From a virus: DNA of 24,442 nt. Positions 1 through 24,442 of the stretch are shown here, in pieces. How positions within the stretch are numbered: the first letter of the stretch is position 1; each line of letters opens with the position of its first letter. The notes under the pieces were generated by a model. The model had not been told where the DNA came from and made no database searches. It was given only the letters and a program-made list of their open reading frames with translations. Location: UHGV virus genome UHGV-1686243; one strand, given 5' to 3'. A program made the position numbers and the translations under genes.

Positions 1-1
1 C

Positions 2-1447
2 TTTGTTGTTAATGGAAACTGGACAGCGTGGAGTCAGGTTGTTGTTTCCGGATGGGGTCAGGATGTAAGTGTTAAGTCTCTTAGTGCCGTGGCTCTTAGT
101 GGATCTTTGACAGGTAATGCATCCACCGCCACAAAACTGCAAACAGCACGCACAATCGGCGGAGTGTCGTTCGATGGTAGTGCCAATATCGACCTGCCGG
201 GCGTGAATAAAGCAGGTAATCAGAGCACTACCGGCAATGCTGCAACCGCTACGAAACTGCAAACAGCACGCACAATAGGTGGAGTGTCATTCGATGGTAG
301 TGCCAATATCGACCTGCCTGGCGTGAATAAAGCAGGTAATCAGAGCACTACCGGCAATGCTGCAACTGCAACAAAACTGCAAACAGCACGCACAATAGGC
401 GGAGTGTCATTCGATGGTAGTGCCAATATCGACCTGCCGGGCGTGAATAAAGCAGGTAATCAGAGCACTACCGGTAATGCCGCAACCGCAACGAAACTAC
501 AGACTACACGCACAATCGGCGGCGTGTCGTTCGATGGTAGTGCCAATATCGACCTGCCTGGCGTGAATAAAGCAGGTAATCAGAGCACTACCGGCAATGC
601 TGCAACTGCAACAAAACTGCAAACAGCACGCACAATAGGCGGAGTGTCATTCGATGGTAGTGCCAATATCGACCTGCCGGGCGTGAATAAAGCAGGTAAT
701 CAGAGCACTACCGGCAATGCTGCAACCGCAACGAAACTACAGACTGCACGCACTATCAACGGTGTTAAGTTTGATGGTTCTGCAAATATTACTTTAACTG
801 CTGCTAACCTTGGCCTGAGCGATTCAAGCGGATATGTTGGGCGTTTGGTGAATACCCTGGTTTTCACGTCATCAGGTACGTACACCCCGACGCCAGGAAT
901 AAAACGGATCAGGGTCACAATAACGGGCGGCGGTGGCGGAGGGGGCGGCTGCAAGGCTATATCCAATAATGAAACGTTTTTCGGTGCTGGCGGTGGGGCC
1001 GGTGGAACAATAATTTCAATAATGACCCCGACACAGAATAGTTATCCAGTCACTATCGGCGCAGGTGGGGCCGGTGGTGTTGGTGCGACGAACGGCACCA
1101 GTGGCGGGAATAGCGTATTCGCATCGTTAATTGCTCCTGGTGGCTCAGGCGGCGGAAAGTCAGGAGTCACAAACACAAACGGTGGTAACGGCGGTGTGCC
1201 GAGTACTGGCGATATCCGCATCACTGGTGGACATGGAGGCGACGGTCAGTCCGGAAATATCGGCGTCAGCGGTGAAGGCGGAACATCGTACTGGGGCGGC
1301 GGTGGACGTGCAGGCGCTGGCGGTGGTGTTATCGGTAAAGCATATGGTTCAGGCGGAGGTGGCGCATACGATGCCGGTTATAGCGGAACCAGTATGACGG
1401 GCGGGAAAGGCGCTTCAGGGATTTGTATTATCGAGGAGTTTGCATAA
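2..1447 (+). CDS. tail-fibre protein, 5'-truncated by the window edge (40-aa tandem repeats plus Gly-rich distal domain)
   Basis: The frame is open from nt 2 (no stop) to TAA at 1445-1447, so the gene starts upstream of the window. It has five and a half copies of ...TATKLQTARTIGGVSFDGSANIDLPGVNKAGNQST..., which resembles the phage tail-fibre repeat motif, followed by a GGGxGG-rich C-terminal region. A Tfa-type chaperone gene follows immediately. Confidence 0.8.
   Translation, partial: FVVNGNWTAWSQVVVSGWGQDVSVKSLSAVALSGSLTGNASTATKLQTARTIGGVSFDGSANIDLPGVNKAGNQSTTGNAATATKLQTARTIGGVSFDGSANIDLPGVNKAGNQSTTGNAATATKLQTARTIGGVSFDGSANIDLPGVNKAGNQSTTGNAATATKLQTTRTIGGVSFDGSANIDLPGVNKAGNQSTTGNAATATKLQTARTIGGVSFDGSANIDLPGVNKAGNQSTTGNAATATKLQTARTINGVKFDGSANITLTAANLGLSDSSGYVGRLVNTLVFTSSGTYTPTPGIKRIRVTITGGGGGGGGCKAISNNETFFGAGGGAGGTIISIMTPTQNSYPVTIGAGGAGGVGATNGTSGGNSVFASLIAPGGSGGGKSGVTNTNGGNGGVPSTGDIRITGGHGGDGQSGNIGVSGEGGTSYWGGGGRAGAGGGVIGKAYGSGGGGAYDAGYSGTSMTGGKGASGICIIEEFA
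113..790 (+). repeat. in-frame tandem array of five near-identical 120-bp units plus a diverged partial sixth
   Basis: Units start at 113, 233, 353, 473 and 593; the copy at 713 diverges after about 40 bp. Units differ at only a few positions, visible directly in the sequence. Confidence 0.9.
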
Positions 1448-1857
1448 TGAATACGTCATATGCAGTTATTGAAAATGGGATGGTTGTGAATGTCATTGTC
1501 TGGGATGGCGAGGCTGAATTCACAGTGCCGGATAATCAGCAGCTCATTAATATTTCTGATATCAGTGAGCAGCCCGGAATCGGCTGGGTGTATTCAGACG
1601 GGGGATTTACTGCACCACCCACTCCGGAACGTTCTCATGATGAACTGGTAGCTGACGCTGAACAGAAAAAACAGTCGCTGATTGATACCGCAATGGCTTC
1701 CATTAGTCTTATTCAACTGAAATTACAGGCCGGACGGAATCTTACGCAGGCTGAAACCACCCGTCTTAACGCTGTGTTGGATTATATCGATGCGGTGACC
1801 GCAACGGATACCAGCACTGCACCAGATGTCAATTGGCCAGCGTTCCCGGAGGCGTAG
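1447..1857 (+). CDS. tail-fibre assembly protein (Tfa / gpU-like chaperone)
   Basis: ATG at 1447 overlaps the fibre stop (TAATG). The protein is 136 aa. The C-terminus (...LNAVLDYIDAVTATDTSTAPDVNWPAFPEA) resembles the conserved end of P2 G / Mu U / lambda Tfa-type chaperones. Position directly after the fibre gene fits. Confidence 0.75.
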   Translation: MNTSYAVIENGMVVNVIVWDGEAEFTVPDNQQLINISDISEQPGIGWVYSDGGFTAPPTPERSHDELVADAEQKKQSLIDTAMASISLIQLKLQAGRNLTQAETTRLNAVLDYIDAVTATDTSTAPDVNWPAFPEA

Positions 1858-1864
1858 CCCATTA

Positions 1865-2148
1865 AAAAAATATCTGGAGCGCTGGAAGTAACGACTGGTT
1901 CCAGTGCATCCAGATAAGATGATTACTGTTCATGCTTCAAGAGCGAGCGCATACTGCATCCAGGCCAATCTAACTTTCATTCGACCAGAGTGTCACCTCT
2001 CAAAAGCATTTTTTAACTCTGGTCGTTCAGCTTTTTTGCCGCTCGCCTTATCCTCAAAAATTAGCTCACATCCTGCGCTTTCAAGGGCATTTCGTTGCAA
2101 AGCGGTGTTTTGGTCATTTGTTGATATGCGAATGTATCCAATAAGCAT
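1865..2148 (-). pseudogene. remnant of a Cin/Gin/Hin-family serine DNA invertase (frameshift, nonsense codon, internal and 3' deletions)
   Basis: Minus-strand ATG at 2148 gives MLIGYIRISTNDQNTALQRNALESAGCELIFEDKASGKKAERPELKNAFER-stop (stop at 1995-1993). This matches the invertase N-terminus as recalled for Gin (MLIGYVRVSTNDQNTDLQRNAL...), including the catalytic-Ser region. Further matches continue in the -1 frame (GDTLV, then KLD-W-PG-CSM with TGA where W is expected, then TSSAP-DIFLMG), and the remnant ends against the tfa stop. Confidence 0.75.
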
Positions 2149-2251
2149 ATGTCTCCCTTGTATGCTAAGGATACGATTCTAGAAGATGTCCTGTAAGGAA
2201 ATAACAAACTGACTAAGTTAGTGGCGCATTAGATGTTATTTCTGGAGGGGT

Positions 2252-2578
2252 ATGTTTGCAGATTATGAAAATCTGGCTGTAGTAGTCATAACATCCCTAC
2301 TAAGTGGAACCGGCGTATTCCTTCTCGGAGTCAGAGACGGGCGCATTTCTGCGTCCCTGCTCAATCTTGCGAGTGAATTGTTTACTGCGGTAACAGCCGG
2401 GCTTGCGGGGTATGGGGTGGCGGTTAGCCAAGAATGGCCTGAAGGTATCATTTTCTGCGTTGTTCTGATTGCCAGTAACAACGGAAGAGAAATTTTACAG
2501 GGCTTGAAGTCCAGAGCTAGTAACGTCTTGAATCTCTTAAGCGTAATAGCGAATGGGGGAAAAGGTGGAGAGAAATAA
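2252..2578 (+). CDS. holin-like small membrane protein (position and size of P1 LydA)
   Basis: RBS GGAGGGG sits 2 nt upstream of ATG 2252. The 108-aa protein has three hydrophobic segments and a charged C-terminus (...GGKGGEK). The next gene starts at its stop codon (TAATG). Confidence 0.5.
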   Translation: MFADYENLAVVVITSLLSGTGVFLLGVRDGRISASLLNLASELFTAVTAGLAGYGVAVSQEWPEGIIFCVVLIASNNGREILQGLKSRASNVLNLLSVIANGGKGGEK

Positions 2579-3024
2579 TGGGTAACTTTGGGAATTATTT
2601 CATTTTTATCATGGCATTTGTTGCCATCATTGACCGTTTCATTTTTCGTCGCAAGAGTGTTGAGATTTTGAGTATTGGTGACGCTGTAGTGAAAGAATCC
2701 GCTATAGCGTTTCCTGTTTCGCTACGTGTTAAGCGAAGCTGGGTCAGCAATGCTCAAATCGAATATTGGTTGCAAGACCTGAAAAATCCATCTGTGGTTA
2801 TTTCAGGGAAAACGCGACCAGTTGACGCCTCAAAACGCGGTGAGAGAGAAGAGTATTTGCTCATCGATACGAAATATCTTGAGCCAACGAAGTGGGATCT
2901 GAAAGTCACATTGACTAACGGTAACTGCCGACTGAATCCGCTTTATCGCATTTTCCCTATCAATGACTGCATAGAGCGCCAGTTTACGATCGAAAAGCGT
3001 GAAGGAGACTGGGATGTCAAATAA
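2578..3024 (+). CDS. N-terminally membrane-anchored lysis-accessory protein (LydB-like position, putative)
   Basis: ATG overlaps the upstream stop, with RBS GGTGGAG. The 148-aa protein has one N-terminal hydrophobic helix (NYFIFIMAFVAIIDRFIF). Function is inferred only from synteny with the holin-like gene. Confidence 0.35.
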   Translation: MGNFGNYFIFIMAFVAIIDRFIFRRKSVEILSIGDAVVKESAIAFPVSLRVKRSWVSNAQIEYWLQDLKNPSVVISGKTRPVDASKRGEREEYLLIDTKYLEPTKWDLKVTLTNGNCRLNPLYRIFPINDCIERQFTIEKREGDWDVK

Positions 3025-3634
3025 GAATAATTATGTTCTTCTTAATTATGATGAGTTAAACGAAAAGGGGCTGGCAAAACTCGTCAAAGAAATCAGCAAA
3101 GGTGGTTACAAGATAGCGAGGGTGATCCCTGCAAGTAATGGCAGGAAGAAAGATGGGATCATGACGCGCACGTTTACCCTTATTGGTCTTGATGAACAGA
3201 CAATGGAAGTTCAGGTTAACGATACCGGTGATATATCTGGGATCAAACTGAATGGTAAAACAGTGCCGTTCAAGCCAGTAAAAACAATGTCGGCTTTGGG
3301 GCAATCTCTTGCGGCTTTATTTAATCGCGGAGCAACTTCTTTCCAGAAGTCATTAGCTCGAAAACTTGCTCGTGCAGCAAAAAATATTGATGACGAAAAT
3401 AAGAAGCGGCAGGGAGTTAAATCCAACGCTCAGAGATTAGCTGAAGCGAAAGAATCACGTGATGCACTCCGTGAAGATATCGCTAATGCTAACGACAAAC
3501 TGTCTAAACTCCAGAGCAAGTCAGACAAAGTAATGCAAGATACGGGTAACGTTAAAGCTGCCTTGTCTCAGGAAGTAGCTAAGACACGTGCTCTTAAAGA
3601 AGAAATCGCGCGCCTGGAGGATGAGCATGATTAA
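3014..3634 (+). CDS. Hdf-like protein (shorter paralog of the downstream DarA-like protein)
   Basis: RBS GGAG is 6 nt before ATG 3014. The 206-aa protein has a block ...MSALGQSLAALFNRGATSFQKSLARKL... and a K/E-rich coiled coil that parallel ...LSQVCQALSNLIERNSEKFKKAKERQD... and the coiled coil in the next ORF. Confidence 0.5.
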   Translation: MSNKNNYVLLNYDELNEKGLAKLVKEISKGGYKIARVIPASNGRKKDGIMTRTFTLIGLDEQTMEVQVNDTGDISGIKLNGKTVPFKPVKTMSALGQSLAALFNRGATSFQKSLARKLARAAKNIDDENKKRQGVKSNAQRLAEAKESRDALREDIANANDKLSKLQSKSDKVMQDTGNVKAALSQEVAKTRALKEEIARLEDEHD

Positions 3635-5552
3635 CAATCCTTTACGAATTAATATTCAGTCTACTTTTGCTGATACGATCCCCGGCTATATGCCAGGTCG
3701 CTGGTCTTCAGAAGAATTAAGCGAAGATGACCTGATTTTTGAGGCGGCGACCTTAGAAGATATTGAGCTTGCCTATATGGGCAATGAAATTCTGGTTGTG
3801 TCTGACGAAGCTATGTTTGAGTCCATAACTACAACCAGAATTCGGTTAGCTCAAACAATGCGAGCTTTCGTCCGTGCGCTGAATCGTGGCCTGAATGGTA
3901 CGAATATTATGGCAGGGACTGATGAAGCCGGGACCGATGAAAATGGACGTAATTGTATTGGTGGTGCGATTATCGGTCGTGTACGTCGGGTAGCTAATAT
4001 CCCTGTTTTGACCGCGCAGATACCGCTTACTGACGGGCAGAGTACAAGCATAATTTTCCACTCTCCAACAGCTGACGGGGCAAAAATAAAGAGTAACGAC
4101 GAGCTTGTTGCATTTCAGTTTTTACTTAATAAGCGTAACGTAACTCACGTTGTCGCCCCGATTGGTGGGAGAGATGTTTCTTTAAGCCAGGTATGCCAGG
4201 CGCTATCTAATTTGATTGAGCGTAACAGCGAAAAATTTAAGAAAGCAAAAGAGCGCCAGGACAAAATGAAGGCAGATATTGAGAGTTATCTCAATGAAGC
4301 AGATAAACTGGCAGAAGAACGGTCAATAACAATTGATCAGGTGGACGTTGCGCAACGTGGGCTGACTGAAAAGCGTGCTGCTCTTACGGAGATGCAAAAA
4401 AAACTTGATGCCCAGAAAGCCATCAACGAGGAATTACAAGAAAAACGCGATAAATTGTTGTCTGCTAAAGGTAAAAAAACGAAGGAGCGAGCGTTTAGTG
4501 ACCAGCTGCGACATGTAAAACATAATCTTGCCATTGACGGAAAAACAGTGCTGGATAATGGCGCTGAAGTTAATTATATCACGTCCGGCAGTGACAATTT
4601 CGTTACGATAGTAGCACCTGAAGGTAAATTCAGTATTGATGCCAGTGCTGTCAAAGGAGGCAGTTTGGCAGATGCTGCAACCAAATTACTTAAAGCCTAC
4701 CGAGAGCATAACGCAGATAAATATAAAGTTGATGTGTTACCAGGCCAGCAGGAAGACTCCGAACCACCACAGACAGCCCCCGAGACGAACCCAGTATCAC
4801 AACCAGAGAGCCAGGATGTAGGTAAATACCACTATGCACTTCAATCTCGCCCGGCTGGTGTTGGTGCTGTGCCGGATGGGAATAAAGCCGTGCTTGATCG
4901 TCCTGACCAGGCTGATCAGTATTACGAATATGCTCGTCACGGTATCATTACGTATGACCGTAAACTGACAGATGAAGAAGTCAGCCAGTACGAGTTGCTC
5001 TATCTTCCTGATGAAGATGAGCTGAAAGATTTTGCAGGCCAATTGGTTGTGTCCAGCATGTCGAAACATATTGATGGCTATGTAGACCTGTTTGGCAGTG
5101 ACCTGAAAACATTCAAGGCGCAAGTGAAAATTCTTTTCCGCAAAGCGTTTCCAAACGTGGCGTATCCACTTGGTGATGGGGAGAACCTTTTCATTATGGA
5201 CGTGTATAACGCCCTTCAAAATCATTCAAGCGAAGTAAAAACAGAGCATGTGGTTGAGCCGGAATCACAACCACAACCAGCACCAGAACAGGAGCCGGAG
5301 CCAGAAGAAGCTGGTGAATCAGCAAGTGAAGCTGATCAGGAGGCAGATAAAGCACTGGAGTACCTGAAATCCGTGCCGGAGCAGTTTACATCCCGCGATC
5401 TGACGGTCATCAGTGCTGAACTTGATCATGTGCAGGAAGCAGCAAACGCTCTAATCAGTGCAGGTCGATACGACGAGAACGAAGCCACTGTTGGTGCAGC
5501 AGTTGACTACCTGATCAACATTCTGGCTGAAATTCAGCAGGGAGGTGCTTGA
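3627..5552 (+). CDS. DarA-like capsid-internal protein (putative anti-restriction component)
   Basis: ATG 3627 lies 6 nt after GGAGG; ATG 3621 is an alternative start. The 641-aa protein has a central coiled coil and acidic Pro/Glu-rich linkers (EPESQPQPAPEQEPEPEE). It shows paralogy to the upstream ORF, and its size and position match recalled P1 DarA. Confidence 0.45.
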   Translation: MINNPLRINIQSTFADTIPGYMPGRWSSEELSEDDLIFEAATLEDIELAYMGNEILVVSDEAMFESITTTRIRLAQTMRAFVRALNRGLNGTNIMAGTDEAGTDENGRNCIGGAIIGRVRRVANIPVLTAQIPLTDGQSTSIIFHSPTADGAKIKSNDELVAFQFLLNKRNVTHVVAPIGGRDVSLSQVCQALSNLIERNSEKFKKAKERQDKMKADIESYLNEADKLAEERSITIDQVDVAQRGLTEKRAALTEMQKKLDAQKAINEELQEKRDKLLSAKGKKTKERAFSDQLRHVKHNLAIDGKTVLDNGAEVNYITSGSDNFVTIVAPEGKFSIDASAVKGGSLADAATKLLKAYREHNADKYKVDVLPGQQEDSEPPQTAPETNPVSQPESQDVGKYHYALQSRPAGVGAVPDGNKAVLDRPDQADQYYEYARHGIITYDRKLTDEEVSQYELLYLPDEDELKDFAGQLVVSSMSKHIDGYVDLFGSDLKTFKAQVKILFRKAFPNVAYPLGDGENLFIMDVYNALQNHSSEVKTEHVVEPESQPQPAPEQEPEPEEAGESASEADQEADKALEYLKSVPEQFTSRDLTVISAELDHVQEAANALISAGRYDENEATVGAAVDYLINILAEIQQGGA

Positions 5553-5920
5553 TGACCATCTCTGTTTTAGACCGCCTGAAATTAGGTAAAGAGCTATCAG
5601 ATCTAATGCAGGCGCAGAAAACTGCGCCAGTATTGCAACGCGTCACCATTGGTAAGCAGATTGTTGATGTGATGCTGAAATTGGGCCTGGGGACTGCCGC
5701 GCAACCGGCAGCGGAACCGCAACAACAGACTGATCCTGTTGTAGATGAAGTCCCTAAGATAGTGACTGACTTCCTGGGCGGTGTCTTCACAAAGTCCACA
5801 CAAATGGAATTTATTGATGCGCTGCGTGGGATCTCAAACTATGTTGGCGAGTTCCTTACGTTGGAGCAGGCTAAAGAGCAGACCATAAGCTGGGTGAAAG
5901 CTAACGGTTATGCCGGGTAA
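5552..5920 (+). CDS. small hypothetical protein (occupies the DdrA-like position)
   Basis: ATG overlaps the upstream stop (TGATG), with GGAGG 6 nt upstream. The protein is 122 aa with no recognisable motif. Confidence 0.4.
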   Translation: MTISVLDRLKLGKELSDLMQAQKTAPVLQRVTIGKQIVDVMLKLGLGTAAQPAAEPQQQTDPVVDEVPKIVTDFLGGVFTKSTQMEFIDALRGISNYVGEFLTLEQAKEQTISWVKANGYAG

Positions 5921-5923
5921 TCA

Positions 5924-5945
5924 AAAGGGGCTGAAATGCCCCTTT
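5924..5945 (+). terminator. hairpin after the small ORF (weak intrinsic terminator or RNA-stability element)
   Basis: AAAGGGGC-tgaaat-GCCCCTTT forms an 8-bp stem, but the following T-tract is short (TTTC). Confidence 0.3.
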
Positions 5946-6014
5946 CACTTATCTGTTCTCACATAAATCACACACTTTTTACACTCACAGCTTTCTCTAT
6001 AGTTGGAGTGTATT

Positions 6015-7400
6015 TTGAACAAATCAGTTACTTCTGCGCTTTCCGGGGCCGCAGATATTAACAGCGTCATTGCTCTGGTTTCTTCATTAGAGAGGAAAGA
6101 AACACGCCTGGGGCGAAGTAGCTACGTAGTCACCAGCAAAGGTGCAGAGGTAAAGACGGCTTTTAAGGTCGTTGATGCCAGCAGTCTGATCATTTCGAAC
6201 AACCTTGACGGTACGATTAACCCGGCCTTCCCGGAAGAACTCCAACCACGAGATCGTACCCGGTTATCCAGCAAACTCCAGGTTAACCGTATTGCCTCCA
6301 ATTTACGCCCGGCACAATTAACGGATTCCGGTATGAGCAGCCACGGAGCGCCGATAGTTGGTCCGGACAACGTTGTTGAATCCGGCAACGGAAGGAGTAT
6401 GGGTATCTGGCGTGCCTATGAGCAAGGACAGGCGGATGAGTATCGCCAGTACCTGATCGACCATGCGAAAGAGTTTGGTCTGAATCCTGACGAAATTTCG
6501 CAAATGTCTATGCCCGTACTGGTGCGAGAAAGACTCACAGATGTAGACCGCGCTCAATTTGCCCGCGATTCAAACATTAGCGATCTGCAAGAGATGGCAG
6601 CAAGTGAAAAAGCGTATGCGGATGCGCAATTTCTCACTGAGAGCGTCATGGCGCTATTTAATCCTTCAGATGATGGAAATCTGCTGGCGCGGTCCAATGA
6701 TGCGTTTATTCGTGCGTTTTTGCGCGAAATTGGCGATACAGCGACAGCAGGCTTGCTTACTGCCGATGGGCGTCCCACGAAACAGCTTATCGATCGCATC
6801 CAGAATGCAATTTTTGCCAAAGCGTACAAGGATGAAAGGCTTGTTCGGCTGGTGTCGGAAGAGCCAGATCCGGAAATGCGTAATATCCTGACCGCATTAA
6901 ATACGGCAGCCAGCGATTTTGCGCAAATGCAGTCGCTGTCTGGCGACGCTCACCATGACGCAGTAACAGGCTTAGTGGACGGTATAGAGCAGGTTAATGG
7001 CCTGGATACACAGGCGATAGCAGCACTCCAGGAAGCAATTAATCTTGTACGTGAAGCCAAAGACAACGGTCAGGCCGTTGAAGAAGTGATCGCCCAAAGG
7101 GGGTTATTCGGCGACAGTACACCGGAAGCTGAGGCATTGGCGTTATTCATCGTAGCAAATAATCGCAGTGCGAAGCGTATGGGGGCAGCATTCAAAAAAA
7201 TGGCGCAAAAAATCAACGACGAGCTGACTCATAAACAACAGGCATTGGGCGATATGTTCGGCGGTGGCGATGTTGATCTGCGTCGTATTTTGTCTGCTGT
7301 ATCTGATGAAATTGAGGGTGAATTTGGCGAAGGGAAAGGTCTGAACTTTGCTATGTTTGAAAATTCTACAGATCTAAATAATTGCCGTACGGAAAACTAA
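6015..7400 (+). CDS. ParB/Srx-fold domain protein (possible DdrB-type virion protein)
   Basis: Start is uncertain: TTG 6015 has GGAG 7 nt upstream, TTG 6003 has none. The N-terminal region ...RLSSKLQVNRIASNLRPAQLTDSGMSSHGAPIVGPDNVVESGNGRSMGIWRAY... fits the ParB-nuclease pattern (S..G.PI.V...vv.G.hR..A). Confidence 0.4.
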   Translation: MNKSVTSALSGAADINSVIALVSSLERKETRLGRSSYVVTSKGAEVKTAFKVVDASSLIISNNLDGTINPAFPEELQPRDRTRLSSKLQVNRIASNLRPAQLTDSGMSSHGAPIVGPDNVVESGNGRSMGIWRAYEQGQADEYRQYLIDHAKEFGLNPDEISQMSMPVLVRERLTDVDRAQFARDSNISDLQEMAASEKAYADAQFLTESVMALFNPSDDGNLLARSNDAFIRAFLREIGDTATAGLLTADGRPTKQLIDRIQNAIFAKAYKDERLVRLVSEEPDPEMRNILTALNTAASDFAQMQSLSGDAHHDAVTGLVDGIEQVNGLDTQAIAALQEAINLVREAKDNGQAVEEVIAQRGLFGDSTPEAEALALFIVANNRSAKRMGAAFKKMAQKINDELTHKQQALGDMFGGGDVDLRRILSAVSDEIEGEFGEGKGLNFAMFENSTDLNNCRTEN

Positions 7401-7464
7401 ACCAACCGCTGAAATCACATACTGATTATGCTGCCGCAAAACTGGAAACAATTTGCGGTGATTC

Positions 7465-9147
7465 ATGGCAACGAAAGACAAAAACAAAGGCTTTCTGTCA
7501 GCATTGAAGAAAGCCTTCAACGGTGGTGATGTTACGCCCGCCGATCCGGTCGTTTTTACGAGCGGACATAGTGTCGTTGCTCGTTCCGGCCTGTCTGCTT
7601 TACGTCCAGGCATCCTGGGGAGCAATAGCGATGGCATGACGAGTGAAGCAGATTCAATTTCTTTATCCGCTGAACTGCCCGGCGAGCGCCTGCAAAAGTA
7701 CAACATCCTGGAAACGATGGCTAAAAGCCCGACTATCTCGACGGCTTTAAATATTCACATTGCACATGCGCTTGCGCCTTCAAAAAAAACCGGACAAGCA
7801 TTCATCCTTTCGCCAAAGGATGGTTCCGATGCCGAGGCAGTAAGTAGATGTGAAGAGTTAACCGCTGATTTGGGGGCGATGATTAATGACGGACTTCCTT
7901 CATGGGCCATGATTATGGCGATCTTTGGGGTGTCTTATGTCCGACCTTATGCTGAACAGGGCAGGGGGATAACAGGCATTGAGTCCAGTTATTACACTCT
8001 GCCACACTTCGTCCAGGAGTTTTATCGTGGTAGCCAGCTGGTAGGTTTCAGTGGTGATTACATTCTGGATACGCATAGTTTGCGCAGAGTAATAACCGAA
8101 CCGTGGAATCTGGTTTCCATGAAAAATCCCTATTGGACGCCACAGCATAAAGTTATTCCGGTTAGCTACGGCACAAAAGGGTACTCACTGTTAAGTGATC
8201 AGGCTGATAAGCCGTTAATGGAGACGCAGAATTACGGAACTTCATTCCTGGAATACAGCTATGAACCTTACCTTAATTTATGTGCTTCGCTCGCCGCGCT
8301 GAAATCAACGCGAAATAATGCAGCCAAAATTGACCGCCTGATTGCTCTTACGACGAACACACTGGACCCGGTTAATGCGGCGAACTATACGCGTGGCGTC
8401 AGCCAGGCATTGAAGCGTCATAGTGACCTGGTGGCGCAAAGGTCGATTAATGCCAACGCTATTCCGACTGTGCTTAACCATCTGATACCTGTTATGGGAG
8501 ACGGGAAGAACGGCATCACCATTGATACGCAATCCATACCCGCAGATATCAGTGGTATTGAAGACGTTATGTTTCACCTCCGGCAGCTTGCTGCAAGCCT
8601 CGGCATTGACGCAACAATGCTTGGCTGGGCTGATCAGATGAGCGGAGGGCTTGGAGAAGGCGGCTGGCAGCAAACTGCTATCCAGGCTGCATTGCGTGCG
8701 AACTGGATCAGACAGGCCGCCCAGCGAACTATTTATCGGCTTCTGGACATTCACCTCGCTTATAAATACGGCAAGGTTTACACCGAAACAAACCGCCCTT
8801 ATGACGTGCAATTCAACTCAATGAACACTGCTATCCAGGAAGAGGAAAACCGAGAACTGGATGCACGCGCCAACTTTGTTGCTGTCATCTCCCAAATTAT
8901 GGACCAGATCCAGAACAACCCGAAACTGGCTGGTAGCGACGCGTTTATGCGTTATCTGTTCACTGAGCAGTTGCACATCGACGATGACACTCTCAACACC
9001 ATGATCAAAGAGTTTAAGGCGAATGAATCAGAGCAAAACAACGAGCATGGTATGTACGAATCCGCGCCGTTGTCGTCCGGTGACGATCCGGAAAACTGGA
9101 CGCCAGAACAGTTAATAAACTTTGCAAAATTTGTGATGAGCAATTAA
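7465..9147 (+). CDS. portal-like head protein (putative)
   Basis: The 560-aa protein has no Walker A motif, so it is not a large terminase. Its size and its position directly before a coiled-coil protease/scaffold-like gene suggest a portal. The call is weak. Confidence 0.3.
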   Translation: MATKDKNKGFLSALKKAFNGGDVTPADPVVFTSGHSVVARSGLSALRPGILGSNSDGMTSEADSISLSAELPGERLQKYNILETMAKSPTISTALNIHIAHALAPSKKTGQAFILSPKDGSDAEAVSRCEELTADLGAMINDGLPSWAMIMAIFGVSYVRPYAEQGRGITGIESSYYTLPHFVQEFYRGSQLVGFSGDYILDTHSLRRVITEPWNLVSMKNPYWTPQHKVIPVSYGTKGYSLLSDQADKPLMETQNYGTSFLEYSYEPYLNLCASLAALKSTRNNAAKIDRLIALTTNTLDPVNAANYTRGVSQALKRHSDLVAQRSINANAIPTVLNHLIPVMGDGKNGITIDTQSIPADISGIEDVMFHLRQLAASLGIDATMLGWADQMSGGLGEGGWQQTAIQAALRANWIRQAAQRTIYRLLDIHLAYKYGKVYTETNRPYDVQFNSMNTAIQEEENRELDARANFVAVISQIMDQIQNNPKLAGSDAFMRYLFTEQLHIDDDTLNTMIKEFKANESEQNNEHGMYESAPLSSGDDPENWTPEQLINFAKFVMSN

Positions 9148-9160
9148 CCGGAGGGAAATA

Positions 9161-10159
9161 ATGCAATCACTGAATACTGTTACGGATCGCTTCTCCCTGG
9201 TAGAGAAAATCCGCAAACACACACCGCAGAACAACCGAAATTACGTCATTCAGTCGGTACGAGACACATTCAACTCGCCAGAAACAAAAGAGCGTATCGC
9301 GCTGGGTGAGATGTATGGTTATTACGGTCATGGTCGCCGGGCGATGCACTATAACAAAACGAAAAGCCTGAACTTGCCGGAAGTCTCTGTTGTGATGGTA
9401 GATGGGAAGCCTGTTGTATTGGAGAACGTGCCGTCAAACAGGACTATCGACATTTCGATTGACGACAACGGCATTGTTACTCATACGCAGGAAATACTGG
9501 ATACAGACACCGGGCGTATTGTTCAGGGCATGATTAATTCTGGTGCTGGTGGTTGGTCGTGGGCTACATCTGGTCCAGATTCATCGGTATCCCTGGTAAA
9601 GTCTTTCCACGGCTTTGATTACGTAACTGTGCCTAACTATATCAGCCTCGACAAGAAAAGCCTGATGCTTGAATCAGCAGAAGAGCGCGATGCGGCTATT
9701 CATGCAGCACTTATCGAACAAGGTTTTACCGATAACGCTGCTACGGATCTGGTTCACCACTTTTCAGCAATGAAAAATCAGCAAGCCATGCTCGAATCTG
9801 CACATCGTGAAGCCCTGGAATCAGAATTGATGCTCCTTGAAGTGGAAAACATACAGCTTCGAGATAAGCTGCGCGCTCAAACAGCGATGATGGAAAGCCA
9901 GGGGGAAAATGCAAAGCAATGCCGCCGGATTTTGCGTGAAGCTATCCAGGAAATGCCTGTTTTTATCAGCGCAGAACAGCGCCGGGCGCTCTGCCGTATG
10001 CAGTCTGAAGATGATGCCCGCATAGTGGCTGCGATGCTTGAATCTCTTGGGGCAAATGCTACTTATGGCTTACCGGTATCAGGCAAGAAAGAACCAGAGT
10101 TATCACCGAAGGAGAACAAAAACACTACCCCGTTACTCTTCGTTTCCAGAAGGGGGTAA
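9161..10159 (+). CDS. head morphogenesis protein (putative prohead protease/scaffold with C-terminal coiled coil)
   Basis: RBS GGAGGG is 5 nt before ATG 9161, 13 nt after the portal-like gene. The C-terminal ~120 aa are heptad-like and Ala/Glu/Leu/Gln-rich. No catalytic residues could be assigned by eye. Confidence 0.3.
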   Translation: MQSLNTVTDRFSLVEKIRKHTPQNNRNYVIQSVRDTFNSPETKERIALGEMYGYYGHGRRAMHYNKTKSLNLPEVSVVMVDGKPVVLENVPSNRTIDISIDDNGIVTHTQEILDTDTGRIVQGMINSGAGGWSWATSGPDSSVSLVKSFHGFDYVTVPNYISLDKKSLMLESAEERDAAIHAALIEQGFTDNAATDLVHHFSAMKNQQAMLESAHREALESELMLLEVENIQLRDKLRAQTAMMESQGENAKQCRRILREAIQEMPVFISAEQRRALCRMQSEDDARIVAAMLESLGANATYGLPVSGKKEPELSPKENKNTTPLLFVSRRG

Positions 10160-10177
10160 TCGCCTTGTTAAGTTAAA

Positions 10178-10187
10178 TTTCTAACAT
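10178..10187 (-). promoter_or_regulatory. GTTAGAAA motif copy (minus-strand orientation), adjacent to 7-bp inverted repeat AGTGTAT/ATACACT
   Basis: Plus-strand TTTCTAACAT is the reverse complement of ATGTTAGAAA. It lies in the intergenic region after the protease/scaffold-like gene. Confidence 0.3.
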
Positions 10188-10270
10188 AGTGTATTTATAT
10201 ACACTGTTGATCCTGGTGGATGGGATCGAGTAGGATCGCGGTCACTGCTCCGGTAGCGACTGCCAAAAAA

Positions 10271-10297
10271 GCAAAAGCCGCTGAGAAGCGGCTTTTT
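10271..10297 (+). terminator. intrinsic terminator (bidirectional-looking)
   Basis: GC-rich stem AAAGCCGCT-gaga-AGCGGCTTT is followed by a T5 run and preceded by an A-run. Confidence 0.6.
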
Positions 10298-10300
10298 GGG

Positions 10301-10330
10301 TGTATAAATCCACTGCCATAGATTTATACG
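10301..10330 (+). promoter_or_regulatory. operator-like perfect inverted repeat GTATAAATC-N10-GATTTATAC upstream of the HTH gene
   Basis: 9-bp arms are perfectly complementary, 30 bp before GTG 10360. Related half-sites (GTATTTATA / TATACACT) occur at 10190-10200. Confidence 0.35.
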
Positions 10331-10359
10331 GTAGATAGATTTTTTCACGGAACTATCTG

Positions 10360-11322
10360 GTGAGTATTTTAAATTCAGTTTCAGTAACTTTCAACACTTC
10401 TGAGTATAAAAACAACACTGAATACCACAAAAAAATCAAAGGTCATCAGTTGAGTTTTTTTGCTCGTCATAGCGGTCTTCTTTCCCCTTCACATAGCGCC
10501 ATTATTGCCGAGTTCGCCAACCTGGCAGGGTCTACCGATGAATACATGATCCGTCGCTCATATGCTGATATGTCCGAGATTACAGGACGCAGTATTTCTA
10601 CTGTGCGCCGGGCATTTGCTGAAGCGACGAAGTGCGGAATGCTTGTTAAGCAACATCAGGTAGCGAATAACAATGCCCAGGTGTGTAACGTATATCGGTT
10701 TACGACACAATTTCTCCACTTCATTCATGTAGCAATGGAGATAGGGGGTAAGCAGGGCATCAAATTTGCCAACGCCACAAAACTGGTTAAGCAGTTGATT
10801 TCAAAGGTTCGTTATTTTTTTGAAACTGGGACCCCCCTGTTCAAATTGAACAAGTCCCCCCATGTTCAAAATGAACAGCCAATAGAAAATAAGAGTCACT
10901 CTATAGCCAAAAGAAGAGAAAGATCATGCGCGGTTCAGCCAAAGGCTTCACCAGCAGATAGTTCTCAAACGGATAACGTGGTACTGGATAAAAAACCAGT
11001 AACCAGGGAAGAACATACCAACCACTGCCTGGCGGCGGCAAAAGCGAGAGCTGCAAAGCGTCGTTCAGACGAGGGGCACGCAAAACGGCAGGCTCTGTAT
11101 CGTACCGCTGAAAAGCTGGCAAAAAAATTTGCATGGATACGTAGTGCCGCTACCGCAGTGAATAAGCCTAAACAATCCAGTGCCTTGGATTTCTCAATGG
11201 ATTATTCTGGCTCCCAGGGGTGTGCAACCATTGGTGAAGCCTTTGACCTGATGAAACAGCGTGGCTATCGGTCTGAATTTGACCGTGAGGATTGGTCAAT
11301 CCCGGCTGGCTTTAGGGGATGA
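10360..11322 (+). CDS. winged-helix DNA-binding protein, possible replication initiator (RepL-like?) or early regulator
   Basis: GTG start with weak RBS; the start is uncertain. HTH-like segment ADMSEITGRSISTVRRAFAEATKCGMLVK; basic C-terminal half. Internal palindromic repeats are listed in the findings. Confidence 0.4.
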   Translation: MSILNSVSVTFNTSEYKNNTEYHKKIKGHQLSFFARHSGLLSPSHSAIIAEFANLAGSTDEYMIRRSYADMSEITGRSISTVRRAFAEATKCGMLVKQHQVANNNAQVCNVYRFTTQFLHFIHVAMEIGGKQGIKFANATKLVKQLISKVRYFFETGTPLFKLNKSPHVQNEQPIENKSHSIAKRRERSCAVQPKASPADSSQTDNVVLDKKPVTREEHTNHCLAAAKARAAKRRSDEGHAKRQALYRTAEKLAKKFAWIRSAATAVNKPKQSSALDFSMDYSGSQGCATIGEAFDLMKQRGYRSEFDREDWSIPAGFRG

Positions 11323-11375
11323 CCTGTGCGTCTACAAAACATCCCAATGATCGGAAAATGCTCTCTCAATAATTT

Positions 11376-11386
11376 GTGTTAGAAAA
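11376..11386 (+). promoter_or_regulatory. GTGTTAGAAAA motif copy, preceded by ATGCTCTCTCAATAATTT
   Basis: Exact motif in the intergenic leader upstream of the small ORF / antirepressor operon, followed by TTAATTT. Confidence 0.35.
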
Positions 11387-11736
11387 TTAATTTGCTGTTT
11401 CTAAATCGGAATGTATGATCTGCATCATCGACTGAAATCATCCATTGCTGAAATTTTTAGTTGATCTTCCATGTTTTCAGGCTTATATTCATGTCGTCGT
11501 AGCAAATTCTGCGACCGGGTTTAGCAGCCTGAATACGAATGCGGACAACCGCAGATATCCGATATTGCGGTATTTTTGTGTCCGTAAAACCACGTTACGC
11601 CCGAATTATGGTGGGGCGTGATGGGGAGGCTTCGGCCTGCTGGTTTCATTCGTGCCAGTCTGCTAACCCCGTCACGTCCTGCCACCCGTTTAGCAGCGGG
11701 GCGCAGGTTGTTAAACCTACGAATGAGGCCGTAACT

Positions 11737-11961
11737 ATGGTTAATGCCAATCCTTGCTCGCGCCCGGAATTTATCTGGCGTTTCCACTCCCTGCAAAAAC
11801 ACTGCGATCACTTCGCAATTGCCGCAACTGAAAAAGAAGCCCGTTCTCTGATCCCTGATCAACATGGCGTCCTGACTGGCCGTTTCTCTACTTCATCACA
11901 ACCAAACACTAATCCTTGGTATCGCAATATTACCCATCCCGGAATTGCGGAGGCACACTGA
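11737..11961 (+). CDS. 74-aa protein translationally coupled to the antirepressor gene (Icd-like position)
   Basis: RBS GAGG is 8 nt before ATG 11737. The stop overlaps the Rha-gene start (TGATG). The longer 140-aa frame upstream has no RBS and runs through the hairpin-rich leader. Confidence 0.35.
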   Translation: MVNANPCSRPEFIWRFHSLQKHCDHFAIAATEKEARSLIPDQHGVLTGRFSTSSQPNTNPWYRNITHPGIAEAH

Positions 11962-12668
11962 TGGATATCTGCATTCTTGAAAAGCCATCAATGACCAGCA
12001 TTGAGATCGCGGAGCTGGTGGGAAGTCGTCCAGATAACGTAAAAATATCAATAGAGCGCCTGGCTAAATCTGGAGTTATTCAACTTCCTGCATTGCAGGT
12101 TTTCGAAAAAATCAATAACTTAGGACTACGCCGTAGTGTCGAGGCTTACGTCTTCGAAGGCGAGCAAGGCAAACGAGACAGCATTATTGTCGTTGCGCAG
12201 CTCTCTCCGGAATTCACCGCCCGGCTGGTGGACCGCTGGCGCGAACTGGAAGAACAAGTACGCCAGCCGTTGACCGAAATAGAGATGATCGCCGCAATGG
12301 CTGCAAATGCAGTTCAGCAGCAAAAGCGGCTTCATGCTGTTGAGTCAAAGGTTAGCCAGGTCGCTGAAACCGTCGAGCAAATCAAGAAGGGCAACATGCC
12401 AGATGGCTACATTGGCTACCGCCAGCTGGCTGCGAAATGTGGCCTGACTGAAGCCAAATGCCGCAACCTGGTTAACGCTTTCCGGATTCCCACCGATACG
12501 CATGAGTTTTTAACTCCAGAGGGGGTATTGTCGCGTCGTTCCATCGTGGCCTTATCTCCCTTCATGAATGCTTTTAACCGGATGATGTCGGAGGCAGAAC
12601 ACCGAGGAAAACGCTGGTATCACCCCAAAATGGGGCAATTCCAGGTGATCGGTTGGGGAGGTGAGTGA
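11961..12668 (+). CDS. Rha-family phage regulatory protein (candidate antirepressor)
   Basis: GGAGG is 8 nt before ATG 11961. The N-terminus ...MTSIEIAELVGSRPDNVKISIERLAKSG... matches the Rha signature as recalled (TS..IAE.fGkRHDNVlrdIr.L). Confidence 0.65.
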   Translation: MDICILEKPSMTSIEIAELVGSRPDNVKISIERLAKSGVIQLPALQVFEKINNLGLRRSVEAYVFEGEQGKRDSIIVVAQLSPEFTARLVDRWRELEEQVRQPLTEIEMIAAMAANAVQQQKRLHAVESKVSQVAETVEQIKKGNMPDGYIGYRQLAAKCGLTEAKCRNLVNAFRIPTDTHEFLTPEGVLSRRSIVALSPFMNAFNRMMSEAEHRGKRWYHPKMGQFQVIGWGGE

Positions 12669-12865
12669 TGGACATCATGCAGGCGGTAAAAAAAATCAGG
12701 GAAGGACAGGCTGAAGTGTGCCGCCGTAAAGCATGGAGTATTGATGTATGGGCATGGCCTGATAATTACTCTACTACCGGATGGTTTTGTATTAATGGAC
12801 TCAAGATCCGGGAAGTTTATTTATCGACGGCTGATATAGTCGGTAATGATTGGATCGTGACTTGA
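12668..12865 (+). CDS. DUF2829-like small protein (candidate Tad2-type anti-Thoeris sponge)
   Basis: ATG overlaps the upstream stop, with RBS GGGGAGG. The 65-aa protein has N-terminal ...AVKKIREGQAEVCRRKAW... and C-terminal ...DIVGNDWIVT, which fit the recalled DUF2829 pattern (G..v.RkgW ... DWe.). A paralog-like ORF lies at 21751. Confidence 0.4.
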   Translation: MDIMQAVKKIREGQAEVCRRKAWSIDVWAWPDNYSTTGWFCINGLKIREVYLSTADIVGNDWIVT

Positions 12866-12873
12866 AGCGTGAT

Positions 12874-12898
12874 GCCCCGGCCTGGCCGGGGCTTTTTT
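12874..12898 (+). terminator. intrinsic terminator ending the antirepressor operon
   Basis: GCCCCGG-cctgg-CCGGGGC followed by TTTTTT. It abuts the stop of the convergent minus-strand gene. Confidence 0.65.
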
Positions 12899-13383
12899 CA
12901 TGCCTCATTAGTTGAGGTTGCTGCGTCTCCGACTGGTAACAGAGCGGTATTGCGTGGTTCGCCAGCAGGCCAGCGATAGCCAGACACTCTTGATGTTGGG
13001 AATGCGCGAATATTAACCGCATCCCCCTGGTTCCCACCCAAGACAAGCAGATCGCCATTGGCGCGGCGTCCGACAACGAAGCCTACGTGCCCACCGCCTA
13101 CGCGGGTAAATACAACGATACATCCGTATGCCGGTGTATCTAATTTCTCGCCCCAATCCAGATAGGATTTTGCCGACTCAAATCTTGTTGAGCGGATGCC
13201 TACACGTTCCAGCATTGCACCGACAAATGCTGCGCACCACGGCGTTTCATCGTCTTTAATTCCGCCGCGCTTGATGTCGCGCCAGAACTGAACGATTTCA
13301 GGGTTGTGTTTAGCGCCTTTTATTTCAGTCAAGCCAATGTGCTTACGGGCTTCAATTAGCCAGCGAGGTTCAATGTTTGCCAT
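12898..13383 (-). CDS. CHAP / NlpC-P60-like peptidoglycan hydrolase (TIGR02594-like phage protein)
   Basis: Minus-strand ATG at 13383 with GGGAGA RBS. Cys/His motifs ...ETPWCAAFVGAM... and ...GGGHVGFVVGR... are typical of this phage-associated peptidase family. Confidence 0.6.
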   Translation of the reverse strand: MANIEPRWLIEARKHIGLTEIKGAKHNPEIVQFWRDIKRGGIKDDETPWCAAFVGAMLERVGIRSTRFESAKSYLDWGEKLDTPAYGCIVVFTRVGGGHVGFVVGRRANGDLLVLGGNQGDAVNIRAFPTSRVSGYRWPAGEPRNTALLPVGDAATSTNEA

Positions 13384-13534
13384 ATTTTTCTCCCGGTCAT
13401 GGGTTAATAAGTAGGCAAACTATGGGGAGTATGTGATTTTGACGGTAGTATCGTCCCCCTGAAAATAACATTCTCCATACCCTCTCAACCGTACCGCATA
13501 GCGGAATTTTTTACGGTTTAGAGGGGGAAATCCT

Positions 13535-16500
13535 TTGGACAAACTACTTCATTCAATCAGTGAAGCCTCCAGCTTAGGCGAACTGATTGAAATTGTTAGT
13601 CGGTTGCATAAATTACGTGCTGTTGCGACCTTTGGCGTCAGGAAAGCCGATGGCGTCAGTATTCAGAAAACACGCCGGGCAGCAAACAATGCCGCAGTAA
13701 ATCTTCTTAATTCCCTTCCGCCCGGCTTCGATGGGGCGAAATTAACTGACAAACAACGTCAGATTCTTGCTGGGTATACCGGTGAAGGCGGCCTGACAGA
13801 TGGTGAGGGCAGCCAATACGAATACTACACGCCACAGTTTATGGCTGAAGGTATATGGGATCTGTTTGCTGACTACGGTATTGATGGCGGGCACGTACTG
13901 GAACCATCAGCGGGCACAGGTATTTTCCAGGAGACAAAACGGCAGGGCATGATAATGACCAGCGCCGAACTGTCTCCGATTTCCGGTCGAATAAACCAGC
14001 TTTTGCACCCGGAAGACGATGTGAATATCGGGGCGTTTGAGGCGCTGGCAGCGAAAGACGCAATGTATGATCACGCTGTTGGTAACGTACCGTTTGGTGA
14101 AGGGCGTTCCGGTGTCGCCGGGCTTGATCCGGCATATGCAAACGAGAAGAACGTTGGCAATTACTTTGTGCTGCGCACGATCGACAAGGTTAAGCCTGGT
14201 GGGCTTATCGTATTGGTGGTGCCAAATGGCATGACCGATGGTACGAAATATAAAAAATTGCGCGATAAAGTCAGCCGTAAAGCGGAATTTTTGGGCGCAC
14301 ATCGTATGCCTTCCGGTACGTTCAGCGAATCCGGTACAGATACCGTGGTGGACGTATGGGTATTGCGTAAACACCCGGAAACCTTCCTGGAGATGATCCC
14401 CGACACGGATGATTCAACACTCAAATCGGCAAACGTCCTTTGGGATACCTTCCTCAAAGGAAAATGGTTTACAACCGAAGGGAAGCGATTTGTTTACGGC
14501 GACATGGAACGTACCAGCTTCCGCAATACCCTGGTGGTGAAAAAAGACGGTCGTGTATCCAATGAGTCGATGAAAACCGCGCTATCTCGTCGCTTTGATA
14601 GTCGCATCAATTGGGATTTGCTCGGCGTAACTACTCAGGCATGGCAGGGCGCGAAAGTGGGCGATAAACGCCTTGTAGGCGGTATCTGGCATGAGTTTGA
14701 TGGTCTGAAATGGGTTAAGGACACGACAACCAAATCCTCCGCGCTTGATGTAAGTCGATATGGTGTTTCGACGTTTGGCGATCTGCAGATCGCGTTTCAG
14801 TCAACAAATGGCATTCTGGCTTTGTCATGGGACCAGATATCGGCGATCGCGTCTGACTATCCATCGGTTGTCAGTGATGAAGTGGCAGCAATGATTCGCT
14901 TTGCTGGCAAGCAGCGAGAAAAAGACAGGGAGCGCGTTATGCGCGGTGCACTGATAGGTCAGTTGATCAACAAGGCACTTGATTTGCGTAACCTGGGGGT
15001 GAACGTTGATGACAAACTGGCAGATGCATCCCGCCTGGCGGCAGCAGAAGTTGCGAAGTATGGACCACCGCACGCGATTAAGCTGAATGGGCTTGCTGAA
15101 GCTGGCGCTAAAAACTGGATGACGTTCACTGGCAATGTGAAACAGGATGGTTCCACTTCTGACCTTCTGGCAGGGCGACTTGATGTAACGGATGGTGCTG
15201 CCGGTATTGACTTTACGCGTCCTGAACAAGTGATAGCACATCTTTTTAGTGATGTAGCCCTTAATCCTATAACGCTGGGCGACTTTCGTGAGGCGTTTGC
15301 TGGTGAACTGCCAGAGGACGACGACGCGGCCCTTGAATACCTGGCGAAATTTGATGATATCGCTATTGATGGGTATGGCTGTCTGCTGCCGATGGACCGC
15401 GCCACCAGCGGCGATGTTGCAACCAAAACAGCACTGCTGGTGGGCTGGCGTGATGCGTCAACAGGTGAGCAGAAAGCGAACTTTGAGCGTCAGTTGGCGA
15501 AAATCGAAGAGAAACGTATTTTCACGCCACTAAATAAAGTCACCGTTAATCTGAATGCCCGCTGGCTGGATCGCCGCTTGATAAAAGAGTTCCTGGCAGA
15601 GCAGGGCTATGACGAGTTTAAGTACACTGAACCTGATCTGAAGGTCGTCGATGGCATTCTGGTATCTCCGGACGATTACGAAGGTAAGGACGGTGTATTT
15701 ACCGGCTATCAGCTACGAACCGTAAACGGCAAAAACGGGAATGAGTTCAAGAAGGCCAACAATAAAGACGGCTTCCTGAACCAGTTAGAAAACTACCTGA
15801 ACGGTGTTAAACCGCGTGGGCAGAACGCTAACGAGTACCTGGATAAAATTGCTCAACTGGAAGTTAGCTTTAACGACTGGTTACGCACCCACCCGCAGGC
15901 GGATCAGATAGCCCGTGACTATAACGACGCATTCAATGGTTTCATTCCGTTCACACATTCTGACGCACCGCTAGGCCTGGAAGGGATTAGTGGAAAGCGC
16001 ATTCCTCTGACTTATCAGAATGAAGAAGTTCGCCGCTTGTCAGAAGATGGGCGTGGCATCATGGGATTTGGTACCGGGCTGGGTAAAACCACGACCGCGC
16101 TTGCGCTTGAGGCGTATAACTTCGAAACAGGTCGCACTAAACGCACGTGTATTGTTGTTCCGAAGGCGGTTTATCAGAACTGGTATCACGAGGCACAGAG
16201 TTTCTACAGTGCTGATGCCTTCGCCAATATGATGTTTATCGGTTTGGATGAAGTTCGTGATGACGGCGGAAATATTCTTACCGCGCCAGTGCTTGATGAA
16301 AATGGCGAACCACGCCTCGACAGTAACGGGCAGCCTCTTACCAGAAATGTTGTGAAAGAGTCCGCCAGCGCCGTTATCGTTCAGCGCATGAACATGATCC
16401 CGTCGTCAAATTGGCGAACGGTCATCATGACAAAAGAACAATTCGCGTCTATCCCGCTACGAGAAAAAACCATCGAGGAGAACTCACAGCAAGCTGTCTT

Positions 16501-19500
16501 TAATGCTGTGGAAATGGGGCGTCTTGACCTGGCGTCCGGTAAACACCGTGATGCGCAGAAGAAGAACAAGATTAAGGATCAGGCCGCGAATACCGGTACA
16601 ACGAAGAAGCAGAATATCCCGTACTTTGAGGATATGAACTTCGATAGCGTGATTGCCGACGAGGGGCATAACTACCGCAACTCCTTTAATGCCGGGCGTG
16701 AAGCGGGACAACTGGCATATTTGCCTAACCCGGCAGTATCCAAGATGGCCCGCGACATGGCTGTAAAAGCTGCGTACATGATGAAACGCAACAACGGGCG
16801 TGGTGTAGTCATGCTGACGGCAACTCCGCTGGTGAACAGTCCGATTGATGCCTTCAACATGCTGTCTACTGTCATTCCGCAGGAAGAGTGGATGCGCATG
16901 GGCATCATTACGCCTGATGATTTCGTTCGTGTGTTTGGCAAAACAGCCACAGTTCAGGTCCAGAAAATTTCCGGGGAAGTGGAAGAGAAGCAGGGGCTGG
17001 TGGGCTTCCAGAACCTTGACGGCCTGCGTGGTATTTTCCATCGTTGGACCACTCTGAAGACTGCTGCAGATGTCGGAGCGACGGTTAAAATTCCAGACAT
17101 CATCGAGAACACCTTGCAGATCCCGATGACAGGGGAGCAGGAGACTGCTTATGAAGAGCTTCGTAAGCGTGCTCAGGAGTTAAGTCGCAATGATGAGCTG
17201 ACAGTCGATGAAAACGGGCATATCACTAACGACAAACCGGATGATTTCATCTTCTCCATCATCCGCGACATGGACAAGGTTGCTATAGACCCGGATCTGT
17301 ATGCCAGTGCGATTACATTCCAGTTCCCCGTTGAGCTTGCAGACCAGGTAAAAGCTATTGCTGATGCCTTGCCAAAAGTAGCTGGCGGTAAAGTGGCAGA
17401 TGATGTTGATGAGGCCGAGGAAGACGGCGCTGGCGGGCTGGTCAGTACGCGTACCAGCAAGGTAGTGAAGACCGCTTTTAGTGAACATCCGACGCATGTT
17501 GAAATACGTGCCAGCATTGAACTGGAAGCTGAAATACTGAAGGCCATTGCGGCTGCCGGTATTGATATGCAGCAGGTATCGCACCCCATCCCGCCGAAGT
17601 ATGCCGCGCTGATCGAAAATCTTCGTGAAGGTCTGAAGAACGGTAAGCAGATCGTCTTTATTGATGAAAAAGCCCAGCACCAGAAGCTGCGCCGTATTAT
17701 CGCCAGTGCACTGCAAATGCCGGAGCAGGAGATTGGCATTATCAATGCGACGACAGTTAGCCAGGCTGGCGGCATCAAGCTGAAGAAGGTGAATAAGCCG
17801 ACCGAACCTACTCCAAACAAAAACGGTGAATACAAAGAAGGGGCATGGGAAACCTACTACAGCAAACTTGCACAATATGAGGATTATCTCTCAGCTAAAA
17901 ATGATGCTGGCCTTGAGGGCATGGAAGGTATTGCCGCCGACTATAACGAAGGTCGCACGCGCATCATAATCTGTAACAAGAAGGCTGAAGTAGGTATTAA
18001 CCTGCACATCGGGACAACCGATATCCATCACCTGACACTACCCTGGACACCAGCCAGTATCGACCAACGAAATGGGCGCGGTGCGCGCGTAGGTTCACCG
18101 CAAGAAAAGGTCAATGTTCACTACTATTGTGGCAAAGGCACATTCGACGACTTCCGTCTGGATACGCTGAAACGTAAGAAAGACTGGATCAAGATGGTGA
18201 TGACATCCGACATGTCAGAGATCGCCAATGGTGATGCGGATGATGCTGATGAACGCGCCATTATGCTGGCGGCAAACCCGGAAGAACGCCGCGCAATCAT
18301 GGCTCGCCAGGCGCAAGAGCGTGAAGAACGTCTGAAACTGAAAGCACAGCGCGAGGCCAACAATGCTCTCGATATCTACCTGAAAGCGGCAAACGCCGCC
18401 GGAAAAGATATCGGCATGATGGAGACAGAACTGAAAAGCGCGATGGAACAGATAGAGCATTACCAGCGCAATCTTGACGACCTGATAAAAGCGGGTACGA
18501 ACAGGAATGGGCAAAAATACGCGCTTGAGCAGTTGAGTAGCTACAGAAAACGTGCGCGGGTGCTGAAGTTTGCGATCACCAGGGCAAAAGACGCGGATAC
18601 CATAATGAAACGCTCTCGTGGTGATGTGGAGCGCGCTATTAAGTCTGGTGTGCTGGATATCAGTATCGATGTTATTCAGAACCCACAGGAATATATGCGC
18701 ACTGACAAGAATATCCTGTTGCATAAAGGTAGTTATTACCGTGCAGTCATTGATGATCGCGAAACAACAGCGATTGTCCGGGTGGAAAAAATTGACGGTG
18801 AAAAAGCACAATACCTCTGCCGTATCGCCTGGCTGGATAGAGCAAGTCGTTACGCTCGAGCACCGGGGTCAATCGTTACATTGCCGTTTGACTCTGTGAT
18901 TGAAGCGGTAACTTTTGAAGAGGGGGTTGCTGAATCGCGCGCAACGGCTGCGCGTGGTGTTCAGTGCCACCAGCTATCAACAATACTTACTCGCGATCAG
19001 TTCTATGATGCTATTCGCAATGGGGTAATGAATGTTATTGCTGGTAAACCTGGTAATGCATGGGGCGGTGGGTCAGCTATTAAATACTGGGCATATCGCA
19101 CAGATGATGGTCAGATCGCGCTGTCATCGGCCTATGATGGCGTGATAGGCCAAAAAATCGGGCGAGCATCGGATATAGCACCTGAGCGATGGATATATCC
19201 TGATGGCAACGACGAGGCGCTGAAGCGTGAAGTGGCAAAAATACAAGCCAGTGATAACCCGCTGAATATCGTGGACGGCGAGGGATTCCTCCAGGCATTG
19301 TATGGGTATGATTACACCCAGGGAATGCAGGCATGGGGCGCACAGGCAACGATGGATGATGTTGCCCAGGAGTTCGAAAACTGGATGGCTGGGCGTGGTC
19401 TGTCAGGTCGTTCGCTTAATAAAGTCACTTCTGAAGATATTCTTAGCTTGTTCCGCAAACCGTCCGGAGAAGGTCTGGAATCATTCTGGAGGACCGTGCT

Positions 19501-20371
19501 GGCATACCGTTTATTCCAGGGCAGGATGAAAGCCTTTAGCAATATCGATGATATTGAACGGATGTTTAATCAGGTCAAGATCGCGAAAATTAAGGCGAAG
19601 ATCGAAAAAACACGTTCTGCGCTGGTGGCCTGGCGCGATGCATTGTTTGAGCAATATAAATCACTCAGTGATGCAGATGGATGGGCGGCATTGGAACAGC
19701 TGGCGAATAATGGGGTAGATGGAGCGAAACTCGCCATTGTTCAGGCTGATAACCCCCTGGAATCACCGGCAGCACAGTGGATTAAGGTGGGGGCTGTCAT
19801 CAATGCATTTGATGAAAAACACATTAGTAAGGACGATTTTGCTGATGCTGTTTCTGTTAATCGCCTGGTAGAAATGGCTACCCGCCGCGCACGTGAGTTG
19901 AAAGACGGCGACTATGTGAATGAGTTGCCGGATACGCTCAAATCGGCAACGTGGCAGGACTATGTATCGCTGAAAAACGGCGGGGCCACTGAATCAGAGA
20001 TCGCGGAAAGGCTTGAGCAGGCTGAAAGCAAAAGAGAAGAGCAGGCGGCAGTGGCTGAAGCCAGAGCTGATGAAGCGGCGAATGATGACTATATCATTGT
20101 GGTTAATGATAAGCCGATTCGCGCTAAGGCGCGTGTTCGCGGGCGCTGGTGGAGCGTCAGCGAGGACGTTGGCGCGGTTTATCTCATTGCCGACCAACCA
20201 GGTTCCTCGACAATACGGAACGCCAAAGACGCGATTAAGAAGATTGGCGGGCGTTTCTGGAATTTTGAAGCAAACCCGGTTGCTGATGTGAACTTTGACC
20301 GTCCTGCATGGATGGTATCTACGCGTTACTCGGTAGATGAACTGCGTAAAATAATCGCCGATGCGGCCTAA
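13535..20371 (+). CDS. darB: DarB-like giant anti-restriction protein: N6-adenine methyltransferase fused to an SF2 (DExH/SNF2-like) helicase
   Basis: TTG start 7 nt after a strong AGGGGG RBS. 2,278 aa. MTase motif I VLEPSAGTGIF and motif IV-like GNVPFGE; helicase motifs GFGTGLGKTTTALAL (I), VIADEGHNYRN (II), VMLTATPLVNS (III), IDQRNGRGARVG (VI). Size and architecture match recalled P1 DarB (about 2,255 aa). The gene symbol is assigned by architecture and synteny, not by alignment. Confidence 0.7.
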   Translation: MDKLLHSISEASSLGELIEIVSRLHKLRAVATFGVRKADGVSIQKTRRAANNAAVNLLNSLPPGFDGAKLTDKQRQILAGYTGEGGLTDGEGSQYEYYTPQFMAEGIWDLFADYGIDGGHVLEPSAGTGIFQETKRQGMIMTSAELSPISGRINQLLHPEDDVNIGAFEALAAKDAMYDHAVGNVPFGEGRSGVAGLDPAYANEKNVGNYFVLRTIDKVKPGGLIVLVVPNGMTDGTKYKKLRDKVSRKAEFLGAHRMPSGTFSESGTDTVVDVWVLRKHPETFLEMIPDTDDSTLKSANVLWDTFLKGKWFTTEGKRFVYGDMERTSFRNTLVVKKDGRVSNESMKTALSRRFDSRINWDLLGVTTQAWQGAKVGDKRLVGGIWHEFDGLKWVKDTTTKSSALDVSRYGVSTFGDLQIAFQSTNGILALSWDQISAIASDYPSVVSDEVAAMIRFAGKQREKDRERVMRGALIGQLINKALDLRNLGVNVDDKLADASRLAAAEVAKYGPPHAIKLNGLAEAGAKNWMTFTGNVKQDGSTSDLLAGRLDVTDGAAGIDFTRPEQVIAHLFSDVALNPITLGDFREAFAGELPEDDDAALEYLAKFDDIAIDGYGCLLPMDRATSGDVATKTALLVGWRDASTGEQKANFERQLAKIEEKRIFTPLNKVTVNLNARWLDRRLIKEFLAEQGYDEFKYTEPDLKVVDGILVSPDDYEGKDGVFTGYQLRTVNGKNGNEFKKANNKDGFLNQLENYLNGVKPRGQNANEYLDKIAQLEVSFNDWLRTHPQADQIARDYNDAFNGFIPFTHSDAPLGLEGISGKRIPLTYQNEEVRRLSEDGRGIMGFGTGLGKTTTALALEAYNFETGRTKRTCIVVPKAVYQNWYHEAQSFYSADAFANMMFIGLDEVRDDGGNILTAPVLDENGEPRLDSNGQPLTRNVVKESASAVIVQRMNMIPSSNWRTVIMTKEQFASIPLREKTIEENSQQAVFNAVEMGRLDLASGKHRDAQKKNKIKDQAANTGTTKKQNIPYFEDMNFDSVIADEGHNYRNSFNAGREAGQLAYLPNPAVSKMARDMAVKAAYMMKRNNGRGVVMLTATPLVNSPIDAFNMLSTVIPQEEWMRMGIITPDDFVRVFGKTATVQVQKISGEVEEKQGLVGFQNLDGLRGIFHRWTTLKTAADVGATVKIPDIIENTLQIPMTGEQETAYEELRKRAQELSRNDELTVDENGHITNDKPDDFIFSIIRDMDKVAIDPDLYASAITFQFPVELADQVKAIADALPKVAGGKVADDVDEAEEDGAGGLVSTRTSKVVKTAFSEHPTHVEIRASIELEAEILKAIAAAGIDMQQVSHPIPPKYAALIENLREGLKNGKQIVFIDEKAQHQKLRRIIASALQMPEQEIGIINATTVSQAGGIKLKKVNKPTEPTPNKNGEYKEGAWETYYSKLAQYEDYLSAKNDAGLEGMEGIAADYNEGRTRIIICNKKAEVGINLHIGTTDIHHLTLPWTPASIDQRNGRGARVGSPQEKVNVHYYCGKGTFDDFRLDTLKRKKDWIKMVMTSDMSEIANGDADDADERAIMLAANPEERRAIMARQAQEREERLKLKAQREANNALDIYLKAANAAGKDIGMMETELKSAMEQIEHYQRNLDDLIKAGTNRNGQKYALEQLSSYRKRARVLKFAITRAKDADTIMKRSRGDVERAIKSGVLDISIDVIQNPQEYMRTDKNILLHKGSYYRAVIDDRETTAIVRVEKIDGEKAQYLCRIAWLDRASRYARAPGSIVTLPFDSVIEAVTFEEGVAESRATAARGVQCHQLSTILTRDQFYDAIRNGVMNVIAGKPGNAWGGGSAIKYWAYRTDDGQIALSSAYDGVIGQKIGRASDIAPERWIYPDGNDEALKREVAKIQASDNPLNIVDGEGFLQALYGYDYTQGMQAWGAQATMDDVAQEFENWMAGRGLSGRSLNKVTSEDILSLFRKPSGEGLESFWRTVLAYRLFQGRMKAFSNIDDIERMFNQVKIAKIKAKIEKTRSALVAWRDALFEQYKSLSDADGWAALEQLANNGVDGAKLAIVQADNPLESPAAQWIKVGAVINAFDEKHISKDDFADAVSVNRLVEMATRRARELKDGDYVNELPDTLKSATWQDYVSLKNGGATESEIAERLEQAESKREEQAAVAEARADEAANDDYIIVVNDKPIRAKARVRGRWWSVSEDVGAVYLIADQPGSSTIRNAKDAIKKIGGRFWNFEANPVADVNFDRPAWMVSTRYSVDELRKIIADAA

Positions 20372-20407
20372 CAGATAAGGAGCGGCCCCAACTGGGGCCG
20401 AATTTGA

Positions 20408-20842
20408 ATGACGACATTAATTGACACTGTAAAACCGACGGAATCCTACCTTGAGGACATTTTGCCGCAGGCGCTCAATGGCAGGAGTGAAGAGGCGTTT
20501 CTGGATGCATATCTGAATGGCATGGTGGAAAGGCTGAAACGAGATCCACAGCTTTATCACCTTTATGGGCCGTGGTGGCCTGCGCTTAAAACGTTATTGC
20601 TGGAGCGCGGCGACATATCATTTGGACAAGTTGTAGATAGTGATGTGGCAGAGATCTACAAAATGAGTCGCCCGGCGCTTACGGTTTTGGCTGGGCATCT
20701 GTATTCGAGCGATCGCCTGGAAAATGACGCGGTATACAATCCTGTTCATGCTCTGGAAGTCGCACCTTATGCCGATGATACAGAGCCATACGTGTACACA
20801 AGTTACGACGAGTCTATAGAGAAATATCGAATTATGGGGTAG
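20408..20842 (+). CDS. hypothetical protein (144 aa)
   Basis: ATG start. A GGCCCC-aact-GGGGCC hairpin sits between the darB stop and this start. No recognisable motif. Confidence 0.5.
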   Translation: MTTLIDTVKPTESYLEDILPQALNGRSEEAFLDAYLNGMVERLKRDPQLYHLYGPWWPALKTLLLERGDISFGQVVDSDVAEIYKMSRPALTVLAGHLYSSDRLENDAVYNPVHALEVAPYADDTEPYVYTSYDESIEKYRIMG

Positions 20843-20844
20843 CC

Positions 20845-21105
20845 ATGCGAAAGAATCGTAGGTTTACGGTCGAAGACCTAAAGGAATATTCCATATCGAA
20901 GGGGTATATCCTTGAGTTCCACCGATACAAGAAGGTTTTTACGCTGCGAAAAGCAGAAAACCCTGCGAACTGGAGCTGGATATACTTTCCTCACACCGAT
21001 GATAAGTTGGTAGAACTTGTTGATGATTTAACCTATGAAGGTTGGTTGATCGCAATCGACAAGACAATCAAAGAATTATCCGAACAGGATAAAATAACCC
21101 TTTAA
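20845..21105 (+). CDS. hypothetical protein (86 aa), AT-rich coding sequence
   Basis: ATG is 2 nt after the upstream stop, with a GGGG RBS. Composition is visibly more AT-rich than the flanking genes. Confidence 0.45.
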   Translation: MRKNRRFTVEDLKEYSISKGYILEFHRYKKVFTLRKAENPANWSWIYFPHTDDKLVELVDDLTYEGWLIAIDKTIKELSEQDKITL

Positions 21106-21241
21106 AAATAACAGGTTGGGTAAATGCCATGCGATTTACCCTCCTTGTTGATTAAGGTCACTCTTTACTCTAAAAGCAAATCCGACCTGTTGCATATAGA
21201 CCATCCTTGAGTAGTATCTCTCTTGTTTTACAAATCTAACG

Positions 21242-21736
21242 TTGTTGTTATTATTTCGCATATTTACTATCAATGGGTGTGTTAGAAAAATAGCGCGAAA
21301 GAGAAGGCGTCGCAGTGAATATTCTGAAACATCCCCACATGCCGCAGCTCTTAGAGAACTGGAGAAAAACCCAGATCTAATCAAAAGGAACCATGAGCAT
21401 TACGAGCAGGTTCGCGTCCTGGACTGGATGTATCGCAATATGCGTTATGTGTATGAGCATACTCACGCCACTCCAAACGGTGGCCTGCGAGGCATAAGGA
21501 CGGCAATAAAAATGGTGGCAGAGGGCCAAAAGAAGGGATATCCCGATCTTTCTATAGACCTTGCTTGTGGGGGATACCACGGAATGCGCATTGAGATGAA
21601 ACATGGGAGAAATCGCCTGACTCCCGAACAACTCGTCTGGATGACTCGCCTCACAGAAGCCGGTTACTACTGCTTTGAGGCGCGCAGTGCCGCTGAAGCC
21701 ATAAAAGCTATCACGGAGTATGTTTGTCTTGATTAA
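21242..21736 (+). CDS. VRR-NUC domain nuclease (PD-(D/E)xK superfamily)
   Basis: C-terminal ~100 aa ...GYPDLSIDLACGGYHGMRIEMKHGRNRLTPEQLVWMTRLTEAGYYCFEARSAAEAIKAITEY fit the VRR-NUC signature. The start is uncertain: there is no in-frame ATG or GTG before the domain, only TTG 21242/21245, and a motif copy lies inside the predicted N-terminus. Confidence 0.55.
   Translation: MLLLFRIFTINGCVRKIARKRRRRSEYSETSPHAAALRELEKNPDLIKRNHEHYEQVRVLDWMYRNMRYVYEHTHATPNGGLRGIRTAIKMVAEGQKKGYPDLSIDLACGGYHGMRIEMKHGRNRLTPEQLVWMTRLTEAGYYCFEARSAAEAIKAITEYVCLD
21279..21289 (+). promoter_or_regulatory. GTGTTAGAAAA motif copy upstream of / within the 5' end of the VRR-NUC frame
   Basis: Exact motif match. Confidence 0.3.
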
Positions 21737-21750
21737 ACGGAGAAATCGTT

Positions 21751-21951
21751 TTGCGTTTACTTAACGTGGCAGAACTTATCCCTGCAGGAACTAATGCTAT
21801 CGCTCGTCGTCGCTCATGGCAGCAGGCACTATGTATTGAGATCTCGAAACGTATCAATGGAAGTTTTGAAGCTCGCAATATTGTTACTGGCGATAAGGTT
21901 CACATAACCCCGGAAAGTGCAAGCGCTGATGATTGGGAGTTTGTACATTGA
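21751..21951 (+). CDS. DUF2829-like small protein, second copy (candidate Tad2-type sponge)
   Basis: TTG start with GGAG 8 nt upstream. The 66-aa protein has N-terminal ...PAGTNAIARRRSWQ... and C-terminal ...SADDWEFVH, the same pattern as the ORF at 12668. Confidence 0.35.
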   Translation: MRLLNVAELIPAGTNAIARRRSWQQALCIEISKRINGSFEARNIVTGDKVHITPESASADDWEFVH

Positions 21952-22247
21952 GCAAAAAATATTATGTTAGTCTGGCGTTCGCTGACGATGCGGGGAGGAC
22001 GCGGAGTATCACGTTGAGCACACCGGTTAAGGCTGTGACAGCGCCGTTAATCCGTGAAGCTCTCAGAGAGCTGGAATTGGGGGAAAACTCGGCACTGTTG
22101 TCGGTTAGTTGGTTCGGGAAAATGTCAGAGAAACAATACGTGGATGGAGTTACCCCAATAACAGTAATGAGGCTACTTTCATTGCTGCAATGGGCCATCG
22201 TACCTGTATTTATCGCGTATCTTATTTATCAGGCTGCAACACAGTAA
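21933..22247 (+). CDS. small protein with C-terminal transmembrane anchor
   Basis: TTG start at 21933 or 21948. C-terminal hydrophobic segment VMRLLSLLQWAIVPVFIAYLIY. A strong terminator follows. Confidence 0.35.
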   Translation: MGVCTLSKKYYVSLAFADDAGRTRSITLSTPVKAVTAPLIREALRELELGENSALLSVSWFGKMSEKQYVDGVTPITVMRLLSLLQWAIVPVFIAYLIYQAATQ

Positions 22248-22253
22248 TTGCAT

Positions 22254-22282
22254 AAAAACCCGCCAATTAGCGGGTTTTTTGT
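22254..22282 (+). terminator. intrinsic terminator
   Basis: AACCCGC-caatta-GCGGGTT followed by TTTTTTGTTT, 7 nt after the stop codon. Confidence 0.75.
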
Positions 22283-22321
22283 TTATTGCATCTTCCGATA
22301 CCGTCATCAAACTAATAAAAT

Positions 22322-22332
22322 ATGTTAGAAAA
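22322..22332 (+). promoter_or_regulatory. ATGTTAGAAAA motif copy 28 nt upstream of the 407-aa gene start, preceded by CTAATAAAAT
   Basis: Exact core GTTAGAAAA followed by CTAATTT. Its position is consistent with a promoter or operator for the gene starting at 22361. Confidence 0.4.
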
Positions 22333-22360
22333 CTAATTTAACAAAGTGACGGGAACAGCA

Positions 22361-23569
22361 ATGAGTCAACACACTGATACTTCTAATCTGGAAATTATCT
22401 CGACAGCAATTGAAACGCTGCGCACACAAATCGCTCTTATACAGAAACGGAATCCGGGTGATGACCTGTCAAAGCGACTGCACGAGAGTGTCATTGCCAC
22501 TACAGATAACCTGGTGGCGGAAATCAACAAGCTGCTTGATGATGGGGCAGTTGATTACAATAAGCTGGTGGATCAGTTTGAGGAATACCAACAAGCCGTT
22601 AATGATGGCTTGATCCGTTTTTCACAAGTCACAGGCGTATCAGCGACAGTTGAAAGCCTGGGCGATGCAGTTAATCAATTTGCCGCGAATATGCGTAATG
22701 AGATCGGCAATCTGGAAGCGCGTCTTGAACAGGCAAATACACTGCGTAAATCTGCCGAAGCCGATTTGAACCGTTACAAAAAAGACTATCCGCCAAGCCT
22801 GACAAAGCGGCTGGATGTTGCGGAGAAGGATAACCGCACGCTGAAAAGAGAGCGCCGGGAACTAAAAGAGCGTTTAACCAAGCTCAATCAGCAATGCATT
22901 GATTATCAAGGCGAAGGCGTCACACTGCGTAAAAAGTTGGCTACAGCGCAGAGCATTATCGAAACATTAAAGCGAGAGTGTTCACAGCTTGGTCACGATC
23001 TGAACCGTGCTTGTGGCATGGGACAAAGACCAGAGACATTTCCACTTATGTATGATGGAAGGGATGCCATTGCCTACATCCATGAGTATCCGCACGGCCT
23101 GGTTGCGGAAACTGGGCAGCGTGGCGAAGCACTGCTGACGGCTAATTACCATCAACAAATCAGAACTAATCGCCTGTTAACGATGGATGTGATCCCATCG
23201 GTATGGGGAACGCCGCTTTACTATCGCCTGCCGGGCTTCGAAAAGGACTGGAATACCGACATAGACGAATGTCTCGCAGATAAAATTATGGCGTACCTGG
23301 AGACGGATTTTCCGCGCTTATATCGCCGGATTATGGACTCTAAGGATGCGCCAATCGATGAATTAAAAATGCGTCCGGAGACGCTGGAGGCAATCAAGCA
23401 GACGGAGTTTGATACTGTATTCAGTGTGGCCTGCATTCCAAGCTGTTTCCATGAAAGCATTCCGTTCATGCAAGGAGATCGTCGTCAGGAAATCATTGAC
23501 GCTTGCCGGGTATGGGCGAACGAATGGGATAAGAAGAATGGGGGTGTAGAAGATCTTTACGGGAAATAA
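22361..23569 (+). CDS. coiled-coil protein of unknown function (403 aa)
   Basis: ATG 22361 is preferred over the GTG 22346 used in the ORF track. N-terminal ~220 aa are heptad-rich; the C-terminal half has no recognisable motif. Confidence 0.55.
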   Translation: MSQHTDTSNLEIISTAIETLRTQIALIQKRNPGDDLSKRLHESVIATTDNLVAEINKLLDDGAVDYNKLVDQFEEYQQAVNDGLIRFSQVTGVSATVESLGDAVNQFAANMRNEIGNLEARLEQANTLRKSAEADLNRYKKDYPPSLTKRLDVAEKDNRTLKRERRELKERLTKLNQQCIDYQGEGVTLRKKLATAQSIIETLKRECSQLGHDLNRACGMGQRPETFPLMYDGRDAIAYIHEYPHGLVAETGQRGEALLTANYHQQIRTNRLLTMDVIPSVWGTPLYYRLPGFEKDWNTDIDECLADKIMAYLETDFPRLYRRIMDSKDAPIDELKMRPETLEAIKQTEFDTVFSVACIPSCFHESIPFMQGDRRQEIIDACRVWANEWDKKNGGVEDLYGK

Positions 23570-23570
23570 T

Positions 23571-23581
23571 GTGTTAGAAAT
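23571..23581 (+). promoter_or_regulatory. GTGTTAGAAAT motif copy
   Basis: Match immediately after the stop of the 407-aa gene. Confidence 0.3.
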
Positions 23582-23726
23582 CTAAAATCACAATTCGAAT
23601 GTATTGATTGTGAAGATGACTTAACATAGAATTTTCCTTGCTGGTGGGCGGTACCCACGTTTCGCTTGCTGGGCTTGATAGTCACTTATTGGTTATTGTT
23701 TGCCCACCAGCAATTAACAAATTAAA

Positions 23727-23737
23727 GTGTTAGAAAA
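23727..23737 (+). promoter_or_regulatory. GTGTTAGAAAA motif copy followed by GTATAGT (-10-like)
   Basis: Exact match in the ORF-poor region. Confidence 0.35.
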
Positions 23738-24221
23738 GTATAGTAAGCCAAGAGCACGCTTTGGCACCGAGCAGACCAAAGTTCAACAGGTTTAGTGCGG
23801 AAAGTGGTTTCAGAGAGAGCACTTTGCGGAGTAAACGACAATACATGTTGAGCCACGGAAGGTCTTTTTAAGGTGTTCATTGATGATGGTCCGGCAGAGA
23901 GTAACGGTACATGCTGCATCTAATCATCAATGCACATCTTCAACATTAAGGAGGCATAGGGATTTTTGTGGCGGTTACCTTTTGCCCTGAGTCTCCTTAA
24001 TGTTGCAGTAATGCACCTATGCGGATGTGGCCTTGCATTGTGTCTTGAAAGAATGGGGTAAGGCCGGGGATATCCCCAGGGGGAGGCACCCCCGCTGCAA
24101 CGAACAGCCACAGACGGCAGTCGAGTGATGGAAACGTGCAAAGACTTTAAACCTCGTTACGGCTGGCGTGGCAAACGCGACAACCGAGACAGAGCGGTGA
24201 CGGGCGGAGAGAGTGCCGCAT

Positions 24222-24343
24222 CAAGAAAGAAGCCGACTTGTGATCCCTTTCAGCGGGCATTTGAAAGTGAATCCAGCTCAGGCAGTCGGCTTCTTTCTTG
24301 TGTGAGATGTAGCGTATTTGCCCATCTTCGGGTGGGCTTTTTT
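24222..24343 (+). ncRNA. candidate small RNA: 17-bp perfect-stem hairpin followed by a UUCG-loop intrinsic terminator
   Basis: CAAGAAAGAAGCCGACT (24222-24238) and AGTCGGCTTCTTTCTTG (24284-24300) are perfect reverse complements. GCCCAUC-UUCG-GGUGGGC plus U6 lies at 24320-24343. No credible ORF. Confidence 0.25.
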
Positions 24344-24442
24344 AGGGTTTTCGTCATGGTTAGCGACTTTGCGGCGGTTTAGAACCCGACCATTAAAGTA
24401 AATGCAAACGATGATCTGATGATGGTAGCGGCCTAAGAAGCC

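Follow-up and report, generated by a model that had tools for sequence, protein, structure and literature searches.

Is the invertase-like sequence beside the tail-fibre genes of the virus genome UHGV-1686243 part of a working host-range switch or the remains of one, and, if the latter, how was the switch lost? We analysed a stretch of 24,442 nt of this genome (hereafter the window), in which an initial annotation had marked positions 1865-2148 as one fossil of a Cin/Gin/Hin-type serine invertase. An invertase stub does lie there, but the interval covers three things: the stub, a vestige of a second tail-fibre assembly gene and a short filler (Table 1). The feature is very probably an inactive relic of cin in a P1/D6-like phage-plasmid that lost its C segment by deletion and was left with one fibre, the stub itself being neutral but acting as a crossover point.

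Table 1. Features of the fibre-lysis region, in window coordinates.
Feature	Position	Strand	Evidence
Tail-fibre gene S, 3' (variable) part	1-1447	+	Open from base 2; Pfam Gly_rich_2 PF21722, E=1.9e-13
tfa, tail-fibre assembly chaperone (U-like), 136 aa	1447-1857	+	Pfam Caudo_TAP PF02413, E=2.8e-22
Vestigial C-terminus of a convergent tfa' (KP12/500465-1 type)	1858-1916	-	DNA and amino acid similarity
Filler of ~30 nt at the deletion junction	1917-1947		Matches same-junction records only
cin pseudogene stub, nt 1-212 of a 561-nt invertase gene	1948-2148	-	blastn to cin of D6 and P1
TGA in place of conserved Trp61	1977-1979	-	Second tblastn HSP
51-aa ORF: in-frame Cin residues 1-46 (with nucleophile Ser9), then 5 residues out of frame	1993-2148	-	tblastn, Pfam, Gin structures
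11-bp deletion (cin nt 140-150), frameshift	2009-2010	-	DNA alignments
Sequence homologue of the Fis-dependent recombinational enhancer, within the 5' part of cin	2059-2130	-	Enhancer annotated in P1 (cin nt 19-90)
cin-lydA intergenic region, D6-type	2149-2251		Near-identical to D6; divergent promoters predicted by homology
lydA holin and lydB antagonist	2252-3024	+	Pfam LydB E=1e-24; LydA holin weak match; D6 annotation

The locus and its phage-plasmid backbone

A megablast search with window positions 1400-2700 yielded 94.8% identity to Escherichia phage D6 from position 1948 rightward, where the matched D6 features are annotated as 'DNA invertase', holin and holin antagonist, and 98-99.5% identity over the full piece to E. 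coli plasmids of about 90 kb. D6 has its genes in the order R, S (containing cixR), U, U', S', cixL, cin, lydA, lydB, hdf, darA, ddrA, ddrB, portal. The window reads S-tfa-(cin stub)-lydA-lydB-hdf-darA, and to the right of cin its order is that of D6, with lydA and lydB as the first backbone genes. The closest complete relative is p1_035148, a D6-like plasmid of 89,248 bp carrying RepB, ParM and glnS; nearly the full length of the window aligns to it at 95-98% identity. Judged by synteny and DNA identity across the tail-fibre, lysis and anti-restriction region, the window is assigned to a P1/D6-like phage-plasmid, as a piece starting within the variable part of S.

In the P1 record, the interval equivalent to the cin-lydA intergenic region carries the annotated cin promoters and the late promoter LPdar. 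A consensus scan of window positions 1800-2300 returned two promoter-like sites, where chance would give 0.9, and one terminator-like site, where it would give 0.2; these matches were given no weight. A tRNA scan of the entire window found none. Two further comparisons with p1_035148 concern the remote parts of the window. At window positions 11435-11460, the plasmid carries about 1.5 kb more (record positions 32600-34121) that is absent from the window and overlaps a gene whose annotated product is an RNA-guided endonuclease TnpB family protein; this difference is an IS-type insertion polymorphism between the lytic replication and icd/ant regions. To the right of icd/ant, a large ORF of 2,278 aa (window positions 13535-20371) corresponds to the 'SNF2-related protein' of p1_035148 and is intact in both.

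A truncated and decayed invertase gene

The stub aligns with cin of D6 at 85.8% identity over 212 nt with one 11-nt gap, and with cin of P1 at 80.2% (blastn). The initial annotation had described the first 51 residues of its ORF as Cin-type. This holds for residues 1-46, of which 44 are identical to D6 Cin; an 11-bp deletion shifts the frame behind codon 46, so that residues 47-51 no longer follow the Cin frame and their resemblance to Gin is due to chance. At the protein level, tblastn aligns residues 1-49 with E=1e-25 to D6 Cin and E=6e-25 to P1 Cin, a similarity that goes beyond low complexity. The ORF matches the Pfam Resolvase N-terminal domain PF00239 with E=3.9e-12 and 46.9 bits, against a curated cut-off of 23.3 bits, and the match spans profile positions 2-57 of 145 only. 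Its best solved structures are those of the Mu Gin invertase (4m6f/3uj3, E=4e-18). The beginning of a resolvase-type N-terminal catalytic domain is thus present together with its serine nucleophile, Ser9 in both Cin and Gin. A second tblastn match, in a different frame, covers Cin residues 50-74 and places a stop opposite Trp61, so that the frameshift and the TGA at a conserved tryptophan, both proposed earlier, are found as described. The match of the stub to cin is real, not a product of low complexity, and the gene is beyond repair by any single-base correction.

What remains of the reading frame is also damaged at catalytic and other conserved positions. Next to the TGA, the catalytic motif D64-R65-L-G-R68 reads D-W-P-G-C; among serine recombinases, D64, R65 and R68 of Cin correspond to D67, R68 and R71 of gamma-delta resolvase. 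The glycine of the conserved RPGL motif is replaced by glutamate (G44E). Beyond codon 71, the gene has lost the rest of its catalytic domain together with the E-helix and the DNA-binding domain: the locus encodes neither a complete in-frame catalytic domain with the D-R-x-x-R arginines nor an E-helix followed by a C-terminal helix-turn-helix domain. Homology to all invertases compared ends at cin nt 212, window position 1948. Searches with the D6 and P1 Cin proteins (tblastn) found no Cin similarity beyond this point, and residues 75-186 occur nowhere in the window. The 3' truncation suggested at the outset is therefore genuine, but it does not abut the tfa stop at 1857, 90 bases (1858-1947) lying between the two; nor could we recover, in these 90 bases, the later Cin sequence that a separate internal deletion was supposed to join. 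The stub has no recombinase function.

The two sides of the frameshift have diverged unequally. Counted from the alignments, the 139 nt ahead of the frameshift show 7 differences from D6, two of them non-synonymous, and the 62 nt behind it show 12, mostly non-synonymous. The pattern fits a 5' part that is refreshed from working genes and a 3' part that drifts freely. The better preserved 5' part includes a putative counterpart of the recombinational enhancer that invertase genes carry at their 5' end, with 66 of 72 positions identical to P1 and 68 of 72 to D6. On the plus strand, a 92-aa ORF at 1904-2182 was taken as an antisense by-product of the cin stub.

One fibre tip and a locked switch

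The part of S contained in the window begins with a tandem repeat of 120 bp (40 aa), present in 5.2 copies at 125-753 with 92% matches, and continues into a glycine-rich C-terminal domain; relatives annotate the product as a tail fibre, pyocin-knob or glycine-rich protein. The window and p1_035148 are not colinear within the repeat, so these plasmids, 98% identical elsewhere, differ in the number or arrangement of its copies. The fibre tip (Sv, 797-1447) together with tfa is also found at about 88% identity on E. coli plasmids of 43.6 kb, such as L009 (NZ_CP081794.1), which have a Mu/P2-like baseplate gene set and, downstream of the cassette, an acyltransferase and not an invertase. The cassette accordingly circulates among unrelated phage types. 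The 3' half of tfa is 83-84% identical to the tfa genes of the P2-like phages KP12 and 500465-1.

An invertible segment requires two inverted crossover sites flanking alternative cassettes, and the window has no such pair. The flanks had been proposed as a place to look for cix/gix-like sites, but a loose search of the window for such palindromes gave 9 matches against 11.75 expected, which is the chance level, and the cix 20-mer has no match in the window with up to 5 mismatches. A cixR does exist in p1_035148, a relative of 95-99% identity: it lies inside S, is identical at 20 of 20 positions to cixR of P1 and D6, and is located roughly 0.3-0.4 kb upstream of the position matching the window start, which itself falls inside S. 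The 89 kb of p1_035148 contain no second cix site with up to 4 mismatches and no other homologue of Cin, and the window contains no other Cin-like sequence. With one cix site and no invertase, inversion is impossible and the segment is locked. The proposal that the switch had been lost in favour of one fibre is supported by this lone cixR and by the missing recombinase. The carriers would accordingly display a single fibre type, with a single receptor specificity and a fixed host range.

Remains of a second cassette at the deletion junction

The 90 bases between tfa and the stub are of two kinds. The first is a vestige of a tfa' gene convergent with tfa. Over 49 nt its DNA is 86% identical to Klebsiella phage KP12 (E=8e-12) and 82% identical to 500465-1, two phages in which tfa and tfa' overlap tail to tail. 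The minus strand of the vestige encodes YLDALEPVVTSSAPDI against YLDALELVDTSGAPDI in KP12 (13 of 16 aa), the frame being broken by a 4-nt insertion in an A-run. A sister allele on plasmid pEC18-3 has kept 18 further bases of the vestige. The claim that no alternative cassette separates tfa from the remnant thus applies to an intact cassette, of which the window has none; of a second, opposite fibre-tip and chaperone cassette, this vestige of about 60 nt is all that remains.

The second is the filler. It has no match in the corresponding loci of P1, D6, KP12, 500465-1 or pSBF45b, and among all PLSDB plasmids and all complete E. coli genomes it is matched by records with the same junction only. 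As these searches leave the filler unaccounted for, more than one event may have contributed to the deletion.

Shared lesions and spread of the junction

We aligned the stub of the window with those of p1_035148, RHB43-C19, pSvP1 and pEC18-3. G44E, the deletion, the TGA at codon 61, the breakpoint and the filler are common to all five alleles, which points to one old event. As aligned, the deletion measures 11 bp in the window, whereas RHB43-C19 and pSvP1 lack 10 bp and pEC18-3 lacks 12 bp. These variants go back to one deletion whose length has changed by slippage in the A-run, which in pSvP1 is one base longer than in the window. Read from the alignment, the ORF ends at 46, 50 and 51 codons among the sister alleles. 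Such variable endings speak against the retention of the ORF as a small functional protein, for example a fragment that interferes with the invertases of co-resident phages. The frame does have a start codon, a Shine-Dalgarno-like AAGGGAG, a D6-type upstream region and a preserved Ser9 region; however, its profile match stops at position 57 of 145, it lacks a dimer or E-helix and a DNA-binding domain, and G44E alters the conserved RPGL motif. We regard a protein function as very improbable.

The five alleles are mosaics. Over its first ~100 nt, the stub resembles D6 in the window and p1_035148 but P1 in RHB43-C19, pSvP1 and pEC18-3, whereas from about cin nt 126 on, derived states are common to all five. 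The right flank differs between the two backbones, with lydA following directly in the D6 type and lydC preceding lydA in the P1 type; it is of the D6 type in 8 plasmid records and of the P1 type in the rest. Since the 5' part of the stub follows the backbone and the 3' part is shared, the module has crossed backbones by homologous recombination inside the stub, at about cin nt 100-125.

This mosaic also bears on the question of whether the stub is selected for a role in cis—as a Fis-binding enhancer, as a source of divergent promoters upstream of lydA, or as a homology 'handle' for the exchange of fibre modules. Such retention is compatible with a lost invertase function. The similarity of the enhancer homologue to that of P1 agrees with it, as do the far better conservation of the 5' 100-125 nt of the stub, which follow the backbone type and so place crossovers there, and the survival of the stub through about 9% divergence of the adjoining cassette. 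Conservation of the 5' part is, however, expected from repeated recombination with intact cin without any selection; an enhancer deprived of its cix pair and invertase has no known role, and the promoters lie in the intergenic region, outside the stub. We therefore hold a selected role in cis to be improbable. A related and similarly improbable proposal is that the stub with its enhancer and the orphan cixR are maintained as boundaries of a portable 'locked fibre' module that is swapped across P1- and D6-type backbones. If this were true, the swaps would proceed by homologous recombination, or by site-specific exchange at cixR through the invertase of a co-resident prophage.

The junction is widespread. 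It is present in 44 of 48 matching PLSDB records; 47 of the 51 cassette-bearing records continue across it. Among 5,426 complete E. coli genomes, 59 (~1%) carry the junction, 57 of them on plasmids and two on chromosomes; no record of the phage collection has it. The carriers come from humans, dogs, cattle, pigs and poultry, and include plasmids of human clinical isolates; some isolates are from sewage. The chromosomal cases, such as NZ_CP097001.1 at about 499,181-499,250, suggest that a P1/D6-like element has integrated, whole or in part. Elsewhere, Escherichia phage RCS47 (FO818745.1 / NC_042128.1, ~36,586-36,797) has a cin annotated as 'site-specific recombinase Cin (part 1)', an annotation label suggesting that cin may have been disrupted independently in a further P1-like element.

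Invertible segments are easily misassembled, and an intact gene could in principle hide behind an artefact of sequencing or assembly. The missing DNA, however, amounts to 349 nt of cin together with cixL and a whole cassette, not to one base, and the identical junction with the same point lesions recurs in dozens of independent complete assemblies, which leaves the artefact a negligible probability.

An intact counterpart and the likely course of events

A comparison with related genomes for an intact invertible segment identified pSBF45b (NZ_CP067234.1), an IncY, P1-type plasmid with a complete cixR-cixL segment. Its layout comprises cixR inside S, a glycine-rich Sv, tfa, a vestige spacer, U' (537 nt), Sv' (1,584 nt), cixL and a cin of 186 aa. 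The glycine-rich Sv and tfa are about 88% identical to those of the window (88.5% for the cassette), and the same tfa' vestige stands between tfa and U'. Aligned to pSBF45b, window segments 797-1916 and 1948-2150 flank a 2,530-bp gap. The two loci thus share the cassette and the vestige, and differ in that pSBF45b retains what the window lacks: U', Sv', cixL and a full Cin, the last missing from the window in its 3' part. Together with the gene order and the cixR of p1_035148, this intact segment supports the descent from a phage with an invertible fibre segment that had been proposed from the window alone.

The events may be reconstructed as follows. The ancestor would have had a Cin-invertible C segment of the form cixR, Sv, U, U', Sv', cixL, cin, in which one cassette, the glycine-rich fibre tip with tfa, had been imported earlier from a P2-like phage along with the 60-nt tfa' vestige. 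A single deletion of ~2.5 kb, from the U' stop to cin nt 213, would then have taken out U', Sv' and cixL together with the final 349 nt of cin, with the ~30 nt of filler left in their place. The stub would have decayed afterwards through the frameshifting 10-12-bp deletion, the stop at Trp61 and the substitution of catalytic arginines, and would persist as neutral DNA, its homology to intact cin having offered the crossover point by which the locked fibre module moved between P1-type and D6-type backbones. Both the order of these events and the neutrality of the stub are the most probable reading of the alignments.

The cassette complicates this order. The cassette of pSBF45b shares 97% identity with its counterparts in RHB43-C19 and pSvP1, both locked plasmids, and only 88.5% with that of the window. 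Cassette identities are thus incongruent with the junction, which implies recombination within the cassette too and blurs the order of events. A simple tree with the locked alleles as a clade and pSBF45b as the outgroup is for this reason not claimed. The same incongruence, along with the P2-like origin of a cassette that brought its own tfa' vestige and a filler that is left unexplained, would suit a replacement in one step, whereby one illegitimate event put a foreign Sv-tfa cassette in place of the whole stretch between cixR and cin nt 213, segments of the pSBF45b type having arisen separately. We find this unlikely: pSBF45b has the form expected of a precursor, with the same cassette and vestige joined to U' in an intact segment, and its derivation from the locked form would need a precise illegitimate insertion. 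Deletion from a segment resembling that of pSBF45b remains the preferred account.

Relation to known inversion systems

The closest known system is the Cin-driven C segment of P1 and D6. The window shares with it the locus and the order of S, U/tfa, cin and the lyd lysis genes, as well as a presumptive enhancer homologue, and the cixR of its relatives is identical. It differs in a cin that is truncated at codon 71, frameshifted and stopped, and in the loss of cixL, U' and Sv'; the fibre tip, being glycine-rich, is unrelated to Sv of P1. In terms of function, the locus corresponds to the P1 Cin/C-segment system after loss of function—a homologous remnant and not an active invertase or an invertible segment. 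To the Gin/G-segment system of Mu, the likeness consists in the match of the 51-aa ORF to Gin structures. The P2-like phages KP12 and 500465-1 resemble the window in the 3' end of tfa and the tfa' vestige, 83-86% identical, and their tfa and tfa' adjoin an invertase. Their system, however, is complete and its invertase lies on the other strand relative to the cassette; this invertase shows only 82% identity to the stub, over the first 101 nt.

This very allele is already in the literature. Venturini et al. 2019 (PMC6906374) described the partial invertase ORF of pSvP1 as the N-catalytic domain of P1 Cin, and noted that no complete C segment is present in the P1-like plasmids they studied, from which the tail switch has presumably been lost. 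pSvP1 (NZ_MN510446.1) has the same tfa-vestige-filler-stub junction and the same lesions as the window. The two differ in the backbone, P1-type with lydC against D6-type, and in the first 100 nt of the stub accordingly. Other work has listed lydC-cin-Sv'-U'-U-S as a hypervariable region of P1-like plasmids. The feature is genuine and ordinary. Added here are its exact anatomy, an intact comparator, a single origin with spread over two backbone types, and a figure for its prevalence.

The tfa-vestige-filler-stub junction provides a clean marker for one widespread fibre-module lineage in the P1/D6-like plasmids of E. coli. That this lineage has one fibre bears on its predicted host range and transduction range, and has little consequence beyond annotation otherwise. 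The lesions shared across two backbone types present dead gene stubs as crossover points for the exchange of modules.

Follow-up and report, generated by a model that had tools for sequence, protein, structure and literature searches.

Gene content and layout of the locus

The 24,442-nt stretch of viral DNA analysed here (UHGV virus genome UHGV-1686243, hereafter the window) comes from a D6-like E. coli phage-plasmid, with 95-96% DNA identity to phage D6 over positions 1948-7360. At least 96 plasmid records cover at least 80% of the window, and elements of the D6 type are frequent in both E. coli and Salmonella. The lysis, Dar and head genes described below all lie on the + strand; identities and E values to P1 proteins were obtained with BLASTP.

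The operon begins with the holin gene lydA (2252..2578), whose product is 43% identical to P1 LydA (E 4e-23), matches the PHROG 1527 holin family (E 4e-39) and is called lydA-like in the D6 annotation. It is followed by lydB (2578..3024), encoding the holin antagonist (34% identity to P1 LydB, E 8e-29; Pfam LydB, 87.4 bits). Next come hdf, a name that presumably stands for 'homolog of DarA fragment' (3014..3634; 206 aa; 40% identity to P1 Hdf, E 2e-31), darA (3627..5552; 641 aa; 39% identity to P1 DarA over 620 aa, E 6e-141) and ddrA (5552..5920; 122 aa; 33% identity to P1 DdrA, E 9e-22). A hairpin (5924..5945) then precedes a short form of ddrB (6015..7400; 461 aa; 64% identity to P1 DdrB residues 2-442). 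Directly 3' of ddrB lie two head genes: prt, for the portal protein (7465..9147; 50% identity to P1 Prt; PHROG 1497, E 6.5e-230), and pro, for a prohead protease homologue (9161..10159; 43% identity to P1 Pro, E 6e-84). Further downstream, darB (13535..20371; 2278 aa; 43% identity to P1 DarB over 2000 aa) is immediately followed by a ulx homologue (20408..20842; 144 aa; 46% identity to P1 Ulx over 138 aa, E 3e-43), which matches the darB-ulx order of P1.

The genes are tightly packed. Overlaps of 1 nt join lydA to lydB and darA to ddrA, while lydB and hdf share 11 nt and hdf and darA 8 nt; the same overlaps occur in D6. A first-pass annotation of this DNA had placed the 206-aa and 641-aa ORFs directly after the lysis genes and likened the gene order to that of the P1 darA operon behind lydA/lydB. 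Both points are confirmed: the two ORFs occupy 3014-3634 and 3627-5552 behind lydA-lydB, and the order lydA-lydB-hdf-darA-ddrA-ddrB is that of the P1 record.

Phage D6 has the same gene set, gene order and overlapping starts, with orf30-orf25 (MF356679 / NC_050154) labelled lydA, lydB, hdf, darA, ddrA and ddrB. The Dar cluster of D6-like elements is thus already known, its genes bearing these names in both the GenBank and the RefSeq entry of D6. Some differences exist. About 1.1 kb between ddrB and prt of D6, with orf24 (a DUF4145 protein) and orf23, is missing from the window, and the two ddrB genes diverge over their last ~13 codons. Upstream of lydA, the cin invertase of D6 is intact and accompanied by an invertible tail-fibre segment; in the window a cin remnant is all that is left. 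An ORF on the + strand at 1904-2182 was rejected as a gene, being antisense to the cin remnant and without family matches.

Expression of the P1 darA operon depends on an Lpa-type late promoter, which has a -22 box and a -10. No convincing counterpart was seen upstream of lydA: a search with the boxes of six annotated P1 late promoters gave no exact match, and the only candidate is a weak variant of the -22 box, one base longer, at ~2204-2214 (AACAAACTGACT), 40 nt upstream of lydA. Scans of 1800-7600 for sigma-70 promoters and terminators returned counts no higher than those of shuffled sequences.

Domain structure of Hdf and DarA

Hdf scores 63.9 bits against Pfam DarA_N (cutoff 27) and belongs to PHROG 1620 (E 4e-76). 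It matches the solved P1 Hdf (PDB 9ukm_H) at E 8e-26 over residues 3-199. Its AlphaFold2 model (pLDDT 80.8) consists of a DarA_N-type alpha+beta domain (residues ~11-91), followed by two long helices at 92-127 and 138-205.

DarA passes the NCBIfam equivalog NF052326 (anti_RE_DarA) over its full length, with 1146 bits against a cutoff of 350, and contains Pfam DarA_N (136.5 bits, cutoff 27) and DarA_C (68.2 bits). Among the P1 structures (9ukm/9vz0), its counterpart is chain 9ukm_I, found at E 6.7e-124 and recovered by Foldseek from the predicted model at E 6e-17. The earlier proposal that the 641-aa protein is DarA-like is therefore well founded, both on this match and on the BLASTP alignment to P1 DarA. 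In the predicted model a disordered segment (1-72) leads into the DarA_N domain (62-201) and a helix of ~96 residues (186-281). A second globular domain (306-366), DarA_C (399-462) and a helical C-terminus complete the chain. The predicted disorder agrees with the P1 cryo-EM study, in which DarA residues 1-69 are unseen and probably cleaved (PMC12810830).

DarB, Ulx and completeness of the Dar set

The alignment of DarB to its P1 namesake begins at residue 1. As in P1 DarB, an N6-adenine methyltransferase is combined with an SNF2-type helicase; this assignment relies on the Pfam domains N6_Mtase, SNF2-rel_dom and Helicase_C, as regular expressions for methyltransferase and helicase motifs are uninformative here because P1 DarB fails them too. 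The last ~340 aa have no match in P1 DarB and, conversely, P1 DarB residues 1900-2255 found no real match in the window by tblastn. A tblastn search of the window with P1 LydC, Hxr and Lxc likewise yielded no real match.

A DarB-like gene had been announced 8 kb downstream, and darB indeed starts 8 kb after darA and 6.1 kb after ddrB. Each of the four proteins Hdf, DarA, DdrA and DdrB, together with DarB, is significantly similar to its P1 namesake, as had been suggested. The system had also appeared to be complete; this holds, with the addition of Ulx, which the first reading had missed. Since the darB-ulx pair adds to the darA operon, all six Dar components are encoded. The region is very probably a D6-like darA operon with the full P1-type set, its mechanism being modelled on that of P1.

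In P1, the Dar proteins are packaged in the head, shape the capsid and shield the injected DNA from host restriction enzymes (PMC12810830, PMC9024508). Protection acts in cis on packaged DNA against the type I systems EcoA, EcoB and EcoK (PMC12707154, PMC12810830). It is conceivable that in the D6 lineage a Dar-homologous cluster serves capsid morphogenesis or stability only, with Hdf and DarA bracing the vertices from inside and determining head size. The two proteins are indeed head-size determinants and capsid/DNA anchors in P1 (PMC12810830; bioRxiv 10.1101/2025.11.26.689930; PMC9024508 Table 1), in the window DdrB is a short form and DarB diverges at its C-terminus, and a literature search found no published experiments on D6-like elements and no phenotype data for D6-like phages. 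We nevertheless regard a purely structural role as improbable: all six components are kept as intact ORFs, the cluster is conserved throughout the plasmid records counted above, and it includes the methyltransferase-helicase DarB as well as Ulx, two proteins to which roles in anti-restriction and DarB loading have been assigned in P1 (PMC9024508 Table 1).

DdrA, a short DdrB and an intergenic hairpin

DdrA belongs to the DdrA-like PHROG 1855 (E 5e-50), and its start agrees with the D6 annotation. For ddrB we place the start at the TTG at 6015, to which the D6 ddrB start also maps; a GGAG lies at 6005-6008. The protein has an N-terminal DdrB-type ParB domain (Pfam ddrB-ParB PF18763, 144 bits), across which it is 65% identical to P1 DdrB, the ESGNGR segment included.

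P1 DdrB is 995 aa long, and only its N-terminal 442 aa are matched by the window protein. A tblastn search of the whole window with P1 residues 443-995, the region assigned a metallopeptidase domain by Iyer et al. (PMC5512222), gave no match (best E 0.77). This C-terminal half is specific to P1 and its close relatives, being absent from D6 and many other phages. Short forms of ~350-450 aa that correspond to the same part of DdrB are found in unrelated Acinetobacter, Aeromonas, Pseudoalteromonas and Alcaligenes phages, so the P1 extension looks added rather than ancestral.

These data also bear on whether the 461-aa gene might be a decaying, truncated remnant of a P1-type gene, leaving the system incomplete. 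The restriction of the match to P1 residues 2-442 and the variable site just downstream, where D6 has its ~1.1 kb of extra genes, would both be expected of a remnant. Such decay is nonetheless highly improbable given an intact ORF, 96% protein identity to the D6 DdrB (likewise a short form), a complete ParB-type domain and the existence of the short forms in unrelated phages.

The hairpin lies directly 3' of the ddrA stop, within the 94-nt gap before ddrB; the same gap is 12 nt in P1. It has an 8-bp stem (AAAGGGGC/GCCCCTTT) and a 6-nt loop (5924-5945). The RNA fold of 5915-5960 has a free energy of -17.9 kcal/mol (z = -4.05), and none of 200 shuffled sequences was as stable. Its short T tract kept it from being called in the terminator scan.

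With 64% protein and 67% DNA identity, ddrB resembles its P1 counterpart much more than the neighbouring genes do theirs (33-46% protein identity). It is flanked by the hairpin on one side and by an indel-prone junction on the other. A recent cassette exchange between the P1 and D6 lineages would fit this pattern.

Paralogy of Hdf and DarA

The first-pass annotation had derived a paralogy of Hdf and DarA from one conserved block of 27 residues, said to be followed in each protein by a K/E-rich coiled coil. The block (Hdf 92-118, DarA 186-212) contains 8/27 identities and has a BLOSUM62 score of 33. By itself it is no better than chance: 93 of 300 shuffled Hdf sequences produced an ungapped 27-mer that scored at least as well against DarA, and the best such 27-mer between the native proteins falls within their charged helices. 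Pairwise BLASTP of Hdf against DarA detected no relationship either, its only alignment (E = 8) covering an unrelated stretch. What stands is the register, since the long helix of each protein begins with the block. The coiled coils also found support in the long predicted helices of Hdf (92-127 and 138-205) and DarA (186-281), which are 40-45% charged.

The paralogy itself is upheld by more sensitive comparisons. Both proteins pass Pfam DarA_N, and their predicted models share its fold, a helix plus a beta-sheet. When the two family profiles were aligned with hhalign (probability 96.1%, E 2.9e-9), Hdf 92 was placed opposite DarA 186. The globular parts align even without the helices (E 3.4e-6, 73 columns), and the register is unchanged. 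The signature residues of DarA_N (Pfam PF18788), an Asp and an N-x-basic motif described by Iyer et al. in 2017 (PMC5512222), coincide in the alignment: D60 of Hdf with D136 of DarA, and N80-G-K82 with N168-K-R170, all of them invariant in each family alignment. A Foldseek search of 350,542 PDB chains with the Hdf AlphaFold2 model returned two matches with E <0.001, both of them P1 DarA chains.

A chance or compositional match of two K/E-rich coiled coils, to which the shuffles, the position of the best 27-mer and the empty BLASTP would lend themselves, is scarcely credible against the helix-free alignment, the coincident signature residues, the Foldseek result and the relationship already published by Iyer et al., who define DarA-N as a domain that stands at the N-terminus of DarA and is the only one in Hdf (PMC5512222). 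Hdf and DarA are paralogues.

Comparison with P1 and proposed mechanism

The Dar cluster of the window is a real but ordinary counterpart of the P1 system. All six proteins are shared and their order is the same within each operon, as is their domain architecture, apart from the C-terminal differences in DdrB and DarB. The Hdf-DarA paralogy is common to both; the long helices predicted here correspond to those through which the two proteins pair under the capsid vertices of P1, as seen by cryo-EM (PMC12810830; complex structures PDB 9UKM and 9VZ0, solved in 2025-26). The differences are equally clear. Protein identity is only 33-46%, with DdrB at 64% an outlier; P1 DdrB residues 443-995 are missing; DarB ends in ~340 aa with no relation to the P1 protein; the ddrA-ddrB gap is longer and contains the hairpin; no Lxc homologue follows ulx; and prt-pro stands directly after ddrB, the operons being arranged otherwise in P1.

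The mechanism that we propose is taken from P1, the present analysis contributing homology, domain architecture, paralogy and synteny. By analogy, the Dar genes would be switched on late during infection. Hdf and DarA, each with a DarA_N domain and then a long charged helix, would pair by their helices into a parallel bundle, anchored to the inner capsid surface at penton-hexon junctions, and their positively charged N-domains would touch the packaged DNA. The large head size would be set by this scaffold, without which DdrA, DdrB, Ulx and DarB would not be loaded into the head. The Pro protease, thought to process DarA in P1 (PMC12810830, PMC9024508), would remove its N-terminal ~70 residues. 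At infection, the Dar proteins would leave the capsid with the DNA and guard it in cis from type I restriction. Virion packaging, DarA processing and an anti-restriction phenotype in the D6-like element are all inferred from P1.

Because identity to P1 is only 33-46% (DdrB apart), the specificity of the Dar set may differ. A stronger version, in which the D6-type set is a functionally distinct variant and not a plain copy of the P1 one, is possible, though we consider it rather unlikely. It points to the short DdrB without the peptidase half, the DarB with an unrelated C-terminus and the P1-close ddrB. A different spectrum of host defences countered would fit the D6-type pattern.

A full six-gene Dar set is relevant to how D6-like phage-plasmids cross restriction barriers. 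As a discovery it carries little weight: the D6 genes were already named, the Hdf/DarA domain link was published in 2017 and the P1 Hdf-DarA cryo-EM structures date from 2025-26. The short DdrB and the divergent DarB C-terminus, both natural variants, could help to map the regions of the P1 proteins that packaging and protection require.

T4 IPI* offers an analogy only: it too is packaged in the head, co-injected with the DNA and defeats host restriction (PMC12810830). It shows no sequence or structural relationship to Dar, however, and consists of one small inhibitor, which binds to the restriction enzyme. The six Dar proteins work in cis on the packaged DNA and are coupled to capsid assembly (PMC12707154, PMC5512222).

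A complete Dar set in a D6-like phage-plasmid

We compared the open reading frames and start codons of the window with those of Escherichia phage D6 (MF356679/NC_050154), a 91-kb circular plasmid prophage to which positions 2200-7500 are 96% identical. The whole 24.4-kb window matches 681 plasmids in PLSDB; at least 80% of it is covered in 96 of them, nearly all about 90 kb long, non-mobilizable and from E. coli or Salmonella. As judged from sequence, these matches place the window in a D6-like phage-plasmid.

Five genes follow each other with start/stop overlaps of 1, 11, 8 and 1 nt: lydA (2252-2578), lydB (2578-3024), hdf (3014-3634, 206 aa), darA (3627-5552, 641 aa) and ddrA (5552-5920, 122 aa). 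A search upstream of lydA found no clear P1-type late promoter. The 94 nt between ddrA and ddrB include a stable hairpin (5924-5945; -17.9 kcal/mol, z = -4.05). The ddrB gene (6015-7400, 461 aa) starts at TTG 6015 with GGAG upstream at 6005-6008. Further on lie prt (7465-9147), pro (9161-10159) and darB (13535-20371, 2278 aa). The open reading frame directly 3' of darB (20408-20842) encodes a Ulx homologue, so that the P1 order darB-ulx is kept. Within the 36 nt that separate the darB stop codon from the start of ulx lies a GC-rich hairpin, GGCCCC-AACT-GGGGCC, at 20381-20398.

In local BLASTP against the P1 proteins (NC_005856), identities are 43% for LydA, 34% for LydB, 40% for Hdf (E 2e-31), 39% for DarA over 620 aa (E 6e-141), 33% for DdrA (E 9e-22), 50% for Prt, 43% for Pro, 43% for DarB over 2000 aa from residue 1, and 46% for Ulx (E 3e-43); DdrB reaches 64%, only to residues 2-442 of the 995-aa P1 protein. 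The P1 Dar system consists of six proteins (PMC12810830, PMC12707154), and with Ulx all six are therefore encoded here. This homology supports the Dar-type interpretation of the first-pass annotation, and the complete set it proposed now includes Ulx, which it had missed.

Profiles agree with these assignments. Pfam finds DarA_N in Hdf and DarA, DarA_C in DarA, ddrB-ParB in DdrB and LydB in LydB; PHROGs assigns Hdf-like and DdrA-like families; and DarA, with 1146 bits, clears the cutoff (350) of the NCBIfam equivalog 'antirestriction phage head protein DarA'. The N6_Mtase, SNF2 and Helicase_C domains of DarB are those of P1 DarB. The DarA and Hdf chains of the P1 head structures 9UKM and 9VZ0 match the window proteins with E 6.7e-124 and 8e-26, respectively.

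The cluster is already known from D6 annotation and the P1 literature. D6 records label these genes 'similar to P1 gene lydA, lydB, hdf, darA, ddrA, ddrB', 'Hdf-like antirestriction' and 'DdrA-like anti-restriction protein' are among the RefSeq product names for D6, and a population study of D6-like plasmids describes anti-restriction modules with P1 homologues (PMC6799933).

Paralogy of Hdf and DarA

The paralogy was originally proposed from a block shared by the two proteins (Hdf 92-118, DarA 186-212). Taken alone, the block does not carry the claim: its 8/27 identities and score of 33 are equalled in 93 of 300 shuffles, and the best Hdf-DarA 27-mer sits elsewhere, in charged helices. Pairwise BLASTP detected no relationship between Hdf and DarA. 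Since the DarA_N model was defined on both proteins (PMC5512222), its hits are no independent test; we therefore built separate Hdf and DarA family alignments from database homologues and compared them with hhalign.

Hdf 40-206 aligns to DarA 116-284 with a probability of 96.1% (E 2.9e-9), and Hdf 92 is paired with DarA 186, exactly the register first given. Trimming the helices leaves an alignment of the globular parts (E 3.4e-6, 73 columns) in unchanged register. The DarA-N signature of Iyer et al., a conserved Asp and an Asn-x-basic motif (PMC5512222), coincides at Hdf D60/DarA D136 and N80-G-K82/N168-K-R170, residues invariant within each family.

For Hdf, AlphaFold2 predicts (pLDDT 80.8) a helix, a β-sheet and two further helices, 92-127 and 138-205. 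Among 350,542 PDB chains, Foldseek matched this model below E 0.001 only to P1 DarA (9vz0_I, 9ukm_I); the next match has E 0.07. In the DarA model, which matches 9ukm_I with E 6e-17, the N-terminal residues 1-72 are disordered and are followed by an α+β domain and a helix of 96 residues from 186. Models and alignments together thus identify the block as the start of a long helix in both proteins; the K/E-rich coiled coil described after it is borne out by 40-45% charged residues in both stretches. The first-pass observation is thus confirmed in part: its reading frames, their order and the paralogy of Hdf and DarA hold, whereas the shared block is not significant by itself.

Proposed mode of action by analogy with P1

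Cryo-EM of P1 shows 55 pairs of DarA and Hdf on the inside of the capsid where pentons and hexons meet, each joined by a parallel bundle of helical domains, with positively charged N-terminal domains contacting DNA; the pairs are absent from heads after DNA ejection (PMC12810830). In an independent preprint, these appendages are seen solely in large T=13 heads (bioRxiv 10.1101/2025.11.26.689930). Virions without DarA or Hdf lose all other Dar proteins, and the DarA N-terminus is trimmed, probably by Pro (PMC12810830; PMC9024508 Table 1). Protection acts in cis, on co-packaged DNA only, against type I systems (PMC12707154). By analogy, the Dar set of the window would most probably work in the same way, and each component of the P1 scheme, Pro included, is encoded in the window.

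Differences from P1 in DdrB, DarB and their surroundings

P1 DdrB residues 443-995 have no counterpart within the window; in this missing C-terminal half, Iyer et al. (PMC5512222) locate a metallopeptidase domain. Decay of ddrB is unlikely: when P1 DdrB was compared with phage genomes by tblastn, full-length matches were confined to P1-like phages and a single Cronobacter phage, whereas in D6 and several unrelated phages the match covers only about the first 400-450 residues, so that the short form is a normal state. Identity to P1 is 64% for the DdrB protein and 67% for its DNA (over 1151 nt), against 33-46% at the protein level for the other Dar proteins, and ddrB is set apart by the hairpin-containing gap. 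Both features hint at a separate history for ddrB.

About 1.1 kb of D6, with orf24 (a DUF4145 protein) and orf23, lies between ddrB and prt and is missing from the window: some 50 bp (7360-7412) stand in place of 8179-9290 of the D6 locus (L001), and the last ~13 codons of ddrB differ. The junction looks like a variable insertion site.

DarB residues ~1936-2278 (~340 aa; DNA ~19340-20371) show no similarity to the P1 DarB C-terminus and no Pfam domain, and no Lxc homologue was found after ulx in the window. The short DdrB and divergent DarB tail may alter the protection spectrum, and ddrB may be mobile as a cassette.

Antisense to ddrB, positions 6590-6985 (- strand) show 62% similarity to P1 'IddB' (132 aa), where a mechanical list has only shorter - strand reading frames (6554-6829 and 6318-6557). 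Most simply, this is a by-product of ddrB conservation and not evidence for a gene.

Other features of the window

Divergently from darB runs a gene (12898-13383, - strand) whose 161-aa product has a CHAP domain (Pfam CHAP, 31.5 bits) and matches PHROG 1259 'baseplate hub subunit and tail lysozyme' with E 1e-46; none of the 14 P1 proteins compared with it is a homologue.

A tail-fibre-like reading frame (89-1447, + strand) contains a 120-bp unit repeated in tandem 5.2 times (125-753, 92% matches), which encodes a 40-aa repeat (…GNAATATKLQTARTIGGVSFDGSANIDLPGVNKAGNQSTT…); the C-terminus of its product matches Pfam glycine-rich domain PF21722, and a tail-fibre assembly gene (1423-1857) lies 3' of it. 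A cin DNA invertase remnant follows at ~1938-2148 (- strand): over the first 49 codons it is 86-90% identical to Cin of P1 and D6, then come a frameshift and a stop. An intact cin and an invertible tail-fibre segment occupy this position in D6 and P1, whereas tail-fibre switching seems lost in this element. The + strand reading frame 1904-2182 overlaps the remnant and is probably spurious.

Between a repL-like gene (10360-11322) and a 250-aa reading frame (11916-12668), Rfam identifies on the + strand a P1-type C4 antisense RNA (11483-11535; 71.9 bits, gathering 45) and a1/b1 target sites (11604-11689; 52.2 bits), an immI-type immunity region.

Follow-up and report, generated by a model that had tools for sequence, protein, structure and literature searches.

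Dispersed asymmetric sites in D6-type phage-plasmids as probable operators of a C1-family repressor

In D6-type P1-like phage-plasmids, we suggest, the prophage repressor, a C1-family protein, recognises an operator built around the invariant nine-base core TGTTAGAAA; we put the probability of this reading at about 0.8. The window (the whole stretch of DNA analysed, 24,442 nt) is a D6-like plasmid prophage of E. coli from the P1 family, with 98.5% identity to D6. The plasmid CP056796.1, from which the PGAP annotation was taken, is 99.7% identical to the window. The gene of the D6-type C1 repressor is located outside the window, ~9 kb to the right of its end in CP056796.1 coordinates. D6 orf1 and QLY99926.1 of CP056796.1 (345 aa) belong to PF27008 (Phage_P7_repressor_C1), and D6-type and P1 elements thus both encode a cognate C1-family repressor of this one Pfam family. 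D6-type C1 is 62 aa longer than P1 C1, and D6 C1 shares 21% identity with it (E 2e-8). The two are only distant homologues, hence an altered DNA specificity is expected. We infer from the position of the sites and by analogy that C1 is the protein that binds them, and that the binding represses.

The exact 9-mer occurs six times in the window against 0.17 expected, as the sequence-only reading had estimated (six copies, ~0.2 expected). Shuffled windows hold 0.17 copies on average and 2 at most, and six or more were found in 0/100 shuffles. The copies are at 10178-10186 on the minus strand and at 11377-11385, 21280-21288, 22323-22331, 23572-23580 and 23728-23736 on the plus strand. The earlier positions mark the same sites and are one base off, since they describe the 10-mer (A/G)TGTTAGAAA. 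When one mismatch to TGTTAGAAA is allowed in the window, extra matches appear at chance level only, so that a site is there in near-perfect form or not at all. Scanning the window with a position-weight matrix returns the same six sites and no others, and with a 120-bp tandem repeat set aside no other dispersed 9-mer of the window is as frequent as TGTTAGAAA. The proposed intergenic placement holds for 6/6 copies in the PGAP annotation of CP056796.1; the GenBank annotation of D6 has the copy at 21280 inside pmgM, among its first 16 codons. In the D6 genome there are 12 exact copies and 3 near-copies, each of which is non-coding or at the edge of a gene, and the motif is oriented either way relative to nearby genes.

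The full site is asymmetric and spans ~19-22 bp (ttTGTGTTAGAAAAcTAATTT), with TGTTAGAAA as its core. With its flanks the consensus is TAA..A.tT(G/A)TGTTAGAAAA(c/t)TAATTT. A TAnnnT hexamer follows the core at exactly 2 nt in 5/6 window copies and in 8/13 copies overall. The initial description of the flanks, an AATAA-type block before the core and a TAATTT or TATAGT-like element after it, was thus partly right: the 3′ hexamer stands in five of the six copies, and upstream the consensus is TAA..A.tT.

The cores are far better conserved than their surroundings. In the relative L011 all 54 of 54 core bases of the six window sites are kept, while the ±40-nt flanks are 61% identical. In L006, whose C1 is 51% identical, copies persist both ahead of c1 and behind pmgS. 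Both L006 and L007 (C1 44% identical in the latter) retain the sites at c1 and lpa, and the site upstream of lpa is found in 4/4 lineages examined. Such conservation, which holds where C1 is only 44-51% identical, speaks against the least probable of the readings that we considered, namely that early sigma-70 promoters, constitutively active, have TGTTAGAAA in common as a core (a -10 with an AT-rich spacer or UP-like element), or that it is a dispersed repeat lacking a regulatory protein partner. The AT-rich sequence, the -10-like hexamer and the resemblance to an extended -10 (TGnTAGAAA), pointed out before, would fit it. The sigma-70 extended -10 is TGnTATAAT, with A at -11 and T at -7. The motif reads TG-T-TAGAAA, with A at -7, and so does not have the essential T; a stringent promoter scan of the window placed no promoter at any TGTTAGAAA core. 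RNA polymerase does not need nine invariant spacer bases either, nor would it account for both orientations and for inverted pairs at a fixed distance. Moreover, the motif is absent from P1 and from all but one of 80 P1-type loci, although the host polymerase is common to both.

The inverted pairs are formed by a second half-site, which is found only at offset +21: at least 7/9 bases match there in 6/28 sites, and in none at the other 21 offsets that were tried. The gap between the cores is fixed at 12 nt, i.e. 21 bp centre to centre. Perfect inverted pairs are present in L011, in L039 (ahead of lpa) and in L033/35/36/40. P1 has bivalent operators as well, Oban ab and Oc1 ab, but with another geometry. 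Two 17-mers overlap there by 6 bp and lie 11 bp apart centre to centre, whereas in the D6-type pairs the cores are 21 bp apart and the tails overlap by ~4 bp.

The leftmost site of the window is a monovalent operator candidate at 10169..10190 on the minus strand (core 10178-10186, PWM score 25.4), with the stop codon of pro at 10159 on one side and repL at 10360 on the other. The palindrome GTGTATTTATATACAC (10189-10204) comes next to it, and it lies upstream of a bidirectional terminator at 10273-10296. This site is conserved exactly in L011, and in the D6 type strain one core base is altered (TGTTAGCAA). Its position upstream of the terminator, its orientation away from repL and the mutation in the type strain make its function doubtful. 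The second site, at 11373..11410 on the plus strand, is a bivalent candidate. Its strong-half core (11377-11385) is followed after a 12-nt gap by the weak inverted half TTTCTAAAT at 11398-11406, a 7/9 match at offset +21, and the bivalent form is kept in L011. From this site it is ~100 bp downstream to the c4 a1/b1 targets, to the C4 antisense RNA and to the operon of icd and the antirepressor (Rfam c4-a1b1 at 11483-11535, C4 at 11604-11689). This is the position of P1 Oc4 (Op51), where the distance from the operator to a1/b1/C4 is likewise ~100 bp.

The monovalent candidate at 21276..21297 on the plus strand (core 21280-21288) has the weakest PWM score (17.9) and is located at the 5′ edge of pmgM (VRR-NUC), as the positional counterpart of P1 O26/Op82 ahead of pmgL-pmgM. 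A predicted extended -10 promoter, TTTACA-16-TGnTATTAT, occupies 21227-21254, and its predicted start is ~20 nt before the site. At the pmgM locus of L011 an in-frame stop is upstream of the motif and TTG/ATG directly after it, which by sequence reading would put the motif in the pmgM 5′ leader. The monovalent candidate at 22319..22340 (plus strand, core 22323-22331) is the closest to consensus (PWM 31.0). The terminator of pmgR (22254-22279) precedes it, and the probable ATG of pmgS (22361, the PGAP start) follows 30 nt downstream; in P1, the control region of pmgR-pmgS carries Op86a/b.

Two further plus-strand candidates follow pmgS. The first, at 23568..23589 (core 23572-23580), stands directly after the pmgS stop codon, with a conserved sigma-70-like promoter, TTGATT-17-TAGAAT (23604-23632), ~25 bp downstream. 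Its counterpart in L011 and L033/35/36/40 is a perfect bivalent pair, and its core is invariant in L008 and L006. The second, at 23724..23745 (core 23728-23736, then TATAGT), heads a structured non-coding region of ~600 nt that ends at the terminator 24320-24337. Its block TAACAAATTAAAGTGTTAGAAAA is identical in the relative with a 51% identical C1, and it is an approximate counterpart of P1 OpmgT (Op88). At several sites no convincing -35/-10 promoter was found for the site to occlude.

These positions are to be seen against the regulon of P1, where the operators bound by C1, 22 in number, are asymmetric, 17 bp long and dispersed, and where repL and lpa are under its control (PMC8546580). We re-derived the P1 operator consensus, ATTGCTCTAATAAATTT, from the annotated P1 record, and a search of the window with up to 3 mismatches gave no match. 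Therefore the upstream flank of the second site, ATGCTCTCTCAATAATTT, which had been likened to a P1 C1 operator, does not qualify as one. This flank differs from D6 at 3/18 positions and is wholly replaced in L011, while the TGTTAGAAA core is unchanged; the putative operator is the motif itself and not the flank. The two motifs are exchanged between the genomes: TGCWCTAAT operators number ~20-21 in P1 and one in D6 (inside gene 23), whereas the 12 exact copies of TGTTAGAAA in D6 face none in P1.

We matched the D6 sites to those of P1 locus by locus from the two annotations, with C4 RNA as a landmark. The D6 sites at c4-icd-ant, lpa and c1 correspond to Oc4, Olpa and Oc1. Those upstream and at the 3′ end of ref correspond to Oref and Omat, and the hrdC site (hrdC-dmt) to Odmt. 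Further, pmgM pairs with O26, pmgS with OpmgR, the post-pmgS sites with OpmgT and repL with OrepL; pmgS versus pmgR, ppp/pdcB and repL are approximate equivalences only. P1 has no equivalent of the D6 sites at gene 23/orf52 and orf117/cre. Like the C1 operators of P1/P7, the D6 sites are asymmetric, 17-20 bp long, present in many copies (~14-15 in D6, 20-22 in P1) and dispersed through the non-coding DNA of a ~90-kb phage-plasmid in either orientation, and in D6-type and P1 sites alike a highly conserved left part is followed by an AT-rich tail. Beyond the AT-rich tail the sequences are unrelated.

The same agreement bears on an unlikely alternative, an operator for another lineage-specific DNA-binding protein, be it a lytic regulator of the Cro/Coi kind or one of the two ‘antirepressors’ of Rha/Roi type. 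A Rha-family regulator is indeed encoded directly downstream of the site at 11377. However, the set of sites follows the C1 regulon of P1 at almost every locus, with putative autoregulatory sites directly upstream of c1 in 31/32 loci and upstream of lpa in all four lineages. Within the c1 ±10 kb loci of L006-L008, the C1 repressor is the sole Pfam DNA-binding family recorded. Among IMG/VR loci with a D6-type C1, 32/32 carry the motif, and the 31 c1-proximal copies lie 20-28 bp upstream of c1; the single P1-type locus with the motif (1/80) holds one copy. This co-occurrence is confounded with lineage, as whole D6-like genomes differ from P1-like ones, and does not separate C1 from other proteins of the D6 lineage.

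The motif had been offered as an operator or a phage-specific promoter element, perhaps bound by a late activator. Positions, conservation and co-occurrence uphold the operator, and the promoter part fails, for the late operons carry a different box. This box, AAATCACAnACT-N3-TAnnnT, is co-oriented with the operons that it precedes, has invariant A2 and T6 in the -10, and stands ahead of lydA, ddrB, prt, an endolysin-like gene, R, pmgB, gene 23 and mat. The window holds four. On the plus strand these are AAATAACAAACT-N3-TAAGTT at 2199..2225 ahead of lydA, AAATCACACACT-N3-TACACT at 5965..5991 ahead of the ddrB-like gene (6003), and AAATCACATACT-N3-TATGCT at 7412..7438 ahead of the portal gene prt (7465), the counterpart of P1 LPpro. 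On the minus strand AAATCACATACT-N3-CATAGT at 13413..13439 (box at 13428) precedes a peptidoglycan-hydrolase gene (12898-13383, minus strand) and is the counterpart of P1 LPlyz. The P1 late box itself, taken from the P1 record as a -22 box AAGTGACTT, N4 and a -10 TAnAAT, has 3 matches in the window against 1.7 expected, which is chance level, and none at TGTTAGAAA.

Hence it is very unlikely that TGTTAGAAA is the recognition box of activator-dependent promoters, served by D6 Lpa or a middle-class factor, with the motif at about -23 to -15 and TAATTT as the -10. The TAnnnT hexamer exactly 2 nt after the core in 8/13 copies and the absence of a good -35 are in line with it, and 8-9 copies face a downstream gene. 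As in the Lpa-dependent late promoters of P1 (-22 box and -10), a -10-like hexamer directly follows a conserved, phage-specific, multicopy box, and with 31% identity between D6 Lpa and P1 Lpa an altered box would be plausible. Sequence, spacing (N2 versus N4), gene class and the inconsistent orientation are nevertheless different. TGTTAGAAA precedes immunity, replication and early genes, among them c1, lpa, c4-icd-ant and ref, which in P1 are controlled by C1 and are not late, and ~6/14 D6 copies run against the genes that flank them. Inverted pairs at fixed spacing are no feature of promoters. The c1-proximal copy was ruled out as a promoter, being too near the ribosome-binding site; transcription would start inside or after the Shine-Dalgarno sequence. 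TAATTT is kept in the anti-oriented copies too and is thus more likely a part of the protein-binding site.

A comparable arrangement of an operator set is known from the mycobacteriophages L5 and L1, for which PMC1934351 describes a repressor, gp71, with asymmetric multi-copy sites (‘stoperators’), that is, one prophage repressor and many short asymmetric sites across the genome rather than few symmetric operators in one immunity region. Repressor family, host and sequence are unrelated to those of D6. The L5/L1 stoperators act in an orientation-dependent manner within transcription units, unlike the D6-type sites, which lie in intergenic control regions in both orientations.

For the C1 operator we propose the following scheme. 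In the plasmid-prophage state the repressor would occupy the ~19-22 bp asymmetric sites scattered over the genome, single or paired, and at the inverted pairs the 12-nt gap would let two repressor molecules sit on the same face of the helix. The binding would switch off the c4-icd-antirepressor operon, pmgM, pmgS and a transcript downstream of pmgS, and possibly repL, and outside the window lpa, c1 itself, ref and the hrdC-dmt operon. It would likely act by occlusion of a -10-like hexamer adjoining the core or between the cores, or as a roadblock just downstream of a promoter. With lpa among the targets, we propose that the late promoters would stay silent until the repressor is inactivated. 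Most likely, the D6-type phage-plasmids thus follow the regulatory design of phage P1, written in a different DNA sequence.

We suggest, at a probability of about 0.8, that the sites carrying the recurrent 9-mer TGTTAGAAA serve the D6-type C1 repressor as operators. The window holds six exact copies, at 10178-10186 on the minus strand and at 11377, 21280, 22323, 23572 and 23728 on the plus strand. The sequence-only reading had reported six copies with coordinates correct to within 1 base, and its hand estimate of about 0.2 expected copies was accurate, the mean in dinucleotide-preserving shuffles of the window being 0.17 (maximum 2). With the left-end 120-bp tandem repeat set aside, TGTTAGAAA is the most frequent dispersed 9-mer of the window. 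The six-copy observation is real and highly non-random. Allowing one mismatch adds matches at chance level only, and a scan with a position-weight matrix of the extended sites returns the identical six places and no others; the sites are thus either near-perfect or absent.

Escherichia phage D6 (MF356679), a P1-family plasmid prophage, shares 98.5% identity with the window, and the plasmid CP056796.1 shares 99.7%; 80% or more of a 15.4-kb query (window 9000-24442) is covered by each of 101 PLSDB plasmids. Following the D6 annotation, the gene order begins with lydA-lydB-hdf-darA-ddrA-ddrB and continues with prt (7465-9147), pro (9161-10159), repL (10360-11322), icd with a Roi/Rha-type antirepressor (11736-12668), a peptidoglycan hydrolase gene on the minus strand (12898-13383), darB (13535-20371), ulx, orf13, pmgM/VRR-NUC (about 21242-21736), orf11, pmgR and pmgS, which ends at 23569 and is followed by about 870 bp of non-coding DNA. 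Rfam places the C4 antisense RNA at 11604-11689 and its a1/b1 targets at 11483-11535. Judging from CP056796.1, the homologues of lpa (window-equivalent about 28,800) and c1 (about 32,100-33,150) lie right of the window. D6 carries a second icd and Rha/Roi-type antirepressor module outside the window (orf83/orf82, 12022-13178 of the D6 stretch L005). The left end of the window is unlike the D6 type strain. A tandem repeat at 125-753 (120-bp unit, 5.2 copies, 92% matches) lies within a long ORF at 89-1447 and encodes in-frame 40-aa repeats, and the product is probably a tail-fibre-region protein.

When the motif search is extended beyond the window, the D6 genome yields 12 exact copies of TGTTAGAAA and a single TGCWCTAAT, located inside a gene, whereas P1 has about 21 copies of TGCWCTAAT and none of TGTTAGAAA. 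The dissociation of the two motifs between P1 and D6 is clean. Alignment of the window copies with the further D6 copies gives the extended consensus TAA..A.tT(G/A)TGTTAGAAAA(c/t)TAATTT, which is non-palindromic, with high information content across about 12 bp and less in the AT-rich tail. Two near-copies have one core mismatch each, TATTAGAAAATTAAT upstream of lpa and TTTTAGAAA in the cre-c1 spacer.

P1 C1 binds about 20-22 dispersed asymmetric operators of 17 bp (PMC8546580). Their consensus, re-derived from the annotated P1 record, is ATTGCTCTAATAAATTT, and the TAATTT tail of the D6-type site can be likened to its AATAAATTT tail. The D6-type sites stand at the positions of these P1 operators. 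The site at 11377, about 100 bp upstream of a1/b1 and the C4 RNA, matches P1 Oc4/Op51, which stands at the same distance; the D6 site upstream of lpa matches Olpa/Op94, and the one directly upstream of c1, together with a second in the cre-c1 spacer, matches Oc1a-e. The D6 sites upstream of ref, at the 3' end of ref and upstream of hrdC are paired with Oref, Omat and Odmt, respectively; those at the 5' edge of pmgM, ahead of pmgS, downstream of pmgS and in the pro-repL spacer with O26/Op82, OpmgRa/b, OpmgT and OrepL. Two D6 sites, at gene 23/orf52 and orf117/cre, are without a P1 counterpart. The c4 immunity module (11461-11689), comprising a P51b-like promoter (TTGATC-17-TATATT, 11461-11489), a1/b1 and the C4 RNA, is kept between the window and P1. 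DNA homology to P1 sets in no earlier than this promoter, so it is the upstream segment, with the predicted operator, that has been exchanged. The upstream flank of the 11377 copy had been likened to a P1 C1 operator; it has no sequence match to one and is not conserved.

The repressors themselves are distant homologues, D6 C1 with 345 aa against 283 aa in P1, 21% identical over 240 residues (E 2e-8), and by precomputed label both belong to Pfam PF27008 (Phage_P7_repressor_C1). Searches with D6 C1 returned no family from Pfam, no match among PDB sequences and no match in a close-relative scan of genome contigs. In IMG/VR the motif occurs in all 32 loci with a D6-type C1 (loci of up to 21 kb, 1 to 7 copies each), and 31 of these have one 20-28 bp upstream of c1; of 80 loci with a P1-type C1, one contains the motif, as a single copy, C1 type being confounded with lineage in this comparison. 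The motif is thereby assigned to the D6-type regulatory system; C1 as the binder is not proved by co-occurrence alone. An operator of some other lineage-specific protein is a reading that we consider unlikely. To our knowledge, none of the sites of host factors (IHF, CRP, LexA, Fur, RcsB and others) fits the motif, and a host factor is disfavoured because the motif is restricted to D6-type elements.

Conservation follows the sites. The plasmid NZ_LR890273 (L011), whose pro-repL spacer is 85% identical to that of the window, keeps six of six sites with 54 of 54 core bases identical, while the ±40-nt flanks are 61% identical. A constitutive promoter core or a functionless repeat is, in our estimate, highly improbable as an account of sites kept in this way. 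Further contigs were compared by the identity of their C1 to D6 C1 (L008, 89%; L006, 51%; L007, 44%). All three keep the site ahead of c1 and the site ahead of lpa, with the surrounding DNA diverged, and the two post-pmgS sites are kept in L008 and L006; the L007 contig ends short of that region.

The motif had been proposed as either an operator or a phage-specific promoter element. The first alternative stands on the positions of the P1 C1 operators and on conservation; the second, as a late promoter, falls, because another box already fills that role. The 11 annotated Lpa-dependent late promoters, extracted from the P1 record, read (AAC)AAGTGACTT-N4-TAnAAT, and scans of the window and D6 for the P1-type box AAGTGACTT-N4-TAnAAT found no copy, so that TGTTAGAAA was rejected as a P1-type late promoter. 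Upstream, the D6 late operons share AAATCACAnACT instead, with four matches in the window against 0.38 expected: 2199-2210 (+) ahead of lydA, 5965-5976 (+) ahead of the ddrB-like gene, 7412-7423 (+) ahead of prt and 13428-13439 (-) ahead of the hydrolase gene. Further D6 copies lie in two stretches of that genome, at L004 5125-5136(-), L004 12501-12512(-) and L005 10109-10120(-). When the D6 copies ahead of R, pmgB, gene 23 and mat are added to the alignment, the box takes the form AAATCACAnACT-N3-(T/C)AnnnT, in which A2 and T6 of the -10 hexamer are invariant. It consists of an element centred near -22 plus a -10, is always co-oriented with the late gene and stands 30-60 nt upstream of it; the genes behind it serve lysis, head and tail. 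In structure it corresponds to P1 LPdar, LPpro, LPlyz, LPs, LPmat and LP23; in sequence it differs from the P1 -22 box AAGTGACTT. It probably represents the Lpa-dependent late promoter of the D6 type, and the 31% identity of D6 Lpa to P1 Lpa fits the changed box.

An activator-dependent promoter box is a very unlikely identity for TGTTAGAAA, not only because the late operons carry AAATCACAnACT instead. About 6 of the 14 D6 copies run against the genes on either side of them, at pro/repL, lpa, the 3' end of ref, ppp/pdcB, orf117/cre and hrdC. The TAATTT tail is present in these copies as well, which makes it more likely a part of the recognition sequence than a working -10 everywhere. Moreover, 19 nt separate the end of the c1-proximal copy from the ATG; transcription starting 7 nt past its pseudo -10 would begin inside the Shine-Dalgarno sequence or beyond it. 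We also regard as improbable that core and TAATTT form a -35-less promoter silenced by C1 and activated by a D6-specific factor, or that the motif is bound by an unrecognised regulator other than C1. The dual-purpose promoter, if true, would be an early/middle promoter class that P1 lacks.

At several of the predicted C1 operators no promoter under their control was assigned. The site at 21280 follows the predicted start of a good extended -10 promoter (TTTACA-16-TGnTATTAT, 21227-21254) by about 20 nt, which is a roadblock geometry. The site at 23572 is just upstream of a promoter (TTGATT-17-TAGAAT, 23604-23632) kept in L006 and L008. The least convincing is the site at 10178, which has the pro stop codon on one side and a bidirectional terminator on the other and points away from repL; its core is exact in the window and L011 and substituted in the D6 type strain (TGTTAGCAA). 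A palindrome, GTGTATTTATATACAC (10189-10204), adjoins this site, and the terminator between pro and repL, AAAAGCCGCTTCTCAGCGGCTTTT (10273-10296), is strong. The start codon of pmgM is uncertain: the D6 annotation has TTG 21242, with the motif then lying within the gene, PGAP gives 21359 for CP056796.1, and homology to P1 PmgM starts at codon 29. The pmgS start is also annotated inconsistently between the D6 record (GTG 22346) and PGAP (ATG 22361). An in-frame stop ahead of the motif in L011 leaves pmgM a TTG/ATG start directly after the motif; L011 supports, from its sequence, a pmgM start directly after the predicted operator and ATG 22361 for pmgS.

At several sites a weaker, inverted second copy begins exactly 12 nt past the first core, as at the icd-ant site, where the weak half TTTCTAAAT (11398-11406) follows the core at 11377. 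Across 28 sites the reverse-complement motif was scored at every offset from 9 to 30; inverted matches of at least 7 of 9 bases occur at offset +21 only, at six sites, and at none of the other 21 offsets. Perfect inverted pairs with the 12-nt gap are found in relatives, after pmgS in L011, ahead of lpa in L039 and in L033/35/36/40, and the lpa site has the order weak half, 12-nt gap, strong half in four of four lineages compared. The gap of these bivalent sites is AT-rich and contains -10-like hexamers flanked by both cores; by bracketing such hexamers, the two cores would occlude RNA polymerase.

The non-coding DNA after pmgS extends over about 750 nt (23590-24340) and may be an uncharacterised C1-controlled RNA. 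It includes the conserved sigma-70-like promoter at 23604-23632, a terminator at 24320-24337, long inverted repeats at 23867-24015 and 24222-24300, and a perfect 12-bp inverted repeat (23638-23649/23702-23713) whose arms are two Chi copies; the block TTTGGCACCGAG (23760-23771) is kept in distant relatives. Rfam at a permissive threshold gave no credible family for this structured region (23500-24442). Chi, GCTGGTGG, occurs 12 times in the window against 0.68 expected, 9 of the 12 on the plus strand (9545, 12014, 12224, 15402(-), 15436, 16996, 18967(-), 19621, 20145, 22564, 23640 and 23704(-)).

The D6 GenBank record annotates no regulatory sites of this kind, a full-text literature search for the motif string returned unrelated primer sequences only, and a literature search for D6 operators found none; an earlier description may exist. 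The predicted operators belong to the known kind of P1-family C1 regulon, as a member whose specificity has diverged; they extend a known system, and the mechanism is neither new nor surprising. D6-like phage-plasmids are common in E. coli, Salmonella and Shigella, and the operator consensus ttTGTGTTAGAAAAcTAATTT together with the late consensus AAATCACAnACT-N3-TAnnnT would allow direct annotation of their lysogenic and late regulons; both consensuses predict heteroimmunity with P1 and P7. With repressors 21% identical, P1 and D6 are a natural pair of diverged repressor/operator specificities, useful for studying target change in a monomer-type repressor of asymmetric sites. The result serves both the annotation of a widespread group of phage-plasmids and the study of how repressor specificity diverges.

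Follow-up and report, generated by a model that had tools for sequence, protein, structure and literature searches.

The segment at positions 10832-10928 of the window (the whole 24,442-nt stretch of viral DNA that was analysed) is probably the core of oriL, the origin used by a D6-type phage-plasmid for lytic replication, and it lies within the part of repL that codes for a disordered linker. The segment consists of two palindromic boxes, each preceded by a run of C residues, and an A-rich tract that begins where the second box ends. Because they are conserved at the DNA level and not at the protein level, the two boxes are the best candidates yet for initiator binding sites. The first-pass annotation of this DNA had suggested an origin embedded in the gene, with the palindromes as sites for the initiator. 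This reading is supported by the homology of the gene product to RepL, by the alignment with the mapped origin of P1 and by constraint at the DNA level, and we infer that RepL binds the boxes.

The window belongs to a D6-like phage-plasmid of the P1 family. Its repL gene (10360-11322, plus strand) has a GTG start codon and encodes a predicted lytic replication initiator of 320 aa, a member of the PF26868 Phage_P1_RepL family. The protein shares 98% identity with D6 orf20, which is annotated as "lytic replication protein, similar to P1 repL", and 27-29% identity with the P1 and P7 RepL proteins over 92% of the query length (tblastn; E values mostly 1e-16 to 6e-18). PF26868 is carried by a cluster representative that is 97% identical to window RepL, and the C-terminal W-x-IP-x-GFRG end is common to the P1 and window proteins and invariant in the alignment. 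What had been described from the letters as an HTH/rep-like gene is thus a RepL homologue. Pfam returned only a weak HTH_36 match for window RepL (E=0.0037), the model set searched being one without PF26868, and NCBIfam gave no family match for this protein or for P1 RepL. HTH matches in a sequence profile search of the PDB were marginal (E above 0.1), and a scan of genome contigs with the RepL alignment produced 346 pattern matches, none of which was confirmed. The name shared with the RepL of firmicute plasmids is a coincidence of nomenclature: no match to that Pfam RepL family was found at E values up to 0.01.

In an AF2 model of medium quality (mean pLDDT 65), RepL has a winged-HTH domain at approximately aa 19-157, a disordered linker at aa 162-216 (pLDDT below 50), a long helix at aa 217-266 and then a small C-terminal part. 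Foldseek matches of the N-terminal domain in the PDB include MarR-type regulators, TFE, RepA_N (5kbj, 4pql) and DnaD-N; all are generic winged-helix matches with E values above 1e-3, from which a specific initiator family is not assignable. As modelled, the N-terminal winged helix is of a type suited to recognizing dyad sites as a dimer. Box 1 encodes aa 160-164, the two boxes together aa 158-173 and the A-rich tract aa 173-190, compared with a predicted linker at aa 162-216.

Box 1, the distal box with respect to the A-rich tract, occupies 10838-10852 (TGTTCA-AAT-TGAACA, TGTTCAAATTGAACA) and is a candidate site for a RepL dimer. It is preceded by a C6 run at 10832-10837, a G+C "clamp" that has five or six C residues in all of the D6 clade. 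Box 2, the proximal box, occupies 10863-10877 (TGTTCA-AAA-TGAACA, TGTTCAAAATGAACA) and is preceded at 10856-10862 by C6 and one A; the C6 is invariant and the A is replaced by G in L025, a relative from the same clade. CCCCCC-TGTTCAAATTGAACA therefore spans 10832-10852 and CCCCCCA-TGTTCAAAATGAACA spans 10856-10877, and the C6-box units form a 21-nt direct repeat with 90% identity. Both boxes are perfect dyads of 6+3+6 bp with starts 25 bp apart. The coordinates, the 6-bp arms and the 25-bp distance given in the first-pass annotation were all confirmed; its statement that each box follows a C6 run is exact for box 1, and for box 2 one A intervenes after the run (10856-10861).

The boxes are rare. 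A search of the window with TGTTCANNNTGAACA, allowing up to one mismatch, gave 2 matches against 0.10 expected, and none of 100 shuffled sequences reached 2. The 91,159-bp D6 genome contains perfect copies of the box at these two places only. The double-box pattern is present in 23 contigs in IMG/VR, all of which (23/23) are D6-clade repL contigs already retrieved via the protein. Identity of the boxes with LexA, CRP or FNR sites was ruled out on spacing and sequence by direct reading. As 25 bp is not divisible by three, the D6-clade boxes are translated in different reading frames: box 1 as ctg ttc aaa ttg aac (LFKLN) and box 2 as cat gtt caa aat gaa cag (HVQNEQ). The "duplicated peptide" that the boxes had been said to encode does not exist, and the unrelatedness of the two peptides itself shows that the repeat is kept as DNA.

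The A-rich, purine-rich tract (10878-10928, plus strand; 65% A+T, 51% A, 69% purine) is the homologue of P1 AT2 and a candidate DNA-unwinding element. Its sequence is CAATAGAAAATAAGAGTCAC, compared with CAATAAAGAATAAGAAGTCAC in P1, and it ends in the conserved AAAGATCATGC, with GATC at 10922-10925. Its helix instability ranks at the 98th percentile for the window, and only one 50-mer in repL is less stable than 10879-10928. The least stable segment of the gene lies elsewhere, and the A+T content of the tract is 65% here compared with about 80% in P1. An earlier description of the boxes as lying in an AT-rich stretch is correct for the flanks (65-66% A+T at 10806-10831 and 10878-10926) and incorrect for the boxes themselves, which are 54% A+T.

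Since 1989 the lytic origin of P1 has been assigned to an unspecified point within repL. At the nucleotide level, the window and P1 repL genes match best between window 10833-10926 and P1 repL nt 451-540. The P1 boxes are CCCCCA-TGTCAAAATGATA and CCCCC-TGTCAGGATGACG; they are 24 bp apart and are followed directly by the 43-bp AT2. [quoted passage not shown] RepL was the only P1 protein supplied for amplification of T5 in E. coli, and both the DnaA boxes and the predicted IHF site (AT1) of P1 were dispensable (Huan et al. 2023, PMC9948254). In that study the exact P1 oriL sequence and the RepL target were not yet defined, and a C/G-rich sequence before AT2 was remarked upon and left untested (PMC9948254). 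The supplement gives T5 as ccccctccccc-TGTCAGGATGACG-tgg-AT2-agtttccggcggtgccgg (PMC9948254).

We read T5 as the proximal P1 box, AT2 and a short flank, without the distal box, which is thus dispensable in the P1 plasmid amplification assay. Box 2 of the window is, by position, homologous to the P1 box that T5 retains. Because the published constructs keep the proximal box and AT2 together, the P1 proximal box could also be dispensable, with AT2 itself as the RepL target.

P1 and the window share a homologous initiator, the same place of the module, a C-run before each dyad box and an A-rich tract that directly follows the boxes and ends in AAAGATC. They differ in their half-sites, which are 6 bp and perfect in the window (TGTTCA) and 5 bp and imperfect in P1 (TGTCA), and in the spacing of the boxes, which is 25 bp and out of frame in the window and 24 bp in P1. 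A TTCCGG-N-CCGGAA palindrome downstream in P1 is absent from the window. The gene neighbourhoods also differ: P1 has a kilA-repL operon under the C1-controlled P53/Op53, whereas the window has neither kilA nor an annotated C1 operator/P53 arrangement, its repL being located after the head protease gene (pro) and a terminator and before a c4-icd-ant immunity operon. The missing kilA/P53 arrangement concerns the regulatory context and not the origin itself.

Conservation of the boxes was examined in a D6-clade set of 21 unique sequences, with aa identities as low as 65%. None of the 24 half-site positions varies, compared with 588/939 invariant positions elsewhere (p=1.8e-5). Substitutions in the boxes are confined to the 3-bp spacers: that of box 1 is AAT, TTT or AAA, and that of box 2 reads AAA for the window but TGA for L025. 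Of the third-codon positions, 8/32 vary within 10832-10928, compared with 180/289 elsewhere (p=9e-5). Between the window and L025, nucleotide identity is 84.5% in the module and 69.5% gene-wide, and third-position identity is 81% in the module versus 50%. A similar pattern is observed with a different box, TGATCA-N3-TGATCR, in the Enterobacter/Klebsiella/Raoultella clade (7 sequences, mean 69% nucleotide identity): 21/24 half-site columns are invariant compared with 329/819 elsewhere (p=5e-6), as are 6/8 half-site third positions compared with 34/273 (p=1.3e-4), and none of the 6 spacer columns is invariant. These alignments indicate that the half-sites and the A-rich tract are under purifying selection at the DNA level.

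All of the RepL clades that are readable as DNA have the same module at the same place in repL: a dyad box built on a TCA-N3-TGA core, present once or twice (at a spacing of 24-25 bp), and then directly an A-rich tract, the gap between the proximal box and the tract being 0-3 nt wherever the DNA is readable. Half-sites are invariant within a clade, the 3-bp spacers drift and the outer half-site bases differ between clades (TGTTCA, TGATCA, TGCTCA and TGTCA). The runs before the boxes are C5-C7 in P1-type clades, with CGGTC instead in the Enterobacter/Klebsiella clade. An automatic census of 89 parsed repL loci found two TCA-N3-TGA cores in the linker-coding region, 24 or 25 bp apart in 88 of them; at the other locus (L089) the scan chose a spurious core, and by reading, box 2 is TGATCA-TTC-CGATCG at +24. 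Five further repL loci were read by eye, and one, a natural Enterobacter variant (L097), has a single box. Two boxes are thus not strictly required, as both this variant and the P1 T5 fragment without its distal box indicate. Distant family members, which were inspected as protein only, keep a P-x-Q-[NS]-[DE] motif that is the translation of the TCA-N3-TGA core; in 4 of the 7 inspected it occurs twice, 8 codons apart. On balance, we lean towards regarding the boxes as RepL recognition sites that, together with the A-rich tract, make up a family-wide, λ-like "origin in the linker" module in which the outer bases act as a specificity code.

We infer a mechanism in which RepL would be made from its own promoter after derepression. 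RepL dimers would bind both TGTTCA-N3-TGAACA boxes via the N-terminal winged-HTH, the centres of the boxes being 25 bp, or about 2.4 helical turns, apart. The resulting RepL-box complex would destabilise the directly adjacent A-rich tract (10878-10928), which would melt as the unwinding element, and the replicative helicase may be brought in with help from the RepL C-terminal part, from transcription of the gene, or from both.

The boxes might instead be an operator with which a MarR-like RepL throttles its own transcription, initiation then depending on the A-rich tract alone. Dimeric repressors typically bind dyads whose spacer is not contacted, the Foldseek matches are mostly MarR-type and one P1 RepL cluster bears the name "MarR family transcriptional regulator" in UniRef; in addition, the published constructs do not separate the necessity of the P1 box from that of AT2. 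We nevertheless consider this explanation unlikely: the proximal box abuts the A-rich tract to within 0-3 nt, as initiator sites do beside an unwinding element, and the smallest P1 fragment active in trans retains the box in non-coding form, where it has nothing to regulate transcriptionally. The operator and origin roles are also not exclusive.

Binding of the boxes by a host protein, or by a phage protein other than RepL, is quite improbable. In E. coli, amplification of the 90-bp P1 fragment needed no phage protein other than RepL (Huan et al. 2023, PMC9948254), and a host protein would leave the clade-specific outer half-site bases unexplained, as the Enterobacterales hosts are shared. The box does not correspond to the LexA (CTGT-N8-ACAG), CRP or DnaA consensus, and the box pair is found at one place per genome, unlike a dispersed regulator site. 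What favours this alternative is that box type co-varies with the whole phage lineage and not with RepL alone.

A role of the palindromes as hairpins, in place of duplex binding sites, is also very unlikely, whether these formed in unwound single-stranded DNA, as a signal for priming or loading, or in the repL mRNA, where they would affect pausing, processing or translation. The region 10826-10930 folds better than shuffled sequences (RNA z=-2.8, DNA z=-4.5), but a good fold follows automatically from the presence of two copies of one palindrome. The half-sites do change together between clades (TGTTCA/TGAACA versus TGATCA/TGATCA); within clades, however, the stems are invariant and not co-varying. 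Complementarity is broken in P1 (TGTCA...TGATA) and in the distal box of L095 and L096 (TGTCA...TGAGC), and the TGCTCA...TGAACA of L088 has a C·A mismatch in both boxes. Only the TCA-N3-TGA core is universal, which fits sequence-specific protein contacts.

That the DNA has no function here, and that the similarity reflects a conserved or duplicated RepL peptide motif (P-x-Q-N-D), is scarcely credible: the P1 and Enterobacter-type boxes are indeed 24 bp apart and in frame, with PPCQND/SPCQDD and RSDQHDQ/RSDHADR repeated, but the D6-clade repeat is read in two frames as unrelated peptides and so already contradicts this idea, half-site third-codon positions are far more conserved than those elsewhere while spacer-encoded amino acids are free to vary, disorder is predicted for the region, the P1 AT2 change was synonymous and the P1 fragment works as non-coding DNA.

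Several other elements are located around the putative oriL core. A single IHF-consensus match (AATCAACTGCTTA) is found on the minus strand at 10788-10800, approximately 40 bp upstream of box 1; this is a weak match to the consensus only and would be optional. In P1, the predicted IHF site (AT1) flanks the boxes on the corresponding side. A search of 10200-11500, a region that includes repL, for DnaA boxes with at most one mismatch found none, and there was no convincing oriC-type 13-mer. Absence of a DnaA box matters only if DnaA is needed. The GC skew, which follows the uniform gene orientation across the window and is hence uninformative, has no switch at repL.

Upstream of the gene, a bidirectional intrinsic terminator (10273-10296) separates pro from the repL unit, and most of the other clades that share the D6-type gene order have an equivalent terminator hairpin; an Rfam search of the pro-repL spacer gave nothing above noise. 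A palindrome, ATAAATC-N10-GATTTAT (10304-10327), ends 32 bp upstream of the repL start. Its arms are invariant and its N10 variable across the D6 clade, including L025, and this is the only copy in the D6 genome. This palindrome may be an operator of the repL promoter, outside the origin core; as a dispersed C1 operator it was ruled out, being unique in the D6 genome. Two candidates within the gene were rejected. A 14-nt perfect inverted repeat (10940-10953/11232-11245) is striking compared with chance, but its arms are broken without compensation in L018, L020, L023 and L025. A second, intragenic copy of AATCCAsTGCCwTrGATTT (11174-11192), considered as a second operator, is not conserved in L025.

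The comparison presented here turns the remark on a C/G-rich sequence in P1 (PMC9948254) into defined, conserved dyad boxes. It predicts that the half-sites matter, that the spacers do not and that the outer bases set specificity; both RepL binding and its specificity are directly testable. It also suggests that an origin can occupy an essential gene by sitting in the part that codes for a disordered linker. If RepL does recognize the boxes, the outer bases (TGTTCA, TGATCA, TGCTCA or TGTCA) would prevent cross-firing of co-resident P1-like and D6-like lytic replicons, and the P1 oriL would be placed to the base pair. The clades would then provide naturally orthogonal RepL/oriL pairs with a target of about 100 bp each, suggesting a ready-made source of such pairs for the copy-number amplifiers that synthetic biology already employs. 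In annotation, the module would also serve as a simple signature by which to recognize the lytic origin in the DNA of P1/D6-type phage-plasmids, a group that commonly carries resistance genes in E. coli and Salmonella.

Iteron plasmids (Rep_3/RepA, π, TrfA) have 17-22-bp direct iterons, DnaA boxes and an A+T-rich region. The window module resembles them in its repeated initiator sites, roughly two-turn phasing, adjoining A+T-rich region and winged-helix initiator. Their sites, however, are asymmetric and read by a monomer, whereas those of the window are palindromes, presumably read by a dimer, and are intragenic and without a DnaA box. Pfam gave no match to a Rep_3 domain in window RepL. D6 also has a separate pfam01051 RepA-like plasmid replicon elsewhere in its genome (orf42).

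The origin of phage λ, located in gene O, has dyad repeats that are each bound by an initiator dimer, followed by an A+T-rich unwinding region of approximately 39 bp (PMC6022878). The window is the same in outline: the proposed origin is inside the initiator gene, in the linker-coding part between the N-terminal DNA-binding and C-terminal domains, and its dyad repeats adjoin an A+T-rich region. The two differ in that λ has four 18-bp iterons and the window two 15-bp boxes, with one natural relative having a single box. λ also has a P-type helicase loader as partner, whereas there is no P-like loader gene beside the window repL, the neighbours of which are pro and the c4-icd-ant operon. No sequence relationship between window RepL and λ O was detected, and Pfam gave no Phage_rep_O match. 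The likeness to λ is therefore one of working principle and not of family membership.

Nucleotides 10200–11500 are 98% identical to Escherichia phage D6 and, for nearly all of 111 matching E. coli, Salmonella and Shigella plasmids, 90–99.5% identical; all but one of these plasmids are non-mobilizable. On these identities, the window is classified as D6-like, within the P1 group of phage-plasmids. The ORF at 10360–11322 (+ strand, 320 aa) is the counterpart of D6 orf20, annotated as 'lytic replication protein, similar to P1 gene repL'. It shows 27–29% identity to P1/P7 RepL over 92% of its length (tblastn, E mostly 1e-16 to 6e-18), and the cluster representative 97% identical to the window RepL carries PF26868 (Phage_P1_RepL) in Pfam. 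The genes and elements come in the order prt (portal), pro (head protease), terminator, repL, c4 antisense RNA with a1b1 targets, icd and ant. An a1b1 target element (11483–11535, 52 bits, Rfam) lies just 3' of repL, followed by a C4 antisense RNA (11604–11689, 72 bits, Rfam) and icd- and ant-like genes, which puts repL upstream of an operon of the immI type in this element. P1 differs in having repL downstream of such an operon, behind kilA, which the D6-type element lacks.

Within repL, the sequence gaCCCCCC-TGTTCA-AAT-TGAACA-agt-CCCCCC-a-TGTTCA-AAA-TGAACA-g contains a distal box (TGTTCA-AAT-TGAACA, 10838–10852) and a proximal box (TGTTCA-AAA-TGAACA, 10863–10877) whose starts are 25 bp apart; boxes and C-runs together make up a 21-nt direct repeat of 90% identity. 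With at most one mismatch allowed, the window has two copies of the pattern where 0.10 are expected, and none of 100 shuffles contained two. These are the sole perfect copies in the 91,159 bp D6 genome, assembled for this count from four pieces. Among the 2.9 million contigs of IMG/VR, exactly 23 have the double-box pattern, and all 23 are D6-clade repL contigs that were independently retrieved via the protein. The palindromes after C-runs described in the first-pass annotation are thus real and non-random. The duplicated peptide that it read from them does not exist: since the 25 bp offset places the boxes in different reading frames, they encode the unrelated peptides LFKLN and HVQNEQ.

A hairpin role for the boxes is not favoured. 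The single strand 10826–10930 folds more stably than shuffles as both RNA (z=-2.8) and DNA (z=-4.5), as follows from one palindrome being present in two copies; against such a role, box complementarity is lost in the repL locus L088, in P1 and in the P1-like Enterobacter loci L095/L096. Conservation is concentrated in the half-sites (the two arms of each dyad). Across 21 unique D6-clade sequences, including a relative with 65% amino acid identity (L025), 24/24 half-site positions are invariant versus 588/939 other positions (Fisher p=1.8e-5), and substitutions in the boxes are confined to the 3-bp spacers (AAT to TTT or AAA; AAA to TGA). Third-codon positions vary at 8/32 sites in 10832–10928 versus 180/289 elsewhere (p=9e-5). 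Between the window and L025, identity in the module (boxes with a TCA-N3-TGA core plus the adjoining A-rich tract) is 84.5% against 69.5% gene-wide, and at third positions 81% against 50%. Seven Enterobacter/Klebsiella/Raoultella sequences (mean 69% nucleotide identity) behave similarly: 21/24 half-site columns are invariant versus 329/819 elsewhere (p=5e-6), as are 6/8 half-site third positions versus 34/273 (p=1.3e-4), while none of the six spacer columns is (GCA, GGG, CCC, TCG, TGC, TGA and TTC are found). Judged from these alignments, the pairing of invariant half-sites with freely varying spacers is the footprint left by a dimeric protein that binds a specific DNA sequence. The same pattern and the frame difference between the D6-clade boxes jointly rule out an explanation at the peptide level alone.

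The module was followed through 80 IMG/VR repL loci and contigs encoding more distant homologues, and lies approximately 45–50 codons past a conserved N-x-Y-x-F motif in each clade. In an automatic census, the linker-coding region of each of the 89 loci parsed contained two TCA-N3-TGA cores, 24 or 25 bp apart in 88; in the remaining locus (L089) the scan chose a spurious core, and direct reading places the second box at +24. Five additional loci were read by eye. Both boxes are TGTTCA-N3-TGAACA (25 bp apart) in the D6 clade. At 24 bp spacing, the P1 clade has TGTCA-AAA-TGATA (distal) and TGTCA-GGA-TGACG (proximal); the P1-like Enterobacter clade (L094–L096) has a degenerate distal box and proximal TGTCA-AAA-TGACA; the Enterobacter/Klebsiella/Raoultella clade with D6-type gene order (L026, L083–L087, L089) has TGATCA-N3-TGATCR twice, each preceded by CGGTC; and L088 has TGCTCA-TGG-TGAACA twice. 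The wider RepL family comprises 33 cluster representatives (E<=1e-3) among 1.84 billion proteins. In seven distant members, inspected as protein only, P-x-Q-[NS]-[DE] occurs twice, eight codons apart, in four and with a degenerate first copy in two; we infer that this peptide translates nnT-CAR-AAY/AGY-GAN, i.e. TCA-N3-TGA.

In all clades, an A-rich tract of 45–55 nt starts 0–3 nt past the proximal box. In the window it spans 10878–10928 (CAATAGAAAATAAGAGTCAC...AAAGATCATGC) and is 65–66% A+T, 51% A and 68–69% purine on the coding strand; 10879–10928 is the second least stable 50-mer of repL, and helix instability of the tract is in the 98th percentile within the window. No DnaA box was found around the window repL, and there is one match to the IHF consensus (10788–10800). 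A single GATC at the end of the tract (10922–10925) is kept in the D6 and P1 clades. The Enterobacter/Klebsiella/Raoultella clade has four Dam sites across its two boxes, a result of their TGATCA-N3-TGATCR sequence, and methylation state could affect origin activity there.

Several other elements were noted in and around repL. A perfect 14-nt inverted repeat (CAAAGGCTTCACCA at 10940–10953 and TGGTGAAGCCTTTG at 11232–11245, arms 278 nt apart), of which none is expected by chance, is probably fortuitous, as its arms are broken without compensation in four loci (L018, L020, L023, L025). All RepL clades whose gene order is of the D6 type have a conserved non-coding block (10176–10300) between the pro stop codon and repL. 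It includes TTTCTAACA (10178–10186), ACACTGTTGATC (10201–10212), GTAGGATCGCGG (10230–10241) and a bidirectional intrinsic terminator (10273–10296) present in most of these clades; the block has no Rfam match and looks like a short transcription unit (perhaps an sRNA) or a leader/attenuator ahead of repL. The palindrome ATAAATC-N10-GATTTAT (10304–10327) ends 32 bp ahead of the repL start. In the D6 clade, down to the 65%-identity L025, its arms are invariant and the N10 is variable. The 91-kb D6 genome has no second copy, and the palindrome is a candidate operator for the repL promoter. The motif GTGTTAGAAA / TTTCTAA(C/A)A, seen by eye in A+T-rich intergenic spots (10178–10186, 11376–11385, 11398–11405 and 23571–23580), is similar to the TCTAA core in the C1 operator of P1, and these sites may be D6-type C1 operators.

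An AlphaFold model of RepL (14-sequence alignment, mean pLDDT 65) comprises a confident winged-helix domain (about aa 19–157, pLDDT mostly 75–90), a predicted disordered linker (aa 162–216, pLDDT below 50), a long helix (aa 217–266) and a small C-terminal part. Foldseek matched only generic winged-helix proteins, all with E above 1e-3 (MarR family, TFE, Rpc82, staphylococcal RepA_N [5kbj, 4pql] and DnaD-N [2v79]), and Pfam gives a weak HTH_36 match at aa 41–93. Because the boxes encode aa 158–173 and the A-rich tract aa 173–190, the cis elements occupy the predicted linker, where the protein would tolerate a sequence dictated by the DNA. The C-terminus, W-x-I-P-x-G-F-R-G (11293–11319, aa 312–320), is invariant or nearly so in all aligned clades, with PHGFRG, PEGWRG, PKGFRT and PDGFRG in some distant members; it may serve as a short motif through which RepL docks onto a host replication protein.

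At the nucleotide level, the window repL matches P1 repL best over 10833–10926, against P1 repL nt 451–540; all other matches between the two genes have E above 1. P1 reads ttatccaca-CCCCCA-TGTCA-AAA-TGATA-CCCCCTCCCCC-TGTCA-GGA-TGACG-tgg, and directly 3' of the proximal box and tgg lies CAATAAAGAATAAGAAGTCACAAGTTAAAAAAACAAAAAGATC, the 43-mer that Huan, Brown & Wang 2023 (PMC9948254) call AT2. In that study, RepL-driven amplification fell significantly once 11 synonymous changes were introduced into AT2, neither the IHF nor the DnaA sites were needed, and truncated non-coding fragments were active in trans provided that AT2 was retained. The sequence of the smallest active fragment, T5, is ccccctccccc-TGTCAGGATGACG-tgg-AT2-agtttccggcggtgccgg (PMC9948254, supplement), so it includes the proximal box but not the distal one. 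Two loci are natural module variants and would be useful as natural tests of the essential parts: the Enterobacter P1-like L097 (1465–1500) has a single box following a clean 24-bp in-frame loss, and L093 (1440–1540; 84% identical to P1 RepL) has an AT2 shortened by its last ~12–15 nt, including GATC. Given T5 and L097, the distal box probably acts as a stimulatory element and is dispensable.

The correspondence of the module to the P1 minimal lytic origin (oriL) in position and function, and constraint on it at the DNA level, are evident; the element in the window is the D6-type version of P1 oriL. Homology, published P1 experiments and strong comparative evidence support the earlier proposal of an embedded origin with candidate initiator sites, as in P1. 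In the mechanism we propose, the winged-helix domain of RepL dimers would contact the boxes, the complex would open the adjoining A-rich tract, and the C-terminal part would recruit the helicase, possibly assisted by transcription through repL, as reported for P1. All RepL clades examined at the DNA level have the boxes as a conserved feature whose sequence is specific to the clade, and no description of them was found in the literature searched, which makes RepL recognition a directly testable question. In phage λ, oriλ lies within gene O, between the parts encoding the DNA-binding and P-binding regions, and consists of four iterons, each containing an 18-bp inverted repeat to which a dimer of O binds, followed by a 39-bp region of high A+T content (PMC6022878). 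The window follows λ in outline, with the cis elements in the part of the initiator gene that encodes the predicted linker.

Follow-up and report, generated by a model that had tools for sequence, protein, structure and literature searches.

A probable immI-type antisense RNA immunity operon in a D6-like, P1-related plasmid prophage

Introduction

The window analysed here is the whole of a 24,442-nucleotide stretch of the virus genome UHGV-1686243. At positions 11323-12668, a leader rich in hairpins precedes a short ORF and the gene of a putative regulator. The question raised by this locus is whether it only resembles the c4-icd-ant region of the phages P1 and P7, as an earlier note made from the sequence alone had proposed, or is related to it by descent, and which functions could then be shared. 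The region is very probably (probability of about 0.87) an immI-type immunity operon of a D6-like, P1-related plasmid prophage of Escherichia coli, to be read according to the C4-icd-antirepressor model of riboregulation. What is shown for this operon is its homology, its RNA structure, the complementarity and covariation of its boxes and the coupling of its genes.

Homology and extent of the operon

The proposed P1/P7 logic is borne out as true homology: C4 and c4-a1b1 RNAs are recognised above the Rfam gathering thresholds (GA), and at the DNA level the stretch from the promoter into icd shares 86-88% identity with the annotated c4-icd regions of P1 and P7. Homology of Icd and covariation between the boxes and the antisense RNA among relatives further support this reading. 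A column-by-column alignment with the P1 annotation fixes the promoter P1c4, a1, b1, c4, a2, b2 and icd in the window (Table 1). Their order and spacing are those of immI of P1 and P7: P1c4/P51b, a1, b1, the 77-nt C4 (a', b'), a2, b2 over the icd Shine-Dalgarno (SD) sequence, and icd overlapping the next gene. Apart from the b boxes, the differences lie on either side. Upstream, the window carries repL, whereas P1 and P7 carry sim and the Op51/P51a region; kilA-repL do not follow in the window. Downstream, the effector of P1 and P7 is a pair of KilAC-domain proteins, Ant1/Ant2, whereas that of the window is a 235-aa Roi/Rha-like protein, which is followed, unlike in P1/P7, by a coupled 65-aa ORF.

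The whole module shows 93% DNA identity with phage D6 and 99.5% with several E. coli plasmids. D6 (orf19-orf18-orf17) and D6-like plasmid prophages such as pYU39_89 and pGA_Eco1 (NZ_CP093921) have the same gene order: repL - c4 - icd - antirepressor - orf - hydrolase - darB. The literature already credits D6-like plasmids with an ImmI-related region that includes c4, icd and an antirepressor gene (PMC6799933). An immI operon of the D6 type is already in the literature and is ordinary within this phage group; only the box allele (P7-type a and b = ACGAAUGA) sets the present copy apart.

The operon extends beyond position 12668, first by the 65-aa ORF, whose start overlaps the stop codon of the antirepressor gene (TGATG) and which is annotated in D6 and in the plasmids, then by a terminator. 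The latter is composed of GCCCCGGCC-TGG-GGCCGGGGC (12874-12892, strong) followed by TTTTTT, and separates the operon from a convergent CHAP/TIGR02594 hydrolase gene.

Table 1. Features of the operon, with positions in the window
Feature	Positions	Strand	Basis
Sigma-70 promoter, homologue of P1c4 (former P51b)	11461-11489	+	Promoter scan and P1 alignment
a1b1 leader	11496-11578	+	Rfam c4-a1b1 and isrK matches, box covariation, kept helices
C4 antisense RNA, 77 nt	11610-11686	+	Alignment with P1 misc_RNA annotation; Rfam C4
Downstream mRNA target sites a2 and b2	11690-11728	+	Match P1-annotated a2 and b2 in the alignment
icd, 74 aa, Icd-like host cell-division inhibitor	11737-11961	+	P1 Icd homology, NF033153, phrog_1426
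Putative antirepressor, 235 aa, D6 orf18 type	11961-12668	+	phrog_63, HTH_24, D6 similarity
Coupled ORF, 65 aa, D6 orf17 type, no assigned function	12668-12865	+	phrog_7385 (1.5e-46)
Intrinsic terminator closing the operon	12874-12900	+	Terminator scan: 8 G-C pairs and T-run

Promoter and search for operators

The -35 (TTGATC, 11461-66) and -10 (TATATT, 11484-89) hexamers, separated by a 17-nt spacer, align column for column with those of the annotated P1c4 of P1, and transcription would start at about 11496. The scan found no second promoter-like site on the + strand in 11200-13000. The leader, given as ~410 bp in the earlier note, has only ~240 nt downstream of the predicted promoter. Its hairpin density is real: 11496-11740 is more structured than its shuffles (z = -5.5).

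The P1-type C1 operator (Op51, consensus ATTGCTCTAATAAATTT), which in P1/P7-type operons overlaps an upstream promoter, has no match in the whole window when up to 3 mismatches are allowed; a near-identical plasmid has only three, each at 4 mismatches. Upstream of 11460, the window cannot be aligned with the Op51/P51a segment of P1. When 11323-11470 was searched for a D6-type operator by way of recurring k-mers, all the words that recurred were AT-rich and uninformative.

C4 RNA and its target boxes

The Rfam C4 model (RF01695) matches 11604-11689 with 71.9 bits (GA 45). The RNA has a 17-bp closing stem, a UUCG hairpin (AGGC-UUCG-GCCU, 11627-11638, already spotted in the earlier note), a second hairpin with b' (UCAUUCGU, 11646-53) in its loop and a single-stranded a' (CUGCUAA, 11660-66), and ends with ACC. 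The predicted fold of the 77 nt (MFE -45.7 kcal/mol, z = -6.3 versus shuffles) leaves b' looped and a' unpaired. The internal helices keep 100% pairing across 51 sequences.

A repeat noticed from the sequence, GTTTAGCAGC, does occur exactly twice in the window (11519-11528 and 11688-11697); chance alone would give ~0.14 copies, and two copies were reached in 1 of 100 shuffles. Its complement CTGCTAAC is present between the copies (11660-11667) as described, with an in-register pairing of 7 nt (CUGCUAA : UUAGCAG), the eighth base being unpaired. These boxes are the a set (a1, a', a2). A second set had been missed: b1 (11535-41), b' (11646-53) and b2 (11719-26). The downstream copy of GTTTAGCAGC was correctly located near the RBS of the small ORF, but the box blocking this RBS would be b2 instead. 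A small hairpin (11685-11700) carries a2 (UUAGCAG, 11690-96) in its loop, and b2 (ACGAAUGA) overlaps the SD sequence of icd (GAGG, 11725-28).

The complementary pairs are CUGCUAA with UUAGCAG and UCAUUCGU with ACGAAUGA. The cognate duplexes reach -9.3 kcal/mol for a and -11.1 kcal/mol for b, versus about -3 to -5 kcal/mol for non-cognate ones; b' of the window C4 gives -3.2 to -4.3 kcal/mol with b2 of P1, P7 and D6.

The structure and covariance analysis suggested in the earlier note showed that both box sets covary three ways, with 98-100% pairing and 18 covarying pairs among 51 distinct relatives. Pairings a':a2 and b':b2 are kept at 98.3%, with two-sided changes in 2 and 6 pairs, respectively; pairings a1:a' and b1:b' are kept at 99.9%, with 10 covarying pairs and 180 double-change cells (51 distinct sequences in both cases). 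Slid controls are paired at 22-54%. In 120 IMG/VR loci, 2 types of a and at least 6 types of b are found, in matched triplets. The allele of the window (P7-type a, b = ACGAAUGA) is common to ~10% of the sampled relatives.

The differences from related phages concentrate in the boxes: 15/24 for D6, 18/26 for P1 and 15/21 for P7 (Fisher p = 3.5e-7 to 1e-9). The b box of the window is unlike those of P1, P7 and D6, and its a box equals that of P7; D6 has a P1-type a box and b = ACUUACGA. Since 15 of the 24 leader differences from D6 fall in the six boxes, the window and D6 are predicted to be heteroimmune at immI.

The a1b1 leader and its palindrome

The leader comprises, in order, a hairpin (11496-11515), a small hairpin (11516-11531) presenting a1 (UUAGCAG, 11521-27), b1 (ACGAAUG), a terminator-like hairpin (11548-11571) and AUUUUUG (11572-78). 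The terminator-like hairpin holds the near-palindrome CCGCAGATATCCGATATTGCGG, which was found at 11549-11570, as claimed previously. Rfam c4-a1b1 (RF03163) matches 11483-11535 above its threshold (52.2 bits, GA 46.7). The isrK model (RF01394) aligns over its full length (1-77) with 11496-11577 (46.5 bits, E = 4.6e-9), its terminator stem falling on the palindrome; this score is below the GA of 50, and the U-tract is interrupted (AUUUUU). The leader would work like IsrK and is probably homologous to it, but falls outside the family by the curated cut-off.

In Salmonella, Gifsy-1 isrK - orf45 (STnc1160, C4-like) - anrP shares this architecture: an sRNA in the leader, bearing an a1-like hairpin and a terminator, is followed by a C4-like RNA and by a short ORF translationally coupled to an antirepressor gene. 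The homologue of the present leader in Gifsy-1, an sRNA produced by termination, base-pairs with the C4-like region and turns on the antirepressor downstream (PMC4825925). Gifsy-1 differs by a short ORF placed within the C4-like sequence and by the stress laid on activation by IsrK, whereas for P1-type loci it is laid on repression by C4. A second locus of the near-identical plasmids is exactly of the Gifsy-1 type (isrK 62.7 bits, C4 77.1 bits, icd-like gene).

The palindrome is probably homologous to the IsrK terminator, so that the leader may set free a short a1b1 RNA with an anti-antisense role, possibly an IsrK-like RNA of ~82 nt. The alternative, a serious one whose chances fall somewhat below even, is that the palindrome and an outer stem (11540-11586) merely serve the structure or the processing of the C4 precursor; the leader would then yield no short RNA, and a1/b1 would act only in cis or not at all. 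It is consistent with the isrK score below gathering, with the broken U-tract, with an outer helix (CGGACA:UGUCCG) that can enclose the hairpin, and with the P1 annotation, which labels a1 and b1 only as 'putative' targets. The terminator-like hairpin is modest (dG -8.6 kcal/mol, followed by the interrupted tract UAUUUUUG) and a competing fold is predicted for the 85-nt leader in isolation, so that folding by itself is insufficient to establish a terminator. Against this alternative, the isrK alignment is full-length with the terminator stem on the palindrome, and the leader of P1 itself matches the isrK model (35 bits). Leader helices still pair in divergent relatives through compensatory changes; two of these relatives retain the hairpin in this way, with a clean U7 tract. 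Moreover, the covariation of a1/b1 with C4 is as tight as that of a2/b2, which argues that a1/b1 are under selection to pair.

The 235-aa putative antirepressor

The coupling of the small ORF to this gene through TGATG, proposed from the sequence, is present: the TGA of icd (11959-61) overlaps the start codon (ATG, 11961-63) of the following ORF, which has a GGAGG SD sequence at 11949-53. The encoded protein is a Roi/Rha-like mosaic, with an N-terminal winged-HTH/Roi-Rha-like domain and a C-terminal domain of phrog_6610 type. It is 92% identical to the 'putative anti-repressor' of D6. Elsewhere it is matched over its full length in Stx2_95 (72%) and in a Klebsiella phage (63%), under the names 'DNA-binding protein' or 'antirepressor family protein'.

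The label 'Rha-type antirepressor' given in the earlier note holds in part. It agrees with phrog_63 ('anti-repressor Ant', 5e-48) and with the name given by PGAP, 'Rha family transcriptional regulator'; it does not agree with Phage_pRha (PF09669), which stays below threshold (21.7 bits versus GA 29.9, residues 11-98), nor with a Roi-like N-terminus, nor with the absence in Pfam of the ANT/KilAC domain (PF03374), which scores 106.5 bits in P1 Ant1. Pfam HTH_24 is above its cut-off (30 bits), and an NCBIfam search gave no match. Direct homology with P1 Ant1 is not significant (BLASTP, E = 0.13), the remote ties being phrog_63, phrog_1726 and phrog_8235 ('anti-repressor'). Matches to solved structures in the PDB were spurious repeat proteins and were rejected. 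As the KilAC domain of P1 Ant1 is missing, we only infer the antirepressor role.

The C4 riboregulation could be real while the protein is a Roi-type DNA-binding regulator (HK022/HK97, Stx phages), promoting lytic growth by binding DNA and not by inactivating a C1-like repressor. This is rather unlikely. Residues 11-97, to which the match is confined, are 74-86% identical to annotated Roi proteins of lambdoid phages, and at the DNA level the identity with roi of Stx phages is 90-91%; the winged HTH above the Pfam cut-off, the absent KilAC and the PGAP name point the same way. However, the protein sits exactly where ant1/2 does, behind c4-icd and with the same translational coupling; both protein types alternate behind one c4-icd module among relatives; three phrogs are held in common with P1 Ant1; and the Gifsy-1 protein under a homologous RNA module behaves as an antirepressor.

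icd and competing reading frames

The 74-aa ORF with its own RBS (GAGG), recognised in the earlier note, is confirmed as icd. Its product shares 62% identity with P1 Icd (E = 1e-27) and matches NCBIfam NF033153 (40.4 bits, cut-off 25) and phrog_1426 (1e-38); annotations of D6 and of the plasmids likewise name this gene icd. By analogy with P1, icd would also be a leader cistron, whose translation would be required for expression of the next gene.

The earlier note had named translation of the 140-aa frame 11539-11961 as a single protein as evidence against its own reading; that C4 and the boxes are merely coding sequence is extremely improbable. The frame is open in the window from an ATG at 11539 and in phase with icd, but 97 of 117 relatives close it with an in-frame stop located 11-14 codons before the start of icd. 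P1 and P7 carry TAG at the GCG of the window (11701-03), and D6 has a 1-nt indel in this stretch. Further, the upstream part has no family match whereas the 74-aa part matches Icd families, and substitutions in the upstream part obey the rules of RNA pairing, not those of codons. A minus-strand ORF of 114 aa (11521-11865), intact in only 4 of 110 relatives, was rejected as a gene.

Proposed mechanism

The functional side of the immI model would apply here by homology. Work on P1/P7 and Gifsy-1 leads one to expect that C4 is processed, that translation is blocked, that Rho-mediated polarity operates, that the leader acts as a decoy and that the 235-aa protein works as an antirepressor. From the constitutive promoter, transcription would proceed through the a1b1 leader, c4, a2/b2, icd, the gene of the Roi/Rha-like putative antirepressor and the 65-aa ORF to the terminator. 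The 77-nt C4 would be excised from the operon transcript; in P1, the 5' end of C4 is cut by RNase P. C4 would pair with b2 and a2 of like transcripts, through its loop box b' and its single-stranded a'. Because b2 lies over the SD sequence of icd, icd would not be translated. The antirepressor gene is translationally coupled to icd and, in P1, also transcriptionally polar on it through Rho; the antirepressor would therefore be off, and lysogeny and superinfection immunity would be kept. The upstream a1/b1 fit C4 equally well and would most likely be competitors for C4, an idea that Weinberg (2010) quotes from Citron and Schuster (1990). Immunity specificity would be set by the exact sequences of the boxes.

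The CI RNA of P4 acts by premature transcription termination, not by RBS occlusion. The likeness between P4 immunity and the present operon, compared by description only, is one of arrangement: a processed leader RNA and repeated complementary sites. In P4 (CI RNA, seqA/seqB/seqC), a small RNA from the leader of its own operon pairs with repeated sites up- and downstream (PMC4825925).

A more general reading can be put forward only tentatively. immI of P1/D6-like phage-plasmids would be a two-box barcode (2 a types combined with at least 6-7 b types, matched at three sites per operon), the class of the window would be heteroimmune to P1, P7 and D6, and the module would include a palindrome-released, IsrK-type sponge of C4. 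If true, the module would contain a built-in anti-antisense switch, as shown for Gifsy-1 but not known to have been shown for a P1-type immI. A literature search found no survey of c4 box diversity in phage-plasmids.

Meaning for phage-plasmid immunity

A stretch in which gene callers see an 'Icd-like' gene and a 'Rha family regulator' can be read as a complete antisense RNA immunity operon, in which the RNA genes and boxes can be placed to the base. As the P1/P7 mechanism was solved in about 1990 and the D6-type immI has been described, this adds little new biology. The box alleles differ between elements that are 93% identical and are shuffled across backbones, which suggests that many immI immunity groups exist among P1/D6-like plasmids of E. 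coli. The resemblance of the P1-type leader to IsrK joins two literatures, which Rfam holds as separate families. This link and the diversity of box alleles may be of interest to specialists of phage-plasmids.

Identity of the module

The sequence features listed in the earlier note are confirmed, and the logic proposed there for the region, that of the P1/P7 c4-icd-ant region, is supported. Two Rfam models exceed their gathering scores: C4 antisense RNA, with 71.9 bits over 11604-11689, and the a1b1 target leader, with 52.2 bits over 11483-11535. In megablast, the P1 and P7 c4-icd regions match 11476-11848 with 86-88% identity; identity to phage D6 over the entire module is 93%, and E. coli plasmids reach 99.5%. 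The window overall is a D6-like plasmid prophage (portal, pro, repL, DarB-like gene and others).

The elements read from the single sequence all stand: the GTTTAGCAGC repeat (two copies only; 0.14 expected by chance), CTGCTAAC, the palindrome CCGCAGATATCCGATATTGCGG, the UUCG hairpin, the 74-aa ORF preceded by GAGG, and its TGA overlapping the ATG of the 235-aa ORF. Alignment to the richly annotated P1 record gave the remaining positions and shows that the earlier set held the a boxes but overlooked the b boxes, the ones covering the ribosome-binding site. P1c4/P51b is the sole promoter-like site found by promoter scan. The transcribed leader is more stably folded than its shuffled controls (z = -5.5). 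The C4 RNA fold (-45.7 kcal/mol, z = -6.3) holds b' in a hairpin loop and leaves a' single-stranded, as expected for C4.

Features of the c4-icd-antirepressor operon and its surroundings
Feature	Position	Basis
Inverted repeat AGTGTAT-TTAT-ATACACT	~10188-10206	
Terminator-like hairpin AAAAGCCGCTGAGAAGCGGCTTTTT	~10272-10297	
Inverted repeat TTAGAAA-N13-TTTCTAA	11379-11405	
Promoter P1c4/P51b	-35 11461-66, -10 11484-89	P1 alignment, promoter scan
GTTTAGCAGC copies	11519-11528, 11688-11697	
a1	11521-27	P1 alignment
b1	11535-41	P1 alignment
Palindrome CCGCAGATATCCGATATTGCGG	11549-11570	
C4 RNA	11610-11686	P1 alignment
UUCG hairpin	11627-11638	
b' (within C4)	11646-53	P1 alignment
CTGCTAAC	11660-11667	
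a' (within C4)	11660-66	P1 alignment
a2	11690-96	P1 alignment
b2, overlapping the Shine-Dalgarno	11719-26	P1 alignment
GAGG	11725-28	
icd (74-aa ORF)	11737-11961	P1 alignment
235-aa ORF	11961-12668	
Coupled 65-aa ORF	12668-12865	phrog_7385
Strong terminator, operon end	12874-12892	terminator scan
CHAP/TIGR02594 peptidoglycan hydrolase, 161 aa	12898-13383 (-)	
DarB-like methyltransferase/helicase, 2278 aa	13535-20371	
a1/b1, upstream target boxes in the leader; a'/b', boxes in the C4 RNA; a2/b2, downstream targets before icd.

Translation of 11539-11961 as a single 140-aa protein, the alternative named in the earlier note, is contradicted: 97 of 117 relatives carry an in-frame stop 11-14 codons before icd begins, a stretch in which D6 additionally differs by a 1-nt indel. 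A local GCG instead of TAG at 11701-03 is all that keeps the frame open in the window. A minus-strand 114-aa ORF is intact in just 4 of 110 relatives. Judged by this conservation, neither frame is a gene.

Box specificity among relatives

IMG/VR was scanned with a conserved 25-mer of C4, which gave 120 loci from which the six boxes were extracted. Two a types are found: GA (P1, D6) and AG (P7, window). The b types number at least six, with a seventh in one divergent locus: GUUAGUGA (P1), GAUUGUGA (P7), ACUUACGA (D6), ACGAAUGA (window), GUACAUGA and ACUUGUGA. Boxes almost always occur in matched triplets, and nearly every a-b combination is seen; that of the window is present in ~11-12 of the 120 loci and is thus not unique. 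The triplets are interleaved in the order a1 b1 b' a' a2 b2, and box types are shuffled across two unrelated antirepressor types.

Covariation was analysed in an alignment of 51 distinct sequences. Pairing reaches 99.4% for the C4 fold plus a':a2 and b':b2 (176 double-change cells) and 99.9% for a1:a' plus b1:b' (180 double-change cells), vs 22-54% in slid controls. Predicted duplexes are strong for cognate box pairs only. Within 11496-11736, the 44 box nucleotides hold 15 of the 24 differences between the window and D6, 18 of 26 for P1 and 15 of 21 for P7 (p = 3.5e-7 to 1e-9). From this diversity, immunity specificity seems to be under diversifying selection. No published survey of C4 box diversity was found in the literature.

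The palindrome and an IsrK-like leader

In an E-value search, the full length of the Rfam isrK model is matched by 11496-11577 (46.5 bits vs a gathering score of 50; E = 4.6e-9). The Rho-independent terminator stem of the model aligns to the palindrome and its U-tract to 11572-77. The leader of P1 itself also matches (35 bits). The palindrome hairpin (-8.6 kcal/mol) is about as stable as the genuine isrK terminator at a second locus that this plasmid type carries; in divergent relatives it is retained via compensatory changes and the U7 tract is clean. In Gifsy-1, IsrK is described as a leader RNA ending at a terminator, in an operon of the order isrK - C4-like - antirepressor (PMC4825925), and competition of a1/b1 with a2/b2 for C4 was proposed by Citron and Schuster 1990, as quoted by Weinberg et al. 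2010. On this basis the palindrome is taken to be a leaky terminator, and an a1b1 RNA of ~82 nt may be released there.

Encoded proteins and flanking genes

Icd is 62% identical to P1 Icd and passes NF033153. The 235-aa protein is not an orthologue of P1 Ant1 (BLASTP E = 0.13); the KilAC domain of P1 Ant1 and KilA was not found in it. In Pfam, a winged HTH scores above the cut-off and Phage_pRha below it (21.7 vs 29.9). The heterogeneous antirepressor PHROGs 63, 1726 and 8235 are common to this protein and P1 Ant1. Among the IMG/VR loci, c4-icd is followed by a P1-type Ant (~80 loci) or by the 235-aa type (~20 loci), irrespective of box type. Of the name 'Rha-type antirepressor', the second word is retained, for a putative role suggested by position, coupling and family labels; the first is not borne out by the Pfam score.

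Lambdoid Roi proteins share 74-86% identity with residues 11-97 of the 235-aa protein. The DNA of this N-terminal domain (11990-12252) is 90-91% identical to roi of the Stx-converting lambdoid phages CP-1639 and Stx2a_WGPS6, an identity that the remainder of the gene lacks. The pattern indicates recent mosaic exchange between a phage-plasmid and lambdoid prophages. The operon is flanked, as in D6, by the convergent hydrolase gene and the DarB-like (antirestriction) gene.

Upstream region

P1 has sim, Op51 and P51a where the window has the end of repL (11322), and the two are unrelated upstream of 11460. No P1-type C1 operator was found in the window. The terminator scan predicts no terminator between repL and the c4 promoter, so read-through from repL into the c4 operon is possible. 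The untranscribed stretch between them carries the TTAGAAA-N13-TTTCTAA repeat, a possible regulatory site, in a region conserved in D6 and unrelated to P1 Op51/P51a. The intergenic region 5' of repL (10186-10360) contains the terminator-like hairpin and the perfect AGTGTAT-TTAT-ATACACT repeat, which could be an operator for a D6-type repressor.

Other C4 loci

A second, divergent riboregulator locus lies outside the window on plasmid NZ_CP093921.1 (99.5% identity to the window; L125:10976-11456). Here isrK and C4 score 62.7 and 77.1 bits, and an Icd-like gene is present; the leader, C4 and RBS carry a matched box set particular to this locus (AUUGGAAC and GUCAAAGG). The CDS 'ash family protein' overlapping its C4 RNA gene is probably a mis-call.

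IMGVR_UViG_2565956613_000015 (L044, 4.9 kb) is a chimera, natural or of assembly, joined between the a2 hairpin and b2. Its b1/b' are of window type (ACGAAUG / UCAUUCGU); its b2 and icd are P1/P7-like (GUUAGUGA). Given this mismatch, its C4 would be unable to cover the icd RBS, and a virulent-like, de-repressed configuration is predicted. Another divergent locus (L064:483-752 (-) and downstream) has the same layout of leader, terminator and C4, with co-varying boxes of its own type (UUUAGUCG / CGACUAA). It lacks icd; the regulated gene itself encodes a canonical Rha-type N-terminus (MNALTSTPQIQLKNDVLTTTSLAVAEFFGRRHDNV...).

Relation to published work

The mechanism is textbook P1/P7 biology, and the D6 record already has icd and anti-repressor annotated. 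For D6-like plasmids, PMC6799933 describes a region related to ImmI that holds c4, icd and an antirepressor, together with another c4-icd copy, whose presence was confirmed on the near-identical plasmid. The finding therefore holds and is not new. Only three points go a little further than the literature found: this particular box allele, how much the boxes vary at population level, and the similarity of the P1-type leader to IsrK.

Follow-up and report, generated by a model that had tools for sequence, protein, structure and literature searches.

The 65-residue product of orf17 can be accepted, on the strength of its predicted structure, as a minimal and strongly diverged version of the Tad2/DUF2829 fold, with membership at the level of the fold and the superfamily. 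The reading that we favour, at even confidence, is that orf17 is the detached C-terminal Tad2-fold accessory module of a Rha-type antirepressor, possibly redundant or decaying. A sponge function of the kind exerted by Tad2 against Thoeris, which the initial annotation had put forward, appears from the sequence to be unsupported, as opposed to disproved.

Results and Discussion

Organization of the orf17 Operon

The window, that is the whole stretch of 24,442 nucleotides that was analysed, is a D6-like (P1-family) phage-plasmid. Between positions 11500 and 13500 it showed 95% identity to Escherichia phage D6 and 99.7% identity to non-mobilizable E. coli plasmids of about 90 kb. In the phage D6 annotation orf17 is a "hypothetical protein" located after the icd-like orf19 and the "anti-repressor Ant" orf18, and its 3' neighbours are a convergent CHAP/TIGR02594 hydrolase gene followed by a darB-like gene; the CHAP-domain hydrolase gene of the window was found at 12898-13383 on the minus strand. 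The features of the operon region are listed in Table 1.

Table 1. Features identified in the orf17 operon region, in positions of the window.
Feature	Position	Strand	Evidence
Sigma-70-like promoter candidate, TTGATC-17-TATATT	11461..11489	+	Consensus scan; pattern match only
a1/b1 target element of C4 antisense RNA	11483..11535	+	Rfam RF03163, 52.2 bits (gathering score 46.7), E=9.6e-11
C4 antisense RNA gene (immI regulator)	11604..11689	+	Rfam RF01695, 71.9 bits (gathering score 45), E=1.8e-12, full length 1-87/87
icd-like gene (74 aa); the operon's first protein-coding gene	11737..11961	+	Icd-like cell division inhibitor annotation in D6 and plasmids
ant, Rha/Roi-type antirepressor, 235 aa	11961..12668	+	phrog_63 "anti-repressor Ant", E=3e-48; D6 orf18 annotation
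Shine-Dalgarno GGAGG for orf17, within the last ant codons	12657..12661	+	Sequence; 6 nt 5' of ATG
orf17, 65-aa Tad2-fold (DUF2829-like) protein	12668..12865	+	
A8 homopolymer, orf17 codons 7-10	12688..12695	+	Sequence; natural A7 variants known
Intrinsic terminator closing the operon: 8-bp all-GC stem, 3-nt loop, T6	12874..12898	+	GCCCCGGCCTGGCCGGGGC then TTTTTT

The open reading frame exists exactly as first described, and from ATG to TGA it encodes the 65-residue product MDIMQAVKKIREGQAEVCRRKAWSIDVWAWPDNYSTTGWFCINGLKIREVYLSTADIVGNDWIVT. This product matched phrog_7385, a family of unknown function, with E=1.5e-46, about 120 Escherichia, Salmonella and Shigella plasmids have its gene annotated beside that of a Rha-family regulator, and its exact sequence is found on 559 contigs. 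UniRef gives this exact sequence the name "DUF2829 domain-containing protein". The phrog_7385 match and the presence of the gene in these plasmids, in D6 and on these contigs indicate that orf17 is not a chance open reading frame. The N-terminal motif reads G13-Q-A-E-V-C-R-R-K-A-W23, so that the C-R-R-K-A-W part of the signature reported earlier is present and the preceding G-x-x-[AV]-x-C part is one register off (A and V stand at +2 and +4 from the G); the C-terminal D-W-I-V was found as reported, at residues 61-64.

The last base of icd (11961) is the first of ant, and the ant stop codon TGA (12666-12668) and the orf17 ATG (12668-12670) likewise have one base in common (TGATG); together with the GGAGG sequence 6 nt upstream, this bears out the proposed coupling of orf17 to the antirepressor gene. 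The terminator begins 9 nt past the orf17 stop codon. The C4 RNA and a1b1 element upstream, the one-base overlaps and the terminator after the stop codon place orf17 as the last cistron of an immI-type operon, and co-transcription with the antirepressor gene, also proposed earlier, follows from the same upstream region and terminator. The order a1b1, C4, icd, Rha-type ant, orf17, terminator is that of the C4-RNA-controlled immI type. Joining of Ant and orf17 into one protein by programmed frameshifting was also considered and was rejected, as the orf17 frame contains a TGA (12662-12664) just 5' of the start codon and there is no slippery site.

The Ant protein of the window was matched by HTH_24 (29.7 bits) and, under the cut-off, by Phage_pRha (21.4 bits), and it is devoid of the C-terminal domain present in a 313-aa paralogue. 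No NCBIfam model was found for orf17 and none for Ant.

With immI of P1 (P51, c4, icd, ant1/ant2) the window operon shares the C4 RNA with its a1b1 element, icd and a translationally coupled antirepressor, and in P1, too, two polypeptides, Ant1 and Ant2, have a part in antirepressor activity. The two operons differ in that the antirepressor of the window is of the Rha/Roi type and not P1 Ant, the similarity to P1 ending after icd, and in that P1 has no counterpart of orf17. The position of the candidate promoter agrees with that of P51; the number of promoter patterns in the operon region was that expected from shuffled sequence. The P1 C1 operator consensus ATTGCTCTAATAAATTT had no match at ≤3 mismatches in the whole window, the promoter included, and repressor control of the operon is therefore proposed by analogy only. 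Since the D6 repressor is a different and longer protein, the D6 operator may differ from the P1 consensus.

Fold and Relationship to DUF2829

The AlphaFold2 model of orf17, built on a 6-sequence alignment (pLDDT 80.1, pTM 0.59), begins with a helix that four strands follow and ends in a short helix and one further strand, and thus contains the alpha1 helix, antiparallel beta-sheet, short C-terminal helix and final strand by which the Tad2 fold was defined. When the model was compared with the PDB by Foldseek, the top 20 matches were all Tad2 chains (TM 0.71-0.76). The top BFVD matches were nearly all DUF2829/Tad2-like proteins, forms of 60-66 aa among them. Tad2 structures have been public from 2023 on, later than the AlphaFold2 training cut-off, and the agreement of the model with them is thus not recall of those entries.

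Assignment to the DUF2829 family, as made in the initial annotation, accordingly stands at the level of the fold and fails at that of the Pfam score. The DUF2829 profile PF11195 gave orf17 14.6 bits (E=0.05) against a gathering score of 25, which is not significant, and a common allele (P0001) 16.5 bits, also below the gathering score, although in both cases it was aligned end to end (1-72 of 73). Among other members of the orf17 subfamily, P0010 scored 23.9 bits (E=6.2e-5) and P0011 14.0 bits, and no match at E≤1 was obtained between PF11195 and the fused copies described below or the IncY copies.

The subfamily is tiny, as its family profile (A1) matched only seven proteins when 1.84 billion representative proteins were scanned exhaustively by HMMER. 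Its match to P0010, a 96-aa protein of a Raoultella ornithinolytica plasmid, had E=1.7e-9, and P0010, as judged from these profile scores, is a bridge between the orf17 subfamily and DUF2829. An alignment of seven subfamily sequences (A2) was compared by hhalign with an alignment of 56 canonical Tad2 homologues gathered around SPO1 gp34.65 (A3); the probability was 41.8%, under the usual confidence level, with P=2.7e-4, a supportive value for what was a single pre-planned comparison, and the 62 aligned columns covered both proteins end to end. A narrow HMM of SPO1-like Tad2 homologues ranked orf17 first among the six-frame fragments of the window, yet with E=0.12. Sequence and profile searches of all PDB chains with orf17, A1, A2 and P0010 returned no Tad2 chain at E≤10, and nothing was found in species-representative genomes by profile searches with A2 and with P0010. 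The link between orf17 and Tad2 is visible to structure and profile methods only.

Elsewhere in the window, a possibly related open reading frame at 21751-21951 gave a single-sequence AlphaFold2 model with a pLDDT of only 54.6.

Residues of the Ligand Pocket

In SPO1 Tad2 gcADPR is contacted by W25, N26, W73 and D79, plus I63, T65, D67, H71, S76 and T78, and HgmTad2 loses binding upon mutation of either W21A/N22A or S90A/T92A/D93A. All but about 1% of the homologues of Tad2 are predicted to possess the gcADPR site. In the register of the hhalign alignment three of the ten contact positions keep the Tad2 residue in orf17, W25 as W23, S76 as S53 and D79 as D56, although the paralogues have A or T in place of S53; the other seven are replaced (N26 by S24, I63 by F40, T65 by I42, D67 by G44, H71 by R48, W73 by V50 and T78 by A55). 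Canonical Tad2 proteins have 14 invariant columns (A10, R22, W25, N26, G27, K28, M30, T65, S76, Q77, D79, L81, D84 and W85 in SPO1 numbering), seven of which are kept in orf17 (as A6, R20, W23, S53, D56, D61 and W62); N26, G27, K28, M30, T65 and Q77 are replaced, and L81 is changed to V. At the level of motifs, WNGK of Tad2 corresponds to WSID in orf17, W73 to V, and SQTD to STAD (PED in the paralogues).

The proteins also differ in size and in context. Characterized Tad2 proteins (SPO1 gp34.65, ModTad2 and HgmTad2/AcrIIA7; PF11195) have 89-104 aa, in comparison with the 65 aa of orf17, in which the beta2-beta3 insertion of about 20 residues is missing and about 6 residues connect the strands. 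In Tad2 this insertion holds alpha2, a part of the dimer interface, and the pockets are created when dimers formed through alpha2 and beta2 assemble into a homotetramer; absence of the alpha2-bearing insertion argues against an assembly identical to that of Tad2. The insertion domain of 35-41 residues that forms the cyclic-dinucleotide pocket in proteins of the HgmTad2/SptTad2 type is likewise absent from orf17. Furthermore, Tad2 is encoded by a stand-alone anti-defence gene, whereas members of the orf17 subfamily are located in an antirepressor operon or fused to the antirepressor.

No canonical Tad2 is encoded within the window. Phage D6 has a separate canonical homologue, orf114 (146 aa, PF11195 81.3 bits), beside a dUTPase gene; it belongs to the same fold family and phage group as orf17, but keeps WNG and PW..PS.GD.LA.DW and is not part of an immI operon. 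A "Tad2 AcrIIA7" match has been listed in a 2025 preprint for 93% of D6-like and 56% of P1-like phage-plasmids (10.1101/2025.09.12.675607). Since P1 is without orf17, this match in D6-like phage-plasmids is probably of the orf114 type.

The anti-Thoeris function attributed to orf17 was thus not upheld, in view of the replacement of most gcADPR-contact and several invariant residues, the missing insertion, the PF11195 score below the cut-off, the homology of the domain to the C-terminus of Rha-type antirepressors and the separate canonical Tad2 of D6. With most of the gcADPR-binding residues gone, an accessory module of the antirepressor is a more likely role than an anti-Thoeris sponge.

Split, Fused and Solitary Forms of the Domain

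The subfamily is known in three architectures, each behind a C4 RNA. The split form is that of the window (icd, 235-aa ant, orf17). In the fused form icd is followed by a gene for a 313-aa Rha antirepressor, as in D6 orf83-orf82 and in P0009, a representative of this type, and the last 65 residues of this protein, 38-43% identical to orf17, represent the closest non-trivial homologue of orf17. The A1 profile matched P0009 over residues 233-313 with E=1.4e-43, and phrog_7385 matched it over residues 254-312. P0009 also matches phrog_63 over positions 124-431, and the window Ant matches the same family over positions 123-358. The N-terminal 235 residues of P0009 correspond to the window Ant, and the two proteins are colinear up to ...RWYHPKMG; there the window Ant ends in ...RWYHPKMGQFQVIGWGGE* and the fused protein goes on in ...RWYHPKMGMFQAIHHPVPESPKDNLSLHT... 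via a linker into the domain. The upstream ant and orf17 are thus homologous to the two parts of a Rha antirepressor with a C-terminal Tad2-fold domain. The fused module has the same icd-ant order behind a C4 RNA; it differs from the split one in forming one polypeptide, in a linker 6 residues longer and in its location, which in D6 is about 54 kb away and outside the window.

Both modules are present in D6, with a C4 RNA at each and an isrK-like element also upstream of the fused one. Gifsy-1 AnrP (isrK-orf45-anrP), which has been studied by experiment, was considered as a relative of the fused module. They likewise occur together in most plasmids and in several IMG/VR contigs, and some plasmids contain the split copy only.

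The third architecture, in which the domain stands alone, was found in D6-related elements of about 90 kb, one of them from Raoultella. There the domain, of 96 aa (P0010) or 68 aa (P0011), is encoded about 45-52 nt after C4; in one locus (L050) its gene is the sole open reading frame between C4 and the terminator, and in another (L051) it is the first after C4. Both proteins belong to the same subfamily as orf17 (phrog_7385, E ~4e-10; core CRR...W.G.W..P...D...DW) and their genes lie directly behind a1b1 and C4 RNA as in the window, but their operon is devoid of icd and of the Rha antirepressor. All three architectures being linked to C4, the constant partner of the domain is the C4-controlled immunity switch and not a defence-related neighbourhood.

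P1 Coi, a C1 inactivator of 69 aa, was compared with orf17 as a possible analogue and proved to be unrelated (hhalign P=0.42).

Selection and Allelic Variation

Selection was compared between 26 split and 20 fused copies. Purifying selection acts on the fused domain (dN/dS 0.10), in which 20 of the variable codons have synonymous changes only and 11 alter the amino acid, and neutrality was rejected (p=3e-7). For the split copy no such selection was detected: its dN/dS was 0.79, and 5 of 22 variable codons were synonymous and 17 amino-acid-changing, which fits neutrality (p=0.80). The two patterns differed in Fisher's test (p=0.005), and the dN/dS values of the genes neighbouring orf17 were 0.04 for icd, 0.20 for ant and 0.06 for the CHAP gene. 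Between split and fused forms dN was 0.64 and dS was saturated, the divergence being about 60% at the protein level.

Some orf17 alleles alter deeply conserved residues (G13E, R19C), and frameshifted variants are known (P0002, P0003 and L030, the last with A7 by slippage in the A8 run); P0146, with the alternative N-terminus MSDGHHAGG..., is a further A7 variant. The core residues C18, R20, W23, W28, P31, D56, D61 and W62 are nevertheless intact in all abundant alleles and in comparison with the fused form, and the open reading frame, the GGAGG sequence and the TGATG junction have been preserved in almost all of the about 120 plasmids and in 18 of 19 IMG/VR copies. A near-neutral pattern with an intact core points either to relaxed constraint on the split copy or to constraint mixed with diversification. 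Near-neutral recent evolution as such is equally compatible with a non-functional remnant and with diversifying selection on an anti-defence protein.

Interpretation

On the evidence of gene architecture, a role as an accessory or partner of Ant is the most likely one for orf17. Stop-start coupling would make the protein in step with Ant, in stoichiometric amounts, and the protein would act via protein-protein contacts, for instance in Ant self-association or in recognition of the repressor, gcADPR sequestration being a less likely role. As no purifying selection is detectable on the split copy in the D6 lineage, the fused paralogue may render it redundant in part, or it may be decaying. What speaks against a purely accessory view is that a small-molecule ligand is conceivable, W23 and D56 (W25 and D79 of Tad2) and a family-specific C-R-R/W-x-W-P surface being conserved. 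Decay could also have gone to completion: a stop and restart in the linker of a once-fused antirepressor would have left a non-functional relic, a domain still translated but drifting. We regard this as rather unlikely. It would account for the neutral substitution pattern next to constrained icd, ant and CHAP genes, for the radical replacements and frameshifted alleles, and for the fused paralogue that most carriers also possess, whereas the intact reading frame and junction in nearly all plasmids and IMG/VR copies, the core residues kept in abundant alleles and across the divergence from the fused form, and the plasmids with the split copy only speak against it, and the substitution sample of 22 variable codons is small.

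Ligand-binding roles were judged less probable still. Counter-defence of the canonical type, with a Tad2-like oligomer of orf17 sequestering gcADPR or His-ADPR upon early immI expression, is quite improbable: N26, T65, D67, W73 and T78 and the invariant G27, K28 and Q77 are replaced, pocket mutants of HgmTad2 lose binding and hardly any homologue is predicted to be without the site, the dimer interface would be without its alpha2-containing insertion, PF11195 gives less than its gathering score, D6 already has a canonical Tad2 homologue, and with an invariant ligand the pocket would be expected to be under purifying selection, none of which is seen in the split copy. Weighed against these points were the Tad2-like fold, the retention of W23 and D56 at ligand-contact positions and of S53 at that of S76, the fast protein evolution common in anti-defence genes, and the early, derepressed expression of immI in P1, which would suit an anti-defence gene. 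An orf17 with a re-tooled pocket (C-R-R, W23, W28, W30-P31, D56 and D61-W62 being conserved) could instead soak up or sense another nucleotide signal, an immune or second-messenger molecule, either in counter-defence or so as to make the antirepressor responsive to a ligand. Nucleotide-derived ligands and two independent pockets are on record for the fold family, the family-specific invariants are aromatic and basic, and the domain is under C4 control in three architectures; but the cyclic-dinucleotide pocket of HgmTad2 needs the insertion that orf17 does not have, no ligand has positive support, and selection on the free copy is relaxed, so that this reading too is improbable. About equally improbable is the reading in which the Tad2-fold domain itself would be the working end of the immI switch, as a minimal antirepressor inactivating the prophage repressor or as a ligand-sensing module. 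The former version is suggested by the Raoultella-type elements with the domain as the only C4-controlled open reading frame; in the latter a host immune or second-messenger nucleotide would be coupled to the lysis-lysogeny decision.

Significance

Any DUF2829 protein now receives the label "Tad2, anti-Thoeris" from automated screens and by the transfer of names. In the orf17 subfamily the fold is kept and the gcADPR pocket is not, and its members are found in antirepressor operons alone, fused or split; the practical lesson is one of caution against the anti-Thoeris annotation of orf17. Should the domain act together with an antirepressor, or be one itself, the Tad2 fold would have a wider range of uses than hitherto known, and there would be a handle on how D6-type phage-plasmids, frequent in clinical E. 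coli and Salmonella, exit lysogeny. If the domain binds a signal molecule, immune signalling would be linked to prophage induction, and if it is itself what operates the immI switch, the control of prophage induction would have acquired a fold known until now only from signal sponges.

Tad2-Fold Domains Outside the orf17 Operon

The features considered here are listed in the table. The product of the 66-aa ORF at 21751 contains the pattern G-x-x-A-x-A-R-R-R-S-W ... A-D-D-W-E-F-V. It ranked second in the window in a search with the orf17-family HMM (E=9e-4), and its comparison with the orf17 family by hhalign gave P=0.0012 over 59 columns. No Pfam match was obtained for this product, and its match to canonical Tad2, the anti-Thoeris DUF2829 proteins, was limited to 7 columns. 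This ORF may encode a second domain of the orf17 kind, which would have diverged even further.

Features of the window and of related loci
Feature	Location	Strand	Remarks
A8 run	window 12688-12695		codons 7-10 of orf17
CHAP/TIGR02594 peptidoglycan hydrolase gene	window 12898-13383	-	161 aa; convergent
DarB-like methylase-helicase	window 13535-20371	+	2278 aa
Ulx-like gene	window 20408-20842		after DarB-like gene
VRR-NUC gene	window 21242-21736		after Ulx-like gene
66-aa ORF (D6 orf11, phrog_7206)	window 21751-21951	+	flanked by pmgM-like VRR-NUC gene and pmgR-like gene
81-aa ORF	L003 3953-4198		annotated 'transcriptional regulator'; IncY plasmid NZ_CP139341.1
Second C4-controlled icd-ant module	L004 2837-4258 = phage D6 74022-75442		outside window
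Carboxypeptidase-like regulatory domain protein gene	L006 2409-2906		plasmid NZ_CP085065.1
immI-like unit (a1b1, C4 RNA, stand-alone Tad2-fold protein)	L050 4752-5291		Raoultella-type D6-related phage-plasmid
immI-like unit (a1b1, C4 RNA, stand-alone Tad2-fold protein)	L051 4746-5207		Raoultella-type D6-related phage-plasmid

The 81-aa ORF of the IncY plasmid, whose neighbours are a Cre-like recombinase and IS26, is no more than what remains of a fused antirepressor after truncation: the linker and the Tad2-fold domain. Its annotated name is inherited and misleading. In the two Raoultella-type units the Tad2-fold proteins are of 96 or 68 aa, and the units comprise nothing beyond these and the a1b1 and C4 RNA elements, both icd and the Rha antirepressor being absent. 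These units are inserted between a homologue of D6 orf53 and a homologue of the spanin-like orf55.

The leader of the second icd-ant module in D6-type genomes also matched Rfam isrK (59-63 bits), which links this module to the isrK-orf45-anrP locus of Gifsy-1, studied in PMC4825925.

Variation in orf17 and Its Surroundings

Natural variants with A7 in place of the A8 run, in which the reading frame is shifted, were found in the related locus L030 and in the Salmonella protein P0146. They are annotated from a GTG start at 12661, with the altered N-terminus MSDGHHAGG... and the remainder of the Tad2-fold domain retained. The run may be a slippage-prone switch, or the variants may be mere mutational noise.

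The CHAP gene ends 6 nt beyond the terminator hairpin of the orf17 operon. Given this gene and the DarB-like, Ulx-like and VRR-NUC genes that follow, the immI operon is embedded in a Dar anti-restriction and morphogenesis region. In the window, darB is separated from the CHAP gene by no more than a 150-nt spacer (13384-13534), the place at which some relatives carry an extra gene, for the carboxypeptidase-like regulatory domain protein.

Among D6-like copies, the mean dS along 11737-13383 was 0.21-0.25 in icd and ant; for orf17 it was 0.05, and for the CHAP gene 0.02-0.03 in most pairs. This sharp fall in synonymous divergence at the ant/orf17 junction points to a recombination boundary there or close by.

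Follow-up and report, generated by a model that had tools for sequence, protein, structure and literature searches.

An already annotated DarB gene on a P1-related phage-plasmid similar to D6: domain architecture, C-terminal tail and genetic context

Introduction

DarB of phage P1 is found in the virion, and its first 30 residues suffice for capsid targeting (PMC9024508). The protection conferred by the Dar proteins is described as cis-acting, and packaged proteins are needed for it (Iida 1987, as cited in PMC12707154). In P1, Ulx is a partner required for the DarB phenotype. The mechanism of DarB "has not been defined" (PMC11109961), and in the literature we found no DarB with demonstrated methyltransferase or ATPase activity.

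Here we analysed a stretch of 24,442 nucleotides from virus genome UHGV-1686243 (the window), which belongs to a D6-like, P1-related E. coli phage-plasmid. An earlier note, made from the sequence alone, had described in it a single 2,278-aa open reading frame with a TTG start. The gene is not new, since the P1-like E. coli phage D6 already has it as an annotated DarB gene. A literature search found no experiments on DarB of the window or of D6.

Results

Identity of the gene

The single reading frame was confirmed (Table 1). In the ORF listing its TTG is the first start codon 3' of the upstream in-frame stop, and residue 1 pairs in the alignment with Met1 of P1 DarB (MDKL / MNKL). The TTG start is also used in the D6 record and in a 92%-identical plasmid allele. 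The gene shares 99.2% DNA identity with D6_15, which was deposited as "defense against restriction; similar to P1 gene darB", and the two proteins are identical at 2266/2278 positions (99.5%). P1 DarB aligned collinearly from end to end in BLASTP (40% identity, 1523 bits). Among the PHROG families, phrog_1685 matched over the full length, phrog_11801 over residues 2-1473 and PHROG 10089 ("DarB-like antirestriction") over residues 94-299. The gene is very probably the darB of a D6-like phage-plasmid and an orthologue of P1 DarB. The earlier DarB-type reading thus gained support from the identity with D6 gp15, the collinearity with P1, ulx and the other Dar genes. By analogy with the P1 experiments (PMC9024508), its product may be packaged in the virion and have anti-restriction activity.

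Table 1. Features of the darB region in window coordinates
Feature	Position	Strand	Basis or description
hdf	ORF 2999-3634	+	Pfam DarA_N; D6 annotation; mechanical ORF coordinates
darA	ORF 3588-5552	+	Pfam DarA_N and DarA_C; D6 annotation; mechanical ORF coordinates
ddrA	ORF 5549-5920	+	D6 annotation; mechanical ORF coordinates
ddrB	ORF 6003-7400	+	Pfam ddrB-ParB; D6 annotation; mechanical ORF coordinates
Candidate D6-type late promoter	13463..13483	+	Motif pattern: AAATAACA, 7 nt, -10-like hexamer TACCCT
Shine-Dalgarno GAGGGGG	13521..13527	+	7 nt 5' of darB TTG; read from letters
darB coding sequence	13535..20371	+	2,278 aa, about 252 kDa; TTG start, TAA stop
N-terminal helical region, residues 1-90	13535..13804	+	Homologous to P1 DarB N-terminus
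Gamma-class N6-adenine DNA methyltransferase domain, residues 91-300	13805..14434	+	Pfam, Foldseek, family profile
Middle region, residues 301-820	14435..15994	+	Mixed beta and helical (model)
SNF2-type helicase/translocase, residues 821-1560	15995..18214	+	Pfam SNF2-rel_dom, ResIII, Helicase_C; motifs
Tail part 1, long helical hairpins / coiled coil, residues 1559-1703	18209..18643	+	
Tail part 2, small beta-barrel, residues 1720-1792	18692..18910	+	AF2 model strands 167-239
Tail part 3, all-helical domain, residues 1894-2178	19214..20068	+	AF2 model 341-625, pLDDT mostly 84-93
Tail part 4, C-terminal alpha/beta domain, residues 2186-2278	20090..20368	+	AF2 model 633-725
AAGGAG (20377-20382), then 7-bp GC-rich hairpin (20383-20400)	20377..20400	+	Between darB stop and ulx ATG
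ulx homologue, 144 aa	20408..20842	+	46% identity to P1 Ulx; D6 annotation

Compared with the 92%-identical D6-type plasmid allele, darB as a whole is under purifying selection (dN/dS 0.088). This value bears on the idea that the anti-restriction effect comes largely from the DNA, with Chi sites triggering ClpXP-dependent restriction alleviation and the protein employed otherwise, e.g. in head assembly. Fragments of P1 darB, when cloned, alleviate EcoKI restriction even if they carry premature stop codons, an effect for which Chi and EcoKI sites are needed (PMC11109961), and the window is strongly Chi-enriched, with 12 sites against 0.68 expected and 6/12 of them inside darB. However, the effect was described for multicopy plasmids, and its authors present it as an artefact that calls for controls rather than as the mechanism of the phage (PMC11109961). 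Dar protection is moreover reported to depend on packaged proteins, as cited above, and the dN/dS held over a 6.8 kb ORF points to selection on the DarB protein. We consider this DNA-based explanation quite improbable.

Genetic context

The ulx homologue adjoins darB directly downstream, and in the Vibrio relative the gene at the same place is 33% identical to it. The rest of the Dar set, hdf-darA-ddrA-ddrB, spans 2999..7400 on the + strand, ~6 kb upstream of darB. The earlier note had seen a contrast with P1 in this arrangement, but the P1 order (lydA-lydB-hdf-darA-ddrA-ddrB ... prt/pro ... darB-ulx) is essentially identical, with a gap of 7.3 kb in P1 and 6.1 kb in the window.

The analysis had two by-products: a candidate D6-type late promoter motif 5' of darB and, between darB and ulx, a conserved hairpin. 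The candidate promoter ends 51 nt 5' of the darB TTG. The pattern AAATMACA-N7-TA has exactly 5 matches in the window against 0.10 expected by chance, all on the + strand, intergenic and just upstream of a late operon (at lydA, ddrB, prt, darB and pmgM). As the motif was derived post hoc from these intergenic regions, the independent check consists of the only 2 matches in the other 50 kb of D6, and both are correctly oriented and directly upstream of late operons, those of tail and capsid (pmgB-sit; major capsid gene). The hairpin has an MFE of -16.2 kcal/mol (z -4.2), and P1 has an equivalent layout with another stem sequence (AGGAG, CGCCCGG-TTCG-CCGGGCG, 9 nt, ATG).

N-terminal region, methyltransferase domain and middle region

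Residues 1-100 show 49% identity to P1 DarB, and the structure model places helices at 2-9, 14-25 and 43-60. By its description, LPD36 of Iyer et al. (PMC5512222) would correspond in position to residues 1-90.

Methyltransferase motifs and a complete SF2 helicase set were located in one polypeptide, as the earlier note had claimed. In the methyltransferase domain these are a YYTP cap at residue 97, motif I EPSAGTGIF at 123 and motif IV GNVPFG at 183. The profile search that the note had suggested gave scores for both domains: Pfam N6_Mtase reached 20.4 bits, exactly its cut-off, and the helicase profiles SNF2-rel_dom, ResIII and Helicase_C reached 46.7, 24.2 and 24.3 bits. A methyltransferase fold of the EcoKI HsdM/TaqI type was confirmed independently by Foldseek, which matched HsdM, BsaXI, M.TaqI and CamA (best E 4.6e-8, type I HsdM), and by the family profile against PDB sequences (EcoKI HsdM, E 1.4e-5). 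Neither Pfam nor Foldseek revealed a recognisable target-recognition domain or specificity subunit. The NVPF of motif IV had been called unusual; it does differ from the consensus NPP(Y/F), but within the family it is the usual form, since GNVPFG is found in P1 DarB and four other relatives and GNPPFG only in the Vibrio relative.

These features could also suit a DarB orthologue without a working methylase, namely an ATP-driven translocase or roadblock that would displace or occlude type I complexes and whose HsdM-like domain would bind DNA or interact with R-M systems. NVPF is fixed across the enterobacterial relatives, the N6_Mtase score lies at the threshold, and neither a target-recognition domain nor a specificity subunit was recognised. 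Reviews favour physical shielding (PMC12707154), and methylation by DarB is unreported (PMC11109961). On the other hand, 7/7 relatives compared keep motif I, the N-terminal TP cap and, within motif IV, the Asn and Phe without change, purifying selection on the domain is strong (dN/dS 0.083), and the Vibrio relative retains NPPF in an otherwise identical context. Motif IV variants of the form N-hydrophobic-P-Y/F also exist in active Erm/KsgA-family adenine-N6 methyltransferases. A purely translocating DarB is possible, though we think it rather unlikely.

The middle region (residues 301-820) had no Pfam match and was assigned to no family; it is 29-46% identical to P1 DarB and has a dN/dS of 0.049 against the 92% allele.

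SNF2 helicase

The N lobe (821-1230) carries motif I GFGTGLGKT at 844, Ia VVPK at 874, II DEGH at 1042 and III TATP at 1095. It is followed by an insert (1231-1350) and by the C lobe (1351-1560), where motif V at 1481 and motif VI QRNGRGARVG at 1511 together occupy residues 1481-1520. DrmD-type profiles align as far as about residue 1660-1670. The statement that no motif follows about residue 1400 was therefore not borne out, and the tail without assignment is about 610-720 aa long instead of 900.

In NCBIfam and PADLOC, profiles of DrmD, DpdE, ZorD and BrxHII partially matched the C lobe of the helicase, and the methylase-plus-SF2 architecture resembles that of type I/III/ISP enzymes. Such likeness might suggest a plasmid-borne defence or restriction enzyme that protects the lysogen, either type ISP/IIG-like or a DISARM-like fusion of methylase and DrmD helicase. 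However, every defence-family score was far under its cut-off (DrmD 44 bits against 610). Neither a specificity subunit nor a nuclease domain was found near darB or within DarB, and no nuclease fold was detected (Pfam, defence profiles, Foldseek). The protein is also orthologous over its whole length to P1 DarB, which has been studied by experiment, and the candidate late-promoter motif and the ulx linkage tie darB to virion assembly. The probability of a defence enzyme is close to negligible.

C-terminal tail

The structure prediction proposed for the C-terminus gave a confident model (AF2, pLDDT 83) in which a coiled coil is followed by a small beta-barrel, a helical domain and, at the end, a conserved alpha/beta domain. 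The beta-barrel has a weak Tudor/LSm/KOW-like likeness that is not significant (Foldseek TM-score (target) 0.64-0.80 over ~60 residues, E 0.4-1.6), and no other segment diverges as much between D6-type alleles (dN 0.14). An invariant YPD..D...K motif at residues 1888-1897 (Y335, P336, D337, D340 and K344 in the alignment of nine relatives) straddles the start of the all-helical domain, which begins 5 residues after the start of the motif; structure searches found no relatives of this domain. The C-terminal signature AGG..L.D..GK.GAL..AK..LK..GA.F...F.G.WW.I is kept in 9/9 aligned relatives. Between D6-type alleles the alpha/beta domain has dN = 0 at dS = 0.37, and dN is 0 over the last 98 aa.

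The tail evolves under purifying selection (dN/dS 0.09-0.18). A sequence search with it matched only 27 clusters among 1.84 billion representatives, and all full-length ones were DarB-sized. The six tail-bearing relatives that were checked lie on contigs of 15-97 kb (86-97 kb for 4/6), and for 1/6, the Vibrio relative, the surrounding genes were confirmed to be P1-like. The earlier suggestion of extra effector domains was not supported, as no enzymatic fold was detected in the confident model of the tail, which had no significant structural relatives. The family-specific tail (~720 aa) most likely has a structural role or serves in interactions.

Discussion

A possible mode of action

Transcription of darB would occur late, from the D6-type late promoter motif that head, tail and lysis operons have in common. 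If the protein behaves as in P1, its N-terminal ~30 residues would target it into the procapsid, and tens of copies would be ejected with the phage DNA. They would then act in cis on that DNA and protect it against type I (EcoK/EcoB-family) restriction. Packaging, ejection, cis action and the target R-M families are carried over from P1 DarB, to which the identity is only 40% overall and 20-25% in the tail. Most likely, the SNF2 motor would track along the duplex as it enters and the methyltransferase would modify adenines meanwhile, or type I complexes would be blocked or stripped by the motor.

Comparison with known systems

D6 gp15 (D6_15, ASR76325.1) likewise has 2,278 aa and a TTG start, differs from the DarB of the window by twelve amino-acid substitutions, and shares its flanks, with the CHAP hydrolase on the upstream side and ulx and orf13 on the downstream side. 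Elsewhere in the window, D6 orf23/orf24 are missing between ddrB and prt, and no cin gene lies beside lydA.

P1 DarB (2,255 aa, YP_006479.1) has the same NVPF motif IV and identical helicase motifs, and its N-terminus, the site of the capsid-targeting signal in P1, is homologous. The first 300 aa and the lobes of the helicase reach 49-68% identity, the last 680 aa 20-25%. In P1, too, ulx lies immediately 3' of darB, with the Dar operon and prt/pro nearby and the same overall order. However, P1 darB starts with ATG, prt-pro are divergent from it in P1 and co-oriented in the window, and only the window has repL and icd/ant between prt-pro and darB. The P1 record gives only a predicted sigma-70 promoter for darB, whereas the candidate D6-type late-promoter motif precedes it in the window.

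By fold and by sequence profile, the solved structures nearest to the methyltransferase domain are HsdM proteins (M.EcoKI, PDB 2ar0/2y7c; 7eew). The domain is 13-20% identical to them, is fused to a helicase and lacks an HsdS partner and the HsdM C-terminal assembly region. It is part of a protein that in P1 counteracts EcoKI. With DISARM DrmD the SNF2 C lobe and a helical extension align (DarB 1468-1670, DrmD 557-755), but for DrmD, DpdE, ZorD and BrxHII the scores are far under the cut-offs, and context and remaining architecture are different.

The methylase-SNF2 "dyad" polyvalent proteins (Iyer et al. 2017, PMC5512222), which include giant DarB-like proteins of podophages such as Parlo and PEp14, carry many additional effector domains and lack the tail of DarB. 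They resemble it in the N-terminal helical domain, in the EcoKI/TaqI-like methyltransferase with a TP cap and in the SWI2/SNF2 ATPase with helical inserts, and like DarB they would be delivered with the invading DNA.

Identity and distribution of the darB gene

The gene at 13535..20371 (+ strand) is one long ORF of 2,278 codons with a TTG initiation codon. This start is well supported, since TTG is the earliest possible start downstream of the in-frame stop, a strong Shine-Dalgarno sequence (GAGGGGG, 13521-13527) lies 7 nt 5' of it, residue 1 pairs with Met1 of phage P1 DarB by BLASTP (MDKL versus MNKL), and the record of Escherichia phage D6 (MF356679) starts the gene at this TTG too, as does a 92%-identical plasmid allele. 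The earlier note had described a TTG-started polypeptide combining N6-adenine methyltransferase motifs with a full SF2 helicase set, and all of these were read and located (see table).

The name DarB-like proved correct. The gene has 99.2% DNA identity to the D6 gene D6_15, whose annotation in the D6 record reads 'defense against restriction; similar to P1 gene darB', and the two proteins differ at 12 of 2,278 positions. The protein is also collinear with P1 DarB and its gene has ulx and Dar neighbours. The window as a whole belongs to a D6-like phage-plasmid, and its darB is already known, annotated and named in D6. In PLSDB, 96 plasmids covered at least 80% of the window and 113 carried at least 80% of the darB gene; among complete E. 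coli genomes the tail-coding part of darB was found in 98 of 5,426, every time on a plasmid. With the gene deposited and named, and near-identical copies common, the finding changes little. In RefSeq these genes carry only the labels 'DEAD/DEAH box helicase family protein' or 'SNF2-related protein', which makes their DarB identity easy to overlook in plasmid annotation.

Two segments distinguished D6 from the window. About 1.08 kb with orf24 and orf23, between ddrB and prt in D6, was absent (window 7401-7464 versus 6788-7931 of L001, the matching D6 stretch), and the cin invertase beside lydA was missing (window 89-2182 versus L001 1-1641). In place of cin, the window has two + strand ORFs facing lydA, one for a tail-fibre C terminus (89-1447) and one for tail-fibre assembly (1423-1857), and after them a 92-aa ORF with no match (1904-2182).

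Coordinates of protein motifs, modelled tail domains, candidate promoters and other features (residues refer to DarB, other positions to the window)
Feature	Position	Strand	Basis or remark
Methyltransferase motif I, EPSAGTGIF	residue 123		motif reading
Methyltransferase motif IV, GNVPFG	residue 183		motif reading
Helicase motif I, GFGTGLGKT	residue 844		motif reading
Helicase motif Ia	residue 874		motif reading
Helicase motif II, DEGH	residue 1042		motif reading
Helicase motif III, TATP	residue 1095		motif reading
Helicase motif V	residue 1481		motif reading
Helicase motif VI, QRNGRGARVG	residue 1511		motif reading
Long helical hairpins, coiled coil	residues 1559-1703		AlphaFold2 tail model
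Small beta-barrel, weakly Tudor-like	residues 1720-1792		AlphaFold2 tail model
Three short helices and beta hairpins	after barrel, before helical domain		AlphaFold2 tail model
All-helical domain	residues 1894-2178		AlphaFold2 tail model
Alpha/beta end domain, most conserved tail motif	residues 2186-2278		AlphaFold2 tail model and alignment
Candidate late promoter, lydA	2199-2215	+	AAATMACA-N7-TAnnnT, just upstream
Candidate late promoter, ddrB	5965-5981	+	AAATMACA-N7-TAnnnT, just upstream
Candidate late promoter, prt	7412-7428	+	AAATMACA-N7-TAnnnT, just upstream
Candidate late promoter, darB	13463-13483 (motif core 13463-13479; TACCCT 13478-13483)	+	AAATMACA-N7-TAnnnT, just upstream
Candidate late promoter, pmgM	21106-21122	+	AAATMACA-N7-TAnnnT, just upstream
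ulx homologue	20408-20842	+	46% identity to P1 Ulx; directly downstream of darB
Chi sites	9545, 12014, 12224, 15402(-), 15436, 16996, 18967(-), 19621, 20145, 22564, 23640, 23704(-)		window scan

Methyltransferase and helicase domains

Annotation with HMMs, as the earlier note had proposed, gave scores for both domains. The SNF2-type SF2 ATPase has a complete motif set (I, Ia, II, III, V and VI) and was matched by the Pfam families SNF2-rel_dom (46.7 bits), ResIII (24.2 bits) and Helicase_C (24.3 bits), while N6_Mtase scored 20.4 bits, exactly its cut-off. Structure prediction supported this borderline score. The AlphaFold2 model for residues 1-833 (pLDDT 74) gave 218 Foldseek matches at E <= 0.001, including type I HsdM subunits, BsaXI, M.TaqI, M.BseCI and CamA (best E 4.6e-8), and the best solved relative by family profile was M.EcoKI (E 1.4e-5). 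Profiles, model and motifs place a gamma-class N6-adenine methyltransferase domain near the N terminus.

Motif IV had been called unusual in the earlier note. It does depart from NPP(Y/F), the consensus of this methylase clade (Iyer et al., PMC5512222), but GNVPFG is the family norm, being present in P1 DarB and four further relatives; only the Vibrio relative carried GNPPFG among those compared. The alignment of N-terminal relatives leaves out the homologues P0013, P0030 and P0038, whose internal deletions had misplaced their tails onto the middle region. A non-catalytic methylase domain would agree with the lack of any report of methylation by DarB; we regard it as less likely than not, given that the residues of the motifs do not vary and are under constraint, and that N-hydrophobic-P-Y/F variants of motif IV are active in Erm/KsgA enzymes.

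Between methylase and helicase lie about 520 residues without family assignment, which the first reading had passed over, and a cryptic TRD may be present within residues 301-820. Searches of this DarB with Pfam, NCBIfam and PADLOC gave no nuclease or TRD family, the structural matches of its models included no nuclease fold, and the window annotation showed no hsdS-like neighbour. The profiles of DISARM DrmD and other defence SNF2 helicases stayed far under their cut-offs (NF038317, 44.1 bits versus 610; NF038318, 29.8 versus 950), and the partner genes drmA/B/C and drmMI/II were absent from the window annotation. That the protein is a defence or restriction enzyme instead of an anti-restriction protein is therefore very unlikely, as defence-family scores are so low, a nuclease and a specificity partner (the latter being the earlier note's example of what would mark a restriction enzyme) are absent from the window and protein searches, and both its orthology and its gene context are indicative of virion assembly.

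The C-terminal tail

The earlier note had seen nothing assignable after about residue 1400 and had suspected extra domains in the last ~900 aa. The first statement did not hold, because helicase motifs V and VI lie at 1481-1520 and DrmD-type profiles align up to ~1660-1670, which reduces the unassigned tail to ~610-720 residues. The suspicion of extra effector domains was not supported: this shorter span carries constrained, confidently modelled domains, but they showed no enzymatic fold and no significant structural relatives in the fold libraries searched. The AlphaFold2 tail model covered residues 1554-2278, was built on a 16-row alignment without a P1 DarB row, and had a mean pLDDT of 83.2 and a pTM of 0.44, as expected for several domains.

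A phmmer search of 1.84 billion cluster representatives, with residues 1601-2278 as the query, matched only 27 clusters, and all full-length matches were DarB-sized proteins (2,192-2,302 aa). Six of these relatives were inspected; their contigs measured 15-97 kb, four of them having the size of a P1-like phage-plasmid (86-97 kb). The distant relatives come from this exhaustive search: two word-indexed searches gave only close D6-type or P1-type fragments, and a nine-sequence tail profile found no further homologues. Pfam had no match in the tail at E <= 1, and against PDB sequences the tail profile gave coiled-coil noise only.

Compared with the 92.4%-identical allele, dN/dS was 0.088 for the whole gene and 0.09-0.18 over tail segments, and the final 98 residues had zero amino-acid changes at a dS of 0.37. 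The tail is thus clearly functional. P1 DarB (2,255 aa) aligned end to end by BLASTP (40% identity, 2,372 columns, 1523 bits), and the global alignment was collinear through the final residue. Identity was 49-55% up to residue 300 and 29-46% across the middle region; the helicase reached 48-68% in its N lobe and 55-57% in its C lobe, but past residue 1600 the figure was only 20-29%, still collinear. The confinement of the tail to DarB-sized proteins, its lack of structural relatives and its identity of only 20-25% between P1 and D6, set against 55-68% for the enzymatic cores, would fit a fast-diverging, ~720-aa DarB-specific adaptor choosing which host restriction systems or capsid partners are engaged, although we consider this improbable. 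A bolder version, following from the presence of an HsdM-like methylase domain in a protein that counters EcoKI-family enzymes, is that DarB might borrow or jam host type I components on entering DNA. The alleles of P1 and D6 share conserved enzymatic cores but differ strongly in a tail that is nonetheless constrained, a natural pairing that could guide domain-swap work.

In E. coli public assemblies we observed versions of P1-type darB with in-frame deletions or fusions (P0013, P0016, P0017, P0030, P0038). Some had the methylase N terminus fused straight to the tail and others had DarA_N and DarA_C joined to the DarB tail; their sequences suggest recurrent internal deletions in P1-like plasmids.

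Probable late expression and proposed mode of action

The motif AAATMACA-N7-TA(nnnT), derived from the window intergenic regions, had 5 matches in the window against 0.10 expected, every one on the + strand. As a separate check, the 50 kb remainder of D6 (L004) contained 2 matches (12496-12512 and 21129-21145, - strand), both immediately 5' of late operons, namely the pmgB-sit tail genes and the major capsid gene. The motif has no annotation in MF356679. This placement before late operons, including sites outside the derivation, supports a candidate D6-type late promoter from which darB would be expressed late and co-ordinately with virion genes. A P1-type late promoter pattern (ACAAGTGAYTT-N4-TAnnnT), taken from the -22 and -10 boxes of four late promoters annotated in P1, had zero matches in the window and was dropped in favour of the D6-type motif; loose matches to the P1-type box were fewer than chance.

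P1 DarB is a head-internal virion protein with an estimated ~40-45 copies in each virion, its first 30 residues are enough to send a reporter into the capsid, and Ulx is required for its phenotype; protection from EcoK/EcoB-type restriction is reported to work in cis alone, on packaged DNA (PMC9024508; PMC12810830; PMC12707154). Since the proteins are orthologous, we infer from P1, the only phage for which they are known, the same packaging, Ulx need and cis protection here. The N terminus is homologous to that of P1 (MDKLLHSISEASSLGELIEIV versus MNKLSMGVFRCSSVSEILKYI; 49% identity over residues 1-100) and helical in the model, its targeting function being known from P1 alone. According to PMC11109961, the mechanism has yet to be defined for any DarB. 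From the architecture, the SNF2 motor would track along the entering duplex, and tracking could go together either with methylation of adenines or with a block on type I complexes (Iyer et al., PMC5512222).

That restriction relief is an effect of the DNA itself, acting through Chi sites (GCTGGTGG), is very unlikely here; such an effect is a documented plasmid artefact (PMC11109961). The window is indeed Chi-rich, with 12 sites against 0.68 expected, 9 on the + strand and 6 within darB, in agreement with the 11 sites of P1 darB (PMC11109961). A Chi effect, however, leaves a 6.8 kb ORF under strong constraint unaccounted for.

Gene order in comparison with P1

Upstream of darB are hdf, darA, ddrA and ddrB (Pfam DarA_N, DarA_C and ddrB-ParB; D6 annotation), and darB is linked to these genes and to ulx as in a P1-like phage-plasmid. 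The ddrB homologue (6003-7400) encodes at most 465 aa (454 aa per the D6 annotation), less than half the length of P1 ddrB (~995 aa by coordinates 24542-27529), and retains the ddrB-ParB domain. A gene for a CHAP-domain peptidoglycan hydrolase (12898-13383, - strand) lies upstream of darB and is divergent from it, and downstream a pmgM homologue (21242-21736, + strand) has a VRR-NUC nuclease domain (Pfam, 27 bits).

The stretch that leads from the darB stop into ulx (20377-20410) has, in order, AAGGAG, a stable 7-bp GC hairpin, 7 nt and the ulx ATG. The hairpin has a folding energy of -16.2 kcal/mol (z -4.2), and P1 has the same layout with another stem (CGCCCGG/CCGGGCG; 10436-10468, - strand, of the P1 record L002). 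This suggests a conserved structure that may bring the Shine-Dalgarno sequence near the start codon or stabilise the 3' end of the darB mRNA.

The distant Vibrio relative keeps the order prt/pro, darB and ulx-like gene, with darA/hdf close by. In this Vibrio parahaemolyticus locus (L006), a C5 cytosine DNA methylase gene (PF00145, 4498-5985) on the same strand stops 15 nt before darB, and beyond the ulx-like gene come a gene for a hok/gef toxin and one for an IS605-family TnpB.

The separation of darB from the darA-like cluster, which the earlier note had contrasted with P1, turned out to be shared: in P1, too, lydA-lydB-hdf-darA-ddrA-ddrB is followed by prt/pro among other genes and only afterwards by darB-ulx, the distance from ddrB to darB being 7.3 kb against 6.1 kb here. 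The real differences from P1 are the orientation of prt-pro, which here is the same as that of darB, and the presence of repL and icd/ant inside the gap. For the role of the diverged tail and the general mechanism of DarB, this allele can usefully be compared with that of P1.

Follow-up and report, generated by a model that had tools for sequence, protein, structure and literature searches.

A conserved gene block downstream of darB in a D6-type plasmid prophage, with a candidate operator core of its C1-type repressor

Background

The closest described systems to the locus considered here are found in Escherichia phage D6 (MF356679 / NC_050154) and in its relative P1. In P1, darB is followed by ulx and then by a coupled gene for a protein of about 85 residues, lxc (also termed bof), whose product associates with the C1 repressor at the operators and makes repression tighter (a ‘modulator’ or co-repressor). 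The P1 C1 operators are asymmetric sites of 17 bp (ATTGCTCTAATAAATTT), among them Oc1, Olpa, OpmgR, Odmt, Oref and Oban. Ulx is a protein of the P1 head (virion) that helps in the localisation or packaging of DarB (PMC10695390, PMC9024508). The P1 pmgL-pmgS region contains pmgR, which is essential and needed to complete heads or to join heads to tails, its deletion leaving heads and tails unjoined (PMC9024508).

Identity and conservation of the block

The window (the whole stretch of 24,442 nucleotides that was analysed, UHGV virus genome UHGV-1686243) is 99.5% identical to D6 and 99.9% identical to plasmid prophages of E. coli. The region under study (positions 20,372 to 23,569) spans D6 orf14 to orf9. 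Over its 3,198 bp it shares 99.5-99.9% nucleotide identity with this D6 segment and with its counterparts in plasmid prophages of the D6 type from E. coli, Salmonella and Shigella, and the order of the six ORFs does not differ. Inside the block nothing substantive differs from D6, and the window lacks D6 orf23 and orf24, whose position in D6 is between ddrB and prt. The region is a conserved, mostly already named gene block of a D6/P1-type plasmid prophage.

All six ORFs lie downstream of darB where the original prediction had placed them (Table 1), and its description of the sequence (the ORFs, a 2-nt gap, a hairpin, a terminator and an enriched motif) was accurate. Its verdict on function and its ‘DUF2829-like’ label were not: the ORFs had been said to be mostly without recognisable function, yet for four of them there are P1 homologues that bear names (ulx, pmgM, pmgR and pmgS).

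Table 1. Features of the block and its immediate flank
Feature	Coordinates	Strand	Basis or score
7-bp G+C hairpin CGGCCCC-AACT-GGGGCCG	20383..20400	+	between darB stop codon and ulx start
ulx homologue, 144 aa (D6 orf14; PGAP name ‘olxA’)	20408..20842	+	P1 Ulx identity, PHROG 1629, position
86-aa gene (D6 orf13), distantly homologous to P1 lxc (bof) and its counterpart by position	20845..21105	+	profile comparison, position
Hairpin after 86-aa gene	21109..21150 (perfect 8-bp core 21118-21141)	+	
pmgM homologue, VRR-NUC (PD-(D/E)xK) nuclease, 164 aa	21242..21736	+	Pfam VRR_NUC, P1 PmgM identity
Core-only GTTAGAAA copy in pmgM 5' coding region	21281..21288	+	<8 bits on 23-bp matrix
66-aa gene (D6 orf11), small beta-rich protein	21751..21951	+	AF2 model, fold search
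pmgR homologue, membrane-anchored, 99 aa	21948..22247 (104-aa ORF from 21933)	+	PmgR HMM, shared motif
Intrinsic terminator closing pmgM-orf11-pmgR unit	22254..22285	+	fold and T-run
Candidate C1-repressor operator	22318..22340 (core GTTAGAAA 22324-22331)	+	31.3 bits
pmgS homologue, N-terminal coiled coil and C-terminal globular part, 402 aa	22361..23569 (407-aa ORF from 22346)	+	PHROG 1660, P1 PmgS
Two operator-like sites	23567..23745 (cores 23573 and 23729)	+	29.0 and 23.6 bits
Late-promoter-like box AAATCACA	23585-23592	+	

At least 80% of the block is carried by 117 of 126 related plasmids, with gene order kept, and the six-gene order is also intact in an Enterobacter relative and holds at 66-70% nucleotide identity. 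Against a Shigella relative, dN/dS is about 0.1-0.15 for ulx, the 86-aa gene (0.10), pmgM and the 66-aa gene (0.15), the only four genes for which the ratio is given, their synonymous divergence being unsaturated; for pmgR and pmgS, where dS is saturated, it can be stated only that pN is far below pS. These estimates indicate that purifying selection acts on all six genes. A comparison of relatives for gene turnover, as had been proposed, found it only at greater distance, and none within the D6 clade.

The explanation that we regard as probable, taken as a whole, is that of a conserved three-unit segment downstream of darB in a D6-type prophage of the P1 family, in which GTTAGAAA would be the core of a C1-type operator.

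The darB-ulx unit and an Lxc-like gene

The hairpin that separates darB from ulx is stable (-16.2 kcal/mol, z = -3.7; none of 200 shuffles folds as well) and is followed by no T-run, and no late box AAATCACA precedes darB-ulx on the + strand. Over 138 aa the 144-aa protein shares 46% identity with P1 Ulx (E 7e-45); it falls in PHROG 1629 (‘Ulx-like anti-restriction’; 2e-59) and is encoded directly 3' of darB, as in P1. By this identity and shared position, the D6-type Ulx would have the role shown in P1, where it helps to load capsids with DarB, a large anti-restriction protein.

The following gene begins after the 2-nt gap that had been described (ulx stop TAG 20840-20842, next ATG 20845) and is, as had also been observed, more AT-rich than its neighbours (GC 0.402, as against 0.483 and 0.473); its third-position GC (0.483) equals theirs, so that the AT-richness stems from amino-acid composition and not from foreign origin. 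This gene, tightly coupled to ulx, is at the profile level a distant homologue of Lxc/Bof and would be its local, highly diverged form, probably acting as a co-repressor. Alignment by hhalign of the 24-member orf13 family with a profile of P1 and L018 Lxc gave a probability of 93% (E 3e-7, 71 columns) over nearly the full length of the 86-aa protein, and only 7 of 50,000 shuffles attained the HMM score for the link (10.8 bits; p about 1.4e-4). The ORF right after ulx belongs either to the orf13 family or to P1-type Lxc in ten of ten genome loci and never to both; the orf13 family also occupies this position in the four plasmid loci of relatives that were examined, and a search of D6 for a second Lxc homologue besides orf13 found none. 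The order of genes (darB, ulx, coupled gene) is that of P1. The D6-type protein is only about 20% identical to P1 Lxc, PHROGs separates the two families (6844 for orf13, 2160 for Lxc), and pairwise BLAST from the window's 86-aa protein does not reveal the link; D6 C1 is itself only 21% identical to P1 C1, and a similarly diverged Lxc partner is therefore to be expected.

The 2-nt spacing from ulx, the constant association with darB-ulx, an Lxc similarity of only 18-24% and an AF2 model that yields no informative fold match might also suit an additional Dar accessory factor that is co-translated with Ulx and contributes to the packaging of DarB; we consider this unlikely, however, as P1 lxc likewise overlaps ulx and always comes after it, Lxc in P1 is not a Dar component in the available portions of the published accounts (PMC10695390, PMC9024508), and both the nearly full-length profile match and the mutual exclusion of the two families after ulx argue for an Lxc equivalent.

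Beyond this pair P1 has the type III restriction-modification genes mod and res, whereas the D6-type block continues with pmgM-pmgS. The perfect 8-bp hairpin reported at the junction (GGGTAAAT-N8-ATTTACCC) is present and extends to a structure of -17.7 kcal/mol (z = -3.1) without a T-run. The Shigella relative retains it with a single G-U wobble and the Enterobacter relative has it deleted; it is at most a weak terminator or an RNA-stabilising element.

The pmgM-orf11-pmgR unit

The pmgM, pmgR and pmgS homologues keep their P1 order, and the repressor acts at the pmgR/pmgS end in P1 and, by prediction, in the D6-type block as well; between pmgM and pmgR, P1 has five genes (pmgN, pmgO, pmgP, ppp and pmgQ), whereas the D6-type block has the 66-aa gene alone. 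This second unit would comprise a VRR-NUC nuclease, a 66-aa beta-rich protein and PmgR, and be closed by a strong terminator. The VRR-NUC label given to the 164-aa ORF was correct (27.0 bits against a Pfam cut-off of 23.8). Its product retains the YPD...EMK motif and is 57% identical to P1 PmgM over 136 aa, with homology from residue 29, so that the PGAP start at 21428 makes the protein too short; the start codon (TTG at 21242 or 21245) is uncertain, and the best sigma-70 match (21227-21254) overlies the annotated TTG.

Tad2 (DUF2829, PF11195) is a family of Thoeris anti-defence proteins, phage ‘sponges’ for the Thoeris signal gcADPR. The ‘DUF2829-like’ label that had been attached to the 66-aa protein did not survive: the protein reaches no Pfam threshold, hhalign against Tad2 gave 2-3% only, and no Tad2 structure was present among its best 50-60 fold matches, the best being Tudor/SH3-like barrels (Z at most 5.1; AF2 model with pLDDT 83.6). 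Its homologue clusters number only five, with D6 as the sole match among phages. True Tad2-like genes do occupy the pmgM-pmgR slot in Pantoea, Leclercia and Citrobacter relatives (Pfam 26 and 19 bits; hhalign against Tad2 95.8%), and against these proteins the 66-aa protein gave 24% by hhalign (P 8e-4). It shares with SPO1 Tad2 the predicted order of elements (helix, two strands, two strands, short helix, strand), and with Tad2 two short motifs (ARRxxW and A-DWE-V) in the right order; unlike Tad2, it is without the beta2-beta3 insertion and does not keep equivalents of the ligand residues N26, W73 and D79. At best, it is possibly a degenerate or decayed DUF2829/Tad2-like domain.

For pmgR, the start is likely the TTG at 21948, correcting the length from 104 to 99 aa. 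P1 PmgR scores 29.7 bits on an HMM of the D6-clade proteins (0 of 20,000 shuffles reach this value), and the motif GKM(S/T)E is common to both in the alignment; the D6-type protein has a C-terminal membrane helix (mean hydropathy 1.99 over residues 76-94) that P1 PmgR lacks. The terminator is as strong as had been claimed (stem 22254-22279 plus T-run, -15.5 kcal/mol, z = -4.1), and both the Shigella and the Enterobacter relative retain its stem and T-run although the flanks diverge.

pmgS and its candidate operator

The pmgS product matches PHROG 1660 at 1e-146 and is 21% identical to P1 PmgS over 415 aa; its likely start is the ATG at 22361, which is conserved in relatives, and the aligned C-terminal region of the Pantoea homologue gives a match of 29 bits to Pfam RNA_pol_A_CTD. 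The candidate operator before it is the highest-scoring site in the genome, overlaps a -10-like TAATTT, lies 21 nt before the pmgS ATG and is conserved in relatives at 66-70% nucleotide identity. In P1 the corresponding two genes have the C1 operators OpmgRa/b, whereas in the D6-type block the operator lies before pmgS only and the terminator stands between pmgR and pmgS. If P1 OpmgR is taken as the model, pmgS would have its own promoter overlapped by a repressor operator, and would for that reason be silent in the prophage and switched on once the repressor is inactivated; the -35 element is poor, so the promoter-operator overlap is drawn from position only.

The question of a counter-defence island

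The block had been put forward as a candidate accessory, early-expressed counter-defence island neutralising host immunity, a reading that we now hold to be quite improbable. Several of its elements stand: Ulx belongs to the Dar anti-restriction system, the pmgM-pmgR slot holds genuine Tad2-like genes in the relatives named above, and ‘early’ (prophage-repressed) expression is plausible for pmgS alone, behind an operator-like site as in P1 pmgR-pmgS. P1 can, moreover, dispense with pmgM and pmgS (listed as non-essential in PMC10695390, on the basis of the deletion survey of PMC9024508), and at long range the stretch after ulx-lxc is a site for cargo (type III restriction-modification genes in P1-like Escherichia, unrelated genes in locus L017). 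What fails is a variable island with a shared function, which was rejected as the main reading given the conserved gene order, the strong purifying selection and the named P1 homologues, together with the absence of turnover inside the D6 clade. The remote-homology and structure searches that had been suggested instead returned an Lxc-like identity, that of a repressor modulator, for the 86-aa gene, and a 66-aa protein without the Tad2 ligand residues; a PADLOC and anti-defence family search gave no significant match. PmgR is morphogenetic in P1, 24 of 29 single-gene pmg/upf knockouts (pmgM and pmgS presumably among the 24) had neither a plaquing defect nor a change in anti-restriction, and the Dar proteins are packaged in the capsid, and hence made during virion assembly rather than early (PMC9024508).

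The GTTAGAAA motif

The reported enrichment of GTTAGAAA is real (the window has seven copies where 0.74 would be expected, and none of the shuffles attained seven), with copies at 21281, 22324, 23573 and 23729. Rather than punctuating gene cassettes, as had been supposed, it appears to be the core of a regulatory site used genome-wide: although 90% of the D6 genome is coding, 11 of its 13 exact cores are intergenic, and an operator matrix finds 15 matches (0.73 in shuffles), all 15 intergenic. These lie upstream of c1, lpa, pmgS, icd/ant, repL and hrdC-dmt (an inverted pair), and also of ref, pdcB (a pair), the cre side and the tRNA unit. The P1 C1 operators named at the outset stand at equivalent places, and the D6 icd/ant and repL sites presumably correspond to P1 Op51 and Op53. 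The motif is conserved in diverged relatives. Judged by sequence and by analogy, it is most likely a binding site of the prophage repressor, and would form the core of an operator of about 22 bp (consensus ATTTGTGTTAGAAAACTAATTT) for the D6 C1-type protein. Like the P1 operators, the D6 sites are many, dispersed, asymmetric and intergenic, with some inverted pairs and the same gene neighbourhoods; their core differs from the P1 sequence, with a partial resemblance in reverse orientation (P1 reverse complement AAATTTATTAGAGCAAT), and binding is predicted. A different operator sequence is in keeping with the divergence of the two C1 proteins.

The copy at 21281 matches in its core only (the other three score 24-31 bits), is kept in the Shigella relative as the codons Cys-Val-Arg, is absent in the Enterobacter relative, and is probably not a full operator. 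The cores at 23573 and 23729, conserved in both relatives, lie, together with the late-promoter-like box, just outside the block at the head of the next unit, in which tRNA genes (on the same strand) and tciA follow; in P1, the divalent operator Oban precedes the tRNA-tci-ban operon.

The true late promoters of D6 would carry a distinct element, AAATCACA-N7-TAnnnT, which precedes prt, ddrB, R, pmgB, gene 23, gene 7, gene 26 and orf16 by 50-70 bp and mat by 157 bp, and whose box parallels that of P1 late promoters (AAGTGACTT-N4-(-10)). It is very improbable that GTTAGAAA followed by TAnnnT is itself a late (Lpa-dependent) promoter and the block a set of late morphogenetic operons: although a -10-like hexamer lies 2 nt after each intergenic copy, P1 late promoters also combine a box with a -10 and no -35 (PMC10695390) and the pmg names in P1 reflect presumed late expression, no structural or late operon of D6 (prt, 23, 22, sit/pmgB, R-S, 7, 26, ddrB, lysis) has GTTAGAAA in promoter position, these carrying the AAATCACA element instead, and the GTTAGAAA sites lie upstream of the immunity or early genes c1, lpa, ref, repL, icd/ant and dmt, several of them in inverted pairs like bivalent operators.

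Conclusions

The region after darB would consist of three successive units with separate roles (darB-ulx-lxc-like gene, pmgM-orf11-pmgR, and pmgS), rather than of a single functional system. The outcome is an ordinary one: a known D6-type block, to which two small new annotations are added.

Identity and conservation of the region

The six-gene region downstream of darB is a conserved and already known segment of a widespread, previously described family of plasmid prophages in E. coli and Salmonella. Across all 3,198 bp it matches Escherichia phage D6 (MF356679 / NC_050154), a P1-like plasmid prophage, at 99.5% identity, and several E. coli plasmids, some 90 kb in size, at 99.9%. On the D6 map the whole window spans approximately 8.2-32.7 kb, and elsewhere it holds the other Dar anti-restriction genes (hdf, darA, ddrA and ddrB), prt, pro, repL and darB itself. 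The D6 annotation describes the six genes (orf14 to orf9), in order, as ‘similar to P1 ulx’, hypothetical, ‘similar to P1 pmgM’, hypothetical, ‘similar to P1 pmgR’ and ‘similar to P1 pmgS’.

The original prediction, made from the sequence alone, had proposed an accessory island of early counter-defence genes. A variable anti-defence island, with gene content that differs among close relatives, is contradicted by the distribution of the block: at least 80% of it is present in 117 of the 126 plasmids with a match, the same six-gene order is found in a plasmid of Shigella dysenteriae at 70% identity, and that order is kept even in an Enterobacter plasmid in which only ulx can still be aligned at the DNA level. 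Measured against the Shigella relative, ulx, the 86-aa gene, pmgM and the 66-aa gene give dN/dS values of 0.10-0.15; for pmgR and pmgS synonymous sites are saturated and yield no ratio, with pN far below pS.

Turnover is confined to distant lineages. The slot between pmgM and pmgR there holds one small gene, a Tad2-like gene of 172-184 aa, or five genes (P1 and the ‘Ca. Pantoea alvi’ locus, L018); type III restriction-modification genes follow ulx-lxc in P1-like Escherichia elements, and in one Enterobacteriaceae element (L017) that point is occupied by unrelated cargo. In Pantoea, Citrobacter and others, an extra membrane protein of about 54 aa is encoded after the Lxc-like gene and before pmgM. 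Its reading frame (MxxFAQRDFVN..., with a C-terminal hydrophobic helix) is conserved across the relatives' loci L012-L018, including those of Pantoea, Enterobacter and Citrobacter; the D6 clade is without it and has a hairpin-bearing spacer of 136 bp in its place.

Outside the region, prt follows ddrB directly in the window, and D6 orf23 and orf24 (the latter encoding a DUF4145 protein) are missing from between them. This presence/absence difference between close relatives is real, and is more island-like than the six-gene region.

The sequence features that had been pointed out are largely right. All six reading frames are present, the ulx stop codon and the next ATG are separated by 2 nt, and the 8-bp hairpin, the strong terminator and the enrichment of the repeated motif GTTAGAAA (seven copies in the window, 0.74 expected) are all borne out. 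The 86-aa gene is indeed AT-rich (40.2% G+C, against 48.3% and 47.3% in its neighbours). Its third-position G+C (48.3%) is nevertheless the same as theirs, and the AT-richness therefore reflects a protein rich in Lys, Glu, Ile and Tyr rather than a foreign origin; recent acquisition is ruled out by this value and by the presence of the gene in all relatives.

Positions of features in the window, the D6 record and related loci
Feature	Record	Position	Description
Six-gene region	window	20372-23569	D6 orf14 to orf9
darB stop	window	20371	
ulx start	window	20408	144 aa
Hairpin	window	21118-21141	extends to -17.7 kcal/mol, z = -3.1; T-run absent
GTTAGAAA copy	window	21281	core only, <8 bits, inside pmgM
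pmgR start	window	21948	TTG, most likely; 99 aa
Terminator	window	22254-22279	-15.5 kcal/mol, z = -4.1, T-run; structure conserved in relatives
pmgS start	window	22361	ATG, most likely; 402 aa; conserved in relatives
Interval between pmgS and tRNAs	window	23570-24442	about 870 bp without annotated gene
Operator-like sites	window	23573, 23729	
Terminator-like hairpin	window	24320-24337	
AAATCACA with TAnnnT 7 nt later	window	5965, 7412, 13432 (minus strand), 23585	
ddrB	window	6003-7400	
ddrB-prt junction	window	7401-7464	
prt	window	7465-9147	
orf23, orf24	D6 record	25189-26332	missing from window
tRNA-Asn, tRNA-Thr, tRNA-Ser	D6 stretch L001	16433-17138	D6 record 7145-7850; just past window end
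orf114	D6 stretch L007	13844-14284	outside window
Tad2-like slot gene	Pantoea locus L010	10609-11127	
Tad2-like slot gene	relatives' loci L012-L015	about 7766-8321	
PmgS homologue	Pantoea locus L010	11566-12855	
ORF of about 54 aa	relatives' loci L012-L018	about 6780-7040	

Gene content: ulx and a probable lxc

The genes had been described as mostly devoid of recognisable function, a description that fails for four of the six proteins, which have recognisable relatives. Directly downstream of darB, the 144-aa protein shares 46% identity with P1 Ulx across 138 aa (E 7e-45) and matches PHROG 1629, ‘Ulx-like anti-restriction’ (2e-59); the darB-ulx order is common to P1 and 15 relatives. P1 Ulx is a non-essential head protein that aids the incorporation of DarB (PMC9024508; PMC10695390). 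By analogy, the virion role in efficient DarB incorporation that is established for P1 may be carried over to the homologue in the window. A search for ‘olxA’, the PGAP label for the Ulx homologue, returned no relevant paper under that name.

The 86-aa gene is coupled to the end of ulx, and has the same size and the exact position of P1 lxc (bof). Its product belongs to no Pfam or NCBIfam family and to a PHROG without known function, and its homologues form a narrow family. Direct BLAST of the window protein to P1 Lxc gives no match, and the two families fall in separate PHROGs. Relatives were gathered from plasmids, from an exhaustive search of representatives and from ten genome loci located by Ulx alignment. 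On an HMM of the resulting family P1 Lxc scores 10.8 bits, a value reached by 7 of 50,000 shuffled sequences (p about 1.4e-4), and an hhalign comparison of the 24-member family with a two-sequence Lxc profile (P1 and ‘Ca. Pantoea alvi’) gives a probability of 93% (E 3e-7) over 71 of 82 columns.

Gene order points the same way. At all ten genome loci the reading frame right after ulx encodes either the 86-aa family or a P1-type Lxc, and never both, and in four relatives' plasmid loci it encodes the 86-aa family; the ‘Ca. Pantoea alvi’ locus has a P1-type Lxc followed by pmgM...pmgR-pmgS, which is the D6 arrangement. No second Lxc-like gene was found in D6. The D6 C1 repressor is just 21% identical to P1 C1, and an equally diverged Lxc partner is therefore to be expected. 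Taken from sequence and position, the 86-aa gene is quite probably the Lxc of the D6 clade. The P1 record states that Lxc/Bof strengthens the binding of C1 to its operators, and a corresponding role as enhancer of C1-operator binding would be taken over from P1.

Gene content: pmgM, pmgR and pmgS

The 164-aa protein scores 27.0 bits against Pfam VRR-NUC (PF08774; gathering cut-off 23.8), displays by eye a PD...(D/E)xK catalytic motif (GYPDLSID...RIEMK), and from residue 29 on aligns with P1 PmgM at 57% identity; because the P1 homology begins at that residue, the short pmgM start assigned by PGAP is too late. A sigma-70 scan gave a single plus-strand match near pmgM, which is not relied on because the scan as a whole found fewer sites than expected by chance. 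The genes pmgM, orf11 and pmgR are tightly packed (a 14-nt gap, then a 4-nt overlap), with the terminator at their end; the most likely start of the membrane-anchored protein overlaps the preceding stop codon as TTGA.

The 99-aa membrane-anchored protein is a PmgR homologue: an HMM of its D6-clade family gives P1 PmgR 29.7 bits, a value reached by none of 20,000 shuffled sequences. The D6-clade protein differs from that of P1 in an extra C-terminal transmembrane helix. In P1, PMC9024508 reports unjoined heads and tails for ΔpmgR. The 402-aa coiled-coil protein matches PHROG 1660 (PmgS) at 1e-146 and P1 PmgS itself at 21% identity over 415 aa (E 1e-12). PADLOC and NCBIfam returned nothing beyond coiled-coil noise for PmgS. 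Both pmgM and pmgS are non-essential in P1 (PMC10695390), a record from which they would be counted among the 24 of 29 pmg/upf-class knockouts in which, according to a P1 deletion survey (PMC9024508), anti-restriction was unchanged.

In the Pantoea homologue of PmgS, residues 350-404 match Pfam RNA_pol_A_CTD (29.1 bits; cut-off 23.8), and this region aligns with the C-termini of the window PmgS and P1 PmgS. These alignments hint at a helix-hairpin-helix domain as the C-terminal end of PmgS proteins.

The 66-aa gene and the slot between pmgM and pmgR

The 66-aa gene, orf11, had been called ‘DUF2829-like’, a label that is opposed by Pfam, by Tad2 profiles and by ligand residues, and is favoured by the occupants of the same slot in relatives. 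Against Pfam PF11195 (DUF2829 / Tad2-like; gathering cut-off 25 bits) the window protein has no match at E up to 1, three close homologues have none at E up to 10, and the Shigella orthologue reaches 12.7 bits; there is likewise no match among PDB sequences. Compared by hhalign with an alignment of 19 Tad2 members, among them the bona fide Tad2-like D6 orf114 and two Tad2 proteins of solved structure, the 66-aa family gives probabilities of 2.7% and 1.8%. Helices and strands are predicted in the order reported for SPO1 Tad2, except that the beta2-beta3 insertion is lacking. Of the SPO1 residues that contact gcADPR (W25, N26, W73 and D79; bioRxiv 10.1101/2023.05.01.538930), the first Trp alone has a counterpart, W23, which does not vary within the family, and N26, W73 and D79 are not kept in the family alignment.

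Proteins in the same slot of relatives are closer to Tad2. That of Pantoea (172 aa) exceeds the PF11195 cut-off with its C-terminal domain (26.0 bits), that of Leclercia (80 aa) scores 19.2 bits, and a 68-aa reading frame of Citrobacter weakly matches a Tad2 HMM built for this analysis (12.5 bits, E 0.0015); as a group, the slot proteins match Tad2 with an hhalign probability of 95.8%. The D6-clade 66-aa family, compared with this group, aligns over 54 columns (P 8e-4) at a probability of only 24%. That the 66-aa protein is a decayed or re-purposed DUF2829 domain is about an even bet, and no function can be transferred to it. A broader reading, in which the slot serves anti-defence across P1-family phage-plasmids, with Tad2-like sponges in Pantoea, Enterobacter, Citrobacter and Leclercia and, in the D6 clade, a minimal Tad2-derived sponge that has lost the beta2-beta3 insertion and binds a different immune signalling nucleotide, strikes us as very improbable.

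The 172-184-aa slot proteins of the Pantoea and Enterobacter phage-plasmids are Tad2-like in their C-terminal 75 aa or so, and the N-terminal 95 aa or so are without assignment. Elsewhere in D6, orf114 is a genuine Tad2-like protein (81 bits against PF11195, and 76 bits against ModTad2, a solved prophage anti-Thoeris protein; 9eib) with an N-terminal extension of about 57 aa.

Probable repressor operators and late promoters

Across the D6 genome GTTAGAAA occurs 13 times, and 11 of these copies lie in the non-coding 10% of the sequence. The intergenic copies have about 22 bp in common, ATTTGTGTTAGAAAACTAATTT, and a matrix derived from them picks out 15 sites (0.73 in shuffled sequence), all intergenic, including four from outside the training set. 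Dispersed and asymmetric, these sites fall in the regulatory DNA of immunity and early genes. They precede c1, lpa, pmgS, icd/ant, repL, hrdC-dmt (an inverted pair), ref and pdcB (a pair); another position is the cre side, and two sites stand before the tRNA-tciA unit. The map agrees with that of the P1 C1 operators (Oc1, Olpa, OpmgRa/b, Odmt, Oref and Oban), and the P1 equivalents of the icd/ant and repL sites are presumably Op51 and Op53. The reverse complement of the P1 operator, AAATTTATTAGAGCAAT, resembles the D6 motif. Relatives from Shigella and Enterobacter, at 70% and 66% nucleotide identity, keep the sites before and after pmgS amid DNA that has diverged; in Pantoea these sites are absent. 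Judged by its pattern and placement, GTTAGAAA is most likely a C1-type repressor operator, and among the genes considered here pmgS alone would clearly be under it.

A rival reading of GTTAGAAA, as an Lpa-dependent late promoter, was rejected once all D6 copies had been mapped: the motif is absent from the promoter positions of the late (structural, lysis and packaging) operons, which carry a different box. That box, AAATCACA-N7-TAnnnT, precedes prt, ddrB, R, pmgB, 23, 7, 26, mat and orf16, usually at a distance of 50-70 bp, and in the window it stands a short way ahead of ddrB and prt, as well as, on the minus strand, of the lysozyme-like orf16. It is akin to the P1 late box, AAGTGACTT-N4-(-10), a likeness that fits a D6 Lpa that is 31% identical to that of P1. 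In the D6 clade, the AAATCACA box probably serves as the late promoter that depends on Lpa.

Beyond pmgS, two operator-like sites and a terminator-like hairpin lie within the interval that precedes the tRNA genes. A dicF-like region is located at the equivalent place in P1; an Rfam search of 20000-24442 gave nothing near a gathering score, and no DicF-like RNA. ARAGORN places the three tRNAs on the same strand as pmgS and tciA, whereas the D6 RefSeq and GenBank records place them on the opposite one. Together with the two operator-like sites, the tRNAs look like the D6 counterpart of the C1-controlled ban/tRNA operon of P1.

Proposed organization and significance

Working from the homologies, motif distribution, conservation and structural signals observed here, and with the operator-repressor pairing, the promoter positions and every biochemical function as we infer them, the region would comprise three units. 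The first (darB-ulx-lxc-like) would supply a capsid-borne anti-restriction protein, a helper for its loading and a modulator of the prophage repressor; the second (pmgM-orf11-pmgR), ending at the terminator, would encode a nuclease, a small beta protein and a head-completion factor; and the third would be pmgS, a single gene with a promoter overlapped by an operator. Of the proposed early counter-defence role, Ulx sustains a part, ‘early’ expression of pmgS possibly another, and the 66-aa protein weakly a third; beyond these it does not hold.

The value of the analysis is mostly one of clean-up, in that an island flagged as a mystery is a known conserved region; the new points are modest, and consist of a probable Lxc, the sequences proposed for operator and late box, and a slot in which relatives keep Tad2-like genes. 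D6-like plasmid prophages often carry resistance genes, and three by-products are useful for annotating such elements. Every D6-like plasmid has the ‘hypothetical’ 86-aa gene, for which a probable Lxc/Bof-type co-repressor is now a suitable annotation. The putative operator and late box of the D6 clade can be read from sequence, which predicts the genes that would be silent in the prophage. Finally, the gap between pmgM and pmgR, with its Tad2-like genes in relatives, offers a concrete place to seek anti-Thoeris activity in phage-plasmids.

Follow-up and report, generated by a model that had tools for sequence, protein, structure and literature searches.

We found that a 66-amino-acid protein from a D6-like phage-plasmid appears to be a minimal and highly diverged offshoot of the DUF2829/Tad2-like superfamily. 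The protein, which we call orf11 after its homolog in Escherichia phage D6, is encoded at positions 21751..21951 of a viral sequence of 24,442 nucleotides (UHGV-1686243, hereafter the window). Comparisons of profiles support a remote homology, while the protein fails the Pfam threshold for the family and its predicted structure fails a 3D test. A second protein of this kind, orf17, is encoded elsewhere in the window. Few families of viral proteins are known to act as sponges for bacterial immune signals, and Tad2/DUF2829 is one of them. Here, a lineage of phage-plasmids that is widespread in E. coli, Salmonella, and Shigella seems to encode two minimal DUF2829-like proteins without the known ligand contacts. 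Neither mini-protein has a known function according to Pfam, NCBIfam, PHROGs, or any depositor. Should they prove to be functional binders, no smaller version of this fold would be known, and novel ligand specificities would be expected; should they not, the DUF2829 scaffold would have been reused for another purpose.

The orf11 gene and its neighbors

orf11 is on the plus strand and starts with TTG. Its translation is MRLLNVAELIPAGTNAIARRRSWQQALCIEISKRINGSFEARNIVTGDKVHITPESASADDWEFVH (66 amino acids), and the sequence and the annotation of D6 agree on this coding region. A Shine-Dalgarno sequence (GGAG at 21739-21742, plus strand) can be read 8 nt 5' of the TTG. An earlier note on this DNA had described a 66-amino-acid reading frame at these positions, with a good ribosome binding site and just after a VRR-NUC gene, and this description is correct.

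The upstream gene (21242..21736, plus strand) encodes a PmgM-like VRR-NUC nuclease, as indicated by the D6 annotation and by a match to PF08774 (27 bits, which exceeds the gathering score of 23.8). orf11 starts 14 nt past the TAA stop codon of this gene. Downstream of orf11 is a PmgR-like gene (21948..22247, plus strand), which we placed from the sequence and by mapping the D6 annotation to the window. The TGA stop codon of orf11 overlaps the TTG start codon of the pmgR-like gene at 21948 (TTGA), and the pmgR-like gene also has an alternative in-frame start at 21933. A scan for consensus features found an intrinsic-terminator-like hairpin and T-run at 22254..22279 (plus strand), with a 10-pair stem that includes 5 GC pairs. 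This terminator-like hairpin appears to close the pmgM-orf11-pmgR unit. The C-terminal end of the PmgR-like protein (window positions 22150-22244) is a hydrophobic stretch, LLSLLQWAIVPVFIAYLIY, which by eye resembles a C-terminal membrane anchor.

At the other end of the unit, there is a near-consensus sigma-70-like promoter with a TG (TTTACA-16-TATTAT, 21227-21254), which overlaps the annotated TTG start of the pmgM-like gene (21242). We did not rely on this candidate because of the overlap and because our scan found fewer promoter sites than were found in shuffled sequences. There is also a weak hairpin 3' of orf13 (21118-21141). Given this hairpin and the promoter that overlaps the start of pmgM, the true start of pmgM and the promoter of the unit are uncertain.

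From 20800 to 23000, the window is 99.5% identical to D6, which is a P1-like phage-plasmid. According to the D6 annotation, the genes are, in order, icd; ant (11916..12668); orf17 (12668..12865); a gene for a CHAP-type lysin on the minus strand; darB (13535..20371); ulx (20408..20842); orf13 (20845..21105); the pmgM-like gene; orf11; the pmgR-like gene; and a pmgS-like gene (22346..23569). By name, darB and ulx are antirestriction genes in the D6 annotation. The earlier note had also placed orf11 downstream of darB, and the annotation bears this out.

orf11 is almost certainly a real gene

Both orf11 and orf17 are just "hypothetical protein" in D6 and in all of the public sources that name them. 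PHROGs assigns each protein to a family of its own, with no known function, and neither has a match in NCBIfam. Along with its TTG (non-ATG) start and its very short length, this labeling might suggest that orf11 is a spurious or decaying reading frame without a function. We consider this to be extremely improbable; the pattern of conservation effectively refutes it. For compared groups at 98% vs. 71% identity, dN/dS is 0.13-0.15 (about 0.14) with synonymous sites saturated (dS > 1.2). The reading frame and its length are maintained in relatives with just 32% identity, and the gene has a Shine-Dalgarno sequence and overlaps with other genes. There are 26 copies of orf11 in viral contigs, the gene is also in 119 plasmids from PLSDB, and 98 of 5,426 complete E. 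coli genomes contain the pmgM-orf11-pmgR segment, always on plasmids. An alignment of 10 family members that extends down to 32% identity has eight invariant positions (L3, G13, R19, W23, G47, A59, D61, and W62), and R20 is almost always conserved.

The family is small. When we used HMMER to search 1.8 billion representative sequences exhaustively, we found just 7 related clusters, all with proteins of 66-76 amino acids, and a word-indexed search likewise gave only this narrow family. (Another three matches were to repeat proteins, and we discarded them as spurious.) When we compared orf11 to 50,697 phage records with tblastn, D6 was the only match with E up to 1.

The position of orf11 is fixed. 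In 5 of 5 divergent contigs, the order of genes is darB-ulx-orf13-VRR_NUC-[orf11]-pmgR, and pmgS is the next gene in 4 of the 5. In the divergent contigs, orf11 often has 4-nt overlaps with both of its neighbors, and gaps are at most about 45 nt. In particular, the start of pmgR overlaps or abuts orf11 in the relatives L132 and L151-L153. Because the block is syntenically conserved, with a fixed slot for orf11, it is doubtful that it should be called an accessory block, as the earlier note had done.

No other gene of the darB..pmgS block evolves as rapidly as orf11. When we compared positions 20408-23569 of the window to the contigs L131, L132, and L151-L153, we found that orf11 is 32-50% identical at the amino acid level, vs. 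68-76% for DarB, 61-72% for Ulx, 69-74% for PmgM, 39-57% for PmgR, and 46-55% for PmgS. Rapid evolution is typical of genes that are involved in interactions with the host.

In RCS47, which is a P1-type phage, the slot between pmgM and pmgR contains pmgN, pmgO, pmgP, pphA, and pmgQ instead. We considered whether orf11 might be homologous to PmgN of P1/RCS47 (51 amino acids) and rejected this: tblastn finds only D6, and by eye the two proteins show no evident resemblance.

orf17 is a diverged relative of orf11

orf17 (12668..12865, plus strand) encodes 65 amino acids if it starts at the ATG, or 66 amino acids if it starts at a GTG at 12665. Within positions 12657-12898 of the window, the ATG overlaps the stop codon of the gene for an Ant/Roi-like protein (TGATG), there is a GGAGG 6 nt upstream, and a GC-rich hairpin and T-run follow the gene at about 12873-12898. 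The overlap with ant and the hairpin and T-run imply that the icd-ant operon ends with orf17. The corresponding operon of P1 is the immI region, which is expressed upon infection or induction.

orf17 is less widely conserved than orf11. It was not found between repL and darB in L151 or L153, which retain orf11, and it is confined to the D6 group proper. It is also under weaker constraint (dN/dS of 0.26-1.1).

The earlier note had proposed that orf11 and the reading frame at 12668 have similar sequences near both ends. Indeed, orf17 has EVCRRKAW...GNDWIVT where orf11 has ARRRSW and ADDWEFV. Among the 284 six-frame ORFs of at least 40 amino acids in the window, the patterns RR[RK][SA]W and [DN]DW.[FV][VT] each occur in orf11 and orf17 alone. 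The counts expected by chance are 0.054 and 0.015, respectively, for motifs that we defined post hoc. BLASTP aligns just the 23 N-terminal residues of the two proteins (E = 0.004). MAFFT aligns the two families without gaps, with G13, R19, (R20), W23, D61, and W62 in common. Comparing the families with hhalign gave an alignment of columns 1-63 to columns 1-63 (Prob = 83.9%, P = 7.7e-6, score = 30.2), and a second run gave similar results (Prob = 79%, P = 1.6e-5). When we shuffled the columns, the scores had a mean of 9.7, a standard deviation of 2.0, and a maximum of 16.7, and 0 of 150 shuffles reached the observed score. The similarity that the earlier note had suggested therefore extends beyond chance, across 63 ungapped columns, and judging from these alignments, orf11 and orf17 are homologous.

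The two proteins are nearly the same length, align without gaps, and share the spacing from the Gly to the Trp and the predicted order of secondary structure elements. They differ in that they are only 12-25% identical and are in different operons, with orf17 at the end of icd-ant and directly after ant.

In PHROGs, orf17 weakly matches the extreme C-terminus of the "anti-repressor Ant" family (phrog_63, positions 383-430 of 431, E = 0.056). The match hints at a DUF2829-like module at the end of some Ant proteins.

Similarity to DUF2829

The relevant Pfam family is PF11195, which is now named "Tad2-like" and was formerly DUF2829. Its gathering score is 25 bits, and no sequence from the orf11 family or orf17 reaches this score. 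In fact, a search of all 24,736 Pfam models with the orf11 sequence alone had no matches with E up to 10. Nevertheless, PF11195 recurs as a weak match for several members of both families, and it is the sole Pfam family that is matched by more than one member of the orf11 family. The best-scoring member of the orf11 family is P0012, whose residues 1-64 align to positions 1-72 of the 73 in the model (13.1 bits, E = 0.15). For orf17 the score is 14.5 bits, and for P0006, a variant of orf17, it is 16.5 bits (E = 0.012). These two alignments are full length but below the threshold. Other searches of Pfam, NCBIfam, and the sequences of PDB entries, using the single protein or family profiles, found just chance matches (Fc-gamma receptor, MHC, and LexA, with E of at least 0.02).

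To compare profiles, we needed a set of verified DUF2829 proteins. As a seed, we used a consensus sequence for the family, which we checked first: it scores 107 bits against PF11195 and it matches the solved Tad2 chains 8SME, 8WJD, 8KBI, 8V3E, and 9EIB. This consensus pulled out 80 loci from viral contigs and a spread of phage proteins, of which we fetched 16. The short and the most divergent of the fetched proteins were individually confirmed as PF11195 (35-82 bits). Our first profile, from 55 nearly identical metagenomic sequences, was too narrow (when compared to the orf11 family, hhalign gave P = 0.005, and a shuffled profile did as well in 3 of 150 trials), and we replaced it with a diverse set that was checked with Pfam. 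A plain HMM of verified DUF2829 proteins ranked orf17 first among the 284 ORFs of the window (E = 0.005), and orf11 was 6th of 284, at the level of noise (E = 1.7).

The comparison of profiles was more sensitive. With the diverse profile of 25 DUF2829 sequences, hhalign aligned the orf11 family from end to end (62 columns, Prob = 92.3%, P = 5.5e-7, score = 36.3). Shuffled profiles had scores with a mean of 10.2, a standard deviation of 2.3, and a maximum of 20.3; 0 of 200 reached the observed score, which corresponds to z = 11.5. The same profile matched orf17 as well (Prob = 79%, P = 1.6e-5, z = 8.4), and a profile that merged orf11 and orf17 gave Prob = 94.5%, P = 7.6e-8, and z = 15.3. Reversed profiles scored at the level of the null (9.3 for orf11). 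In a second run with a separately built alignment of 17 DUF2829 sequences, orf11 had Prob = 89.4% and P = 2e-6, while for orf17, whose alignment is very shallow, we obtained Prob = 21% and P = 0.001. All of these scores are from alignments with low diversity (Neff is 2.7 for the orf11 family and 1.1-1.2 for orf17). We also tried circular rotation of the columns of the query as a null, which gave scores of 22-31, and rejected it because long matching segments survive the rotation.

In the alignment of the profiles, G13, R19, W23, A59, D61, and W62 of orf11 correspond to matching columns of DUF2829, so that both parts of a signature (Gly-x(n)-Arg-x-x-Trp and Ala-x-Asp-Trp) are present. The Trp of the conserved "PW" in DUF2829 is missing from orf11. 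Overall, we think it quite likely that orf11 belongs to the DUF2829 superfamily by homology. The earlier note had called both proteins DUF2829-like. The comparisons of profiles uphold this (Prob of 89-92% for orf11 and 21-79% for orf17), and the Pfam searches do not, as neither protein reaches the gathering score and orf11 has no Pfam match.

Predicted structures

Using the family's alignment, AF2 predicts for orf11 (pLDDT = 83.6) a helix at residues 3-7, strands at 15-20, 27-33, 39-43, and 49-52, a helix at 57-61, and a strand at 62-64. The prediction for orf17 (pLDDT = 79.8) has an identical order of elements. A protomer of Tad2 has alpha1, beta1-beta5, and a short helix before beta5 (bioRxiv 10.1101/2023.05.01.538930). 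The predicted order of elements in orf11 thus matches the topology of Tad2 minus the beta2-beta3 insertion with alpha2.

At the level of 3D similarity, the model of orf11 does not retrieve any solved structure of Tad2. The central strands of the model are joined by just about 5-6 residues. The retrieval may have failed because the open conformation of the Tad2 protomer depends on the tetramer, or because a model from a shallow alignment is imperfect. The top-ranked structure in BFVD is a 66-amino-acid "DUF2829 domain-containing protein" from Pectobacterium phage CBB, which is not a significant match (E = 0.015, TM = 0.36).

The known ligand contacts are mostly missing from orf11

All of the characterized DUF2829 proteins are signal sponges (bioRxiv 10.1101/2023.05.01.538930; PMC10680739). 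They sequester 1''-3' or 1''-2' gcADPR in a pocket between the protomers of a homotetramer (bioRxiv 10.1101/2023.05.01.538930; PMC10680739), and those with a long insertion between beta2 and beta5 additionally bind cGG and cGAMP (PMC10680739). In Tad2 from SPO1, the residues that contact gcADPR are W25, N26, W73, T78, and D79, and the alpha2 helix is the dimer interface (bioRxiv 10.1101/2023.05.01.538930). In HgmTad2, the contacts are W21/N22 and S90/T92/D93 (PMC10680739).

We used hhalign to map the contacts in SPO1 Tad2 to orf11. They correspond to W23, Q24 (which is variable), H51 (also variable), E55, and S56, and the Trp alone is kept (1 of 5). Of the S-Q-T-D motif of HgmTad2, orf11 has just a conservative replacement of Ser by Thr (T53), and the Asp is replaced by S56. 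Unlike orf11, orf17 retains the Ser and the Asp of this motif (S-x-x-D), as well as the Trp. Both mini-proteins are missing the insertion that is involved in binding cyclic dinucleotides and the alpha2 dimerization helix. Because alpha2 and the insertion of HgmTad2 are absent, the oligomer and its pockets may not form. Also, because the known ligand contacts are not kept, the conserved residues of orf11 look like a structural scaffold and not a ligand-binding site.

More broadly, orf11 shares a core with the characterized proteins. SPO1 Tad2 (Thoeris anti-defense 2, or gp34.65; PDB 8SME/8WJE) is also a small phage protein, and both proteins have an N-terminal helix and then G...R..W, a C-terminal A-x-D-W helix-strand, and the same predicted order of elements. 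The orf11 profile matches, over its full length, a DUF2829 set that includes the ortholog of SPO1 Tad2 from Goe10. The differences are that orf11 is shorter (66 vs. 89 amino acids), that the beta2-beta3 insertion with alpha2 is missing, and that orf11 has two more residues in the stretch from the Gly to the Trp. Similarly, HgmTad2 (AcrIIA7, PDB 8KBI-8KBM), which is a dual sponge for gcADPR and cyclic dinucleotides, has the core motifs of the superfamily in common with orf11, but its beta2-beta5 insertion, which forms the pocket for cGG and cGAMP, is entirely absent from orf11.

There are also bona fide members of PF11195 that are about as short as orf11 and do not have the long insertion. These include gp3 of BMBtp1 and gp79 of CP-51 (both from Bacillus phages, 70 amino acids), proteins from the Enterococcus phages TJE4 and vipetofem, and A0A1L2CVD1 from Pectobacterium phage CBB (66 amino acids). 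Like orf11 and orf17, the verified members from TJE4 and vipetofem have an insertion of 2 residues after the Gly and before the Trp. In contrast to orf11, which has no Pfam match, the short proteins score 35-49 bits, and they keep the Trp of "vPW" (equivalent to W73), which orf11 lacks. To our knowledge, none of these short phage proteins has been functionally characterized.

Canonical DUF2829 proteins in D6-like phage-plasmids

Outside of the window, D6 encodes another protein with this domain. D6 orf6 (191 amino acids, at 18226-18801 of L001) is annotated as "hypothetical", and its C-terminal domain is a canonical PF11195 (39.1 bits). Proteins of this type (176-204 amino acids including D6) with PF11195 are encoded by the relatives L151 (18384-18914), L152 (13449-14024), and L153 (13932-14546). 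With a canonical PF11195 gene besides the two mini-ORFs, D6-like phage-plasmids carry up to three DUF2829-type genes.

The motifs ARRTSW and ATDWEAF of D6 orf6 resemble ARRRSW and ADDWEFV of orf11, and BLASTP aligns 46 residues of the two proteins (E = 0.001). Unlike orf11, D6 orf6 has two domains and a long insertion and is above the Pfam threshold. We considered whether the mini-ORFs might be recent duplicates of D6 orf6, but this was not supported: the local alignments from hhalign cover just 12-16 columns.

In two contigs from IMG/VR (L007 and L009), a canonical DUF2829 is found behind an N-terminal domain of about 90 amino acids, in proteins of 162 amino acids. These fusions imply that the DUF2829 module is used in multi-domain contexts.

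What might orf11 do?

Our best explanation as a whole, which is tentative and which we would not put at even chances, is that orf11 is a minimal DUF2829/Tad2-like protein, expressed from a coupled operon, that acts as an oligomeric binder of small molecules. The protein would consist of an N-terminal helix, a strand with G...RR..W, three short strands, and a short helix with a final A-x-D-W strand. It would be co-transcribed, and probably translationally coupled, with the genes for the VRR-NUC nuclease and the PmgR-like protein, and this unit would be part of a block that opens with the antirestriction genes darB and ulx. Like the characterized Tad2 proteins, orf11 would form a small homo-oligomer whose interface pockets sequester a small molecule from the host, most plausibly a nucleotide-derived immune signal. 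With orf11, orf17 (which would be expressed along with icd and ant), and the canonical DUF2829 protein of D6, one phage could have several binders. The earlier note had conjectured that the two copies in the window could target different signaling molecules or defense systems.

A sponge-type anti-defense function for orf11, taken by itself, is possible but doubtful. This role draws on three inferences: the precedent from the family, the rapid evolution of orf11, and its position beside darB and ulx. Given that most of the contact residues are missing, we would expect a ligand other than the gcADPR that SPO1 Tad2 binds. In other words, if orf11 is a sponge, then judging from the aligned residues, its ligand is probably not gcADPR. 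We also have a broader scenario, which we view as unlikely, in which D6-like phage-plasmids encode three DUF2829-derived binders: the canonical orf6 and two minimal forms of 65-66 amino acids that are not recognized by the databases. The minimal forms would have lost the pockets for gcADPR and cyclic dinucleotides and been retuned to another target (an unassigned immune signal or a protein), and orf11 would be the fixed, fast-evolving partner of the VRR-NUC module next to darB and ulx.

The coupling of orf11 to the VRR-NUC nuclease and the PmgR-like protein is an equally concrete lead, toward a role that is linked to this module. Here, orf11 would have the DUF2829 fold without being a sponge for signals, and the scaffold would have been reused as a protein-binding module for a dedicated partner of its neighbors. 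For example, it could regulate or inhibit the PmgM VRR-NUC protein or act as its adaptor, or it could be virion-associated or morphogenetic, along with PmgR and PmgS. We rate this as rather unlikely, but several observations fit with it. orf11 strictly adjoins pmgM and pmgR in every relative, in a single transcription unit that ends at the terminator at 22254-22279, and orf11 does not conserve the residues with which Tad2 contacts its ligand. DUF2829 is fused to other domains in gp49 of N4, in D6 orf6, and in the 162-amino-acid proteins from L007 and L009, and there is the weak match of orf17 to the C-terminus of Ant-type proteins (phrog_63). Also, P1-type phages have "putative morphogenetic" genes in the slot of orf11. 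On the other hand, no DUF2829 protein with such a role is known to us or appears in the papers that we consulted; the identity of orf11 across relatives (32-50%, vs. 69-74% for PmgM) would be unusual for an obligate partner; and P1/RCS47 has PmgM and PmgR without a detectable homolog of orf11.

A third reading does away with DUF2829: orf11 could be an unrelated small beta-barrel of the SH3/Tudor-like kind, with terminal motifs that are convergent or due to chance and with hhalign scores that are inflated by shallow alignments. This would account for the failure of Pfam and plain HMM searches with orf11 and of its model to retrieve a Tad2 chain, and the low diversity of the alignments (see Neff, above) leaves room for inflated scores. 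However, the match to DUF2829 is colinear from end to end, including both termini and the central strands. It was repeated with two independently built alignments of DUF2829 and was absent from 200 shuffles and from the reversed profile. PF11195 is the weak match that recurs across members of both families, while the SH3-like matches are weak and generic, and the top match in BFVD is a DUF2829 protein of identical length. We consider the barrel to be quite improbable.

Other genes in the relatives

The relatives of this phage-plasmid carry other genes near the same blocks. Downstream of pmgS, the D6-like contig L132 has a cluster on the minus strand (9032-12201) with genes for a pentapeptide-repeat protein, the ATPase of an ABC transporter, an unknown protein, and a YcaO-domain protein. 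This is reminiscent of a cluster for the production of a microcin B17-type compound and immunity to it. And in one divergent relative (L152), there is a MazE/PemK toxin-antitoxin pair (182-759) between the gene for the CHAP lysin and darB.
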